A stretch of 43,329 bases of DNA from an uncultured Patescibacteria group bacterium (GTDB taxonomy: Bacteria > Patescibacteriota > Microgenomatia > UBA10105 > UBA927), in assembly GCA_937921305.1 (NCBI GenBank), contig CAKZSU010000007.1, positions 1 to 43,329 of the forward strand. The letters run 5' to 3'. Within the stretch, counting starts at the first letter, position 1, and each line of letters starts with the position of its first letter. Both the position numbers and the translations under genes were made by a program. The notes below the pieces were generated by a model. That model worked only from the letters and a program-made list of their open reading frames with translations, made no database searches and was not told where the DNA came from. This document shows positions 1 through 43,329 of this stretch, piece after piece.

Positions 1-226
1 AAGGTATAATATAGAGAGGTCGAAAAATTATCAACGAATCTTCTCTTTGAAACATTCGTTTTTTATACAATAATAATTTTCTTAATGTAATTCCCTCATT
101 TAGGAGAAATGCTATGACAGTATTATATCTTGATAAAAATAAAGCAGTTTGTTTTTCGTCATCAGCCATCCAATCATATGGCATTCCAAAAGGAATAAGA
201 ATAATCTTATTTTTCAGGAATTTCAT
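1..226 (-). CDS. Hypothetical protein, N-terminal part only (gene runs off the left window edge)
   Basis: ATG at 226-224 opens a minus-strand frame (MKFLKNKIILIPFGMPYDWMADDEKQTALFLSRYNTVIAFLLNEG...). I translated it by hand and found no stop for 75 codons to position 2. It is missing from the supplied track only because it is open-ended. It diverges from the glycosyltransferase genes. The N-terminus is faintly reminiscent of GT1-type exopolysaccharide transferases, but that is weak. Confidence 0.3.
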   Translation of the reverse strand, partial: MKFLKNKIILIPFGMPYDWMADDEKQTALFLSRYNTVIAFLLNEGITLRKLLLYKKRMFQREDSLIIFRPLYIIP

Positions 227-249
227 AACTTCTAAAATAATATAAAAAC

Positions 250-1479
250 ATGAATATTCTTTTTATTACTGATGATATTACATCAACTGGCGGTGCAATC
301 ACATTTGTTCAAGAAATTGCAAAAGAATTTTCTAAAAAACATAATGTTTACATTATCGCAGGAAATCTAAGTTCATCAATAAAAAATACTTCATTAAATA
401 AAAAAATACAAATTTTCTTTTATAAATCGAAAAAAATTCCATTTATAGAATTAGACATTGGTGCTCTTATCTATCTACCAAAGATTTTTGATCAGGTTGT
501 AAAAAAGATTCGTCCTGATGTTATTTATCTACATCTTTATTCTTCTCCTTTTTCCATTTTTCTACTTCGTCGAAATATTAAAGTCCCCATATATCTATAT
601 GTGTATGGCATATGGCATAAAGAAACATTATCTTCGATATCAAAACCAAAAAAACATAAATATCTTGGGAAAATAAAGCGATTAATAAAATATGGAAATA
701 AAATTGTTCAACAATATCTTATACAATTTTTTTGTGTTGTGACGACAAAATACATCATTACATTAAGTGACTATGCAAAAGAGATATTGATTAAAGCATA
801 TCCGATTAACAAATCAAAAGTATATACAATTCCTGGTGGATATGATCCGAAAATTTTTTATCCCGTATCAAAAACAAAAAAAATATCTTTACGAAAAAAT
901 CTGGGTTTTTCTGAAAATAGCAATATACTTCTCATTGCGACTCGCATAGAAAGAAGAAAAAATATTCATGTAGGAATACAAGCTTTACCATACATTATAA
1001 AGGAACATAAACACACAATGCTCCTTATTATCTTTCCGTTTACCGCTCATTCATACTTTGACTATCTTTTAGAATGCATCGCATTGGTTGAAAAACTTTC
1101 TTTAGGAAAGCATATTAGATTTATTGTTGGCATAAAACATGAAGAAATAGCTCAGTATTATCAAATAGCCGACTGTTTTCTCATGCTTTCTGAAGATTAT
1201 GAAACATTTGGATTAACAACAATCGAATCTCTTGCGTGTGGAATTCCTGTCTTTGGAATGTCATCAAGTAATACAAAAGATTTATTAAAAATAATAGATC
1301 CGTTTTTCCTTTTTGAAAAAAATAAACCAGAAATCATCTCTAAACATATTTCTAGATATTTTTCTCTTTCGGATAAAAAAAAACATCATCTATCTAAGAA
1401 GTGCTCTCGTTTTGCATCGACATTCATATGGGAGAGGGTTTGCAAGCTGCTTATAGATATGCAATTGAAAAATATATGA
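250..1479 (+). CDS. Glycosyltransferase, family 4 (GT-B fold)
   Basis: 409-aa ORF with an ATG start. C-terminal E-x7-E signature EDYETFGLTTIESLACGIPVFG. The N-terminal MNILFITDD...GGA pattern is typical of GT4. Confidence 0.85.
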   Translation: MNILFITDDITSTGGAITFVQEIAKEFSKKHNVYIIAGNLSSSIKNTSLNKKIQIFFYKSKKIPFIELDIGALIYLPKIFDQVVKKIRPDVIYLHLYSSPFSIFLLRRNIKVPIYLYVYGIWHKETLSSISKPKKHKYLGKIKRLIKYGNKIVQQYLIQFFCVVTTKYIITLSDYAKEILIKAYPINKSKVYTIPGGYDPKIFYPVSKTKKISLRKNLGFSENSNILLIATRIERRKNIHVGIQALPYIIKEHKHTMLLIIFPFTAHSYFDYLLECIALVEKLSLGKHIRFIVGIKHEEIAQYYQIADCFLMLSEDYETFGLTTIESLACGIPVFGMSSSNTKDLLKIIDPFFLFEKNKPEIISKHISRYFSLSDKKKHHLSKKCSRFASTFIWERVCKLLIDMQLKNI

Positions 1480-2615
1480 AAAAAACAGTTCTTTTTCTTT
1501 TAGACAAGTACGAATATAGTGGCGTAACAACGCTAACAAAACAATACATAGAATTGCTACAAGATCAATATAACTGTATTATCCTTGGATTCATAAATGA
1601 CATTGATGATCCTGATTCATTTTTTCCAAAAGCAAAAGTATTTATCATCAAAAAAGAATTTAAGCGAGGACTAATCGGGAAAGCTATAAATTCTATTCGA
1701 TATATTATTGCAATTAATACTATATACCAAAAACACAAAATTGATATCGTTCATTTCTCCACAACATTGTCAGGTATTTCTGCATTTTTTCATTGTGCGA
1801 CATGGAAAAAAAAGAAAATTGCAACATTTCATGGAGCACATGATCTTGAAGAAATAAGCATACATGGAACGGGAGTAATAAAAAACATTAAAAATGTGAT
1901 AAGAAAAAAACTTCAACAATTTATTCTTAAACGCTCCACGGTAATCGTACTAAGTGAATATGCATATAAACTCATTCGATCTCATTATTCATTTTATAAA
2001 AAACAAAACATATTCATAATTCCCCCATATATAAAAATGAAAAATCAAATAAAAAAAATTAAAAAATCAAATGAATTTATCATTGTTAATTTTGGTCGAG
2101 CAGAACCAAGAAAAGGAATACATACACTTTTAGAAGCAATAAAAAACTTAAGAAGAAGATATACGATAAAAACATACATAGCAACTCCAATTTCGTATTG
2201 GCATATGGGCATCATTAAAACTTATGAAGCCTTAAACTTATATACCTCTGTTCATATACTTCACAAAATAAATGATGCACAAAAACAAGATCTTTTACGC
2301 AAAGCTCATCTTTTTGTCATGCCTTCAAAAGATCTTGAAACATTTGGCATTTCAATGCTTGAAAGTTTATCAACAGGAACCCCTGTTGTAGGAACACCTT
2401 CAGGGGCAATTCTTGAAATCCTATCAAAAATAGATCGAAGATTGATAGCAAAAGAAATATCATCAGTCTCTTTAGCAAATACTATAGCATGGTATATAAA
2501 TCTTTCATTTAAAGAAAAAAAGAAAATACGAAATAAATGCCTTTCATATGTTGAAACATATCATGCTAAAAAGACAATAAAAAAATACTTTCTTCAGGTA
2601 TACAAATATTGTTAA
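1476..2615 (+). CDS. Glycosyltransferase, family 4 (GT-B fold)
   Basis: The track ORF starts at a GTG at 1401, inside the upstream gene. I prefer the ATG at 1476 (MKKTVLFLLDK...), which forms an ATGA start/stop overlap with the upstream stop at 1477-1479. E-x7-E motif KDLETFGISMLESLSTGTPVVG. Confidence 0.85.
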   Translation: MKKTVLFLLDKYEYSGVTTLTKQYIELLQDQYNCIILGFINDIDDPDSFFPKAKVFIIKKEFKRGLIGKAINSIRYIIAINTIYQKHKIDIVHFSTTLSGISAFFHCATWKKKKIATFHGAHDLEEISIHGTGVIKNIKNVIRKKLQQFILKRSTVIVLSEYAYKLIRSHYSFYKKQNIFIIPPYIKMKNQIKKIKKSNEFIIVNFGRAEPRKGIHTLLEAIKNLRRRYTIKTYIATPISYWHMGIIKTYEALNLYTSVHILHKINDAQKQDLLRKAHLFVMPSKDLETFGISMLESLSTGTPVVGTPSGAILEILSKIDRRLIAKEISSVSLANTIAWYINLSFKEKKKIRNKCLSYVETYHAKKTIKKYFLQVYKYC

Positions 2616-2625
2616 GAATAAATAA

Positions 2626-3561
2626 TTACTTTTTCATCTTAAGAAAAACTTCATATAAATTATAGCCGACTATAAATAGTAAAATCTGAAAAATTTGAAC
2701 TAATCTTGCAGGTATATCTTGAAAATGAAATATACAATAAAGGGCATCTTTTAAATTGTTTTTATTCCAATCCCATGAAGAAAATGGAATATTTTGTTGA
2801 TATAAAATTTTCTCTACAAGCTTATTTTCGATCCCCGTTTGAATAAATCGTTTCACCAAATATAAGATAGAAAATCTTATATTATTTATTCTATGATTTA
2901 CCACAATTGATCCAATGTATATAAATACATGCCCTCTGTAAAGGAGTCGAAGGCAAAACTCTAGATCTTCTGCCCCTAAGAAAAATTTCCCATATCTTCT
3001 TCCAAGCATAGTATTAAACATTTCTTTACCTAATTTATTTCTTCGTAAGCATATACATGCGCTAAAAATAAGATCTGGATATCTCAATTGTTCTATATCA
3101 TTCTTTCGTTCAGTAAGAGCAAAAACCCATGAAAGATGCTTGAAAAATAATTTATAGTATCTTAATCTATTTTCCATAAAATCTCCAACAATCTTTCCTC
3201 CTATTGCAGTTGCTTCTGGAAAATTTATTAAAGCAGAAGAAAATTTGATTAAAATCTCTCTCTCTACAGAGATATCATCATCAATGAAGAGTATGTGATT
3301 ATATCTTGACTTTTTTATTCCCGTATTTCTCACAAAAGAAATCCCTTCTTTTTCTTCTTTTATAAGAGAAAAATGTCTATTTCGTTTCAAAAAACGTTGA
3401 ACAACTTGATCTGTACGGTCTGCGCTATTATTATTGACGATAATAACTTCCCATTTCCCTTGATAGGTTATAGACTCTATTCTTCTTAATGTTTCTTCTA
3501 AGTTATCAGCCCTATTTCTTGTTGGTATTATGATCGAAAAACTTGGAAGATTTTTCTTCAT
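2626..3561 (-). CDS. Glycosyltransferase, family 2 (GT-A fold)
   Basis: FSIIIPTRNRADNLEETLRRI N-terminal GT2 signature and DxD-like FIDDDI. The track start at 3618 is a TTG, so I prefer the internal ATG at 3561 (MKKNLPSFSIIIP). The start is uncertain. Confidence 0.8.
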   Translation of the reverse strand: MKKNLPSFSIIIPTRNRADNLEETLRRIESITYQGKWEVIIVNNNSADRTDQVVQRFLKRNRHFSLIKEEKEGISFVRNTGIKKSRYNHILFIDDDISVEREILIKFSSALINFPEATAIGGKIVGDFMENRLRYYKLFFKHLSWVFALTERKNDIEQLRYPDLIFSACICLRRNKLGKEMFNTMLGRRYGKFFLGAEDLEFCLRLLYRGHVFIYIGSIVVNHRINNIRFSILYLVKRFIQTGIENKLVEKILYQQNIPFSSWDWNKNNLKDALYCIFHFQDIPARLVQIFQILLFIVGYNLYEVFLKMKK

Positions 3562-3751
3562 TTTGAAAAAATAATTTCTCTTATTACAAAAGATTCCTAT
3601 GTTTCTATTCTTTAACAATTCTTTTATTCATTTTTTAAAAATATGTATTACATATAAAAATATGCAATACAGTAAGGAAAATATAAACAATCTAAAGATA
3701 TAATCGTGCCAATTTATCTATTAAATTACTAATAACTATAATTCAATTTAT

Positions 3752-4438
3752 TTATAATATAATCTCTCCCTCTCTCATCTCTAACACTCTTTTGCAATGT
3801 TTTTTTATATATTCTCTCCACTGGCTTACCATAAGAATCGTTTTTTCTTGATGAAAAAATGTTTTGATTTTTTTGAAAGATTTCTCCCTAAACTGTTCAT
3901 CGCCTACCGCCATATGTTCATCGAGAAGAAGAATATCTGGATCAGCATGAACAGCTATAGAAAATCCAAGGCGAAGCTTCATACCCTGAGAATACGTAAA
4001 AAGCGGCGTGTCAATAAATTGTTTAATATCTGCAAATTCAATAATACTTTGTATTTTTTCATCAATATCTCTCTTATTCATGCCAAGAAGAAGTCCACTG
4101 ATATAAATATTTTGATATCCTGTCAATTCAACATTAAATCCAGCTTCTAAATCTAGAATCGAAATAACTCTACCATATACGCTAACTATTCCTGATGTTG
4201 GTGTAGTAATTCCAGCAATAATTTTTAATAGCGTTGTTTTTCCGCTTCCATTGTGACCAATAATCCCAATAATTTCTCCTTTGTATATTGTCAGATTGAT
4301 ATGCTTTAACGCCCAAAATGTCTCATTCCTTCCTTTGAAAAATTTTTCCACAAGCGTTGGCTTTTCGTGATGAATCTCATATGACTTGCTGACATCTATG
4401 AGTTGAATCGCTATGTCTGAATTCTGTTTCTTCCTCAT
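3752..4438 (-). CDS. Polysaccharide/teichoic-acid type ABC exporter, ATP-binding subunit (Wzt/TagH-like, no C-terminal glycan-binding domain)
   Basis: Walker A GHNGSGKTTLLK, signature-like YSQGMKLRL and Walker B ILLLDE. It lies 3 nt downstream of an ABC-2 permease on the same strand. Confidence 0.85.
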   Translation of the reverse strand: MRKKQNSDIAIQLIDVSKSYEIHHEKPTLVEKFFKGRNETFWALKHINLTIYKGEIIGIIGHNGSGKTTLLKIIAGITTPTSGIVSVYGRVISILDLEAGFNVELTGYQNIYISGLLLGMNKRDIDEKIQSIIEFADIKQFIDTPLFTYSQGMKLRLGFSIAVHADPDILLLDEHMAVGDEQFREKSFKKIKTFFHQEKTILMVSQWREYIKKHCKRVLEMREGEIIL

Positions 4439-4441
4439 ATA

Positions 4442-5227
4442 TTACAACCAATCGTCGAAATGTTTGCTTTCTCTTAAGAAAGTTGCTACTCCTAAAAAAA
4501 CCCCAAACGCGATCGTCAAAAGGTTTGCCGTAAGCATCGCTGGTCCAGGAGCAGCGGAATGAATCAATCCATTCTGAAGCAATTGAATCGGCGATGTCAA
4601 AGGATTAAACCTCCAGAGCCAGAGCAATTCTCGCGGAATCAAATGAAGTGAATAAATAATTGGTGTTGCATAAAACCAAACAATAAGAATCGCTTGAACA
4701 AAAAAGTTCACATCGCGAAACCGCACATTTAATGCGGAGGAAAACAAGCTCACTCCTGAGGTAAAAATAAGCAATAAAAATAATGCAAAGACACTCACGA
4801 TAATTCCCGAAAATGAAAACGTTCCTATCGCAAAAACCGCGATCAAAAAAAGTCCAAATGAAATAAGCAAATGAACAAAATTGGATAAGACAATCGACAA
4901 AGGAATCACTACTCGAGGGAAAGACGCTTTTTTAATAAGATTTCGTTCAAATACAATCGATGACGTTGCTTTTGTCAAAGATAATGAAAAAAAATTCCAC
5001 GCAAGCAATCCAATAAATAAATGATGAAAGTAATACGGAATAGGCTCGCGGACAAAAAATCGGAATATAAATCCAATAACAAGCATCTGAAGGATAGGAT
5101 TAAGAATCATCCATAAAAACCCAAACATCGTATTCTTATATCGAGCAAGCAATTCTTTTTTTGTCATTTCATATAAAAGTTCGACAAAATGTTGAAATCG
5201 CTCGCGTTTCGTTTTCATGTGCCTCAT
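4442..5227 (-). CDS. ABC-2 type exporter permease (Wzm/TagG-like)
   Basis: 261 aa, about 6 hydrophobic helices and an N-terminal ...ELLARYKNTMFGFLWMILNP... motif typical of ABC-2 polysaccharide export permeases. Adjacent to the ATPase. Confidence 0.8.
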   Translation of the reverse strand: MRHMKTKRERFQHFVELLYEMTKKELLARYKNTMFGFLWMILNPILQMLVIGFIFRFFVREPIPYYFHHLFIGLLAWNFFSLSLTKATSSIVFERNLIKKASFPRVVIPLSIVLSNFVHLLISFGLFLIAVFAIGTFSFSGIIVSVFALFLLLIFTSGVSLFSSALNVRFRDVNFFVQAILIVWFYATPIIYSLHLIPRELLWLWRFNPLTSPIQLLQNGLIHSAAPGPAMLTANLLTIAFGVFLGVATFLRESKHFDDWL

Positions 5228-5261
5228 AAAAAAACTATTCTTATGATACGCTTGGTATAAT

Positions 5262-6059
5262 ATGAACTACACCACGATAAATATCAACGATCTTCCTTCT
5301 TTGTCAACAATAAGAAAACTAAAAACACTCTATATCATGCCGAAAACATATGATAAAACTGCCTTTGCAAACTGCATTGCTGTTGTTGGAAGCAGACGCA
5401 TGACATCATATGGAAGAGAAGTGATCGAAAAGATAATTCCGCATCTTGTTATGGAAGGAAAAACGATCGTATCTGGATTTATGTATGGCGTTGACCAATA
5501 CGCGCATGACATATGCATACAATGTGGAGGAAAAACCATTGCCGTTCTTGGATGGGGCATTGCAGAACCATTCAAAGATACCGATGTGTTGCTGGCGAAA
5601 AATATCATAGAACACGAAGGTATCATTCTTTCTGAATGGGAATATCAAAAACCTTCAATATGGACATTTCCATTGCGGAATAGGATTATTGTTGGAATAT
5701 CGCAAGAAGTGATCATTATTGAGGCGGCAGAAAAAAGTGGATCGCTCATCACCGCAGATCTCGCGATACAAATGAAAAAACCGTTATGGGCTGTTCCGGG
5801 TCCAATTACAAGTGTCATGTCAAAAGGAACAAACAGATTGATCGCCGAAGGAAAAGCAAGACCATGGATAGACATGTCAAAACAACACCAATCGTCGTCA
5901 GAACATCCACTCGTTGCGCTTCTTGCGCATGAATCGCTGACCGCCAATGAACTTGCAAGAAAAACAAACCAGCCGATTGAACAGGTAAGCGCAGACCTTA
6001 CGATACTCGTCTTATCTGGAGTGATTGTTGAACGCAATGGGAAGTATTCAGTACAGTAA
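5262..6059 (+). CDS. dprA: DNA-processing protein DprA (Smf)
   Basis: Rossmann-like core VVGSRRMTSYG...SGFMYGVDQYAHD...GSLITADLAIQMKKPLWAVPG, plus a C-terminal winged-helix-like tail (LTANELARKTNQPIEQVSADLTILVLSGVI). Confidence 0.9.
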   Translation: MNYTTININDLPSLSTIRKLKTLYIMPKTYDKTAFANCIAVVGSRRMTSYGREVIEKIIPHLVMEGKTIVSGFMYGVDQYAHDICIQCGGKTIAVLGWGIAEPFKDTDVLLAKNIIEHEGIILSEWEYQKPSIWTFPLRNRIIVGISQEVIIIEAAEKSGSLITADLAIQMKKPLWAVPGPITSVMSKGTNRLIAEGKARPWIDMSKQHQSSSEHPLVALLAHESLTANELARKTNQPIEQVSADLTILVLSGVIVERNGKYSVQ

Positions 6060-6064
6060 ATATA

Positions 6065-7594
6065 ATGTTAGTGAAAGTGCGGTCTATTGCGAATATCGGA
6101 CTTGAAACAATTCCTGTTGATGTAGAAGTCGATGTGGCATCTGCAGGATTTCCAGGTTTTACCATTGTCGGGTTGGCAAGCAAAGCGGTTGAAGAAGCAA
6201 AAGAGCGGGTGAAAACGGCTATCATCAATTCTGGCTTTGAATTTCCTCCACGAAAAATAACCGTGAATCTCGCGCCGGCAGATCTTCCAAAAGACGGATC
6301 ATCGTATGACCTCCCAATTGCCATTGGCATTCTTCTCGCGAGCGAACAACTCCCGTCTATAGATACCAATCAATCATTATATTATGGAGAACTCTCGCTT
6401 GACGGAACATTGAGACCAACAAAGGGCGTCCTATTAGTCGCGCTTCACGCGCAACAACAAGGAATTACAACAATATATATCCCCGAAGCGTCCGCAAAAG
6501 AAGCATCAATTGTTCCTGAAATAACGATCATTCCTGTTGTAACACTTAAAGAACTTGTGATTCATCTTGCCGGACAATCAAACATCGCCCCGCTCCCACA
6601 CACGCCGATAGATGAAACAATCGAATCCTTTGACACCTTGTACGATATCAGTGAAATCGCTGGACAAGAACAAGCGAAACGCGCGCTTATTATTGCCGCG
6701 GCTGGAGGACACAATCTTCTTTTATGGGGACCTCCCGGGACTGGAAAAACTATGCTTGCCCGCGCGCTTCCCGGCATTCTTCCACCACTTACGCCAAAAG
6801 AATCGCTAGAAGTAACGCGGATTTACTCGCTTTGCGGTTTACTATCGAATAATCAGGCATATATTCGGGTCCGACCGTTTCGAGCCCCGCATCATGGCGT
6901 ATCCGCTGCTGGACTTATCGGTGGAGGAAGCTCGCCAATGCCCGGAGAAGTGAGTCTTGCGCATCTTGGCGTCATGTTTCTGGATGAAATGGCGGAATTT
7001 CCTCGAAGCGTTCTTGAAAGTCTCAGACAGCCCATGGAAGACGGCGTTGTTGAAATCGTTCGAGCCGCTGGTCATGTCAAATATCCGGCAAGCTTCACGC
7101 TTGTCGCGGCGATCAATCCCTGTCCCTGCGGATACCTTGGACACCCAACAAAACCATGTTCCTGCACGCCAAAACAAATCAACAAATATCGACATCGCAT
7201 TTCTGGACCAATTCTTGATCGAATCGATCTTTGGGTTCATGTGTCGGCAATGGATGTGGAAAAGTTAACAATTACCAAGCCAAAGCAACGAATCCTATCA
7301 TCGCAAACGGCAAAAGAACTTGTTATGAAAGCGAGAGCTATACAATATCAACGATTCTCGCGGATTTCAATGTACACCAATTCGCAAATGCGAAATAAAG
7401 AAATCAAACAACTCGCTCATCTCACGCCGGAAGCGGAACAGATTTTGAAAGTTGCCGCACAAAAATTCGAACTCTCGGCGCGAAGTTACTTTCGTCTTAT
7501 TAAGGTTGCACGAACGATCGCTGATTTAGACGCTTCAGAATATATTCTTCCATATCACATGGCGGAAGCTATCCAGTATAAACAACTCCAATGA
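6065..7594 (+). CDS. comM: Mg-chelatase-like AAA+ ATPase ComM/YifB
   Basis: N-terminal Lon-protease-like domain (GLETIPVDVEVD...DLPIAIGIL), Walker A GPPGTGKTM, FLDEMAEF Walker B and a C-terminal Mg-chelatase subunit ChlI-like tail. 509 aa, the typical length. Confidence 0.9.
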   Translation: MLVKVRSIANIGLETIPVDVEVDVASAGFPGFTIVGLASKAVEEAKERVKTAIINSGFEFPPRKITVNLAPADLPKDGSSYDLPIAIGILLASEQLPSIDTNQSLYYGELSLDGTLRPTKGVLLVALHAQQQGITTIYIPEASAKEASIVPEITIIPVVTLKELVIHLAGQSNIAPLPHTPIDETIESFDTLYDISEIAGQEQAKRALIIAAAGGHNLLLWGPPGTGKTMLARALPGILPPLTPKESLEVTRIYSLCGLLSNNQAYIRVRPFRAPHHGVSAAGLIGGGSSPMPGEVSLAHLGVMFLDEMAEFPRSVLESLRQPMEDGVVEIVRAAGHVKYPASFTLVAAINPCPCGYLGHPTKPCSCTPKQINKYRHRISGPILDRIDLWVHVSAMDVEKLTITKPKQRILSSQTAKELVMKARAIQYQRFSRISMYTNSQMRNKEIKQLAHLTPEAEQILKVAAQKFELSARSYFRLIKVARTIADLDASEYILPYHMAEAIQYKQLQ

Positions 7595-7947
7595 ATAAAC
7601 GATATAACAAAATAATTGGGAAAAAAGCCGAAGATATCGCAATGAATGCATTGAAACAAAAAGGCTACCACATCATCGATCGCAATGTGTCGTACAAACA
7701 AGGAGAAATTGATATTGTCGCACAGGATGGACAAGTTTTGGTATTTGTTGAAGTAAAAGCAAAAACTGGACATAACACCGGCATTCCCGAAGAAATGATC
7801 ACCAAGAAAAAATTAGAAAGAGTTCGCCTTTTGGGAACAATCTATCTTAAAGGAAACAATGAGCCATGCCGAATCGATATCGTCGCTATTGTATTCAATT
7901 CCGATTATAGCGTCAACCGAATTACCCATTACATCAATGTCTATTAG
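7591..7947 (+). CDS. yraN: YraN family (UPF0102) endonuclease-like protein
   Basis: 118 aa. GEIDIVAQDG..LVFVEVK motif of the restriction-endonuclease-like YraN fold. ATGA overlap with the comM stop (7591-7594). Confidence 0.8.
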   Translation: MNKRYNKIIGKKAEDIAMNALKQKGYHIIDRNVSYKQGEIDIVAQDGQVLVFVEVKAKTGHNTGIPEEMITKKKLERVRLLGTIYLKGNNEPCRIDIVAIVFNSDYSVNRITHYINVY

Positions 7948-10340
7948 CATTCGCTGTAGCCGCAGCTATAACACTTTTTGCAGGATTCCTCAAACACAAG
8001 ACTTCCCTCTCCGCATTGCGGACAAAGATCAACGGTCACCATGCGCCGATGTCCATTATCTTTCTGTGCAAGAAGCGGAAGCTGACTCGTTGATGATTCC
8101 TCGATTGCGTGAGATATAAATGAACCAACATCGTGTTTTGTCTGTCCATTTCCGGCAGAATAATGCTCTTGCTCTGATTGGAATTTCGCAAAAAATCCAA
8201 AATGGCGATCGATCACTTTTGCTACTGCATCTGGCAAACTTCGTACTCGATTTTCACCAAATCCCAACGATCGTGCACCACCAATACCCATAAGTTCCGA
8301 TGCAATTTTTTTTGCTCGTTCCACTGCTGGAATCGTAGATGCCATGCGAAGCGTAAGCGAGATCAAACGACCAAGGGCTTCCGCCATAGCTGTCACATCA
8401 CTTCCTGCTTTTCCCACGTTAATAAACATTTCAAGTGGTTGATTTCCACCATTCGTATTAATCGTAATGAATGCTTGTCCAACAGGTGTTGATACTTGAT
8501 ATGTAGAACCATGAACAACCATGGGCCTCGGCTTAACTTCTGGTATTTCTTGTTTCTTTTCTTCTTCTTTTTTTTCATCTATACGCTCAAGCACACCTTG
8601 TCGACTTCCCTCGCGCATGTATGTAATGCCTTTGCATCCTAAGTCGTATGCAAGCGTATAAAGTTTTTTTACATCTTCCACAGTGTGTGTTCTTGGCGCG
8701 TTGACCGTTTTTGAAATTGACGCGTCCACATATTTCTGAATCGTCGCTTGTACATAGACATGATCTTCTGGCGTTAAATCATTTGCCGATACAAACCACT
8801 CTGGACGATCTTCTTTCAATGGCTCTCGTCCATACTCTTTTTTAAATTGGGTATACCATTGTTCATACAATGGATGACGAAGGATATGCTCTCCAAGGCG
8901 AGACCGCCGAATAAATTCAAATTCATAGACCGGCTCTATTCCCGATGAAACCCCAGCAAGAAGTGAGGTCGTTCCTGTGGGTGCTTGCTGCAAAATAACA
9001 CTATTTCGAATACCATGCTTTTTAATTTTTTTCTTAATATCATCAGGTAACTGACTCACAAAATAGCCTTCTACATATTTTTTACTATCAATCTTTGGAA
9101 ATGGTCCTCGTTCAACACCTAAATCCGCTGACGCTTCATATGCTGCATCTCGAATTGTAGAATAAATTTTATCAATAACTGGCAAGCTTTCTTTTGATCC
9201 ATATCGAAGACGCATTTTAATAAGTGCGTCACCAAGCCCCATTGTTCCTAACCCAATACGCCTCTCTCCTTCTAATTGAACTTTACGAATTTCATCAAAC
9301 ACATAAAAATCTAAATCAATGACATTATCTTGGAATCGTACTCCTATCTTTGCAATCTCAGCAAGGCGTTTATAATTCATTTCTCCTTTATCATTCACAA
9401 GTGCTGCAAGATTAATGGAACACAAGTTGCAAACTCCCCAATTTGGCAACCCTTCTTCTCCGCACGGATTCACGCAGTTCACATATTCCCAGTAATAATT
9501 GTTAAACCACTTATTATACCGCTCCATAAATACAACGCCCGGTTCAGCGCTTCGCCATGCAGCCTCAGCGATAAGGTCCCACAGTTTTCGAGCTTTAATC
9601 GTTTTGAAAACAATCGGTTTCTTTCCCAACGCAAGCCAATTTGGCAAATATCCATCCCACTTTGTGTCATAATCAGGATCGTTTTTGTCAGGAAATACTA
9701 AATCCCAATCCGTGTCGTGCTTCACTGCGTCCATGAACGCGTCGGACACACAAACAGATAAATTCGCGCCGTTGATCCTTGTCAAATCTTGTTTGACTGT
9801 AATGAACTCTTCAACATCCGGATGCCAATCCCACAACATGAGCATCAATGCGCCGCGACGAGATCCTCCTTGTTGAATAATATCTTTCGTCGCGACAGAA
9901 AATAACTCAGCCCAATTGCACGGACCAGATGAGAATCCATTTACTTTTGAAACACGGGATCCTCGCGGACGAAGACTCGATAAGTTAATCCCAACTCCTC
10001 CTCCTCGAGACATAATTTCCACCATTTGTGTCAATGTTTTCAAAATTCCGCCCCGAGAATCATGCGGACTTGGAATAACAAAACAGTTGTAATACGTAAC
10101 CTTAAATCCTGTTCCAGCACCAGCTAAAATTCTCCCGCCGGGAACAAAGACAAAATCTCGCATCGCGTCATAAAATTTCTCTTCCCAGTATGCTCGCTTA
10201 TCTCTTTGCTCCACTTGCGCTACAGCCTTCGCGACGCGTCGCCACATTTCCTCGGGTGTTTGCTCAATTGGTTTTCCTTGTTCATCTTTTAATGCATATC
10301 GATCAAGAAACACTTGTTTTCGAATATCTGTCAATTCCAT
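7944..10340 (-). CDS. nrdJ: Class II (adenosylcobalamin-dependent) ribonucleotide reductase NrdJ with C-terminal Cys-rich zinc ribbon
   Basis: VNPCGEEGLPNWGVCNLCSINL active-site region and YYNCFV. C-terminal CPQCGEGSLVFEESCKKCYSCGYSEC. I chose the ATG at 10340 (MELTDIRK...) because AAAGGAGG lies 4 nt upstream. The track start at 10367 is 9 codons further up. Confidence 0.9.
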   Translation of the reverse strand: MELTDIRKQVFLDRYALKDEQGKPIEQTPEEMWRRVAKAVAQVEQRDKRAYWEEKFYDAMRDFVFVPGGRILAGAGTGFKVTYYNCFVIPSPHDSRGGILKTLTQMVEIMSRGGGVGINLSSLRPRGSRVSKVNGFSSGPCNWAELFSVATKDIIQQGGSRRGALMLMLWDWHPDVEEFITVKQDLTRINGANLSVCVSDAFMDAVKHDTDWDLVFPDKNDPDYDTKWDGYLPNWLALGKKPIVFKTIKARKLWDLIAEAAWRSAEPGVVFMERYNKWFNNYYWEYVNCVNPCGEEGLPNWGVCNLCSINLAALVNDKGEMNYKRLAEIAKIGVRFQDNVIDLDFYVFDEIRKVQLEGERRIGLGTMGLGDALIKMRLRYGSKESLPVIDKIYSTIRDAAYEASADLGVERGPFPKIDSKKYVEGYFVSQLPDDIKKKIKKHGIRNSVILQQAPTGTTSLLAGVSSGIEPVYEFEFIRRSRLGEHILRHPLYEQWYTQFKKEYGREPLKEDRPEWFVSANDLTPEDHVYVQATIQKYVDASISKTVNAPRTHTVEDVKKLYTLAYDLGCKGITYMREGSRQGVLERIDEKKEEEKKQEIPEVKPRPMVVHGSTYQVSTPVGQAFITINTNGGNQPLEMFINVGKAGSDVTAMAEALGRLISLTLRMASTIPAVERAKKIASELMGIGGARSLGFGENRVRSLPDAVAKVIDRHFGFFAKFQSEQEHYSAGNGQTKHDVGSFISHAIEESSTSQLPLLAQKDNGHRRMVTVDLCPQCGEGSLVFEESCKKCYSCGYSEC

Positions 10341-10440
10341 AAAACCTCCTTTGCGATAACTATCCACAAAATGAGTAATAGATAGTAGTGTTCCATAGGA
10401 TTACTTTTCTTTCTTTTGGTTTTTCAAACTTTCTCTTAAA

Positions 10441-10494
10441 TCCTGACACATTCAGAATGACAAAGAAATTGTCATGCTACGTATGTTCAGGATC
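10441..10494. repeat. Inverted pair of a short hairpin repeat unit (consensus roughly GTCAT-N-CTGA-N5-9-TTCAG-R-ATC), REP-like
   Basis: TCCTGACACATTCAGAATGACAA (10441-10463) and TTGTCATGCTACGTATGTTCAGGATC (10469-10494) are imperfect reverse complements: 7 bp at each end plus an ACAT/ATGT core. A third copy lies at 19763-19788 and a partial copy (AATTCTGAAATAATC) at about 10537-10551. Confidence 0.6.
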
Positions 10495-10600
10495 TAGAAA
10501 TGGTTTAAAACAGCCTTTGTTTCTTTGTTTCTGCTTAAATTCTGAAATAATCTCAAAAAACAGAAAATAAGAAAACTCATAACTCATAAATACACAATAC

Positions 10601-11047
10601 TCACAACAACTTTTTAATTTCTTTTTCAAAATCCTCTATATCAACAAATCGTCGAAACACGCTTGCGAATCGAATATACGCTATTTTGTCAAGTTTTTTA
10701 ATTCGCTTCGCAACCATTTCTCCAATTTGTTGACTCGGAATTTCTGTCGAATCGCAGCCAATCAATTCTTTTTCCACTTCGTCAACAATCGCGTCGATTT
10801 GTTGCATCGTAAGCGTCGTCTTTCCACTTGCTTTCAAAATGCCTCGCTTTAATTTCTCTCTGTCAAACGGCTCCCTCCGTTGATCCTTTTTTATAACCGT
10901 CAATGGCACATGTTCAACTCGTTCATAGGTTGTAAATCGTTTTGAACATTTTATGCATACTCGCCGTCTTCTCGTAACGGACAAATTATTGCTATCTCGT
11001 GTTTCAATGACATCTGTTTCTTCATGAGAACAATAAGGACATTTCAT
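10601..11047 (-). CDS. nrdR: Transcriptional repressor NrdR (zinc ribbon + ATP-cone)
   Basis: MKCPYCSHEETDVIETRDS...RRRRVCIKCSKRFTTYE zinc ribbon followed by an ATP-cone. 148 aa. It lies upstream of nrdJ on the same strand. Confidence 0.92.
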   Translation of the reverse strand: MKCPYCSHEETDVIETRDSNNLSVTRRRRVCIKCSKRFTTYERVEHVPLTVIKKDQRREPFDREKLKRGILKASGKTTLTMQQIDAIVDEVEKELIGCDSTEIPSQQIGEMVAKRIKKLDKIAYIRFASVFRRFVDIEDFEKEIKKLL

Positions 11048-11072
11048 GAATAGTTCAAATTACGCTATATAT

Positions 11073-11088
11073 ATGGTATAAATACCAT
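11073..11088. promoter_or_regulatory. 16-bp palindrome ATGGTATAAATACCAT upstream of nrdR (possible operator; only partial resemblance to the NrdR box)
   Basis: Perfect 7-bp arms ATGGTAT/ATACCAT with a 2-nt centre, 26-41 nt upstream of the nrdR ATG. It matches the size and AT-rich centre of the 16-bp NrdR box, but the outer ACAC/GTGT positions are not matched. Confidence 0.25.
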
Positions 11089-11164
11089 ACGATACGCAAT
11101 ATAAATAGTCAACTATTATGAAATGGATCAAACTATACAACGCTTTGCGGAAATGAAAATCTAT

Positions 11165-11761
11165 TTATCGCAACGACCCTACCTCGCCTTGCAGCTTCTG
11201 AAGAATGTCAATCGCTTCCTTTGTCTCAATTTTACTTTCGATATCTTGCAAAACTTCAATGTGTTTGTCTATGGCATTAATAATCCGATCGATAGATCCA
11301 CTTGATACTGTTTTCCCAGATTGCTTCATCGACGAAAGCTGACTTACCGCTTGACGCATTTTCTCGGAGGATCTTTTGATAGCTTCTTTGGTTTTGTCTT
11401 GATTATTTTTCTCCAATAAACTCACCGCCGCATTCAATAATTTATCTGATTGAAGCAAATAAAATTCTGATTTTCTCTCTGGATCGACAATTAATGCCTC
11501 GATAATTTTATCTCGAAATTCTTTTAAGGGATAGAGCGGATGATCTGGAAGAATTCCGGGGTATGGCAAAACATAATCAGACTTTCTTCTTGCAACATCG
11601 CTGCTCGTCGGTTCTTCACTTTCGCTTCTGCTAATGTCGCTTAAATATGATATTAGATGAGAAGTTTCCCCCTTTTTTTCTTCGGAAAAGACTGATGAAG
11701 GATTATTAATTACCAATAAGATTGCAAGCACAAGAATGATGAATTGACAATGTATTTTCAT
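11165..11761 (-). CDS. Secreted hypothetical protein, DUF5667-like
   Basis: N-terminal signal peptide (MKIHCQFIILVLAILLVINNPSSVFS). The LPYPGILPDHPLYPLKEFRDKI motif resembles the DUF5667 signature common in CPR secreted proteins. The rest is predicted helical. Confidence 0.6.
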   Translation of the reverse strand: MKIHCQFIILVLAILLVINNPSSVFSEEKKGETSHLISYLSDISRSESEEPTSSDVARRKSDYVLPYPGILPDHPLYPLKEFRDKIIEALIVDPERKSEFYLLQSDKLLNAAVSLLEKNNQDKTKEAIKRSSEKMRQAVSQLSSMKQSGKTVSSGSIDRIINAIDKHIEVLQDIESKIETKEAIDILQKLQGEVGSLR

Positions 11762-11822
11762 ACAATCATCATACTAATATGATAAGCATTTTTTCAACAC
11801 TAATACAATATTCATAATTTGT

Positions 11823-11843
11823 AATGAATTCATTGAATTCATT
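11823..11843. repeat. Perfect 12-bp palindrome AATGAATTCATT followed by a second GAATTCATT (tandem TGAATTCAT x2)
   Basis: Read directly: 11823-11834 is its own reverse complement, and TGAATTCAT recurs at 11825-11833 and 11834-11842. It is followed by T-runs. Confidence 0.7.
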
Positions 11844-11988
11844 ATTTTTTAGAATTTTTTATTTATTAATCTTTATAAATTTTTTAAAAATAAAAATACG
11901 CAATACGTATATTTTCATATTTTATAGTAATAAATAATATATATCTATAATTTTTTATATAAGAGAGTATGAAAGAAAAGTAATTTTA

Positions 11989-12016
11989 TTTTTTTGAAAT
12001 TCTTTTTTTGAAATTC
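11989..12016. repeat. Perfect tandem direct repeat, 2 x 14 bp (TTTTTTTGAAATTC)
   Basis: 11989-12002 and 12003-12016 are identical. They sit in the 440-bp intergenic region upstream of the antiporter gene. Confidence 0.75.
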
Positions 12017-12202
12017 CTACAGATGAGAAAAAGACAAAACTTAAAATATAGATAGATGATTGTTAGTTTTTTATACTCTATAATAAGAGTTTTTCCAAAT
12101 AGGGATAAAAGAGGGCTAATTTATAAATTTTAATTAATTTTTTTATTAGTTAATTTTAAGTTATTTTCAACGTGTAGATCATAACGCGTCTGGATAAAAT
12201 TT

Positions 12203-13627
12203 ATGATTGAATTGATACATTGTATAAAAAGAGGCTTGTTATCTCTGATGTTTATACAGGGAATTTTGATACTATTCTTTTTCCTTTTTTCTCAAAAAAT
12301 TTTTGCCGCAACTGAAACGCAAGAGCACTCAACTACCACTTTTGGCGTTTCGTTAGTCTTATTAGGAACACTTCTCTTATTTGGGAAAATATTTAATATT
12401 GTAGAAAAATTTAAACAACCCATCGTCTTAGGAGAGCTCATAGCTGGTATAATACTAGGAAACCTTATTTATCTAGGCATTTCTTCGTTCGAGGGAATAC
12501 GAGAAAACACAATTATTCACTTTCTCTCTGAACTTGGCGTTGTCATTCTTCTCTTTCAAATAGGATTGGAATCAAATATAAAAGAAATGAAAAAAGTCGG
12601 CGTAGCATCACTCCTTGTAGCAATCATAGGGGTAATCACGCCGTTTCTTCTCGGCGCGTTTGTGGTTGGACCCTTTATTCTCCCTCATCAACATCCAAAT
12701 GCGTACATTTTCTTGGGAGCCGCGCTCACCGCCACATCTGTTGGAATTACTGCGCGAGTGTTCAAAGATATCGGGAAAATGCAAACAAAAGAAGCAAAAC
12801 TTGTTCTTGGAGCCGCTGTTATTGATGATATTTTGGGTCTTATTATTCTCGCTGTAGTAACTGCATTGGTAAAAGAAGGGAATGTTTCAATATCTTCAAT
12901 TATTAGCATAATAGCAAAAGCCATCGCATTTCTTGCCGCGTCTATTTTGCTTGGTGATTTTCTTGCAAAGCGAATTGGCGATCTCTTCTCAAAAATCCAT
13001 TCCGGCGTCGGAATGAAGTTCACCATCGCATTATTCTTTTGTTTAATTTATTCATTCTTGGCAGAACAAATTGGTCTCGCTCCAATTATTGGCGCTTTCG
13101 CCGCCGGACTCGTGCTTGATCCAGTCCAATTTAAATCATTTGATTATTCAAGCGCAATAAAAGATGTCGAGTCGCTAGCAAAGTCTGCAAACAGCGCATT
13201 GAAACATAAATTAGACGAATTTATTGAGCATCATAAACATAAACATATCGAAGATATTGTTGAATCATTGGGATTTTTCGTTATTCCGCTGTTTTTCATT
13301 TACACAGGCTTCACCGTTGATCTCAAAGTGCTTTTTGATCCGCAAGTACTAATGTTAGGCGTCACGATTACCGTTGTCGCGTTTATTTCAAAAATGATCT
13401 CAGGCATCGCCGCCGGAAAAGATGTCGATAAACTCCTTGTGGGGTTAAGTATGACTCCTCGAGGAGAAGTCGGCATTATTTTCGCGACAATCGGACGAAC
13501 ACTTGGCGTGCTTGACGATAAAATCTTCTCCGTGATCGTTGTCGTCGTAATCTTGACAACAATCATCGCTCCAAGCTTAATCCTACAACGACTAAAAAGA
13601 ACTGAAGGAAAACAATACGCTACATAA
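12203..13627 (+). CDS. Cation:proton antiporter, CPA2 family (Kef/NapA-like, no KTN domain)
   Basis: 474 aa and about 12 TM helices. Motifs GELIAGIILGN and LLFQIGLES are typical of the Na_H_Exchanger family. N-terminal signal-like segment. Confidence 0.8.
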   Translation: MIELIHCIKRGLLSLMFIQGILILFFFLFSQKIFAATETQEHSTTTFGVSLVLLGTLLLFGKIFNIVEKFKQPIVLGELIAGIILGNLIYLGISSFEGIRENTIIHFLSELGVVILLFQIGLESNIKEMKKVGVASLLVAIIGVITPFLLGAFVVGPFILPHQHPNAYIFLGAALTATSVGITARVFKDIGKMQTKEAKLVLGAAVIDDILGLIILAVVTALVKEGNVSISSIISIIAKAIAFLAASILLGDFLAKRIGDLFSKIHSGVGMKFTIALFFCLIYSFLAEQIGLAPIIGAFAAGLVLDPVQFKSFDYSSAIKDVESLAKSANSALKHKLDEFIEHHKHKHIEDIVESLGFFVIPLFFIYTGFTVDLKVLFDPQVLMLGVTITVVAFISKMISGIAAGKDVDKLLVGLSMTPRGEVGIIFATIGRTLGVLDDKIFSVIVVVVILTTIIAPSLILQRLKRTEGKQYAT

Positions 13628-14132
13628 GAAGAGAAATTTCCTGTTCCAACGCTTTTACCAAGGGGTAAACCCGCCGAAGCATAGCCTTTTCCGAACCTGG
13701 AAGATCACCCTCTGACAACCACAACGAAAATCTTTCATCCACCCCAATAACATCTTGCTTCACCATTTTATCTGATAAAAACAACAATTTTTCTTCCCAT
13801 GTTTTCGGAGCTGTCTTTGAATCTTCTATGTATTGGACGCTATGGTATTGAATAAGATCGGCAACTTCATCCATGCCGCGTTCACGCAACACTCGAACAC
13901 CGGTTTGCGGATGCTTCTCGCCGGGAATTCTTGATATCGTCTTGTCAATATCATGCAACAAGCATCCAGCAAGAAGAAGCGGAAGATGTATTTTGATTTC
14001 AGGATGATTTTTCATAATCGTGTTTGCAATGAATAGCGCGTGATCCGCAACCCGTTGAGAATGAATCCGTTTTTTTTCTGGAAGATGATAAATATCCCAC
14101 AACGCTTTCGCTTGTTCTTCTGTTGGAATCAT
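13620..14132 (-). CDS. HD-domain metal-dependent phosphohydrolase
   Basis: H...HD motif (RVADHALF...CLLHDIDK). 170 aa. ATGA overlap with the upstream kinase-like gene (14129-14132). Confidence 0.8.
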   Translation of the reverse strand: MIPTEEQAKALWDIYHLPEKKRIHSQRVADHALFIANTIMKNHPEIKIHLPLLLAGCLLHDIDKTISRIPGEKHPQTGVRVLRERGMDEVADLIQYHSVQYIEDSKTAPKTWEEKLLFLSDKMVKQDVIGVDERFSLWLSEGDLPGSEKAMLRRVYPLVKALEQEISLLM

Positions 14133-14743
14133 GCCGTGTGTCCATTTAAATATCCAATCGCTTGAAGCACAATATTTAAAGTTTCTTTTGGACCATTGGA
14201 GTAGGTATTAATAACAACATCATAATACTTTGGATCCCAAAAATCAGACACGCCATACATTCGGTTCCATTTTTCCATATTAACTTGCTCTCGCTCTCGA
14301 AGATGCGTTTTTGCTTCTTCGACGGTCAAATTATCCCGATTCACCACACGATCTATCCGCAACGCTTCATCGCACAGAAGCAATACTTTTAGCACATGAG
14401 GCAACGCTCGCATATTCCATCCCGCAATCCACGATTCGACCGCAACATGAACATTCGGATCAGAGAGTTTTTGACGCATTGCGCCGTCTATCTGATGATC
14501 GATATCATCGCCATAATCCGTCGCTTTGTGATGACGCGGATCGTTTGGATCATGATTGCCACTTGCGATAGCGAATTGTCTTGCCCATTCGCCGCCAGAA
14601 AATGTTTCCCACCCCAGCGATTCTACAATTGGCTTAAGATTTCGAAGAAGTGTTGATCTTCCAGCTCCTGGGGGCCCAGAAATTGCGATGCTTGAATACT
14701 TTAACTTCTTTGGATTGGTAGCATTGGGTATATCCATAGACAT
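14129..14743 (-). CDS. P-loop nucleoside/nucleotide kinase, cytidylate-kinase-like
   Basis: Walker A ISGPPGAGRSTLLRNL near the N-terminus. Size and layout match the (d)CMP kinase-like family. Confidence 0.65.
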   Translation of the reverse strand: MSMDIPNATNPKKLKYSSIAISGPPGAGRSTLLRNLKPIVESLGWETFSGGEWARQFAIASGNHDPNDPRHHKATDYGDDIDHQIDGAMRQKLSDPNVHVAVESWIAGWNMRALPHVLKVLLLCDEALRIDRVVNRDNLTVEEAKTHLREREQVNMEKWNRMYGVSDFWDPKYYDVVINTYSNGPKETLNIVLQAIGYLNGHTA

Positions 14744-14757
14744 ATTATAGATAGATC

Positions 14758-14786
14758 TTGACTTTCGTCAATAGAAAACCCATAAT
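14758..14786 (+). promoter_or_regulatory. Sigma70-like promoter TTGACT-17 nt-CATAAT, ending 5 nt before the gpt-like ATG (leaderless candidate)
   Basis: TTGACT at 14758-14763, a 17-nt spacer, CATAAT at 14781-14786, then ATATT and the ATG at 14792. No purine-rich SD. Confidence 0.5.
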
Positions 14787-14791
14787 ATATT

Positions 14792-15367
14792 ATGGCTATC
14801 CAATATCACTTCATCGATTGGAACATATACACAACACACGCAAAAAAGCTTGCTTCAATACTCCTTGAGCATGATTCATCTATTCAAGAAATCATTGCCA
14901 TTTCTCGTGGCGGACTTACCTTTGGACACCTATTGTCTGATTTACTTCAGGTTCCAATCTGGACGATTGCAATTCAAAGCTATACGGACATCCAACAACA
15001 AGGAGAAGTGCAAATACTCGGAACACTTCAAACATCTATTGAACAGAAACATGTTCTCCTTATTGACGATGCTTCGGACTCTGGAAGAACATTCCAACGA
15101 GCCATCGAATATCTTACGACGCTACGTCCTCGAAAAGTCACAACGATGACAATGTTTTTAAAGCCACAATCATCATATCGCCCCGACTATTTCGCGGAAA
15201 TCACAAACGCGTGGGTTGTATTTCCGTATGAACATACCGAAATGATTCTTTTAATCACCAAACGCATGCAACAAGAAGGAAAAAAAGAATCAGACATTCA
15301 GTCATATTTACAACAAATAGGATTCGACGAACAAACAATCGCGTTTGCGTGGAAGCACCATCTATGA
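14792..15367 (+). CDS. gpt: Xanthine/hypoxanthine-guanine phosphoribosyltransferase (Gpt-like) with about 40-aa C-terminal extension
   Basis: The N-terminal half parallels E. coli Gpt as I remember it (I.W......HAKKLAS.L...IIAISRGGL..G.LLS). PRPP-binding loop VLLIDDASDSGRTF. Confidence 0.7.
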   Translation: MAIQYHFIDWNIYTTHAKKLASILLEHDSSIQEIIAISRGGLTFGHLLSDLLQVPIWTIAIQSYTDIQQQGEVQILGTLQTSIEQKHVLLIDDASDSGRTFQRAIEYLTTLRPRKVTTMTMFLKPQSSYRPDYFAEITNAWVVFPYEHTEMILLITKRMQQEGKKESDIQSYLQQIGFDEQTIAFAWKHHL

Positions 15368-16881
15368 TTATTGTTATTGATTTTGGTTCACAAACCGCGC
15401 ACCTTATCGGCAGACGACTGCGATCGCTTGGCGTTGAGACCGCTTATGTCTATCCTGAAGACGCAATGGAAACAATTCATCGCCTTCGCCCTACCGGCAT
15501 TATTCTCTCCGGCGGACCGGATTTTGTAGATGCAAAAGACGCGACAACAATTGACCCAAAGCTCTTTTCTCTCGGCATCCCGGTGCTCGGGATTTGCTAT
15601 GGATGGCAACTTATGTCATACCTCCTTGGAGGCGAAGGAAAGATTACAAGCAAAGAATACGGTCCGGAACGCGTAACAATTCACAAGCCTATTTCTATTT
15701 GTAAAGATTTTCCGCGAGAGTCTGTCGCTATTGTGTCGCATGGATACACCGTCACAAAACTTCCGCCGGGATTCCGTTGCATCGGATCAACGGAACGAGT
15801 GGAATACACCGTGGCGATTAACGAAGAACGACGGCTCTACGGCGTTCAATTTCATCCAGAGGCGCAACACACAGAATACGGCATAACGCTATTAAAAACT
15901 TTCGCATATGACATCTGTAAAGAAACACCTTCCCCTCGATCTCTTGATCCACAAAGCATAATTGCGAATATTCAACACACCGTCGGAGACGAACACGTCA
16001 TTATGGCGGTGTCAGGTGGCGTGGACTCAACCGTTGCCGCGTTTCTGATCGGCAAAGCGATTGGACATCGACTTATTCCCGTGTATGTTGATTCAGGACT
16101 CATGAGACCAGCCACAGAAGAACGCGTGAGACGAATTTTTACAGAACTCATCCACGCAACTGTCGTCATCGTTCCCGCAAAAGAACGATTCCTCAACGCG
16201 CTTCGCGGTATAACAGATCCAGAAACAAAACGAAAAACCATAGGAAAACTTTATATTGACATCTTTGAAGAAGTGGCAAAAGACCATCCAACCGCAACAT
16301 TTTTAGGACAAGGAACAATTTATTCTGATGTCATTGAATCGCAAGGATCAAAACACGCCTCGCGGATTAAATCGCATCATAATGTCGGCGGACTTCCCGA
16401 GCGCATGACATTAAAAATTATCGAGCCAATTCGATCACTTTACAAAGATGAGGTTCGAGAACTAGGAAGACTGCTTGGTATTCCCGATGAGATCCTTTTT
16501 GAACATCCATTTCCCGGACCGGGATACGCGGTGTATATTCGAGGAGAAGTTACTGAACATCGATTATTACAAGTGATTCAGACAGACACAATTCTTGTTG
16601 AAGAACTCAAAAAAGCGAATCTCTATCATCAAGCGTTCCAGTGCTTTCCTGTTATGACTGGCGCGTATTCAACGGCTGTAAAAGGCGATGAACGAGCCTT
16701 TTCTGAAGTAATCGCATTACGCATTGTTGAAACTGATGATATCATGACTGCACGATGGATGCATATTCCGCATGATATATTAGATAAGATTTCTCGAAGA
16801 ATCGTCAACGAGGTTCCAGACATCTCGCGGGTTGTATACGATATAAGCAATAAGCCACCGTCAACGATCACATGGGAGTAA
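15364..16881 (+). CDS. guaA: GMP synthase (glutamine-hydrolysing)
   Basis: GATase Cys GICYGWQLM, ATP-PPase SGGVDS and a C-terminal dimerisation domain ending ...PPSTITWE. I chose the ATG at 15364 (MIIVIDFGSQ), which forms an ATGA overlap with the gpt-like stop. Confidence 0.93.
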   Translation: MIIVIDFGSQTAHLIGRRLRSLGVETAYVYPEDAMETIHRLRPTGIILSGGPDFVDAKDATTIDPKLFSLGIPVLGICYGWQLMSYLLGGEGKITSKEYGPERVTIHKPISICKDFPRESVAIVSHGYTVTKLPPGFRCIGSTERVEYTVAINEERRLYGVQFHPEAQHTEYGITLLKTFAYDICKETPSPRSLDPQSIIANIQHTVGDEHVIMAVSGGVDSTVAAFLIGKAIGHRLIPVYVDSGLMRPATEERVRRIFTELIHATVVIVPAKERFLNALRGITDPETKRKTIGKLYIDIFEEVAKDHPTATFLGQGTIYSDVIESQGSKHASRIKSHHNVGGLPERMTLKIIEPIRSLYKDEVRELGRLLGIPDEILFEHPFPGPGYAVYIRGEVTEHRLLQVIQTDTILVEELKKANLYHQAFQCFPVMTGAYSTAVKGDERAFSEVIALRIVETDDIMTARWMHIPHDILDKISRRIVNEVPDISRVVYDISNKPPSTITWE

Positions 16882-16883
16882 CT

Positions 16884-17897
16884 ATGGAAAATCCTCGTCT
16901 AGACTTTTTGAAAAATGTTCCGCTCACCGAGCTTCATACGCACTTAGGTTTTTGCGTTTCTCCAACGATGTTATGGGAAATGGCGCACGATCAAGGGCTC
17001 AAGCTTCCAACAAAAAATTACTGGGAATTTGAACAAATGGTGACGATTTATGAACGAAAAAATTATGAAGAATACCTTATGATGTATGATCTTACAGAAA
17101 AAATTCAGTCATCCCCCGAAGCGCTGTTTTTTGCCGCGCAACACGCGGTGTCTGGCGCGTACAGAACAAACAATATCACAACGCTTGAAATCCGATTTAA
17201 TCCGATTTTGCGAAATCGCGGTGGAGAACGAGATCTGGATCATTTAATCGTCTTTGCCTTGCAAGGCATGGAGCGCGCAATGCTCAAATACCCGGTAAAA
17301 GCCGGCATTATCCTCATGATGGATCGACGATTCACCGAAGAAGAAAATGCAGGCATTGTAAAAAAAGCGATAAAGTATAAATCGCGGGGCGTTATTGGCA
17401 TCGATCTTGCCGGTCCGATCAATAGAACAGACCAAAGCAGAATGTTTCATCCATCAGACATCAGGCATCTTGTGAAACAAGCAAAAAACGCAGGGCTTGG
17501 CGTCACAATTCATACAGGAGAAGCAACAAATGTTGATGAAATGTGGGAGGTTATCCATGAACTTCAGCCTGACCGCATCGGGCACGGCATCGCGTGCGTG
17601 AACGATTCAAAACTTATGGAATATCTGCGAGATCATCATATTGTGCTGGAAACATGCCCGACATCGAATTTGCACACAAAACTCGTCCAAGATTTTGATC
17701 ACATGCGAGATATTTACGCTACACTCAAAGCAAATGGCGTTCCCTTCACAATCAACACCGATGGACCAGAAATGCAACGAACATCGCTTCGCAAGGAATT
17801 TGAATTACTCCTTCGTAATAACATTCTTACACACGAGGATATTTTGAAGGCAAACGAAGAAGCGACGCAAGCAACATTTATCCCATCAACGGTATAA
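16884..17897 (+). CDS. add: Adenosine/adenine deaminase family amidohydrolase
   Basis: Motifs LHTHLGF (HxH), HTGE, IGHG, CPTSN and INTDGP. GGGAG lies 5 nt upstream of the ATG at 16884. An alternative ATG at 16872 overlaps guaA. Confidence 0.75.
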   Translation: MENPRLDFLKNVPLTELHTHLGFCVSPTMLWEMAHDQGLKLPTKNYWEFEQMVTIYERKNYEEYLMMYDLTEKIQSSPEALFFAAQHAVSGAYRTNNITTLEIRFNPILRNRGGERDLDHLIVFALQGMERAMLKYPVKAGIILMMDRRFTEEENAGIVKKAIKYKSRGVIGIDLAGPINRTDQSRMFHPSDIRHLVKQAKNAGLGVTIHTGEATNVDEMWEVIHELQPDRIGHGIACVNDSKLMEYLRDHHIVLETCPTSNLHTKLVQDFDHMRDIYATLKANGVPFTINTDGPEMQRTSLRKEFELLLRNNILTHEDILKANEEATQATFIPSTV

Positions 17898-17909
17898 AGG
17901 AGGAAGTAT

Positions 17910-19013
17910 ATGAACGACCTATTTACTATCCCAGAATATCTTACTTACGACGATGTATTATTGCTCCCAGCGTACACGGATTTTCAACGACAAGATGTTT
18001 CTCTTGCAACAAAGCTTTCCCGACATATTTCGCTTTCTATTCCTCTTGTTTCGGCTCCGATGGATACCGTCACAGAAAGCACCCTTGCAATCGCATTGGC
18101 GCACCTCGGCGGGATAGGCATCATCCATAGAAATCTTACAATCGCTGACCAAGCTGAAGAAGTTCGGAAAGTAAGAGACCACCATCTTCCTGTCGGCGCT
18201 GCAATCGGTGTAGGCGACGGGTTTGAGCAGCGAGCTCACGCGCTTGCGGAAGCCGATGTGTCGTTTATTTGCGTTGACTCCGCACATGGATACGCAATGT
18301 CAATCATTCAAACTGTGAAACACCTCAAACGATACTTTCCTCACCTTGATGTTATGGCGGGAAATGTGGCGACATGCGACGGCGCGAAAGCGTTAATTGA
18401 GGCTGGTGCGGACAGTATCCGAGTTGGCATGGGACCGGGCGCAATTTGCACGACACGAATTGTTTCCGGCATGGGCGTTCCTCAATTAACCGCTATTGTA
18501 GAATGCACAAAAGCGGCGAAAGACACTGATGTGCCCATCATCGCAGATGGGGGAATTAAGTATTCAGGAGATATGGTGAAAGCGCTTGCTGCGGGAGCAT
18601 CGGCGGTGATGATGGGCCGGATGTTTGCCCAATGCGAAGAAGCGCCAGGGGAAATCATTGAGCATGAAGGAAAACGGTACAAAACCTATCGAGGCATGGG
18701 ATCAATCGGCGCGATGCAACGAGGAGCGCGCATAAAATCAGAGGATGAATTTCATGGAAAAAACTACAAAGACCGCGTTCTTGTGGCAGAAGGCGTGGAG
18801 GGACTTGTGCCAGTATCAGGAACTGTCAAAGATGTTGTTGATCAGATGATTGGAGGCATAACATCAGGCATGTACTATGTGGGGTGCAAAACGATTCAAG
18901 AATTACACACAAAAGCGCAATTTATCAAAATTACGCAGGCGTCGTTGACGGAAAGCCATCCGCACAATCTGATTATCACGAATCCGGGGAAAAATTACGG
19001 AAATAACACATAA
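17910..19013 (+). CDS. guaB: IMP dehydrogenase lacking the CBS (Bateman) subdomain
   Basis: [17 protein letters not shown], the catalytic loop [23 protein letters not shown] and [10 protein letters not shown]. 367 aa. AAAGGAGG SD 6 nt upstream. Confidence 0.92.
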
Positions 19014-19063
19014 TTTTTTCTTCAAACTTTAATCAAACATTCACTAATTTTTCGAAGAAAATA

Positions 19064-19657
19064 TTAGATTTCTTGAAAGACGACATCTTCTGGCAGTGAA
19101 AACAATGATTCATCAACTCCCCAAGGACGACATTGATAAGTGTACGCCGCCATAAATGACTCAGCTTGCGCTTTCATTTCCGGCGTAATATCTGACGAAA
19201 GAACTTCCATCTTTTCCTGTGGATACTTTGTACCATAGGCGACGGTATCATTCATTTTTCCCCATGTATACACCATGCCGTCTCGGAAAATCATGTAGGC
19301 GTCAATCACCATGCCTTCCATTAGTTCTTGCTTCGCTTCTGTTCGAACCATCCCATTTCCCGCGTATAATACTCCTTGCAACGGCTCCCTTCCTTCTATA
19401 GACGACGCGGTCCATGCGCATTCAATATTTTTTCCTGACGCAGCAACATCCATGAAAGTTCCAGAAAATGTTTCCGTGTATTCATCGGTCAAACTTCGAT
19501 TCTCTTCAGTTTCTTCTATTTGATTCATAAGAAATGCTTGATTCTTAAACACTGTTTGACGAAGGATAATGTATCCTCCGGTTACCGTCACCAGTCCGAC
19601 TAACGCGAGAACAATGAGAACGATAAGAATGTTTCCTGATTGAGATTTAGCATTCAT
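19064..19657 (-). CDS. Membrane-anchored hypothetical protein
   Basis: 197 aa with an N-terminal TM anchor (ILIVLIVLALVGLVTVTGGYIIL) followed by a soluble acidic domain containing two Cys. No family recognised. Confidence 0.55.
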   Translation of the reverse strand: MNAKSQSGNILIVLIVLALVGLVTVTGGYIILRQTVFKNQAFLMNQIEETEENRSLTDEYTETFSGTFMDVAASGKNIECAWTASSIEGREPLQGVLYAGNGMVRTEAKQELMEGMVIDAYMIFRDGMVYTWGKMNDTVAYGTKYPQEKMEVLSSDITPEMKAQAESFMAAYTYQCRPWGVDESLFSLPEDVVFQEI

Positions 19658-19762
19658 ACTATGACTTTATATGAATACTGATAGGATGTAAAGAGCTAAT
19701 ATCTTAAAAATAAGAAAAACACTTTAAGACTAGAAGGCCATTCTTCTTATTTTTTCTTCTCC

Positions 19763-19788
19763 TGTCATCCTGAATTTATTTCAGAATC
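19763..19788. repeat. Third copy of the short hairpin repeat unit
   Basis: TGTCATCCTGAATTTATTTCAGAATC contains the internal hairpin CTGAA-TTTAT-TTCAG. It matches the units at 10441-10494 at about 18 of 25 positions. It lies about 90 nt downstream of the gapN stop, in the same orientation relative to the upstream gene as the nrdR-proximal copy. Confidence 0.55.
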
Positions 19789-19878
19789 TGAAGAAAAATG
19801 AAGAACATATCTACTATTCACAGGACTCAACCTTACATACACTCAATACTTGAGAATGAACAAATACAGACATACACT

Positions 19879-21363
19879 TCACTCAGTTGGATTCACCACC
19901 ACAGACTTTAACCTACTCATTGCCTCAAGCGAATACCGAATTCCTTGTACACCCAGTCCAGACGCTTTTATCCCCATGAACGGGAAATGGTCTGGCCCGC
20001 GTTGTGGCGATCCGTTTATTTGCACTGTTCCAACAGGCAACCGATCCGCAATCCGACGCGCAGCAGATTCATGCAAAGAAAAAACGCTCGCTTGCAAGCC
20101 ATACGCAGATGACGCAATAATTTCGATCGCTTCATCAATGGAAGCAATATCAATAAACGATACAATAGGACCAAAGGTTTCTTCTTTCACAACGCGCATA
20201 TCGTTTGATACATTGGTTAAAATCGTTGGATCGATATACGCGCCTCGTCTACTTCCTCCTGAGACAATTGTCGCGCCTTGGGAAACAGCATCTTGAATAA
20301 CGCGTTCTATCTCTTCCGCAGCCTTCTCGGAAATCACCGGACCAACAAGACTTGTTGCGTCGTCTCGAGGGTCGCCGACATGAATCATTGTGTTCATGTA
20401 TTCCAACACGAGAGGAAGAAGGCGATCTCGCGTTTCTTTCATCGCAAGTACATACTTTATACCTGTGCATCGTTGCCCCGCGTACGCAAACCCCCCTCTC
20501 ACGATTTCTTTTGCGGTTAATGACATGTCCGCATCCGGAAGAACAACAACCGGATTATTTCCTCCGCACTCACATAACAATGGCTTCATACCAACCCGTT
20601 GCGCCATTGCCTGCCCAACACTTGAACTGCCAGTAAACGCGATCATGGAAATTCCAGGATGCGTCGTAAGATAATCCCCAATTTCTCTTCCCTCTCCTGT
20701 TATACAACTGATGATGTTTTTGGGAATACCTGCTTTCACAAACGCTTGTGTCAACATCAATCCCGATATACTTCCCTGTGTTGGCGGTTTGACAACGACC
20801 GCGTTTCCCATGAGAAGGGCGGGTGCTACTTTCGACGCGACAAGATTCAAAGGATAATTAAATGGTCCAATGGCAAGAATAACACCATGCGGAACGCGTT
20901 CAACATGCGACACAATATCCTCTTTATATCCCGGAAACACATCGCTTTTGATCGCATAGCCGTAGAGATTTATCACTTCATACGTGCAAAATTCAATACT
21001 ATCCGCTGTTCTCAACACTTCACTTTTTGCTTCATACCTGCTTTTCCCAATTTCAACAATAAGCATCTCAGTGAAAAAAGATTCATAATCCCGAAGAATC
21101 TGCGCGGCACGCTTGATCATCGTCATTTTTTCTTTCAGTGATACATGTCGCCACTCTTGCTGCGCTCTTGCGGCGCGCTGAATCACATCGTCAATTTCTT
21201 CTCGTGTCACAGCCTGTACATATCCAATGATCGATCCATCATGAGGAAAATGAATAGGAATACACCGTCCCGACGAGCTTGTTTTCCATGAAACTCCATT
21301 AAAATATCGATATGTTTTTGGATTGTCTCGTTGTTTTATGTCTTGAAACAAATTATCAGTCAT
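19879..21363 (-). CDS. gapN: Non-phosphorylating NADP-dependent glyceraldehyde-3-phosphate dehydrogenase (GapN-type aldehyde dehydrogenase)
   Basis: FNYPLNLVASKVAPALLMGNAVVVKPPTQGSISGL closely resembles the Streptococcus GapN segment as I recall it. Catalytic LCECGGNNP and EETFGPIV. Confidence 0.8.
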   Translation of the reverse strand: MTDNLFQDIKQRDNPKTYRYFNGVSWKTSSSGRCIPIHFPHDGSIIGYVQAVTREEIDDVIQRAARAQQEWRHVSLKEKMTMIKRAAQILRDYESFFTEMLIVEIGKSRYEAKSEVLRTADSIEFCTYEVINLYGYAIKSDVFPGYKEDIVSHVERVPHGVILAIGPFNYPLNLVASKVAPALLMGNAVVVKPPTQGSISGLMLTQAFVKAGIPKNIISCITGEGREIGDYLTTHPGISMIAFTGSSSVGQAMAQRVGMKPLLCECGGNNPVVVLPDADMSLTAKEIVRGGFAYAGQRCTGIKYVLAMKETRDRLLPLVLEYMNTMIHVGDPRDDATSLVGPVISEKAAEEIERVIQDAVSQGATIVSGGSRRGAYIDPTILTNVSNDMRVVKEETFGPIVSFIDIASIDEAIEIIASSAYGLQASVFSLHESAARRIADRLPVGTVQINGSPQRGPDHFPFMGIKASGLGVQGIRYSLEAMSRLKSVVVNPTE

Positions 21364-21372
21364 ATATCAGCA

Positions 21373-22104
21373 CTATACACAATATTTCACGATACAAACA
21401 GTCATATTATCGGTGTTACGATGATGTTCCGCAAGAAAGCACAATGTTTTGGCAGCGTCTTGCAATGATTCTTGTGTATTTTCCACGCGAGACACCACAT
21501 CATGAATTTCTTGTTCAGAAACGACATCCACTACCCCGTCTGTCGCAAGAATGAACATATCATTTGGACGAAATCTATCTGAATAAAAAAACATTTCTGG
21601 AGGATTCGGGTCAATCCCAATCGCGCGAGTAATATACCCATGTGAATCTCGATGTATTGGCGTCAACAGCACAATTGATTGGTTGCGAAAGAGATAAATC
21701 CGAGAATCTCCAACATGACAAATATAAAAATTTTTCTCGGCAAAAAATAACAATGACATCGTACTTCCCAGCCCCAACGCAAACCCTTCATCCTTGCGTT
21801 TATTGTACACGCGAAGATTGATAAACCGAATCATTTTTTGGACAAGAAGTCTTTTTTCTTTCCATTCCGATGGTTTTTGCTTTCCCAAGCGAACCGCCCA
21901 TACCGCAGATTCAACCGTTAACGCGGAAGCAACATCGCCATGAGGAAGTCCACCAATTCCATCAGCAATAACAAAAATATGATCGCTGTCATGAAACACG
22001 GCATCTTCCTGTTGAGGACGGTTCCCTTGCAATTGATATGACGCGGAAAGAACTGTTCTTGACGCAACCTTATACTTTAATCCAATAGGATCAGGAAGTC
22101 GCAT
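21373..22104 (-). CDS. PP2C-family Ser/Thr protein phosphatase
   Basis: [30 protein letters not shown] and DNMTVCIV motifs. 243 aa. The start overlaps the sod stop by 14 nt. Confidence 0.85.
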
Positions 22105-22696
22105 ATCGTCGTTCTACTTCTGTCCAATTCACCACATGCCACCACGCTTGAATATATTCTGCGCGTCTGTTTTGATACTTGAGATAATATGCGTGCTCCC
22201 ACACATCGAGACCAAGAATCGGCGTCTTTCCTTCCATCAACGGATTATCTTGATTCGGCGCATCCACAATCTTTACCGATCCGTCTGATTCCTTAACCAA
22301 CCACACCCAACCGCTCCCAAAGCGTCCCATACCTTTCGTAGAAAAATGCTCCTTGAATGTTTCAAAGCTTCCGCACTCTCGGATTATCGCGTCTAACAAC
22401 GCTCCAGACGGTTGAGTTGATCCACCCGGCTTCATGATGTCCCAAAACAAGGTGTGATTATAATGTCCACCACCATCATTTCGAACTTTTCCCCGAATAT
22501 CTTCAGGGATCTGATCAAGATTCGCCAGAATCTCTTCTATAGAAGTTTCAAACCACGCGGGATATTTCGACAACGCGTCGTTGAGATTTGCCACATACGC
22601 GCCGTGATGCTTATCGTGATGAATTTGCATTGTTTGTTCATCGATATATGGCTCTAATGCGTTATATGCGTATGGAAGATCGGGAAGCGTAAACAT
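22091..22696 (-). CDS. sodA: Fe/Mn superoxide dismutase
   Basis: HHDKHH and [15 protein letters not shown] metal-ligand motifs. 201 aa. AAAGGAGG SD upstream. The Fe versus Mn type is not resolved. Confidence 0.92.
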
Positions 22697-22790
22697 AGAA
22701 CCTCCTTTATAAAAATTTTCCGTATCGTTGTGTCATTTACTCTAGCAAATCAAAGAGCAAAAGAGCAAGATAGGAATATTAAAGAATAAT

Positions 22791-22819
22791 TTTAGATACA
22801 ATCAAACCTACGGTATAAT
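22791..22819 (+). promoter_or_regulatory. Candidate promoter TTTAGA-17 nt-TATAAT ending 6 nt before the PBP1A-1 ATG
   Basis: TATAAT at 22814-22819, then CGTGCT and the ATG at 22826. The -35 is weak and there is no SD. Confidence 0.4.
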
Positions 22820-22825
22820 CGTGCT

Positions 22826-25090
22826 ATGGCAAAACGATCAAAACAGCGACAAAAAAAATCATCGTCTATCCCAAAAAAACGCGAGTCAACAACAAAACGA
22901 TGGCGATTCCAAAATTTCCATAATCGCAACAAATTCCGAATGATTCTCATGGGAGGAACGGCAATGGCGATTGGCTTTATTGTCTTCCTCTATTTTTTTA
23001 TTTTCAAAGATCTCACTTCTCCAACTAAACTTGGCGAGTATGACATTCCGCTTGCGACAAAAATATACGACCGAAACGGAACGCTCTTATTTGACATTTT
23101 TGCGGAAGAAAATAGAACCTACATCCCTCTTTCCGATATTCCTCTTCATCTTCAACAAGCGACAATCGCGATAGAAGACAAGACATTTTATCAGCATCAA
23201 GGCGTTAACCCCATTGGAGGGATACTTCGAGCCGCGATAGCAACAATCACAGGAAGACAGTTGCAAGGCGGATCAACCATCACCCAACAATTGGTAAAAA
23301 ACGCGTTACTTTCTTCGGAACGGACCGTGCAACGAAAACTTCGAGAAATTGTTCTCGCAATCCTTGTGGAAATGCAATATCCAAAAGAAAAAATTCTTGA
23401 ACTATATCTGAATCAAGTGCCGTACGGCGGAACGGCATGGGGGGTTGAGTCGGCGGCGCAAAAATACTTTGGCAAACGAGCCAAAGAGTTAACGCTTGCT
23501 GAGTCGGCGCTTCTTGCCGGACTTCCACAAGCGCCATCTCTCTATTCGCCGTTTGGACCACATCCAGAACGAGCGAAGGAACGACAAAAAGATGTGCTTC
23601 GACGAATGGTGGAAGATAAGTACATTACCCAAGAAGACGCTGATGCGGCGATAAACGAACCGCTTGTTTACAAACAAGAGACAAATATTAAAGCGCCACA
23701 TTTCATCATGTATGTCAAGCATCTCCTTGAACAGAAATATGGACAAGCAAGAGTTGAACGAGGCGGGTTACGCGTTACAACAACATTAGATTTGCCTCTT
23801 CAAGAATACGCGCAAGCCACGGTCGCGGCAGAAATTAAATCCCTAGAAAGACTTCGCGTTGGCAACGGCGCAGCGCTCATCACAAAACCAGCAACAGGAG
23901 AAATTCTGGTGATGGTTGGAAGCGCCGACTACTTCGCCACACCTTCTGGAAACTTCAATGTCACCACAGCGCTTCGTCAACCCGGTTCGGCAATCAAACC
24001 CATCAATTACGCCATGGGCATAGAACGAAAACTCGTCACTCCAGCAACGATGTTCTTGGATATCCCCACATGTTTTGCCGGAGGACCGGGACAACCGTCG
24101 TACTGCCCCAAAAATTATGACGGATCGTTTCGCGGCCCTGTGCACCTTCGATTCGCGCTCGGAAATTCCTACAACATCCCCGCGGTAAAAATGCTCAAAA
24201 TGAACACCGTAAGAGATTTTGTCGCCTCGGCAAGCGCGTTCGGTCTTGACACGATTAAAAATCCAGACAGATACGGTCTATCCCTCACGCTCGGCGGCGG
24301 AGAAGTTCGTATGACAGATATGGCAGAGGCATTCAGCGTGTTTGCAAATGGCGGCATACGAAAAGATCTTGTCGCGATTCTTCGCGTCGTTGACAAAAAT
24401 GGAGCCATTCTTGAAAAATATAAAGACGAAAATCTTAATAGGGATCCCCCATCGCAATCGGTCATTCAAGGTGAACGCGTCATCTCAACGGAAACCGCTT
24501 TTCTCATTTCTCATATCTTGCTTGACAATAACGCGCGGTCCGCGGCGTTTGGACCAAACTCAAACCTTGTCATTCCGGGAAAAGCCGTATCAGTAAAAAC
24601 CGGAACAACTGACGATCTTCGAGATAACTGGACGATTGGATACACACCGAACTACCTCGTCGCAGTATGGGTTGGCAATAATGACTATAGCCCAATGAAT
24701 CGATCTCTTGTTTCCGGCGTGACTGGCGCCGCTCCAATTTGGAACAAATTGATGAGAAAAGTATTAGAAGGAAAACCTGACATGTGGCCGCAAAAACCAT
24801 CAGGCGTCGTCGGCACCGAAGTATGCGCAATCACAGGATTATTGCCACCAAATGAAAACGGAGACAAAGGATGTGCGACGCGATTTGAATATTTTATTGA
24901 AGGAACCGTACCAAAAGAACGAGAGCAACTACGACAATTTGCCATTATCGATAAAGAAACACAAAATATCGCCGAACCGGGAAAAACAGAAAACACAGAA
25001 CTGCAAGAACGACAAGTGGTGAAAGACGCGTTTTCCACATACTGTCTTGACTGCCCACAAGAAGGTAGAAGACCAACATTCGTGCGATAA
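22826..25090 (+). CDS. Bifunctional class A penicillin-binding protein (PBP1A: GT51 transglycosylase + transpeptidase), copy 1
   Basis: EDKTFYQHQG, GGSTITQQ and RKLREI (GT51). SAIK, SYN and KTGT (transpeptidase). Basic N-terminal tail plus a TM anchor. Confidence 0.92.
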   Translation: MAKRSKQRQKKSSSIPKKRESTTKRWRFQNFHNRNKFRMILMGGTAMAIGFIVFLYFFIFKDLTSPTKLGEYDIPLATKIYDRNGTLLFDIFAEENRTYIPLSDIPLHLQQATIAIEDKTFYQHQGVNPIGGILRAAIATITGRQLQGGSTITQQLVKNALLSSERTVQRKLREIVLAILVEMQYPKEKILELYLNQVPYGGTAWGVESAAQKYFGKRAKELTLAESALLAGLPQAPSLYSPFGPHPERAKERQKDVLRRMVEDKYITQEDADAAINEPLVYKQETNIKAPHFIMYVKHLLEQKYGQARVERGGLRVTTTLDLPLQEYAQATVAAEIKSLERLRVGNGAALITKPATGEILVMVGSADYFATPSGNFNVTTALRQPGSAIKPINYAMGIERKLVTPATMFLDIPTCFAGGPGQPSYCPKNYDGSFRGPVHLRFALGNSYNIPAVKMLKMNTVRDFVASASAFGLDTIKNPDRYGLSLTLGGGEVRMTDMAEAFSVFANGGIRKDLVAILRVVDKNGAILEKYKDENLNRDPPSQSVIQGERVISTETAFLISHILLDNNARSAAFGPNSNLVIPGKAVSVKTGTTDDLRDNWTIGYTPNYLVAVWVGNNDYSPMNRSLVSGVTGAAPIWNKLMRKVLEGKPDMWPQKPSGVVGTEVCAITGLLPPNENGDKGCATRFEYFIEGTVPKEREQLRQFAIIDKETQNIAEPGKTENTELQERQVVKDAFSTYCLDCPQEGRRPTFVR

Positions 25091-25113
25091 CCTTCTGAAT
25101 ACGAAAAACATAT

Positions 25114-25140
25114 ATATCTCAACAAGACGAGATATTTTCT
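25114..25140 (+). terminator. Weak hairpin + T-tract after PBP1A-1
   Basis: ATATCTC-AACAAGAC-GAGATAT followed by TTTCT. The stem is AU-rich, so this is a marginal intrinsic terminator. Confidence 0.3.
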
Positions 25141-25185
25141 ATATTGTCTCTCTCATTTTCTTCATGATATAAGCACGATGTATCT

Positions 25186-27384
25186 ATGAGAAAGAAAAAA
25201 AGAAGAGCGAAGCACGCATTCCGTATCATGCTTCGTATTTGCCGACACATCATAAAGAAGACATATAAAAAGGTAAGAATTCGCCTTTCAATGATGCATC
25301 TTTTTCTTCATATTCGCCTAAAACGCGCGATTCAAGCAACGAAAAGAAAAAACGATGAAAAAAAACAGAGATTAAAGAAGTACAGAATTATACGCATACT
25401 CTTTTATCTCTTCCTAGGAAGCATAGGAATAATTCTTTGCGCGATTGTGCCGATAAGTATGTACATCATTATTTCAGGCCTCCCTCATCCCAATCTTTTG
25501 AAACATCGTCATATTCCAAAAACAACAAAACTATTTGATCGCAATGGCATTCTGTTATATGAAATTTTCGATGAAGAAAACAGAACACCTATTCCTCTCA
25601 CAGAAATTCCGGATACTATAAAAAACGCGGTAATCGCTATTGAAGATAAGGATTTTTTTATCCATAACGGCTTTTCGCTCTCCGGGATTATACGAGCGAC
25701 GAGAGAAACCATATTAAAAAAACAACTCCAAGGCGGCTCAACAATCACGCAACAGCTTGTCAAATCAACGCTTCTTACGCCGGAGATAACTCTTGAGAGA
25801 AAAATCAAAGAACTTATCCTCGCCTATTGGACAGAACGATTGTACACAAAAGAACAGATTCTTGAGATGTACCTCAATGAGGTTTCCTTCGGCGGAACCG
25901 CATGGGGGATTGAATCAGCAAGTCAAACATATTTTGGAAAATCTGTCAAAGACCTCACGCTTGCCGAAACGGCATTTCTTGCCGGTCTTCCTCAATCACC
26001 TTCGCTCTACAGTCCATTTTCAGGAAATAAAGAAAAAGCGATAGAACGACAACATAATGTCCTTCGTCGAATGGTTGAAGATGGATATATCACTGAAGAA
26101 CAAGCGCAAGAAGCGAAACAGCAACCGCTGATATTCGTGCAACCAAAGATATCGATCCAAGCACCACATTTTGTATGGTATGTCAAAGATTACCTTGAAC
26201 GACGGTATGGAAAAACTCTTGTGGAACGAGGGGGGTTACGAGTTGTAACAACGCTTGATTTGCCACTTCAACAACAGATTGAATCCATTGTCGCTAACAA
26301 TATTAAAATACTTGCAAATCTTCAAGTAACAAACGGCGCGACGCTCGTAACCAATCCAAAGACCGGCGAAATTCTTGCGATGGTGGGAAGCAACAATTAC
26401 TTTGACACACAGAATGATGGCAATGTCAATGTTACAACTTCTTTAAGACAACCGGGATCAAGCATCAAAGTTGTTACCTACGCAAAAGCGATTGAAGATA
26501 AAAAAATTACTGCGGCAACAATTTTTGAAGATCTTCCCGTCTCATACGATCTTCCCGATCAACCGCCATATAAACCTGTGAATTACGACGGACGATTTCA
26601 TGGACTAGTTCCAACGCGTCTCGCGCTGGGAAATTCCTACAACATCCCCGCGGTGCGAGTACTTCACATGATTGGCATTGACGCAATGATTGCGCAAGGA
26701 GAGCAAATGGGCATTGACACATGGAAAGAACGCAATCGCTTCGGACTCTCGTTAACGCTTGGAGGAGGAGAAGTGACCATGATTGATATGGCAGAAGTAT
26801 ATGGAACGCTCGCGAATCTTGGAACGCGCGTGGATCTTATCCCGATACAATCAATTGAAAATTGTAAAGGAACACCTCTCTCTATACAGCAACCATCTCC
26901 TGTGCAAGCGCTCTCTCCTGAAACAGCATGGATCATTACAAACATTTTGAGCGATAATTGGGCAAGAACACAAGCGTTTGGACCAAACTCGAAACTTGTC
27001 ATACCCGGAAAAACCGTTGCGGTCAAAACAGGAACAACCGATCAAAAACGAGACAACTGGACAATTGGATACACGCCATCATATGTTGTCGCCGTATGGG
27101 TCGGTAATAATGATAATAAACCAATGCATCCCTATCTTACATCAGGAATCACTGGATCGGCGCCGATTTGGCATGAAATCATGAAAACACTTCTCGAAGA
27201 AAGACCTGATGAAATACAACTAAAACCAGATCGCGTTATTGCCATTCCATGTTACGGCAACCGCGTTGAATATTTCATTCAAGGAACTGAACCGAGACAC
27301 TGGTGCGGATTTTCTCCTACCCCAACACAGAAACAAAAAAATCAGCAGTTCAATATAACCAGTCAAGATAAAAGAGAAGATTAA
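25186..27384 (+). CDS. Bifunctional class A penicillin-binding protein (PBP1A), copy 2, with about 65-aa highly basic cytoplasmic tail
   Basis: EDKDFFIHNG, GGSTITQQ, SSIK, SYN and KTGT. It is collinear with copy 1 and shares blocks such as LRRMVED.YIT.E, ERGGLRV.TTLDLPLQ and RFGLSLTLGGGEV. Confidence 0.92.
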   Translation: MRKKKRRAKHAFRIMLRICRHIIKKTYKKVRIRLSMMHLFLHIRLKRAIQATKRKNDEKKQRLKKYRIIRILFYLFLGSIGIILCAIVPISMYIIISGLPHPNLLKHRHIPKTTKLFDRNGILLYEIFDEENRTPIPLTEIPDTIKNAVIAIEDKDFFIHNGFSLSGIIRATRETILKKQLQGGSTITQQLVKSTLLTPEITLERKIKELILAYWTERLYTKEQILEMYLNEVSFGGTAWGIESASQTYFGKSVKDLTLAETAFLAGLPQSPSLYSPFSGNKEKAIERQHNVLRRMVEDGYITEEQAQEAKQQPLIFVQPKISIQAPHFVWYVKDYLERRYGKTLVERGGLRVVTTLDLPLQQQIESIVANNIKILANLQVTNGATLVTNPKTGEILAMVGSNNYFDTQNDGNVNVTTSLRQPGSSIKVVTYAKAIEDKKITAATIFEDLPVSYDLPDQPPYKPVNYDGRFHGLVPTRLALGNSYNIPAVRVLHMIGIDAMIAQGEQMGIDTWKERNRFGLSLTLGGGEVTMIDMAEVYGTLANLGTRVDLIPIQSIENCKGTPLSIQQPSPVQALSPETAWIITNILSDNWARTQAFGPNSKLVIPGKTVAVKTGTTDQKRDNWTIGYTPSYVVAVWVGNNDNKPMHPYLTSGITGSAPIWHEIMKTLLEERPDEIQLKPDRVIAIPCYGNRVEYFIQGTEPRHWCGFSPTPTQKQKNQQFNITSQDKRED

Positions 27385-28004
27385 TTTGTGACAAAAATTC
27401 TCATTGTGTGTTGAGAAACACCGGAATTGAAAATTTCCCATTCTCCAGACGAAACGAAACGATATTCGAACACGCCTCCTGAACCAATGGCCTGCCCCAT
27501 GTCGATATCTCCTTGCTTACTTTTTATCCACATTTGTTGACGGCTTGTATTAACAAATGCAACCATTGTTCCGGATTTCACTGAAAGCGTCTCGGGAGAA
27601 AATCCGGAGTCTGTGTACACAATCGTATTTCCTCCGTGAACAACTTGCTGCTGAGTGGGAGTCGGCATCCGCGTTGGTTGCGGTGTTGAAACAGGTTGTC
27701 CTCCTTTTGTTTGATCAGGTTGTGATGAAGTCGGCGCTGGAGATAGAGTAACCCCTGTAGGATTTGGTTGATTGGCGATAATTACCATGGTTGGTTGCGG
27801 GGTAATAGTTGGCGCTCTGCCTAGTAATCGTTCATCAATGAGTTGTCGAAGCGACCTTCCTATTTCTGGAGTGGGTGTAGAAGTCACCTCTTGCTGTTGA
27901 TTATTCACGACACGTCTTGGTTGACTTCTATTTACGATACCCCACGATAGAAGCGCGGCGATGGTTACTATAGCTAAAATAGAAAAAATTGCGAGATTCT
28001 TCAT
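27381..28004 (-). CDS. Membrane-anchored protein with Pro/Thr/Gln-rich linker and C-terminal cupredoxin-like beta domain lacking copper ligands
   Basis: TM anchor MKNLAIFSILAIVTIAALLSWGIV, then a PT/Q-rich linker. The C-terminal TIVYTDSGFSPETLSVKSGTMVAFVNTS...GVFEYRFVSSGEWEIFN...HTMRIFV follows the cupredoxin strand pattern but has no Cys. The start is ambiguous: the ATG at 28004 is preferred, while the track start at 28052 makes a TAATG overlap with the ykuK-like stop. Confidence 0.6.
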   Translation of the reverse strand: MKNLAIFSILAIVTIAALLSWGIVNRSQPRRVVNNQQQEVTSTPTPEIGRSLRQLIDERLLGRAPTITPQPTMVIIANQPNPTGVTLSPAPTSSQPDQTKGGQPVSTPQPTRMPTPTQQQVVHGGNTIVYTDSGFSPETLSVKSGTMVAFVNTSRQQMWIKSKQGDIDMGQAIGSGGVFEYRFVSSGEWEIFNSGVSQHTMRIFVTN

Positions 28005-28051
28005 AATATGGTATATAACGCGGGACAGGAACGCGATTGAAGGCAGGAACA

Positions 28052-28540
28052 TTATGTATGTCTATCGGCGACTTTACTTGCGCCGTAGCTGTTTGGTTTT
28101 GTTTTAACGATATATCCCGACCCGCGAATCATTCCAACAATTTCTGCGATCATGTCTTTTGTTTCGCCGGACGGACCGATATCAACATGTATTTCTACAT
28201 TATACTTCGTTATCCCGTCTTTTTCAAATAAATTGAGAATTGTTTCGGCAGTTTCAAGAGAATATATTGCTTCCTCATACATCCGTTGACGAAGCGCGTA
28301 TCGTTGGTGTTTTACAACCCGTCTCCAAAAGTAAATACCGCCTTTCCCTTTTTTATGAACAACAATTGCCGTAACAAAGTCAACCCCACCTGATTCTTTT
28401 ACTTGAGAGTCTGTTCCAACAACCAACCGGTATGCTTGATCCTCGTCAAACGAAACAAAGGACTTAATTCTCTCAGACAACTCATCAAGCGTCACAAGAC
28501 CATACGTTGGACTATGGAAGACAATCTCATTCTTTTTCAT
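28052..28540 (-). CDS. YkuK/DUF458 family RNase-H-like protein
   Basis: 162 aa. LVVGTDSQ...VTAIVVHKKGKGGIYFW...IHVDIG.SG.TKDMI...GASKVADRHT matches my memory of the Bacillus YkuK family layout. The start overlaps the cyclase stop by 14 nt. Confidence 0.7.
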   Translation of the reverse strand: MKKNEIVFHSPTYGLVTLDELSERIKSFVSFDEDQAYRLVVGTDSQVKESGGVDFVTAIVVHKKGKGGIYFWRRVVKHQRYALRQRMYEEAIYSLETAETILNLFEKDGITKYNVEIHVDIGPSGETKDMIAEIVGMIRGSGYIVKTKPNSYGASKVADRHT

Positions 28541-29219
28541 AGAAAACCGATCGGATGCTTTGGATCCACTCGTATCCCCATATCACCAACCAAAGAAGCG
28601 AAAATCCATAAAAGAGATCTTCGATCGGCATGGAAAAAATTCTGATGCCGCTCATATACGCAGAATCGTAGATAACAATAGGCCTTGCGGTAAGGTACCC
28701 ATTAAATATCACCGTCAAACCAATCACTATACCAGTAAATATCATCGCGACAGACGATATGTATCCTTTTCGAAAAAGGAAAAAGAATGACAATAAGAAC
28801 CCACAGAGAATAAACACAGAAAATAAATACCACAAACGATTCACATACGCATACACTCCGACAATAAAGAAAAGCAACACACTTCCATATCTCGCGACCA
28901 ATGGGACAAGAAAAATTTTTCGAGGAAAGTGATGCTTCGCGTTCACCCATAAGACAAGACATCCCCACGGCACCGTGAAGAAAAATAATATTTCTTCGAT
29001 AGGAAGCGGTCCAATGATTATTCCTAATGTATATAAAGGATTAAAACTCCACCATATATCTGTAACCAACGCGTCCCAAAAGATATACACGAACGCCACT
29101 GGAATAATCGACGCTAATGCTGAAAAAATATGAGGGAATTTTCCTCCTTTATATACCAATGGTCCAAGAAGAGAGCTTCCAAGAATAAGGCAATTAAATA
29201 GCAAATATTCGCTGTTCAT
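28527..29219 (-). CDS. crtY: Lycopene cyclase, fused two-repeat CrtYc/CrtYd-type (lycopene cyclase domain x2)
   Basis: 230 aa and about 7 TM helices, with two internal repeats. Each repeat carries the diagnostic P-x-E-E/D motif (PLPIEEILFFFTVPW and SMPIEDLFYGFSL). ATGA overlap with the upstream crtI-crtB stop. Confidence 0.75.
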   Translation of the reverse strand: MNSEYLLFNCLILGSSLLGPLVYKGGKFPHIFSALASIIPVAFVYIFWDALVTDIWWSFNPLYTLGIIIGPLPIEEILFFFTVPWGCLVLWVNAKHHFPRKIFLVPLVARYGSVLLFFIVGVYAYVNRLWYLFSVFILCGFLLSFFFLFRKGYISSVAMIFTGIVIGLTVIFNGYLTARPIVIYDSAYMSGIRIFSMPIEDLFYGFSLLWLVIWGYEWIQSIRSVFYEKE

Positions 29220-31477
29220 GTAATGAATTGTCGCAACACCTCTGCGATAACGCGAATCTTTGGAGGTTTAACTTTTTTCTTCCAAACAATCATTGGATCA
29301 GCATAGATAGCATCTGCGGTTTTTTCATACAGCTCTGCAGCTGCTTGAATCGGCGGTCTATATTGCTTTGGAATATACGAAAACCCTTTTTCAGCTTGAC
29401 GCTGAATTCGTTTATACGCCTTGATATGCGCTCGAATAAACGAGCCCCATTGTTTTGGATCTCGCCTAATCTCTTCGGTGTATCCTAAATAATTTCTTCC
29501 AAGGCCTTCATCTTCCGCAACATCGCGAATAAAATTGACATATTGCATGGCTTTTCCTTGGAGTCTAGCGGTTTCATTCGCCGATTCTGGAAGATCAAGA
29601 ATTCTTGCCATCATCAACCCGACTACTTCAGCCGAGCCATACATATACGATTCTAATTCTGAAAATTTCATGTACGATCGTTTCGTGAGATCACCTCTCA
29701 TCGATGTCCAAAATGCTTCAATCCATTTCCAATCAAATTGTTTTCGCTTCGCAAGAGAAATAAATTCTCGAACAGTTTGATGCTCTGTTGCTCCATTTTT
29801 CCAACACAACCGAGTCTCTTTCCACAACGATTCAAATGCGTCGGTATCAGGCGTTGGACAATCAATCAGATCGTCAACAGTACGAACATACGCGTACAAT
29901 GCAAACACATCTTCTTTTACTTGTCCTCGGAAGAATATGCTTGAATAATAATACGTCACGCTTCCTCGCTGAAAAATCCCTTGTTTGTCAGATGTCGGAG
30001 CGCCGATTTGATCAGCGACGAGCTTCGCGGAAATAAGCGTCATAGGAACTCCAACGCCCGGTTGAACATATTGACCGGCGTAATACAATCCATAAATCTT
30101 TGCGCTTTTATTCCGCGGACGAAACCATAACGATTGTGTCCATGTATGCGCAAGCCCCAACGCTGTTCCGCCATACGCATGGTAGCGATCATGAAACTGA
30201 TCTGGTCTAAACAATTCCTTAACACAAATATACCCAGAAAACGATTCTCCGGAAAACGACTCTATTTTTTCAATCACCGCATCAGCCAATGCGGCAAGCT
30301 CCGACGAGGCGTAATCACCACGAGCTCCAAGAGGAATAAGAAGAAATAATTCATCGGCCTCTTTTGGAACAATTGATCGATCGGTAACAGAACGAGCGGA
30401 AACATAAAACGACGGATCGGAAGGAATGGATCGCGCGTCAAAAATATCTGAAAAATTTTTCTTCCAATCAGAAGAAAAATACAAAGTGTGGTGAACAAAA
30501 TGTTTCAACCTTTTCTGAATACCAAGATAGACAAGAAGCGCCGATATGCCAATCATCTTTTTTCTCCACCATTGTTCATCCCATGACTGATAGTCTTTTG
30601 GGAGCAACTGTGTTTCGAGATGATGAAGATCGCAAGCACCAACAACAACAGAAGCATCATAGACACGATCACCCACCCTCACTCCAGATACTCGTCCGTC
30701 TTTAACACGAATATGTTGCACATCTTCACCCGTATGAATCTCAACTCCAAACAATCGCGCAAGTTGTTCTAACGCGGAAATAACCATCCCAATCCCTCCT
30801 TTTGGATACCAAACACCTTGACCAAAATCCGCCCACGACAAAATACTATAAAACGATGGGGTTGCATATGGCGATCCACCTAAAAACACAGACGGAAATG
30901 TGAGAATTTTTGCCAGACGATCATCGCGAAAGTATGCATATGCTTCATCATGCCAACTTTTCAATGAAAACACGCGGAGAAATGTTTGAATATCTTTGAT
31001 ATTTTTTACATCGAAAAAAAATTTCCATGAAAAAATATCTTGCCAAATCAAACGAACAACCGATTCGTACGCCAGCCGTTTTTGCTCCAAATACGCAATA
31101 AGTTTTTTTCCTGATCCGGGAAGGATGGCATCAAACACTTCTTGATTCTGCTCAAGAGAATCATTCAATGTAACTACACTACCATCATGAAAATACACCC
31201 GATATCGAGGTTCTAAACGAATAAGATCGTAATAGTCTGATGACGACTTACCAAACAGTTGAAAGAATGATTCAAACACTTCCGGCATAAGATACCACGA
31301 CGGTCCCATGTCAAAAGAAAAACCATCTTTCTTTAACACAGCAGCTCGACCGCCTAACACTGGTTGTTTTTCAAACAATCGCACCCGCCATCCTCTTGAG
31401 GCAAGAAGAGTTGCTGTCGCAAGTCCCGAGACTCCACCTCCGATCACAACAACATCAGAAGACACATGATTTGCCAT
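29216..31477 (-). CDS. Fusion protein: phytoene desaturase (CrtI family, aa 1 to about 490) + phytoene synthase (CrtB/SQS_PSY, aa about 505-753)
   Basis: N-terminal FAD fold VVVIGGGVSGLATATLLASRG...LGGRA and the CrtI-type DMGPSWYLMPEVFESFF. The CrtI C-terminal region is YYAGQYVQPGVGVPMTLISAKLVA. A short linker QIGAPTSDKQG (about 29965-30005) follows. Then come the synthase motifs YYYSSIFF, YAYVRTVDDLID (first Asp-rich), MYGSAEVVGLMM and YVNFIRDVAEDEGLGRNYL (second Asp-rich). It is one uninterrupted 753-codon frame. Confidence 0.8.
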   Translation of the reverse strand: MANHVSSDVVVIGGGVSGLATATLLASRGWRVRLFEKQPVLGGRAAVLKKDGFSFDMGPSWYLMPEVFESFFQLFGKSSSDYYDLIRLEPRYRVYFHDGSVVTLNDSLEQNQEVFDAILPGSGKKLIAYLEQKRLAYESVVRLIWQDIFSWKFFFDVKNIKDIQTFLRVFSLKSWHDEAYAYFRDDRLAKILTFPSVFLGGSPYATPSFYSILSWADFGQGVWYPKGGIGMVISALEQLARLFGVEIHTGEDVQHIRVKDGRVSGVRVGDRVYDASVVVGACDLHHLETQLLPKDYQSWDEQWWRKKMIGISALLVYLGIQKRLKHFVHHTLYFSSDWKKNFSDIFDARSIPSDPSFYVSARSVTDRSIVPKEADELFLLIPLGARGDYASSELAALADAVIEKIESFSGESFSGYICVKELFRPDQFHDRYHAYGGTALGLAHTWTQSLWFRPRNKSAKIYGLYYAGQYVQPGVGVPMTLISAKLVADQIGAPTSDKQGIFQRGSVTYYYSSIFFRGQVKEDVFALYAYVRTVDDLIDCPTPDTDAFESLWKETRLCWKNGATEHQTVREFISLAKRKQFDWKWIEAFWTSMRGDLTKRSYMKFSELESYMYGSAEVVGLMMARILDLPESANETARLQGKAMQYVNFIRDVAEDEGLGRNYLGYTEEIRRDPKQWGSFIRAHIKAYKRIQRQAEKGFSYIPKQYRPPIQAAAELYEKTADAIYADPMIVWKKKVKPPKIRVIAEVLRQFIT

Positions 31478-31483
31478 ATGGTA

Positions 31484-31492
31484 CTTATATCA
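31484..31492 (-). promoter_or_regulatory. Extended -10 element TGATATAAG, 6 nt upstream of the crtI-crtB ATG (leaderless candidate)
   Basis: The minus strand reads TGATATAAG-TACCAT-ATG. There is no SD and no obvious -35, which is consistent with an extended -10 promoter. Confidence 0.4.
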
Positions 31493-31554
31493 CAAGAGAA
31501 TAAACCGCTTCCATTGCAAGAACGCAATTAAAGACCTCTTAGTTTAGATTGTAA

Positions 31555-31585
31555 ATATCCCACGAAATAAATTCTCGTGGGATAT
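31555..31585 (-). terminator. Intrinsic terminator-like hairpin downstream of the RRM gene
   Basis: Perfect 11-bp stem ATATCCCACGA/TCGTGGGATAT with a 9-nt loop, 43 nt past the rrm stop. Only a short T-tract follows on the minus strand. Confidence 0.55.
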
Positions 31586-31627
31586 GATTGAACATCAAAA
31601 AAATATTTTTTAGATAATTGTTTCGCT

Positions 31628-31891
31628 TTACGAATGTCTCGATCGTTGTTCTCGAGGTCGCGCTTCATTCACAACAAGCGGTCTTCCATCAACGTGCTGA
31701 TTATGAAACATTTCGATGGCTTTTTTTCCTTCCTCATGATTTGCCATCTCAACAAATCCAAAACCTCTGGATCGTCCAGAGTATCGATCGGAGATAACTT
31801 TCGCGGACACCACAGTGCCAGCTTGAGAAAATAATTCAGCAAGACGATCATCCGTCATACTGTAGGGAATATTCCCAACAAACAGGTTCAT
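31628..31891 (-). CDS. RRM-type RNA-binding protein (glycine-tail-less, 87 aa)
   Basis: RNP-2 LFVGNI and RNP-1 RGFGFVEM. Strong SD GGAGG 6 nt upstream. Confidence 0.9.
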   Translation of the reverse strand: MNLFVGNIPYSMTDDRLAELFSQAGTVVSAKVISDRYSGRSRGFGFVEMANHEEGKKAIEMFHNQHVDGRPLVVNEARPREQRSRHS

Positions 31892-31996
31892 AGAACCCCT
31901 CCTTCCTCCTTAGAACACGAACATGGACGCTTTCTCCTTCTAAGAAGGAAGTGCACAAATTTCACATGCTTCCTAAGGACAACCTGTATTATACCA
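31892..31996 (-). promoter_or_regulatory. Promoter (TGGTATAAT extended -10) plus about 85-nt structured leader with SD-like repeats and an anti-SD block
   Basis: On the minus strand, TGGTATAAT is at 31996-31988. The leader contains CCUUAGGAAG (31978-31969), CUUCCUUCUUAG (31951-31940), the local hairpin CCUUC-UUA-GAAGG, and the true SD block CUAAGGAGGAAG (31913-31902). The anti-SD block pairs with the SD block over 12 consecutive positions (11 Watson-Crick plus 1 G-U). Confidence 0.5.
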
Positions 31997-31998
31997 TA

Positions 31999-32883
31999 TT
32001 ATTTTGGAATGGTCTGAATCCATGAGAAAAGAGACGTGACACATGATGATTCAAATCCGCGCAAAGAGTGATAACTTTCAGGAATAATCGTTGACGCGTA
32101 CCACGAACTCCGTTGCATTGCGTCAAACACTGTTTTGATATCGCGAACAGGACGATCCGCATACTCATCTCGCTCCGCGAATAACACAAAAAGGGGAAGG
32201 CGAATACGCTCGTAATATGGCATGCGAGGAGGCGAATCTCCATACCCAAACTGGTCTTCAATCGAGTGATCGTCCATAAGGATTAGATATCGCTTTGGCG
32301 TCAATGGAAAAAAATGTAAATCCGTCAATAATTCGTCTCCTTTTCCAGAAGCGATAAGAGATCGACAACGTTCTTTTTTGCGCTGTATTTCGGTTTTGTC
32401 CACATACGGATCCAATCGATCGCTTATTGGACAAAAAAGCGCAACGCCGTGAAGAAATGATCTTTTTCCGCTTCCCGCGTAATAACACACTTTATTCGCT
32501 CCAGAACTATGCCCAACGAGAATAACCTTTTGATATCCCTTCTGAAGGAAATACCGGATTACCGCGTCAATATCTTGCACGCATTCCTCAAACACCTCGT
32601 ACCCAGCTCCGATTGTTCTGTATCCATATCCCTGCAGACGCGTTGGGTCAATCTTCCGAAATCCAGCGATCATATCGTGCCCCCTCGTATTAAAACTTCC
32701 AAACGCCATCTTGTGACGAACCGTTTGACGAGCAAGCTCGGTTATCAACGAAACATTCCCATAAAACGTTCCAGTCAATCCATGAATCCACGCAATCGCG
32801 ACGCTTCCTCCTTCTTCAGGTTCAGCGATAATACCTTGATGAATCAATCCGTCGTCTGTTGAAAGATCTTCAAGAGAAAACAT
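31999..32883 (-). CDS. Alpha/beta-fold hydrolase
   Basis: Nucleophile elbow GHSSGA, plus candidate Asp (FAERDEY) and His (PESYHS). 294 aa. Confidence 0.75.
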   Translation of the reverse strand: MFSLEDLSTDDGLIHQGIIAEPEEGGSVAIAWIHGLTGTFYGNVSLITELARQTVRHKMAFGSFNTRGHDMIAGFRKIDPTRLQGYGYRTIGAGYEVFEECVQDIDAVIRYFLQKGYQKVILVGHSSGANKVCYYAGSGKRSFLHGVALFCPISDRLDPYVDKTEIQRKKERCRSLIASGKGDELLTDLHFFPLTPKRYLILMDDHSIEDQFGYGDSPPRMPYYERIRLPLFVLFAERDEYADRPVRDIKTVFDAMQRSSWYASTIIPESYHSLRGFESSCVTSLFSWIQTIPK

Positions 32884-32911
32884 ACTTTCTATTATATGCT
32901 CAACTACGCAT

Positions 32912-32944
32912 AAAAAAGGCTCTCGGTTTTTGAGAGCCTTTTTT
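32912..32944 (-). terminator. Rho-independent terminator of groEL (bidirectional geometry)
   Basis: AAAAAA-GGCTCTC-GGTTTTT-GAGAGCC-TTTTTT. The 7-bp GC-rich stem is flanked by an A-run and a T-run, 23 nt past the groEL stop. Confidence 0.85.
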
Positions 32945-32966
32945 ATGTTGATATGACAATTGTCTA

Positions 32967-34634
<1,668 letters not shown>

Positions 34635-34653
34635 CTACGATATATACTTTTTA

Positions 34654-34950
34654 TTATTGAACAATTGCCAAAATGTCTTTTTGTTCAACGATCATCCATT
34701 CTTCTCCTTGAACTTTTACTTCATTTCCTCCCCACTTTTTATACATAACCTTCTGTCCAACTTTGACCACCATCGGAATCGTTTTTCCGTGTTCATCAAC
34801 CGCACCGGGACCAACCGCCATAACTTCTCCCATCTGCGGTTTATCCTTAGCGGTATCAGGAAGAACAATTCCCGACGGAAGCATATCCTCCGCCTTGGAA
34901 GGTTTAATTAATACATGATCAAATAGTGGCTGTATGTTTATTGTTGCCAT
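34654..34950 (-). CDS. groS: Co-chaperonin GroES (Cpn10)
   Basis: 98 aa. IQPLFDHVLIKP...GIVLPDTAKDKPQMGEVMAVGPG. AAAGGAGG SD. Confidence 0.95.
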   Translation of the reverse strand: MATINIQPLFDHVLIKPSKAEDMLPSGIVLPDTAKDKPQMGEVMAVGPGAVDEHGKTIPMVVKVGQKVMYKKWGGNEVKVQGEEWMIVEQKDILAIVQ

Positions 34951-34969
34951 ACAAACCTCCTTTCTGTGT

Positions 34970-34987
34970 AAACAGTTGACACTGTTT
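34970..34987 (-). promoter_or_regulatory. Perfect inverted repeat AAACAGT-N4-ACTGTTT in the groES leader, just upstream of the SD
   Basis: Read directly: 7-bp arms with a 4-nt spacer, about 20 nt upstream of the groES ATG. The function is unknown; it could be an RNA hairpin or a second operator. Confidence 0.35.
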
Positions 34988-35058
34988 CATTTGGATTTAT
35001 GAATGCGATTTTTTACCGACTCTTTATTGCCTCAATACATTACATTATTATGGGCAAG

Positions 35059-35085
35059 TTAGCAATCTCTTGAAGCAAGTGCTAT
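35059..35085 (-). promoter_or_regulatory. CIRCE-like operator (HrcA site) TTAGCAATC-N9-AAGTGCTAT
   Basis: It matches the CIRCE consensus TTAGCACTC-N9-GAGTGCTAA at 15 of 18 arm positions, with the canonical 9-nt spacer. It lies about 110 nt upstream of groES. It overlaps a possible -35 (TTGCTA, 35065-35060, 17 nt from TAATGT at 35042-35037) and the stop codon of the upstream gene. Confidence 0.6.
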
Positions 35086-36002
35086 TTTAGCGATCGAAGA
35101 AATCGTCTGTCAAGAGGGATTTTGCACTTCCTGAGTAAGGAAATATACCTTTGTTTTATGAACGCTCGAGTATCCTTTGGATGAAATCGAAGCATACCGT
35201 CAGTAATTTTCTCTGTAGTTTTATGCCGTCGCATATACCAAAGCTGCATGTGCTTCACTGGATATTCAAATAACCGAACCAACGCAATAAAAATATCGCT
35301 AAGAGCACAAATTGTTCTATTTTTCCTATCATTGAAATCCTTGTAAGCAACCATATTCTGTTGCCACGCGTAATAGAGATATCGTTGAACCCACGCGTTT
35401 TCACGAAGAAACACTTGATACACATTTCTTTTATTTACCAGGGGAATCATCTGAAGCACTTCATGAGCGCTATACAAATCTCGTTCCTCATGCGGAAGAT
35501 CAAGATTGTTGGAGTCCATAATCATATTCACACAAATTAAATTTTTCACATGTGTGTCTCCAAACTTTCTCCGTTTGCCAAGGAGTTCAAGAACGCAAAG
35601 CGTTAATAACCGAGTAATCCATAATACGCGCGGAGCAGAAATGATAAAAACATCTATATCATCGTCTGGATCCGCGTTATTCATCGCAAGTCCGCCGCTT
35701 ACACCAACCAGAAGAATTGTTGGAATATATGAAAGCGTTTTTGCGACACGATTCGCGATGCGCATTTTCTCCTGAGAAGCATGAAAACGCTGTTTTCTTT
35801 GACGAACATGATCTTTTATGCGAGATAACCCAAAGTATCCTTCATGACACTGAGCAACCCTTCGCAACAACGCAAGCGAAGCAGTATCTTTTTCTGTATC
35901 AGTAATCAACCATCTCTGTAATTCTTCATGCGTCAAGGGATAATCAAAGAGATGCGCGTACGCAAGCGTCGCGATAACGGACTGACGAACTGTCCATGTC
36001 AT
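35082..36002 (-). CDS. Nucleotidyltransferase-fold (Pol-beta superfamily) domain protein, function unknown
   Basis: 306 aa. GVSGGLAMNNADPDDDIDVFIISA fits the G-S/G...D-x-D NTase signature. There are helical regions on both sides. Confidence 0.5.
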   Translation of the reverse strand: MTWTVRQSVIATLAYAHLFDYPLTHEELQRWLITDTEKDTASLALLRRVAQCHEGYFGLSRIKDHVRQRKQRFHASQEKMRIANRVAKTLSYIPTILLVGVSGGLAMNNADPDDDIDVFIISAPRVLWITRLLTLCVLELLGKRRKFGDTHVKNLICVNMIMDSNNLDLPHEERDLYSAHEVLQMIPLVNKRNVYQVFLRENAWVQRYLYYAWQQNMVAYKDFNDRKNRTICALSDIFIALVRLFEYPVKHMQLWYMRRHKTTEKITDGMLRFHPKDTRAFIKQRYISLLRKCKIPLDRRFLRSLK

Positions 36003-36011
36003 GAAGTTATC

Positions 36012-37802
36012 CTATCGAGGAGATCCACCGCCAATTAAACCATATGACGATAACACTTGCTGAAACCCTTTCGCCATCGTGTCTAACGCTTGAGACGGCG
36101 GAACGCTTTTATCCAAACTATTCACCGCGTCGATCATGTATTGAATCATTCGATCATTAATCCCATTATCATGCGTTAATGACGCAAGAGGAAACGACCG
36201 GGCGTTCGGCGCTTGTCGGATAAACACTCCGACAAACGGATCTGATTCTACAGTATTAGCAAGCTCAACCAACGCGTACGGCTCGCCAAAAAGACGTTGC
36301 TTTGACGCTTCGGTATATAACTTTATAACCGATTCTTTGCTTGTAATGTACTGCAAAAACCTCATTGCCTGTTTTTTGTGCTTGCTTTTACTGGAAACTC
36401 CTTCGACCCAATACGAAGCCCATGTCACGGTGTTTCCAGGCAACTGAGGAACTGGCTCTATACGAAATCGAAGAGAAGGATTAATTTCTTTAATATCAAA
36501 CACCCGCCACGATGGAGCGAAGATCATAGCTACCCGTCCATTCGCAAACGAAACAATCGAATTGTCGAGGAGGCTGTTCCATGTGTAAAGTGGATCAGTT
36601 GGATTCGCAAATTTTTTGTAAAATAAGAGGGCTTCCTCTGCCTCTCTTCCCGTCGGATTTGTAAGCCTCACCCCATTTTGCATCATCATAAGCGCAAGAA
36701 TATCGCTGAAGTGCTCAACATTATTGGTTGTCCCCAACGCGATCGCCGAAGTAATGATCGTATTGCCATCCTTTACGGTAAGCAAAGGAACAACCGCCAA
36801 TAAATCCTCATACGTTTGAGGCGGTGTCAATCCAGCTGCGGAAAATATATCGTCATTTACATATAATCCAAGTCCATCAATCATGATCGGTATTCCCCAT
36901 AGCGTTGAACCGGCAAGAAGATCTTGCGCGGCAACTTTATAAAACTGAGACGTGAATTGACTCGGACTCACAACATCAGCAGGTATCGGTTCAATTTCAT
37001 TCTTTAACATTGGCACCCATGTAGCATGAAAACGAAACACATCGGGACCGTCTCCTCTATTAATCGCGGCTTGCAATCGCTCTCGATACTGTCTGTGACT
37101 CTGTTTTGTGTATCGAACTTTGATCGTTGGATTTTGAGATTCAAATTCAGCAATCACTGGAGCGACTATTTCAGGGTTTTCCCACAATCCCCAATACTGA
37201 ATCGTTACTTCTTGACGATCTTGAATCATCCGAAGTCCAAACATACCAGCCGCGCCAATACCGCCAAGAACAAAAAGAATAATTAAGATTATTAGGATCT
37301 TTTTTCCAAATCCGCGAGACGGCTTTTGCTGAAATTGAGAAGCGTCGTTTGGCGGTTGCATTGTTGGCGGAGCGCCGCCGTTAGAAACATCCGCTTTCGC
37401 CTGATCAACATTCGGCATAAGTCCCTGTGGAATATACCCTTGCGGAAGTATATCGTTATTTAATGGAGGAATCGGATTTTCAGGAAGAACCTGAGATGGC
37501 ATTGCTGACGTATCACCTTGAGGAAGTGAGATATTTTCAGGCGTTTCTTCAACAACAACAGTCTGATGCAACGGCAACGATGAGGACTGAGTTTGCGATA
37601 CTTGAGAAGACAAATCGGAAGGATCAGGAAACACATTGGCACTTGAAAAATCTTGAGAAGGCATACTGGATGGCGGCGGAGAAGATGGAGCATCAAACGG
37701 TTCGATATCGGGTATAACAAACGTTCCAGACGGAGAATCAGAAGAAGGATTTTGTGCATCGTTTGGTGGTGTATTTTGATCGTTTATCCCCATATAATAC
37801 AT
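36012..37802 (-). CDS. Membrane-anchored extracellular solute-binding protein (family 1 SBP-like) with about 167-aa Pro/Ser/Gln-rich N-terminal region
   Basis: aa 1-167 are low-complexity P/S/Q with no predicted fold. A TM helix spans aa 168-190 (ILIILIILFVLGGIGAAGMFGL), preceded by KPSRGFGKK. An SBP-like domain follows (IQYWGLWENPEIVAPVIAEFESQNPTIKVRYTKQ...). No permease or ATPase is adjacent. Confidence 0.6.
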   Translation of the reverse strand: MYYMGINDQNTPPNDAQNPSSDSPSGTFVIPDIEPFDAPSSPPPSSMPSQDFSSANVFPDPSDLSSQVSQTQSSSLPLHQTVVVEETPENISLPQGDTSAMPSQVLPENPIPPLNNDILPQGYIPQGLMPNVDQAKADVSNGGAPPTMQPPNDASQFQQKPSRGFGKKILIILIILFVLGGIGAAGMFGLRMIQDRQEVTIQYWGLWENPEIVAPVIAEFESQNPTIKVRYTKQSHRQYRERLQAAINRGDGPDVFRFHATWVPMLKNEIEPIPADVVSPSQFTSQFYKVAAQDLLAGSTLWGIPIMIDGLGLYVNDDIFSAAGLTPPQTYEDLLAVVPLLTVKDGNTIITSAIALGTTNNVEHFSDILALMMMQNGVRLTNPTGREAEEALLFYKKFANPTDPLYTWNSLLDNSIVSFANGRVAMIFAPSWRVFDIKEINPSLRFRIEPVPQLPGNTVTWASYWVEGVSSKSKHKKQAMRFLQYITSKESVIKLYTEASKQRLFGEPYALVELANTVESDPFVGVFIRQAPNARSFPLASLTHDNGINDRMIQYMIDAVNSLDKSVPPSQALDTMAKGFQQVLSSYGLIGGGSPR

Positions 37803-37823
37803 CTACTATAAAACAACAATATT

Positions 37824-39245
37824 ATGAGAATCAACCATAATAACCATAAAAGAATATTTCATCTAGGAAGAGATATAACACTCTCAACAATAGTTCTTAT
37901 CTTGCTTGTTTCGTTTCTTATAATCACAATCACCATTGCCCGCGTATGGCATCTTGATACGCAATATAAAGAAAAGATATACCCAAATGTATTTATAAAC
38001 AATCAGTATATTGGCGGAATAAACCAAGAAGAACTTCGCTCAATGTGGGAATCAAGAAACATTCCATACAAAGAAGCCATCTTTGAATTTCAGTTAGACT
38101 CCACGATTGCCACAGTTTCTGGACAAGAATTAGACATTGGTTACGACGCTGAACTTATCACGCGGCAAGCGTATCTTGTTGGACGATCAGGAAACATATT
38201 TTCAGACACTTATACAAAAATCTTTCAAAAACCTATCCATATCACACCATACTTTCGATGGGATAAAGCAGCGTTGAGAGAAATGCTGGAACCGCTTACG
38301 GAAAAAGTATTCGTTCCACCGCAAGACGCTCGGTTCACATTTACCGATGGAAAAGTGGTAGAATTTAAACCAGCGTCTCCGGGAAGAAGATTAAATATAG
38401 AAGTCGTCGAGATTCAATTTGAAAATCTTCTTCGGGATATTCCTTATTTAGAGAATAACCGATTCGCTATCCCTCTTGCCATTGACGCGATTCACCCGTC
38501 AATAACAACGGAAAAGACTAATACTTTTGGCATCAAAGAACGGATCGGCGTTGGGCATTCGGAATTCGCCGGTTCAATTCCAAGCAGAGTGCACAATATT
38601 GAACTTTCTGCACGGAAAATGCATGGCGTTCTCGTTCCCCCGGGAAATATTATCTCCTACAACAAGCTCATGGGGGATATCTCGCAAGCAACTGGATGGC
38701 AACCGGCGTACATCATCAAAAACGGAAGAACGGTTCTCGGCGATGGAGGAGGAGTCTGTCAAGGGTCGACAACGCTCTTTCGCGCGGCGCTAAACGCTGG
38801 ACTTCCTATTATTGAACGCCAACCGCACGCGTATCGCGTGCAATACTATGAGCAGGGCGGATTCAAACCTGGACTAGACGCGACCGTGTACGCGCCGTCT
38901 GTAGATTTAAAAATCAAAAACGACACTCCATCTCACATTCTTATTCAAGCGACTGTTGATAAATCGCGATCAACACTCACGATAGAACTCTATGGAACAA
39001 AAGACGGCAGAAAAGCAGAGATACTCAACCATCAAATCCTGAGCCAAACCCCTCCCCCACTTCCTCTCTATCAAGAAGACCCGATGCTTCCCCGAGGCGT
39101 CACAAAACAAGTTGATTGGGCGGCGTGGGGCGCACGAACGGTCTTTACCTATAGAGTCACTCGGGGCGATGATATTCTTCAGAATAAAGAATTTGTTTCA
39201 GTCTACCGGCCATGGAGAGCAATTTACCTTGTGGGAACGCAATAG
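37824..39245 (+). CDS. VanW family protein
   Basis: N-terminal TM anchor. The C-terminal VanW core is GGGVCQGSTTLFRAALNAGLPIIERQPHAY. 473 aa. Confidence 0.85.
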   Translation: MRINHNNHKRIFHLGRDITLSTIVLILLVSFLIITITIARVWHLDTQYKEKIYPNVFINNQYIGGINQEELRSMWESRNIPYKEAIFEFQLDSTIATVSGQELDIGYDAELITRQAYLVGRSGNIFSDTYTKIFQKPIHITPYFRWDKAALREMLEPLTEKVFVPPQDARFTFTDGKVVEFKPASPGRRLNIEVVEIQFENLLRDIPYLENNRFAIPLAIDAIHPSITTEKTNTFGIKERIGVGHSEFAGSIPSRVHNIELSARKMHGVLVPPGNIISYNKLMGDISQATGWQPAYIIKNGRTVLGDGGGVCQGSTTLFRAALNAGLPIIERQPHAYRVQYYEQGGFKPGLDATVYAPSVDLKIKNDTPSHILIQATVDKSRSTLTIELYGTKDGRKAEILNHQILSQTPPPLPLYQEDPMLPRGVTKQVDWAAWGARTVFTYRVTRGDDILQNKEFVSVYRPWRAIYLVGTQ

Positions 39246-39249
39246 CGCC

Positions 39250-39278
39250 TTGCGCGAACTGTAAAACACCTGTATAGT
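39250..39278 (+). promoter_or_regulatory. Sigma70-like promoter TTGCGC-17 nt-TATAGT ending 7 nt before the ATG (leaderless mRNA candidate)
   Basis: TTGCGC at 39250-39255, an exactly 17-nt spacer, TATAGT at 39273-39278, then CTCACCC and the ATG at 39286. No SD. Confidence 0.55.
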
Positions 39279-39285
39279 CTCACCC

Positions 39286-39747
39286 ATGTCAACTGAACAC
39301 ACCAAACAATATCAGCATCGGAAACAAAAAGAACGCGTTGTCCTTGTCGGCGGATGTTTTGATATGCTTCACTACGGACATATTATGTTTCTCATACAAG
39401 CAAAAACATTTGGAGATCGCCTCATTGTCGCGTTGGAATCTGATGAAAATGTGAGAAGACGGAAAGGTCCGCTTCGTCCGATTCATACGCAAGAACAACG
39501 GAAAATTATGTTGGAATCTCTCACCGTTGTTGATGAAGTCCTCATGCTCCCAACCATGACGCAAGACAGTGATTATGAACAATTAGTAAACGATATCCGT
39601 CCGTCAATCATCGCCGCGACAGAAGGAGACCCATATCTTTCGCATAAGAAAAAACAGGCAGAGAAAATCAACACGAAAGTCATTGAAATTCCAAAGATTC
39701 ACACGCCATCAACCTCTCAACTCGCGAAACTTATTGGTTTGGAATAA
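39286..39747 (+). CDS. Cytidylyl/adenylyltransferase family protein (RfaE/HldE domain II-like)
   Basis: GGCFDMLHYGH (HxGH), GDRLIVALESDENVRRRKG..RPI..QEQR and VDEV parallel the HldE C-terminal adenylyltransferase domain as I recall it. 153 aa. The substrate is not assignable. Confidence 0.7.
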   Translation: MSTEHTKQYQHRKQKERVVLVGGCFDMLHYGHIMFLIQAKTFGDRLIVALESDENVRRRKGPLRPIHTQEQRKIMLESLTVVDEVLMLPTMTQDSDYEQLVNDIRPSIIAATEGDPYLSHKKKQAEKINTKVIEIPKIHTPSTSQLAKLIGLE

Positions 39748-39756
39748 TATATCACC

Positions 39757-40758
39757 ATGAAAATCCTTGCCATAGAAACATCGTTTGATGAAACCGCCAT
39801 CGCGATTGTTCAAGATGGAACGCACGTTCTTTTTCAGCTCCTTACTTCTTCTTCGTCTCTGCATGAATCCTTCGGCGGCGTTCTTCCAGAACTCGCCGCA
39901 CGAAAACAAGTCGAATATATCATCCCAATGCTTTCAGAAACATTCAAGCACCACCCGCTCTCATCAATTGACGCGATCGCGGTAACCATTGGCCCGGGAT
40001 TAATTGGCTCTCTTCTTGTCGGCGTTGAAGCCGCGAAAACTATCGCGTTTATCGCGAATAAACCAATTATTCCTGTCAATCATGTCCACGCGCATATCTA
40101 CGCAAATTTCATTAAACAAGAGAGACAATCAACGCCAGAGATTGAATTTCCAGCGCTGGCGCTCGTTGTTTCTGGCGGTCACACAGAACTGTTTTATATG
40201 CAAACCGCATCATCGCTTGCATGGCTTGGCGGGACAATAGACGACGCCGCAGGAGAAGCGTTTGACAAAACAGCTCGACTCTTAGGGTTTGGCAATCGAG
40301 GAGGAAAAGCGATCGAAGAAGCGGCAAGGCGCTATGCCCCATCAAAAAGATTGACTCGTCCATCGCTTCCTCGACCACTTGTAAGAGATGACACCTTATC
40401 ATTTTCGTTTAGCGGTTTGAAAACAGCCGTGCTTCGCGAATGGGAAAAGGAAATCTACGAAGTCAACGCGTTTGCATATGAAATTCAAGAAGCCATTACC
40501 GATGCGCTTGTTGAAAAAACCCTCAAGGCGACAAAAAATTACCCCGCAAAAACAATTCTTCTTTCAGGAGGCGTCGCGGCGAATGAACGCCTGCGAGAAA
40601 AATTTGCTGAGCGATCGCCGATTCCTTTTGTTTTTCCTCCAAAAGAATTCTGCACAGACAACGCCGTCATGATCGGGGCAGCCGCTTCCTTTATCGGAAC
40701 GCCAACAGAATGGCGATATGTGGAGGCAATGCCAGACTTGCCCGTGGAAACAGATTGA
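39757..40758 (+). CDS. tsaD: tRNA N6-adenosine threonylcarbamoyltransferase TsaD
   Basis: MKILAIETSFDETAIAIV, metal site VNHVHAHI, VSGGHTEL and LSGGVAAN. 333 aa. TAATAT at 39745-39750 lies 6 nt before the ATG. Confidence 0.93.
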   Translation: MKILAIETSFDETAIAIVQDGTHVLFQLLTSSSSLHESFGGVLPELAARKQVEYIIPMLSETFKHHPLSSIDAIAVTIGPGLIGSLLVGVEAAKTIAFIANKPIIPVNHVHAHIYANFIKQERQSTPEIEFPALALVVSGGHTELFYMQTASSLAWLGGTIDDAAGEAFDKTARLLGFGNRGGKAIEEAARRYAPSKRLTRPSLPRPLVRDDTLSFSFSGLKTAVLREWEKEIYEVNAFAYEIQEAITDALVEKTLKATKNYPAKTILLSGGVAANERLREKFAERSPIPFVFPPKEFCTDNAVMIGAAASFIGTPTEWRYVEAMPDLPVETD

Positions 40759-40762
40759 TTTC

Positions 40763-40792
40763 TTGCCTAAAACGCGATCTCTCAAGTACAAT
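40763..40792 (+). promoter_or_regulatory. Candidate promoter TTGCCT-18 nt-TACAAT ending 6 nt before the valS ATG (leaderless candidate)
   Basis: TTGCCT at 40763-40768, TACAAT at 40787-40792, then ACCACC and the ATG at 40799. It lies wholly in the 40-nt tsaD-valS gap. No SD. Confidence 0.45.
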
Positions 40793-40798
40793 ACCACC

Positions 40799-43060
40799 AT
40801 GGAAAAAACATATAATGCACAAGCGTTTGAAACACGCATCTATAAACTGTGGGAAAACGCAAACGCATTCACTCCTTCTTCAGAAAAAGACGCAAAACCA
40901 TTTACGATCATCATGCCGCCCCCAAATGCGAATGATCCGCTTCACATCGGTCACGCGATGTTTTTAACTGTTGAGGATATATTCATCCGTTATCATCGCA
41001 TGAAAGGAGACGCGACCCTTTGGCTCCCCGGCGCTGATCACGCGGGTATCGAAACGCAATTTGTGTTTGAAAAAAAACTCAAAAAAGAAGGAAAAAGCCG
41101 ATTTGATTTTGACAGACACACCCTCTTTCAGATGATCTGGACATATGTGCAAGAAAACAAAGATATCGCAGTGAATCAAATGAAAGCCATCGGCGCATCA
41201 GCGGATTGGTCCCGCTTTTGTTTTACGCTTGATCCAAAGATCGTAACACTCGTTCTTCAAAACTTTATGCGGCTTCACGAAAAAGGACTCATCTATCGAG
41301 ACCTCCGACTTATAAATTATTGCACGAAATGCGGAACAGGATATTCTGAACTCGAAGCAAAACACGAAGAACGAATTGATCCATTTATCTATATTCGATA
41401 TGGACCATTCACCATCGGCACGGTTCGGCCGGAAACAAAATTCCGCGACACCGCACTCGCAGTACACGCGCATGATCCGCGATATAAAGATCACATTGGA
41501 AAAACCTACGAGATCCAAGGACTTCTTGGACCAATAAGAATGACTGTTATTTCAGATCCCGATGTTGATCCTGCATTTGGGACGGGCATTATGAAAGTCA
41601 CACCAGCCCATGATCCACACGACTTTGAGCTTGGAAAGCGATATAAACTTCCCATAACGCCGATCATTGACTTTTCTGGACGAATGGATTTTTCGTGGTA
41701 TATCAACGATCCGTCATTCTCAACAAAACTGAAAAAATATCAAGAACGCGCAAAACAGTATCACGGCATGCCCGTGGCAAAAGCGCGCGCACTCATAATT
41801 GAGCACCTCAAAGAAGACGGACTTCTTGAAAAAATCGACACATCATACAAACACACGGTGGCAACCTGTTATCGATGTGGAAATGTCTTGGAACCACTTC
41901 CGCTTCCGCAATTCTTTCTGAAGGTGTCGCCGCTTACGAAAAAAGTCATTCATCATATTAAAGAGAAAAAAGTTCGCATCCATGGACCTGGCTATGACAA
42001 AATCCTTCTCCACTGGCTCAAGAATCTCAAAGACTGGAATATCAGTCGCCAAATCGTGTGGGGCATTCGCATTCCTGCCTGGTATTCTGTCCGAGACAAT
42101 CCCACGATGCGCGTCACCTTTTTGACAAAAGAAGACGCATTGATTTCCGGCGAAATCAAAGATCTTTTGCAAACATACTCGCTGAATGAAATACGAACTG
42201 GTCTTCAAACGCTCTCCGCTCCTGTTTCCGCTTCCTATGTTGTTTCGGACACATCGCCTGGAGAAGACTATTTGCAAGAAACCGACACCTTCGACACATG
42301 GTTTTCATCCGGCCAATGGCCGTTCATTACACTGCAATCTTTGGGAATAAACGACTACGAACGGTTCTATCCTACCCAAATTATGGAAACTGCATACGAC
42401 ATCCTCATTTTCTGGGTTATGCGGATGCTGATGCTTGGAATTGAGCTGACTGGAACAGTGCCATTTTCCGATGTGTATCTTCATGGACTGGTGCGAGATG
42501 AAAAAGGACAGAAGATGAGTAAAAGCAAAGGCAATGTGATTAACCCGATGGATGTGATCGAAAAATACGGCGCAGACGCGCTGAGGATGGCGCTTGTCAT
42601 GAGCACCACAGCGGGAAAAGATTCAAACACGGGAGAAGACAAAATACGAGGCATGAGAAACTTCACAAATAAAATTTGGAACGCGGCGAGGTATATCGCG
42701 ATGCAATCACAACAACCAACTGCAAACAACCAATTGCAAAAAAAAGGAGATAAAATATTTCAAAAGCATGTTAACGCTATCATTAAGACAATGACCAAAC
42801 AACTTGACGCGTTAAGGCCAGGCCTTGCGGCAGAAACAGTCTATCAAGAATTTTGGTATTATTTTTGCGATGTCGCGATTGAGGAGCACAAAAAAGGCAC
42901 TATTTCTTTTCCAGCTCTGCTTAATGGATTTAAAACATTCTTAAAACTCCTTCATCCATTTGTTCCGTTTGTCACTGAAGGTATATGGCAGGAACTTAAA
43001 GACAAAAATGAATCGCTTTTAATTACCGCAAGTTGGCCAAAGATTGCGAATAATACATGA
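40799..43060 (+). CDS. valS: Valine--tRNA ligase, short form (753 aa) lacking the C-terminal coiled-coil
   Basis: HIGH (PLHIGHA), KMSKS and editing-domain motifs TVRPETKFRDTALAVH and GTGIMKVTPAHDPHDFELG. I chose the ATG at 40799 (MEKTYNAQAFE...). The track ORF start at 40718 overlaps tsaD. Confidence 0.93.
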   Translation: MEKTYNAQAFETRIYKLWENANAFTPSSEKDAKPFTIIMPPPNANDPLHIGHAMFLTVEDIFIRYHRMKGDATLWLPGADHAGIETQFVFEKKLKKEGKSRFDFDRHTLFQMIWTYVQENKDIAVNQMKAIGASADWSRFCFTLDPKIVTLVLQNFMRLHEKGLIYRDLRLINYCTKCGTGYSELEAKHEERIDPFIYIRYGPFTIGTVRPETKFRDTALAVHAHDPRYKDHIGKTYEIQGLLGPIRMTVISDPDVDPAFGTGIMKVTPAHDPHDFELGKRYKLPITPIIDFSGRMDFSWYINDPSFSTKLKKYQERAKQYHGMPVAKARALIIEHLKEDGLLEKIDTSYKHTVATCYRCGNVLEPLPLPQFFLKVSPLTKKVIHHIKEKKVRIHGPGYDKILLHWLKNLKDWNISRQIVWGIRIPAWYSVRDNPTMRVTFLTKEDALISGEIKDLLQTYSLNEIRTGLQTLSAPVSASYVVSDTSPGEDYLQETDTFDTWFSSGQWPFITLQSLGINDYERFYPTQIMETAYDILIFWVMRMLMLGIELTGTVPFSDVYLHGLVRDEKGQKMSKSKGNVINPMDVIEKYGADALRMALVMSTTAGKDSNTGEDKIRGMRNFTNKIWNAARYIAMQSQQPTANNQLQKKGDKIFQKHVNAIIKTMTKQLDALRPGLAAETVYQEFWYYFCDVAIEEHKKGTISFPALLNGFKTFLKLLHPFVPFVTEGIWQELKDKNESLLITASWPKIANNT

Positions 43061-43066
43061 TAATCA

Positions 43067-43200
43067 TCTGGCGGTGTACGTTCGAAAAAATTCGAACTGA
43101 TTTCGCCCAAAATTTGTAGGGCGGGCGGAATTCCTCCCAGACCCCCTTCCGTCCACCGCACCTGTTCGCCTCTGGCGGAGAAGCGACCCCTTTCGGATTG
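43067..43200. other. GC-rich, hairpin-dense non-coding segment of unknown identity downstream of valS
   Basis: Perfect hairpin GTTCGAA-AAAA-TTCGAAC (43080-43097). CGCCC-N10-GGGCG (about 43105-43124). Palindrome GGAATTCC. CGCC-TCT-GGCG hairpin (about 43167-43177). TCTGGCGG is repeated at 43067 and 43170. G+C is well above the flanking AT-rich sequence. No convincing ORF on either strand. Confidence 0.35.
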
Positions 43201-43329
43201 GACGATTTCAAGTTTTTCTTTGGCGACAAGTTCTTTCTTAAATTTCTATTTTTATTTTCTTTAATTCTTCTCCTATCCACCCTTCCGCTTCCTTCTCGTC
43301 TTTTTCTATTGCCATTTCACGCCTCGCTT

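Follow-up and report, generated by a model that had tools for sequence, protein, structure and literature searches.

The crtIB and crtY(c/d) genes of the window, by which the whole 43,329-nucleotide stretch of DNA is meant, probably form a two-gene functional unit for the synthesis of a cyclic carotene, and this cassette was probably inserted in the chromosome of a member of the Gottesmanbacteria, a CPR bacterium with a small genome. The cassette is intact and under purifying selection: dN/dS against the sister species L094 was 0.12 for crtIB and 0.16 for the cyclase gene, and 0.09 for DUF458, a housekeeping neighbour included for comparison. The DUF458 gene and the cupredoxin-like gene, which are chained to the cassette and had been presented in the preliminary description as two unexplained partner genes, are ordinary neighbours that also occur in relatives devoid of crt genes.

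Organisation of the locus

Four minus-strand ORFs, located exactly at the coordinates given in the preliminary description, and the intergenic region ahead of them constitute the locus:
29216-31477, minus strand: crtIB, an ORF of 753 aa with an N-terminal CrtI domain (approximately aa 1-495) and a C-terminal CrtB/SQS_PSY domain (approximately aa 500-753)
28527-29219, minus strand: crtY(c/d), a two-repeat membrane lycopene cyclase of 230 aa
28052-28540, minus strand: the DUF458/YkuK RNase H-like gene (162 aa)
27381-28052, minus strand: the gene of a membrane-anchored cupredoxin-like protein (223 aa)
31478-31627, minus strand: the intergenic region upstream of crtIB, with a hairpin and a putative promoter read from the sequence

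The three claimed junctions were also found on reading the sequence. The crtIB stop (TGA) and the cyclase start overlap by 4 nt (ATGA), the last 14 nt of the cyclase gene run into DUF458, and TAATG is common to DUF458 and the cupredoxin-like gene, with an overlap of 1 nt; an alternative internal start of the latter (MKNLAIF, at 28004) would leave a 48-nt gap to DUF458. Start and stop codons overlap in 9 of the 27 same-strand neighbour pairs of the window, including the functionally unrelated pairs ComM-UPF0102 and PP2C-SOD. The chain of four genes is therefore a sign of co-transcription and not of a common pathway.

The region upstream of crtIB contains a hairpin (ATATCCCACGA...TCGTGGGATAT) that follows the RRM gene, and downstream of this hairpin the sequence TGaTATAAG is located 6 nt ahead of the crtIB ATG. 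No Shine-Dalgarno sequence was seen before this ATG in 31478-31627. TGaTATAAG is a putative extended -10 promoter that would give rise to a leaderless mRNA. The sister species retains the hairpin and the stretch TGTGATATAA-N-TACCAT-ATG upstream of crtIB, and TGnTACGAT followed by 6 nt and ATG precedes DUF458 with matching geometry in the cassette-free relatives.

The CrtIB fusion and the lycopene cyclase

Pfam, NCBIfam and PDB sequence matches agree on the crtI-crtB fusion that had been proposed. The desaturase part matched Amino_oxidase of Pfam with 123 bits and the NCBIfam model crtI_fam (TIGR02734) with 454 bits over residues 9-497 (cutoff 238). The PDB sequences matched by the fusion were 4DGK, a CrtI (6e-58, residues 10-488), 4REP (1e-55) and 5IYS (2e-9). 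The best NCBIfam equivalog model of the fusion was the 'CrtID' phytoene/3,4-desaturase, at 526 bits and under its cutoff of 640. The FAD-binding GxGxxG Rossmann motif VVVIGGGVSGLATA is present, and 21 fused homologues all share G13, G15 and G18. A variable linker of approximately 10 aa separates the CrtI and CrtB domains.

The CrtB domain matched SQS_PSY (PF00494) with 136 bits (cutoff 26) across HMM positions 2-262 of 263. The Asp-rich motifs DDLID (535-539) and DVAED (652-656) are invariant in the same 21 homologues, and their invariant acidic residues include D536, D539, D652, E655 and D656. The NCBIfam models for CrtB reached 43-71 bits against cutoffs of 480-550, so the domain does not attain equivalog status as a 15-cis-phytoene synthase; its top NCBIfam match was HpnD (88 bits vs a cutoff of 279). 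As no CrtB equivalog model reached its cutoff, GGPP is suggested as the substrate by the CrtI part of the protein and by the cyclase.

The cyclase had been described as a fused two-repeat lycopene cyclase, and both relevant models were over their cutoffs: Lycopene_cyc (PF18916) matched in two stretches with 91 bits, and TIGR03462 with 70 bits (cutoff 39). All 11 aligned cyclases share the motifs LP(I/V)EE in repeat 1 (here LPIEE) and IPxED in repeat 2 (here MPIED), and multiple hydrophobic segments indicate a polytopic membrane protein.

Predicted pathway and product

By homology, the CrtB domain would join two molecules of GGPP to phytoene, the fused FAD-dependent CrtI domain would desaturate it, perhaps in the four steps needed for lycopene, and the membrane cyclase would close the ends to yield gamma- or beta-carotene. 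To our knowledge, CPR bacteria are generally described as having no respiratory quinones, and O2 is therefore the likely electron acceptor of CrtI. Exposure to oxygen is plausible, since a Fe/Mn superoxide dismutase gene is a conserved neighbour of the locus. The pigment would most plausibly serve as a membrane photo-oxidative protectant or as a membrane-ordering lipid.

In the window and 10 kb past each end (63 kb of the 207-kb contig), searches for a polyprenyl synthase, BCD/blh and rhodopsin found none, in keeping with the earlier statement that GGPP synthase, blh and rhodopsin are missing from the window. The GGPP would be supplied by a prenyl synthase encoded elsewhere, from C5 units that the lineage may not make. 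Isoprenoid synthesis in freshwater Microgenomatia is reported to be confined to a C10-C20 prenyl-elongation module, without a C5 pathway (PMC9166423). The description of the module as autonomous finds no support, given this report and the lack of a nearby GGPP synthase.

It is unlikely that the cassette provides beta-carotene to form retinal for a rhodopsin whose gene lies in another part of the genome. In favour of such a role, the one natural CrtIB fusion published so far belongs to operons for proteorhodopsin and retinal in Verrucomicrobiota (PMC10284914), there are eukaryote-like fusions of the type I-B-(Y)-BCD, and some classes of CPR have rhodopsins (PMC9166423, PMC9296517). However, PF15461 (BCD/blh) and PF01036 (rhodopsin) were unmatched in the 63 kb, and precomputed Pfam annotation showed neither of them in L004, L005 and L007 up to 10 kb away from the fusion. 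None was found among the ORFs scanned in L011, which were a part of those present, and a divergent BCD used as a tblastn probe gave no match in any locus. The freshwater CPR survey names no Microgenomatia rhodopsins, giving counts for Saccharimonadia, Dojkabacteria, ABY1, Gracilibacteria and Paceibacteria and 'less in other classes' (PMC9166423). A retinal/rhodopsin photosystem operon (crtE-crtI-crtB-crtY-blh plus rhodopsin) was considered for the locus and rejected, as neither blh nor a rhodopsin was found beside the crt genes in the 63 kb.

A C30 (FPP-derived) or squalene-type product in place of a C40 carotene is decidedly improbable. FPP is the prenyl unit required by peptidoglycan-making cells and must already exist in such a cell, and the synthase domain has HpnD as its best equivalog-type match, far under the cutoff, as well as the weak PDB match to 5IYS. 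Against these points, the desaturase is a full-length member of the CrtI family well over the cutoff, no CrtN-type model occurs among the 25 best NCBIfam matches, and the gene after the fusion, translationally coupled to it, encodes a lycopene-type cyclase. The nearest desaturase relatives (Thermoplasmatota, Microbacteriaceae and others) also belong to taxa to which the literature assigns the C40/C50-type CrtI subfamily (PMC9907078).

Genomic background of the cassette

GroEL identity and synteny with named members assigned the contig to Candidatus Gottesmanbacteria (Microgenomates), which bears out the CPR lineage proposed from the sequence. The named GroEL matches, at 82-85% identity, were Gottesmanbacteria except for two that bore the generic label 'Patescibacteria group'.

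The collinear close relative L091 (identity to the window of 93% for GroEL, 85% for RRM, 73% for DUF458 and 63-74% for the PBP1As) has no crt genes, and its RRM gene is directly followed by DUF458, the cupredoxin-like gene and PBP1A. The more distant L092 and L093 possess the same RRM-DUF458-cupredoxin-like-PBP1A core, also without crt genes. DUF458 and the cupredoxin-like gene are backbone genes, because they keep the same order and place in these three crt-free relatives. The YkuK/DUF458 assignment was correct (PF04308, DUF458/RNaseH_like, 163 bits). DUF458 matched more than 120 clusters at 60-74% identity, and the named matches were Gottesmanbacteria, 'Patescibacteria group' or an unclassified 'bacterium'.

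For the second gene, the membrane anchor stood, whereas the likeness to cupredoxins was weak and the metal ligands were missing. The protein consists of one N-terminal hydrophobic segment, a Pro/Thr/Gln-rich linker and a C-terminal all-beta domain; a structure prediction, at a pLDDT of 48.7, was too poor to be of use. Homologues lie between DUF458 and PBP1A in L091 (37% identity), L092 and L093; those of L092 and L093 have HPTH and HNH motifs, which the protein of the window lacks. A type 1 copper cupredoxin was rejected, as the protein has no Cys, the His/Cys/His/Met ligands are missing and the Pfam match to Cupredoxin_1 scored 18.9 bits, under the cutoff of 27. In L093, an adjacent paralogue of the gene has a Cupredoxin_1 match in precomputed Pfam annotation.

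These observations bear on the proposal that all four genes form one carotenoid module, with DUF458 and the cupredoxin-like protein as accessory factors (CrtI redox partners or carotenoid handling), for which we see very little probability. The overlaps chain all four genes behind a single upstream promoter region, and the sister species keeps the arrangement. However, the two genes hold their order and place where crt genes are absent, and neither was found within 8-10 kb of crtI in any of 165 other crtI-bearing loci, other fused-cassette loci included. Furthermore, the cupredoxin-like domain has neither Cys nor the His motifs of its homologues, and unrelated genes elsewhere in the window overlap as well.

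With the unit confined to crtIB and crtY(c/d), the cassette was most likely inserted between the RRM gene and the ykuK(DUF458)-cupredoxin-like-PBP1A block. The DUF458 start lies 18 nt further upstream than in relatives, inside the 3' end of the cyclase gene, and the relatives' start ATG TTC CAT reads GTC TTC CAT in the window. The cassette would be transcribed from the extended -10, leaderless-type promoter, and the downstream backbone genes would have become translationally coupled to it as DUF458 gained the new upstream start. Since no flanking repeats or mobility genes marking an insertion were found at the cassette, it may instead have been lost in the crt-free relatives. The composition check suggested in the preliminary description found the locus typical of the contig. 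Beyond the generic risk of metagenomic contigs, nothing favours a chimera of assembly or binning or the very recent arrival of foreign DNA, and this is extremely unlikely because both junctions and the synteny are identical in three independent assemblies from different runs and the composition is typical (its tetranucleotide frequencies correlate at 0.947 with those of the remaining window, and its GC is 0.417, like the contig), while the junctions also occur in the sister species at 89% nucleotide identity and the DUF458 start codon has been reshaped to fit the junction.

Distribution of the cassette

Four further genomes in public assemblies have the fusion in unrelated surroundings. No crtE, blh or rhodopsin was found close to the cassette in any of them, some of the ORFs being scanned in the case of L011. 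The cyclase gene lies directly 3' of the fusion in L094 and, in unrelated contexts, in L005, L007 and L011, the last being a MAG labelled 'Pseudomonadales'; in L004 (Gottesmanbacteria RBG_16_52_11), no cyclase could be recognised with the fusion. The cyclase of the window is 29-43% identical to those of the other loci. The named close CrtIB homologues are from Gottesmanbacteria, Pacebacteria and 'Patescibacteria group', and clustering at 50% identity reduced the fused CrtIB clade to a single representative, P0016.

Pigment genes had been put forward as unexpected in such a lineage, and this surprise has to be lowered. A Gottesmanbacteria genome of the 2016 era and a Pacebacteria MAG already have the fusion in their annotation, other carotenoid clusters are present in Saccharibacteria and Dojkabacteria MAGs, and carotenoid genes of the bacterioruberin type were reported in Patescibacteria in 2023 (PMC9948471). 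Both natural CrtIB fusions and Patescibacteria carotenoid genes have been known since 2023.

A broader proposal, to which we give little credence, is that fused crtIB and crtY constitute a compact, horizontally moving 'beta-carotene cassette', mostly confined to CPR, that lets lipid and isoprenoid auxotrophs make pigment from host-derived prenyl units. If true, such a cassette could feed an unlinked retinal/rhodopsin system in some lineages, and the idea that CPR depend on imported retinal would have to be given up.

Comparison with known systems

The CrtIB of Verrucomicrobiota (PR-1 operons of Ca. Pelagisphaera phototrophica; PMC10284914, 2023) resembles the present protein in its N-terminal desaturase, its C-terminal synthase and the adjacent lycopene cyclase gene. 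It belongs to a crtE-crtIB-crtY-blh operon with proteorhodopsin, whereas the window has no crtE, blh or rhodopsin in the 63 kb. Other families of I-B fusions are 29-32% identical to that of the window, which forms a separate cluster at 50% identity, the Verrucomicrobiota cluster not being singled out in this comparison; such low identity suggests independent fusion events.

The trifunctional CrtIBY of eukaryotes (thraustochytrids, Thecamonas; PMC5924542, PMC10016063) likewise shows the order I, B, Yc/d and a fused CrtYc/d cyclase. It is a single polypeptide, whereas the cyclase here is encoded by its own ORF joined through the ATGA overlap. With 31-33% identity to the fusion of the window, the long I-B-(Y)(-BCD) proteins (1222-1449 aa) are more distant from it than many unfused prokaryotic CrtI, so their clade is not a close donor candidate.

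Within CPR, the lyeJ-crtD-cruF clusters of Saccharibacteria and Baikalibacteria (PMC9948471) and the MAG loci similarly combine a CrtI-family desaturase and a phytoene synthase in the order I, B. In these other Patescibacteria clusters the genes are unfused and are accompanied by one for a polyprenyl synthase and by a UbiA-type elongase or CruF, a content suggestive of acyclic C45/C50 products; in contrast, the Gottesmanbacteria cassette is fused and includes a cyclase, without crtE, UbiA or CruF. This cyclase resembles the heterodimeric and fused CrtYc/CrtYd lycopene beta-cyclases of Actinobacteria, Halobacteria and fungi (TIGR03462/PF18916), being a small polytopic protein with two tandem Lycopene_cyc repeats, each carrying PxE(E/D).

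Gene arrangement and enzyme identity

The four minus-strand ORFs reported in the preliminary description were present at exactly the coordinates claimed:

29216-31477, minus strand, crtI-crtB fusion (crtIB), 753 aa
28527-29219, minus strand, lycopene cyclase (crtYc/d), 230 aa
28052-28540, minus strand, DUF458/YkuK protein, 162 aa
27381-28052, minus strand, cupredoxin-like protein, 223 aa

The overlaps described between them were borne out by reading the junctions in the sequence. crtIB ends and the cyclase begins in a common ATGA, 14 nt of the DUF458 ORF overlap the 3′ end of the cyclase including its stop, and the last A of the DUF458 TAA is the first base of the ATG of the cupredoxin-like ORF (TAATG-type). 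An alternative internal start of the last ORF (MKNLAIF...), which is more signal-anchor-like, leaves a 48-nt gap after DUF458. Overlaps were found in 9 of 27 same-strand neighbour pairs of the window, unrelated pairs included, and overlapping start and stop codons as such are not special here.

Profile searches matched the proposed CrtI, SQS_PSY, Lycopene_cyc and DUF458 assignments, whereas Cupredoxin_1 stayed below its cutoff in the 223-aa protein (18.9 vs 27 bits). In the 753-aa protein, an Amino_oxidase/CrtI domain (TIGR02734, 454 bits vs a cutoff of 238) is followed by SQS_PSY (136 bits vs 26); the 230-aa protein contains two Lycopene_cyc repeats, and the 162-aa protein is PF04308 (DUF458/YkuK, currently named 'RNaseH_like'; 163 bits). 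The CrtI domain was matched end to end in sequence to the solved Pantoea CrtI (4DGK). The catalytic signatures of all three enzymes were present and invariant in the homologues aligned, namely, the FAD motif GxGxxG and the pair of Asp-rich synthase motifs (21 fused homologues) and the PxE(E/D) motif of both cyclase repeats (11 cyclases). No equivalog model reached its cutoff for the synthase domain, and the best desaturase model, 'CrtID' phytoene/3,4-desaturase, scored below its own.

By homology, the CrtB domain would convert GGPP to phytoene, the CrtI domain phytoene to lycopene and CrtYc/d lycopene to a cyclic carotene. We infer the probable chain length and number of desaturation steps from the partner being of CrtI type, from the coupling to a cyclase and from the closest relatives. 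These relatives of the fusion (Thermoplasmatota, Microbacteriaceae, Spirochaetes and Saccharibacteria) overlap the taxa in which a C40/C50-type CrtI subfamily, 'ABA' or 'CrtIb', has been placed (PMC10016063, PMC9907078), a placement by taxon overlap. In comparison with a sister species, dN/dS was 0.12 for crtIB, 0.16 for the cyclase and 0.09 for DUF458; given these low values, crtIB and the cyclase are maintained by selection.

Lineage and integrity of the contig

The CPR lineage call holds from the named best matches of GroEL (82-85% identity), which were Candidatus Gottesmanbacteria, RBG_16_52_11 among them, alongside two generic 'Patescibacteria group' labels. The neighbours were also as first described, comprising purine salvage genes, an aldehyde dehydrogenase, two PBP1As, VanW and a solute-binding protein. 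A 207-kb ENA contig (ERZ6864144 c_000000296671) and two further assemblies carry an identical fusion protein together with its flanks on both sides, and the crtIB-cyclase-DUF458 order recurs in the sister species (89% nucleotide identity). The composition of 27-32 kb, which the preliminary description had marked for checking, was consistent with the rest of the window (tetranucleotide correlation 0.947; GC equal, 0.417). A chimera is effectively excluded by the three assemblies, the synteny in the sister species and the typical composition.

Composition departs from the rest of the window only at 1-5 kb, in the glycosyltransferase region. Positions 1-5000, together with L089 1-10000 beyond the window start, form a low-GC island (0.26-0.30 vs approximately 0.43; tetranucleotide correlation 0.81). 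Its window part is dense in GT4 and GT2 glycosyltransferases with an ABC-2 exporter, and its continuation carries Wzy_C, Polysacc_synt, a radical-SAM/SPASM protein and an asparagine-synthase-like gene. In content it resembles a gene cluster for O-antigen or cell-surface polysaccharide, and it was possibly acquired horizontally. Past the window end (43329) and downstream of valS, positions 12730-20035 of the contig's continuation (L090) hold type I restriction-modification fragments (Methylase_S, N6_Mtase, HSDR_N_2), a Fic/RhuM protein, an HTH gene and a truncated serine-recombinase fragment; this set resembles a defence or mobile island in decay. The window has a coding density of 0.94 and gave no match to tRNA genes or Rfam families. 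At 27381-27384, the convergent PBP1A (plus strand) and cupredoxin-like (minus strand) genes share 4 nt where their stop codons meet.

A two-gene cassette in a resident backbone

DUF458 is a highly conserved gene of the window's lineage, with homologues at 60-74% identity in more than 120 clusters, the named ones being Gottesmanbacteria or Patescibacteria. Three of these homologues were examined for the gene order of their loci, namely, one from a close relative (L091) and two from more distant ones (L092 and L093); none has crt genes there. L091 (GroEL 93%, RRM 85%, DUF458 73% and PBP1As 63-74% identical to the window) reads CTP-transferase, VanW, SBP, unknown, GroES, GroEL, DUF1749 hydrolase, RRM, DUF458, a 227-aa cupredoxin-like homologue, PBP1A, PBP1A, an extra unannotated ORF and SOD. 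It is collinear with the window except for that one extra ORF, and RRM directly adjoins DUF458 with no gene between. The RRM-DUF458-cupredoxin-like-PBP1A core is kept in L092 and L093. Neither DUF458 nor the cupredoxin-like gene was found within 8-10 kb in any of 165 other loci with crtI relatives. The 'two unexplained partner genes' of the preliminary description are therefore resident backbone genes, occupying the same place in all three relatives, and the indel comprises two crt genes, crtIB and the cyclase.

The neighbourhoods of other loci bearing the same fusion (L004, L005, L007 and L011) are unrelated to that of the window. In the latter three, the fusion is immediately followed by the cyclase, and in L004, a named Gottesmanbacteria genome, by a cupin in its place. 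Given these unrelated neighbourhoods and the lack of the cassette at this site in three relatives, insertion is favoured over repeated loss. No flanking direct or inverted repeats and no mobility genes were found at the cassette ends, so the direction of the indel is one that we infer.

The cupredoxin-like protein of the window contains no Cys. Compared with its homologues in L092 (8596-9090) and L093 (8527-9406), which keep HPTH and HNH motifs, the window and L091 proteins have the HPTHQLLP loop deleted and HNH changed to FNS, which suggests loss of the metal site in this sub-lineage. These features do not support a redox role beside CrtI. A PDB sequence search with DUF458 and the cupredoxin-like protein returned no match, and an AlphaFold single-sequence model of the cupredoxin-like domain (pLDDT 48.7) was set aside.

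Putative promoter geometry and the new DUF458 start

In L091 and L093, DUF458 starts at ATG TTC CAT, six nt after a TGnTACGAT element located 3′ of the RRM terminator hairpin (L091 7975-8003; L093 7985-8003); in L092, the ATG TTC start is kept and the element was not seen. Ahead of the crtIB ATG, window positions 31478-31520 show a hairpin, TGaTATAAG and six nt, without a Shine-Dalgarno sequence, a geometry conserved in the sister species. The arrangement before crtIB, and before DUF458 in L091 and L093, points to an extended -10 promoter and to transcripts without a leader. TGnTA..A., an extended -10-like element, recurs exactly 6 nt before an ATG, after a terminator hairpin and without a Shine-Dalgarno sequence, in the window, L091 and L093, which suggests that this Gottesmanbacteria lineage may commonly use leaderless mRNAs.

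The DUF458 ATG of the relatives is GTC in the window, and a start is needed 18 nt upstream, within the cyclase gene, thereby generating the 14-nt overlap. The cyclase-DUF458 junction is a settled, evolved one. The inserted cassette would have captured the leaderless promoter, and insertion would have obliged the downstream DUF458 to acquire a coupled start at a new position. The best sigma-70-like match of the region (TTGAAA-17-TATAAT, 11/12) lies inside DUF458 at 28199-28227 on the minus strand, some 150 nt before the cupredoxin-like ORF begins. This match could serve that ORF as an internal promoter or could be due to chance (16 sites found vs 12.4 expected).

Precursor supply and distribution

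The reported lack of a GGPP synthase, blh and rhodopsin in the window was confirmed and extended, as no polyprenyl synthase, blh or rhodopsin was found within 63 kb (the window plus 10 kb on each side), adjacent to the fusion of L004, L005 or L007, or among the part of the L011 ORFs that was scanned. A BCD probe taken from P0397 gave no tblastn match in any locus, a negative that weighs little given the divergence of the probe. Freshwater Microgenomatia are reported to have a C10-C20 elongation module only and no C5 pathway (PMC9166423), which makes an autonomous carotene pathway unlikely, and the earlier term 'autonomous' is unsupported. Saccharibacteria that bear rhodopsin reportedly lack blh (PMC9296517).

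The Gottesmanbacteria fusion is already public, annotated 'hypothetical protein' in RBG_16_52_11 and 'phytoene desaturase' in a Pacebacteria MAG; our literature search found no paper linking Gottesmanbacteria or Microgenomates with carotenoids. When the fusion alignment was used to scan genome contigs, L011 (51% identical) was the sole fused-clade member among the matches listed; in metagenome contigs, none of the matches listed exceeded 44% identity. The window's own species was absent among the matches listed in both scans, and a metagenome scan with a single protein found nothing. The distribution of the clade is accordingly under-sampled.

crtI-crtB(-crtY) genes also occur in MAGs whose label is 'uncultured Pseudomonadales' or 'Gammaproteobacteria', namely, L011 (CAZBTU010000032.1), L045 (CAYOFQ010000001.1), L010, L016 and L031. 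L011 (51%) and L045 (47%) were closest to the window cassette among the matches listed in the genome scan; L010, L016 and L031, at 39-43% identity, were on a level with loci from archaea and spirochaetes. These TPA assemblies may be mislabelled taxonomically, or a wider spread of the cassette may be under way.

Other CPR classes carry crtI-crtB-polyprenyl synthase-UbiA clusters (Saccharibacteria MAGs) or CruF (PF04240) beside crtI (Dojkabacteria), and these are predicted to be of C45/C50 carotenoid type with their own crtE.

Loci in Saccharibacteria/Patescibacteria MAGs, one of them a Dojkabacteria locus, with crtI, crtB, polyprenyl synthase and UbiA prenyltransferase, or with CruF beside crtI
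L034, 9995-14209
L039, 9986-14162
L048, 552-3987
L053, 8895-13742
L015, 9360-11482

Discussion

CPR bacteria are usually viewed as fermentative episymbionts almost without lipid or isoprenoid biosynthesis. A selected cyclic-carotene pathway would imply that some Gottesmanbacteria are exposed to light or oxygen and have their own membrane chemistry. The CrtI-type desaturase probably uses O2, and the conserved Fe/Mn superoxide dismutase near the cassette fits an oxygen-exposed lifestyle. The preliminary description stands in its observation and lineage; its partner genes are explained as backbone and its autonomy is unsupported. The cassette raises the question of the source of GGPP in Gottesmanbacteria, and its significance would be higher if a connection to retinal or a rhodopsin emerged from the complete genome, or if the prenyl supply were shown to come from a host. 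The locus is a clean natural minimal two-gene carotene pathway (fused synthase-desaturase plus fused cyclase) that could serve pathway engineering.

The enzymes, the fusion type and Patescibacteria carotenoid genes are all already documented, and the advance is incremental: a functional-looking, minimal, cyclase-bearing carotene cassette, as judged from sequence, in a CPR lineage where it was not previously discussed. Bacterioruberin-type genes have been published for Baikal Patescibacteria (PMC9948471), and the Saccharibacteria and Dojkabacteria clusters found here match them.

The first natural CrtIB fusion was reported in 2023 from Verrucomicrobiota proteorhodopsin operons (PMC10284914). 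In a 50%-identity representative library, the window's fused clade is a single cluster (P0016), distinct from other I-B families (29-32% identity), from long I-B-(Y)(-BCD) proteins (31-33%) and from a B-I family of 814 aa. Since these are separate families at low identity, the CrtI-CrtB fusion probably arose several times. P0055 and approximately 25 similar ENA proteins (approximately 815 aa; contigs up to 1 Mb) form a separate family with CrtB N-terminal and CrtI C-terminal; we met no description of this order in the literature covered here. Eukaryotic CrtIBY has the same domain order as the I-B plus Y of the window. The clade was rejected as the prokaryotic donor of CrtIBY, as the long I-B-(Y) proteins are only 31-33% identical, and by this measure the two are not close relatives.

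Follow-up and report, generated by a model that had tools for sequence, protein, structure and literature searches.

The carotenoid locus

The window, by which we mean the whole analysed stretch of 43,329 nucleotides, belongs to a genome whose GroEL sequence places it in Gottesmanbacteria. It carries a 753-codon open reading frame that contains no internal stop in the ORF list and encodes two enzymes of the carotenoid pathway, a CrtI-type desaturase domain followed by a CrtB-like synthase domain (Table 1). A sequence-only reading had already described one continuous frame with a complete CrtI-type flavoprotein in front of a synthase, and the ORF list together with the Pfam and NCBIfam matches (TIGR02734, PF01593 and PF00494) bears this out; the strand, absent from that description, is the minus one. 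The C-terminal region of the CrtI part has the segment PGVGVPMTLISAKLVA (residues 473–488 of the fusion protein), and the CrtB part starts with IFQRGSVTYYYSSIFF (residues 501–516). The linker DQIGAPTSDKQG between them is as short as had been claimed (12 residues), but its earlier placement at about 29965–30005 was only approximate. The functional motifs are well preserved. In an alignment of 29 full-length sequences (the fusion protein and 28 homologues), G13, G15 and G18 of the FAD-binding motif were unchanged in every one. The two Asp-rich motifs, correctly reported before as intact, correspond to the Mg2+/diphosphate-binding signatures DxxxD and DxxED (DDLID at 535–539 and DVAED at 652–656). 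D539 of the first is invariant, with D535 and D536 conserved in at least 90% of the sequences, and so are R651, D652, E655 and D656 of the second.

Table 1. Features of the carotenoid locus and its surroundings (positions in the window).
Feature	Position	Strand	Basis
crtI-crtB fusion gene	29216..31477	minus	753-codon ORF, ATG start, Pfam/NCBIfam domains
CrtI-type FAD-dependent phytoene desaturase domain (predicted), residues 5–489	30011..31465	minus	TIGR02734, PDB matches
FAD dinucleotide-binding motif GGGVSG, residues 13–18	31424..31441	minus	Sequence and alignment
Inter-domain linker, residues 489–500	29978..30013	minus	Alignment
Phytoene/squalene-synthase-family (CrtB-like) domain, residues 501–750	29228..29977	minus	PF00494
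First Asp-rich motif DDLID, residues 535–539	29861..29875	minus	Sequence and alignment
Second Asp-rich motif RDVAEDE, residues 651–657	29507..29527	minus	Sequence and alignment
Fusion-type CrtYcd lycopene cyclase, 230 aa	28527..29219	minus	PF18916 (two repeats), TIGR03462
13-bp hairpin 3' of the upstream RRM gene	31555..31585	minus	RNA fold
RNaseH_like gene (PF04308), overlapping the adjoining genes	28052–28540	minus	ORF list and Pfam
Gene for a 223-aa protein, weak cupredoxin-like match, overlapping	27381–28052	minus	ORF list and Pfam

The start codon of the next gene overlaps the TGA of the fusion by 4 nt (ATGA at 29216–29219). This gene had been taken for a CrtYc/d-type cyclase, and rightly so, as it has two Lycopene_cyc repeats (PF18916) and scores 70 bits with TIGR03462, over a cutoff of 39.4, i.e., it is a fusion-type CrtYcd. 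Its PxEE and PxED motifs (PIEE, residues 73–76, 28992–29003; PIED, residues 198–201, 28617–28628) are invariant in six cassettes. A cyclase gene was found directly 3' of the fusion, or of a split crtB, at the related loci L081, L083, L084, L086, L087 and L091. The conserved unit is a two-gene cassette, the crtI-crtB fusion and the overlapping CrtYcd gene, set in variable housekeeping contexts. In the window, the RNaseH_like gene and the gene of the 223-aa protein are possibly co-transcribed with it; both recur in L091, but L081, L083 and L086 lack them downstream of the cassette, and they are not a conserved part of it. On the other side, the hairpin downstream of the RRM gene (dG −18.2 kcal/mol, z −5.4, none of 200 shuffles as good) is probably the terminator of that gene and would set the 5' limit of the carotenoid operon. 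Near the start codon of the fusion, a scan for consensus promoters found nothing that stood out from background.

Identity of the two domains

The N-terminal domain matched Amino_oxidase (PF01593, residues 16–491, E 2e-35, 123 bits vs. a threshold of 19.8), and with the crtI_fam model TIGR02734 it reached 454.1 bits (cutoff 238.1; residues 9–497 on model positions 1–494 of 504), which makes it a member of that family. The best-scoring NCBIfam model was NF058655, CrtID (bifunctional phytoene desaturase/3,4-desaturase), at 525.6 bits. We have not filed the protein as CrtID since this is below the equivalog cutoff of 640. Searches of PDB sequences returned 4dgk (E 6e-58) and 4rep (E 1e-55), and the AlphaFold2 (AF2) model has the desaturase fold (TM 0.89 with 4REP and 0.74 with 4DGK), so that a GxGxxG Rossmann motif and a CrtI fold come together in this domain. 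Among the GTDB matches listed, its nearest relatives outside CPR are of Bacteroidota, Actinomycetota and archaeal type, a distribution that matches the “CrtIb” subfamily of C40/C50 pathways (PMC9907078). By family and predicted fold, the N-terminal domain is most likely a CrtI-family phytoene desaturase.

The synthase domain matched SQS_PSY (PF00494, residues 503–741, E 3e-39, 135.8 bits vs. a gathering score of 26) and is complete, given that the match spans profile positions 2–262 of 263. Judged from its sequence it is also divergent. A score above a CrtB equivalog cutoff would imply specificity for GGPP, but all these cutoffs were missed (NF045921, 70.9 vs. 500 bits; NF045686, 58.8 vs. 550; NF042419, 43.5 vs. 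480), and for this reason we file the domain as SQS_PSY-family and not as a proven CrtB equivalog. The top NCBIfam match, HpnD, was also below its cutoff (88.4 vs. 278.6 bits). The one match among PDB sequences was a weak one, 5iys (E 1.6e-9), which comes from Enterococcus and was deposited as a phytoene synthase. Free-standing relatives were found at 52–58% identity, some of them carrying the name phytoene synthase, and the domain most probably acts as CrtB.

Proposed pathway

We consider it likely that the fusion is a true bifunctional enzyme of carotenoid synthesis, maintained by selection in a Candidatus Gottesmanbacteria-lineage CPR bacterium, and that it leads from GGPP through phytoene to lycopene, with cyclisation to follow. 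With its two Asp-rich Mg2+ sites, the C-terminal CrtB-like domain would form phytoene by condensing two molecules of a prenyl diphosphate, most likely GGPP, the N-terminal domain, dependent on FAD, would desaturate phytoene to lycopene, and the translationally coupled CrtYc/d membrane cyclase would close the ionone ring or rings to give gamma- or beta-carotene. O2 has been reported as the electron acceptor of Pantoea CrtI and, by analogy, may play this role here. The likely gains from fusion would be a 1:1 stoichiometry and a synthase held at the membrane-associated desaturase. Substrate chain length, final product, intramolecular hand-over of phytoene and electron acceptor are all parts of the pathway that we infer. 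No gene for a GGPP/FPP synthase, a rhodopsin or Blh was found in the 43-kb window and the 10 kb beyond its start. As CPR genomes generally encode little biosynthesis, we count substrate supply against the proposed function.

A C30 pathway, in which a CrtM-like synthase would join two FPP into 4,4'-diapophytoene and a CrtN-like desaturase would turn it into a diapocarotenoid, in place of lycopene or beta-carotene, would agree with the missed CrtB cutoffs, the best score of HpnD and the single weak PDB match of the synthase. It would also agree with the breadth of TIGR02734, which we take to cover dehydrosqualene desaturases besides CrtI, and FPP would be likelier than GGPP to be at hand in a CPR cell. 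Against this, the fusion is always coupled to a CrtYcd lycopene cyclase, its closest non-CPR desaturases (among the GTDB matches listed) are of the type used in C40/C50 pathways, some free-standing relatives of the synthase bear the annotation phytoene synthase, and models specific for CrtM or CrtN were absent from the 25 best NCBIfam matches. We regard the C30 route as unlikely.

Integrity of the fusion

The AF2 model of the full-length protein had a mean pLDDT of 94.6 and a pTM of 0.82, with both domains above 90. The linker (pLDDT about 82) appears in it as a short coil joining helices 477–491 and 498–505. In the fold search all ranked chains were desaturase-like, and none of the solved structures among them spanned both domains. 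Along the 29-sequence alignment the linker is variable in sequence and conserved in length. Of the 41 family sequences listed, some of them fragments, 32 have an 11-aa gap between the domains by HMM mapping; apart from two for which the mapping failed, all lie within 10–18 aa.

The gene is real and conserved, and purifying selection acts on it. Compared with the relative L091 (91% protein and 89% nucleotide identity, no indels), omega was 0.11 for CrtI, 0.16 for the linker and 0.15 for CrtB, and about 0.05–0.15 across the junction, with synonymous changes crossing the linker in frame. A fusion drifting neutrally or decaying, with one domain catalytically dead and the protein in effect monofunctional, is hard to reconcile with omega values of 0.11–0.15 in both domains, with FAD and Asp-rich motifs conserved over about 50% sequence divergence, or with the high pLDDT of both modelled domains. 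Its appeal comes from the Woesebacteria locus L087, which keeps crtB and the cyclase with no crtI nearby, so that the carotenoid module can evidently be dismantled, and from the reductive character of CPR genomes; we consider it very improbable.

The single frame at the linker, for which a check by read mapping had been advised, is upheld by other evidence: at least five independently assembled contigs, from different samples and assemblers, encode the identical 753-aa protein with 0–2 nt differences, and the junction frame is kept in 29/29 of the aligned divergent sequences. A sequencing or assembly indel joining overlapping crtI and crtB genes, conceivable in that close relatives have an overlap of about 10 nt where a single-base error could yield such a frame, is effectively refuted by these contigs, by the indel-free relative with its in-frame synonymous substitutions and by some 30 divergent full-length fusions with linkers alike in length, and retains a negligible probability.

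Distribution and origin of the fused family

We found about 30 full-length fused homologues, at 50–55% identity, in Gottesmanbacteria, Pacebacteria and other CPR. In neighbor-joining (NJ) trees of each of the two domains they form one clade, and the other fusions fall elsewhere. The clade also includes a split member, L086, where crtB begins with an ATG 10 nt before the stop of crtI. Merging these two frames produces a linker of about 11–12 aa, as in the fused family, and comparison with the split relatives indicates that the linker equals their CrtI tail plus their CrtB leader. In more distant split relatives (Saccharibacteria, Spirochaetes and archaea) crtI and crtB are overlapping or abutting. 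An origin of the fusion from overlapping genes is supported by these comparisons: within one CPR clade, ancestral crtI and crtB genes whose stop and start codons overlapped probably underwent a frame-merging mutation in the overlap, which fused the tail of CrtI with the leader of CrtB and left the conserved linker of about 11 residues. In-clade bootstraps (NJ, 200 replicates) were too low to tell a single fusion from several fusion and fission events, or ancestral split members from secondary ones.

The scan of GTDB genomes had no CPR member among the matches listed, and its apparent full-length matches (residues ~5–750; Bacteroidota, Actinomycetota, archaea and others) turned out to be adjacent separate crtI and crtB genes. 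Long frames in Microbacterium and Curtobacterium were likewise rejected as CrtB-CrtI fusions, being stop-free frames of high-GC genomes with CrtB and CrtI in different frames.

Comparison with known fusions

The sequence-only reading had named no characterised bacterial desaturase-synthase fusion as a precedent. In the literature we likewise found no biochemical study of any bacterial CrtI/CrtB fusion; the architecture itself, however, is recurrent in databases and was already tabulated, as trimmed sequences and in both orders, among prokaryotes (Klassen, 2010; PMC2889829, Table S2), and the case for novelty is weakened. The protein of the uncultured marine bacterium HF10_49E08 (CrtI 1–466, CrtB 467–764 in that table) has, by its tabulated domain coordinates alone, the same order as the CPR fusion and a similar length (764 vs. 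753 aa), whereas that of Clavibacter michiganensis NCPPB 382 (CrtB 1–302, CrtI 350–881; same table) has the opposite one. As the Microbacterium and Curtobacterium frames are not true fusions, our only source for the Clavibacter case is the literature. The CPR protein is a CrtI-CrtB bidomain in the strict sense, i.e., one ORF with CrtI N-terminal, reproducible over assemblies and relatives.

In databases we found at least eight further bidomain families (PF01593 and PF00494) with CrtI first (P0269, P0311, P0324, P0357, P0361, P0364, P0367 and P0383, where P0361 is WP_321986442.1 from an uncultured Lichenicoccus) and a family of about 815 aa with CrtB first (P0052–P0095). Their identity with the CPR family is 28–41% over the CrtI part, their linkers are 19–97 aa long, and they represent independent events, as they are scattered outside the CPR clade in the trees. 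The RefSeq name of one of these proteins is only “phytoene desaturase family protein.” Since fusions in both orders are on record, the catalogue of carotenoid enzyme architectures is unchanged. Three candidate prior descriptions were discarded: “CrtIb” is a desaturase subfamily (PMC9907078), “CrtBI” refers to two co-expressed Erwinia enzymes (PMC13192835), and a Thermomicrobium paper deals with separate genes.

A characterised counterpart exists in protists. The thraustochytrid CrtIBY of Aurantiochytrium has been proven to make beta-carotene from GGPP (Iwasaka et al., 2018, PMC5924542; Rius et al., 2023, PMC10016063). Like the CPR fusion, it and the related protist I-B-Y(-Blh) proteins have CrtI N-terminal to CrtB and a CrtYc/d-type cyclase next in order, but their cyclase is on the same chain, whereas that of the bacterium is a separate, coupled gene, and the CPR family includes no member longer than 892 aa with a cyclase domain. 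The long I-B proteins have linkers of 44–69 aa (vs. about 11 aa in the CPR family), share about 31–34% identity with it and form a remote clade in the NJ tree of either domain, which indicates that the CPR and protist fusions are independent. Neither a phylogenetic affinity to protist CrtIBY nor a role of the CPR family as prokaryotic donor of crtIBY is supported by these trees.

A further type of fusion is that of fungi. Fungal CrtYB/CarRA/AL-2 proteins join an N-terminal cyclase to the synthase and leave the desaturase separate, so that the synthase and CrtYc/d families are those of the CPR cassette, but partner and order differ. [quoted passage not shown] CrtI-first constructs performed worse there than CrtB-first ones with a short rigid linker (Rabeharindranto et al., 2019, PMC6350077). 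The CPR family has CrtI first and a short linker, and its natural order is therefore not obviously optimal for the channelling of phytoene that the sequence-only reading had proposed.

Biological significance

The usual view is that CPR cells rely on hosts for lipids of this kind. More tentatively, the two-gene cassette could be a minimal, self-contained carotene factory by which some Microgenomatia-type CPR produce lycopene or beta-carotene themselves (to protect the membrane, to guard against oxidation or to supply a precursor of retinal), with the two domains packed rigidly and phytoene passed directly between them. We hold this doubtful as a whole; if true, it would contradict the view of host dependence and offer pathway engineers a compact scaffold of natural origin. 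For engineers, who have so far found the CrtI-first orientation inferior, the family is a compact scaffold in precisely that order. It is also a natural experiment in enzyme fusion, as a single clade has the gene pair both as separate, overlapping genes and as a fusion with an 11-residue linker derived from the old gene ends, so that comparing fused and split forms is straightforward. If the enzyme is active, some ultra-small CPR of the Gottesman-, Pace- and Woesebacteria type would have a compact two-gene route from prenyl diphosphate to cyclic carotenes, with a bearing on membrane protection and stiffening in oxic, lit habitats and on the source of retinal for CPR rhodopsins.

The single reading frame

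The profile searches bear out the uninterrupted CrtI and CrtB frame of the sequence-only reading, and every motif that it quoted, from GGGVSG to RDVAEDE, was located where it had been placed. The single frame holds two full Pfam domains, a complete Amino_oxidase/CrtI-type flavoprotein (residues 16–491, E = 2e-35) and a complete SQS_PSY domain (residues 503–741, profile positions 2–262 of 263, E = 3e-39), and its N-terminal part reaches 454 bits, over a cutoff of 238, with the NCBIfam phytoene desaturase family TIGR02734.

Coordinates of the carotenoid genes and motifs, and other proteins of the same domain order
Feature	Location or proteins	Strand or molecule	Remarks
crtI-crtB fusion ORF	29216..31477	minus	uninterrupted, 753 aa, ATG start
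FAD motif GGGVSG	residues 13-18	fusion protein	
PGVGVPMTLISAKLVA	residues 473-488	fusion protein	
Linker DQIGAPTSDKQG	residues 489-500, nt 29978-30013	minus	
IFQRGSVTYYYSSIFF	residues 501-516	fusion protein	
Asp-rich motif DDLID	residues 535-539	fusion protein	
Asp-rich motif RDVAEDE	residues 651-657	fusion protein	
Fusion-type CrtYc/d cyclase gene	28527..29219	minus	230 aa, directly downstream of fusion gene, two Lycopene_cyc repeats
Other CrtI-CrtB bidomain proteins	P0269, P0311, P0324, P0357, P0361, P0364, P0367, P0383		linkers 19-66 aa

The concern about two genes merged by a 1-nt indel could be answered without raw reads, by three comparisons. First, the identical 753-aa product was recovered by exact look-up from at least five contigs, which came from different samples and assemblers (ENA ERZ6864144 and ERZ6863697, Logan ERR9287890), with only 0–2 positions of the gene differing from the window. 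Second, a relative with 91% amino acid and 89% nucleotide identity (P0001, locus L091) had no indel across the 2,262 nt. The substitutions were mostly synonymous, and the synonymous ones traversed the linker in frame (omega was 0.11 in the CrtI part, 0.16 in the linker and 0.15 in the CrtB part, with 0.05 over codons 470–530). Third, about 30 full-length homologues (752–796 aa, 50–55% identity) have the same architecture. In an alignment of 29 sequences the FAD motif and both Asp-rich motifs were invariant or nearly so, while the junction, between two conserved blocks (PGVGVPMALISA and IFKxGSxTYYYSSLFF), varied in sequence and kept its length. By HMM mapping, 32 of the 41 family sequences listed (fragments counted) have 11 residues between the domains, and the remainder have 10–18, bar two in which domain mapping failed. 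The observation of a CrtI-CrtB fusion is correct and robust. P0030 (Ca. Pacebacteria, 892 aa), which belongs to the fused family, carries a low-complexity Ser/Asn-rich insertion of ca. 115 residues inside the CrtI domain and a linker of ca. 40 residues, indicating some tolerance of insertions at these two positions.

A two-gene cassette

The assignment of the neighboring cyclase to the CrtYc/d type was confirmed by its two Lycopene_cyc repeats (Pfam, NCBIfam), which make it a fusion-type cyclase. Its ATG overlaps the TGA of the fusion gene in an ATGA arrangement. An overlapping Lycopene_cyc gene of ca. 224–230 aa also directly follows the fusion gene in the 91% relative and in two other genomes (loci L081 and L083/L084, on contigs of ca. 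0.75–1.0 Mb). Where flanks were available, all the remaining flanking genes of these two genomes differed from those of the window, so that the conserved unit is the two-gene cassette. The cyclases of six cassettes share an invariant PxEE in the first half and an invariant PxED in the second.

Between the fusion gene and the RRM-protein gene upstream of it lies a 13-bp hairpin (dG −18.2 kcal/mol, z −5.4), which suggests that the cassette has its own promoter; the consensus scan called none at 31478–31530 (minus strand). In this same stretch the ATG of the fusion gene has no Shine-Dalgarno sequence, unlike the RRM gene immediately upstream, which has AAGGAGGAAGGAGG. A −10-like hexamer, TATAAG, stops about 7 nt short of the ATG of the fusion gene, and the carotenoid mRNA might therefore be leaderless.

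A different arrangement was seen in Ca. Woesebacteria GCA_021209405.1 (L087, 6001–7489), with crtB and an overlapping cyclase and neither a crtI gene nor a remnant found within 6 kb on either side. This CrtB is the nearest neighbor of the CrtB domain of the fused protein P0028. The desaturase half may have been lost from this cassette, or crtI may be in another part of the genome. Short-chain dehydrogenase (adh_short) genes near the carotenoid genes of three otherwise unrelated loci (L086, 7477–8232; L087, 433–1254; L085, 11775–12785) could encode a carotenoid-modifying enzyme or be a coincidence.

Origin of the fusion

In the 80 genome loci from other lineages that we surveyed for gene order, crtI (ca. 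495 aa) and crtB (ca. 280 aa) are separate genes, most often with crtI first and frequently abutting or overlapping. The reverse order was found in some Actinomycetota and one Saccharimonadales locus, and crtI alone in a few. The nearest relatives outside the clade (39–43% identity) are likewise split, i.e., Saccharibacteria (L037, with an 11-nt crtI/crtB overlap), a gammaproteobacterial MAG, Spirochaetes, Thermoplasmatota and methanogen archaea. The clade itself also has split versions. At locus L086, CrtI (506 aa) ends in VSQMIKKRWS and CrtB (261 aa, 58% identical to the CrtB domain of the window) begins with MELKEQIFKNGS; crtB starts 10 nt upstream of the crtI stop and the cyclase comes next. 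Merging these frames would give a linker of about 11–12 residues, matching the fused family, which indicates that the linker corresponds to the old CrtI tail plus the old CrtB leader. One frame-merging mutation in the overlap would suffice to explain the fusion. The derivation of the family from overlapping genes appears clear. The fused proteins and the few split ones grouped in one clade in the neighbor-joining trees built for each domain. Branching within this clade was star-like with bootstraps mostly below 50%, so the split forms may be either ancestral or secondary.

Fusions in other lineages

The sequence-only reading knew of no characterized bacterial fusion of this kind, and in the literature we found neither a biochemical characterization of any bacterial CrtI-CrtB fusion nor a description of this CPR family. 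The architecture, by contrast, was already catalogued; the claim of novelty holds only in part. Klassen (2010, PMC2889829, Table S2) listed fusions in Clavibacter michiganensis NCPPB 382 (CrtB 1–302, CrtI 350–881) and in the uncultured marine bacterium HF10_49E08 (CrtI 1–466, CrtB 467–764), the latter with the domain order of the window. Among eukaryotes, the thraustochytrid CrtIBY is a natural desaturase-synthase-cyclase fusion of demonstrated activity (PMC5924542; PMC10016063), and Thecamonas has the same fusion plus Blh (Rius 2023, PMC10016063).

The architecture also proved recurrent when 1.84 billion cluster representatives were searched exhaustively with phmmer. Clustered at 50% identity, the CPR family accounted for one full-length representative and two fragment representatives (P0245, P0127), next to at least eight other, mutually divergent clusters with CrtI first (776–843 aa; Table). 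One of them, from an uncultured Lichenicoccus (Acetobacteraceae; P0361, RefSeq WP_321986442.1), is named only "phytoene desaturase family protein", so its fusion is invisible in the annotation. A family of ca. 815 aa has the opposite order (P0052–P0095, e.g., P0054 and P0094; SQS_PSY 17–276, then CrtI 320–800). It is carried on contigs of up to ca. 1.08 Mb, and no cyclase gene was called alongside its member at L085 (8001–10448). Several CrtI-CrtB proteins reach 1,100–1,660 aa. Long metagenomic proteins in which a C-terminal extension follows CrtI and CrtB are P0277 (1449 aa; cluster members P0392–P0401), P0284, P0320, P0323, P0339, P0342 and P0386. The last domain of P0277 is a beta-carotene 15,15'-dioxygenase (BCD/Blh), and in this it resembles the quadrifunctional fusion of Thecamonas (Rius 2023).

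By HMM mapping these other fusions have linkers of 19–97 residues, and both domain trees place them outside the CPR clade, indicating that CrtI and CrtB fused repeatedly. The neighbor-joining trees did not support the CPR family as donor of the protist fusions, and Rius et al. (PMC10016063) make no mention of a prokaryotic fused donor. The fusion is a new, conserved CPR family of a catalogued, uncharacterized bacterial architecture.

Host and proposed function

The named relatives of the GroEL of the window (82–85% identity) are all Candidatus Gottesmanbacteria, and the named members of the fusion family and its split relatives are Gottesmanbacteria, Pacebacteria, Woesebacteria and "Patescibacteria group". 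Other genes of the window (ribonucleotide reductase, purine salvage, SOD, GroEL, LeuRS) are the housekeeping set usual for a small genome; a search of the window and of 10 kb past its start found no prenyl-diphosphate synthase, rhodopsin or Blh gene. A low-GC island (1–5227, 26–30% GC vs. ca. 42% elsewhere) with three glycosyltransferase genes and an ABC-2 exporter pair runs on for those 10 kb (L092, 1–10000) with Wzy_C, Polysacc_synt, radical-SAM/SPASM and more GT4 genes, and is probably a horizontally acquired surface-polysaccharide cluster. Two tandem class-A PBP (PBP1A) paralogues of 754 and 732 aa, each with transglycosylase and transpeptidase domains, occupy 22826–27384 (plus strand). 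A few kb from the cassette (19879–22696) are a Fe/Mn superoxide dismutase, a PP2C phosphatase and an aldehyde dehydrogenase; the dismutase fits an oxygen-exposed lifestyle, which an O2-dependent CrtI reaction would also need.

CrtB-type synthases condense two GGPP head-to-head into phytoene via Asp-rich Mg2+ sites, CrtI is a membrane-peripheral FAD enzyme whose desaturations lead to lycopene, and CrtYc/d proteins are integral-membrane lycopene cyclases. On these functions the cassette would take GGPP to a cyclic carotene in three steps, encoded in the order desaturase, synthase, cyclase. The reading of the gene as a bifunctional fusion is supported. The structure of the 753 residues was predicted with very high confidence (mean pLDDT 94.6, pTM 0.82) and has the linker as a short coil (residues 492–497, pLDDT ca. 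82) between two helices, which is more in keeping with two domains fixed in place than with a floppy tether. Its N-terminal domain superposes on gamma-carotene desaturase 4REP (TM 0.89) and Pantoea CrtI 4DGK, and the fold search found no solved chain covering both domains. Phytoene may be handed over inside the fusion protein. In synthetic fusions made in yeast, the CrtI-CrtB order was poorer than CrtB-CrtI, and the outcome depended on the properties of the linker (PMC6350077).

The synthase domain is divergent, falling below every NCBIfam CrtB equivalog cutoff with HpnD as best match, also far under its cutoff, and this makes a C30 pathway, with CrtM/CrtN-like domains acting on FPP, a real rival. 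We consider it unlikely, since the cyclase is an obligatory partner of the fusion and the desaturase is akin, among the matches listed, to the Bacteroidota, Actinomycetota and archaeal type that serves C40/C50 pathways.
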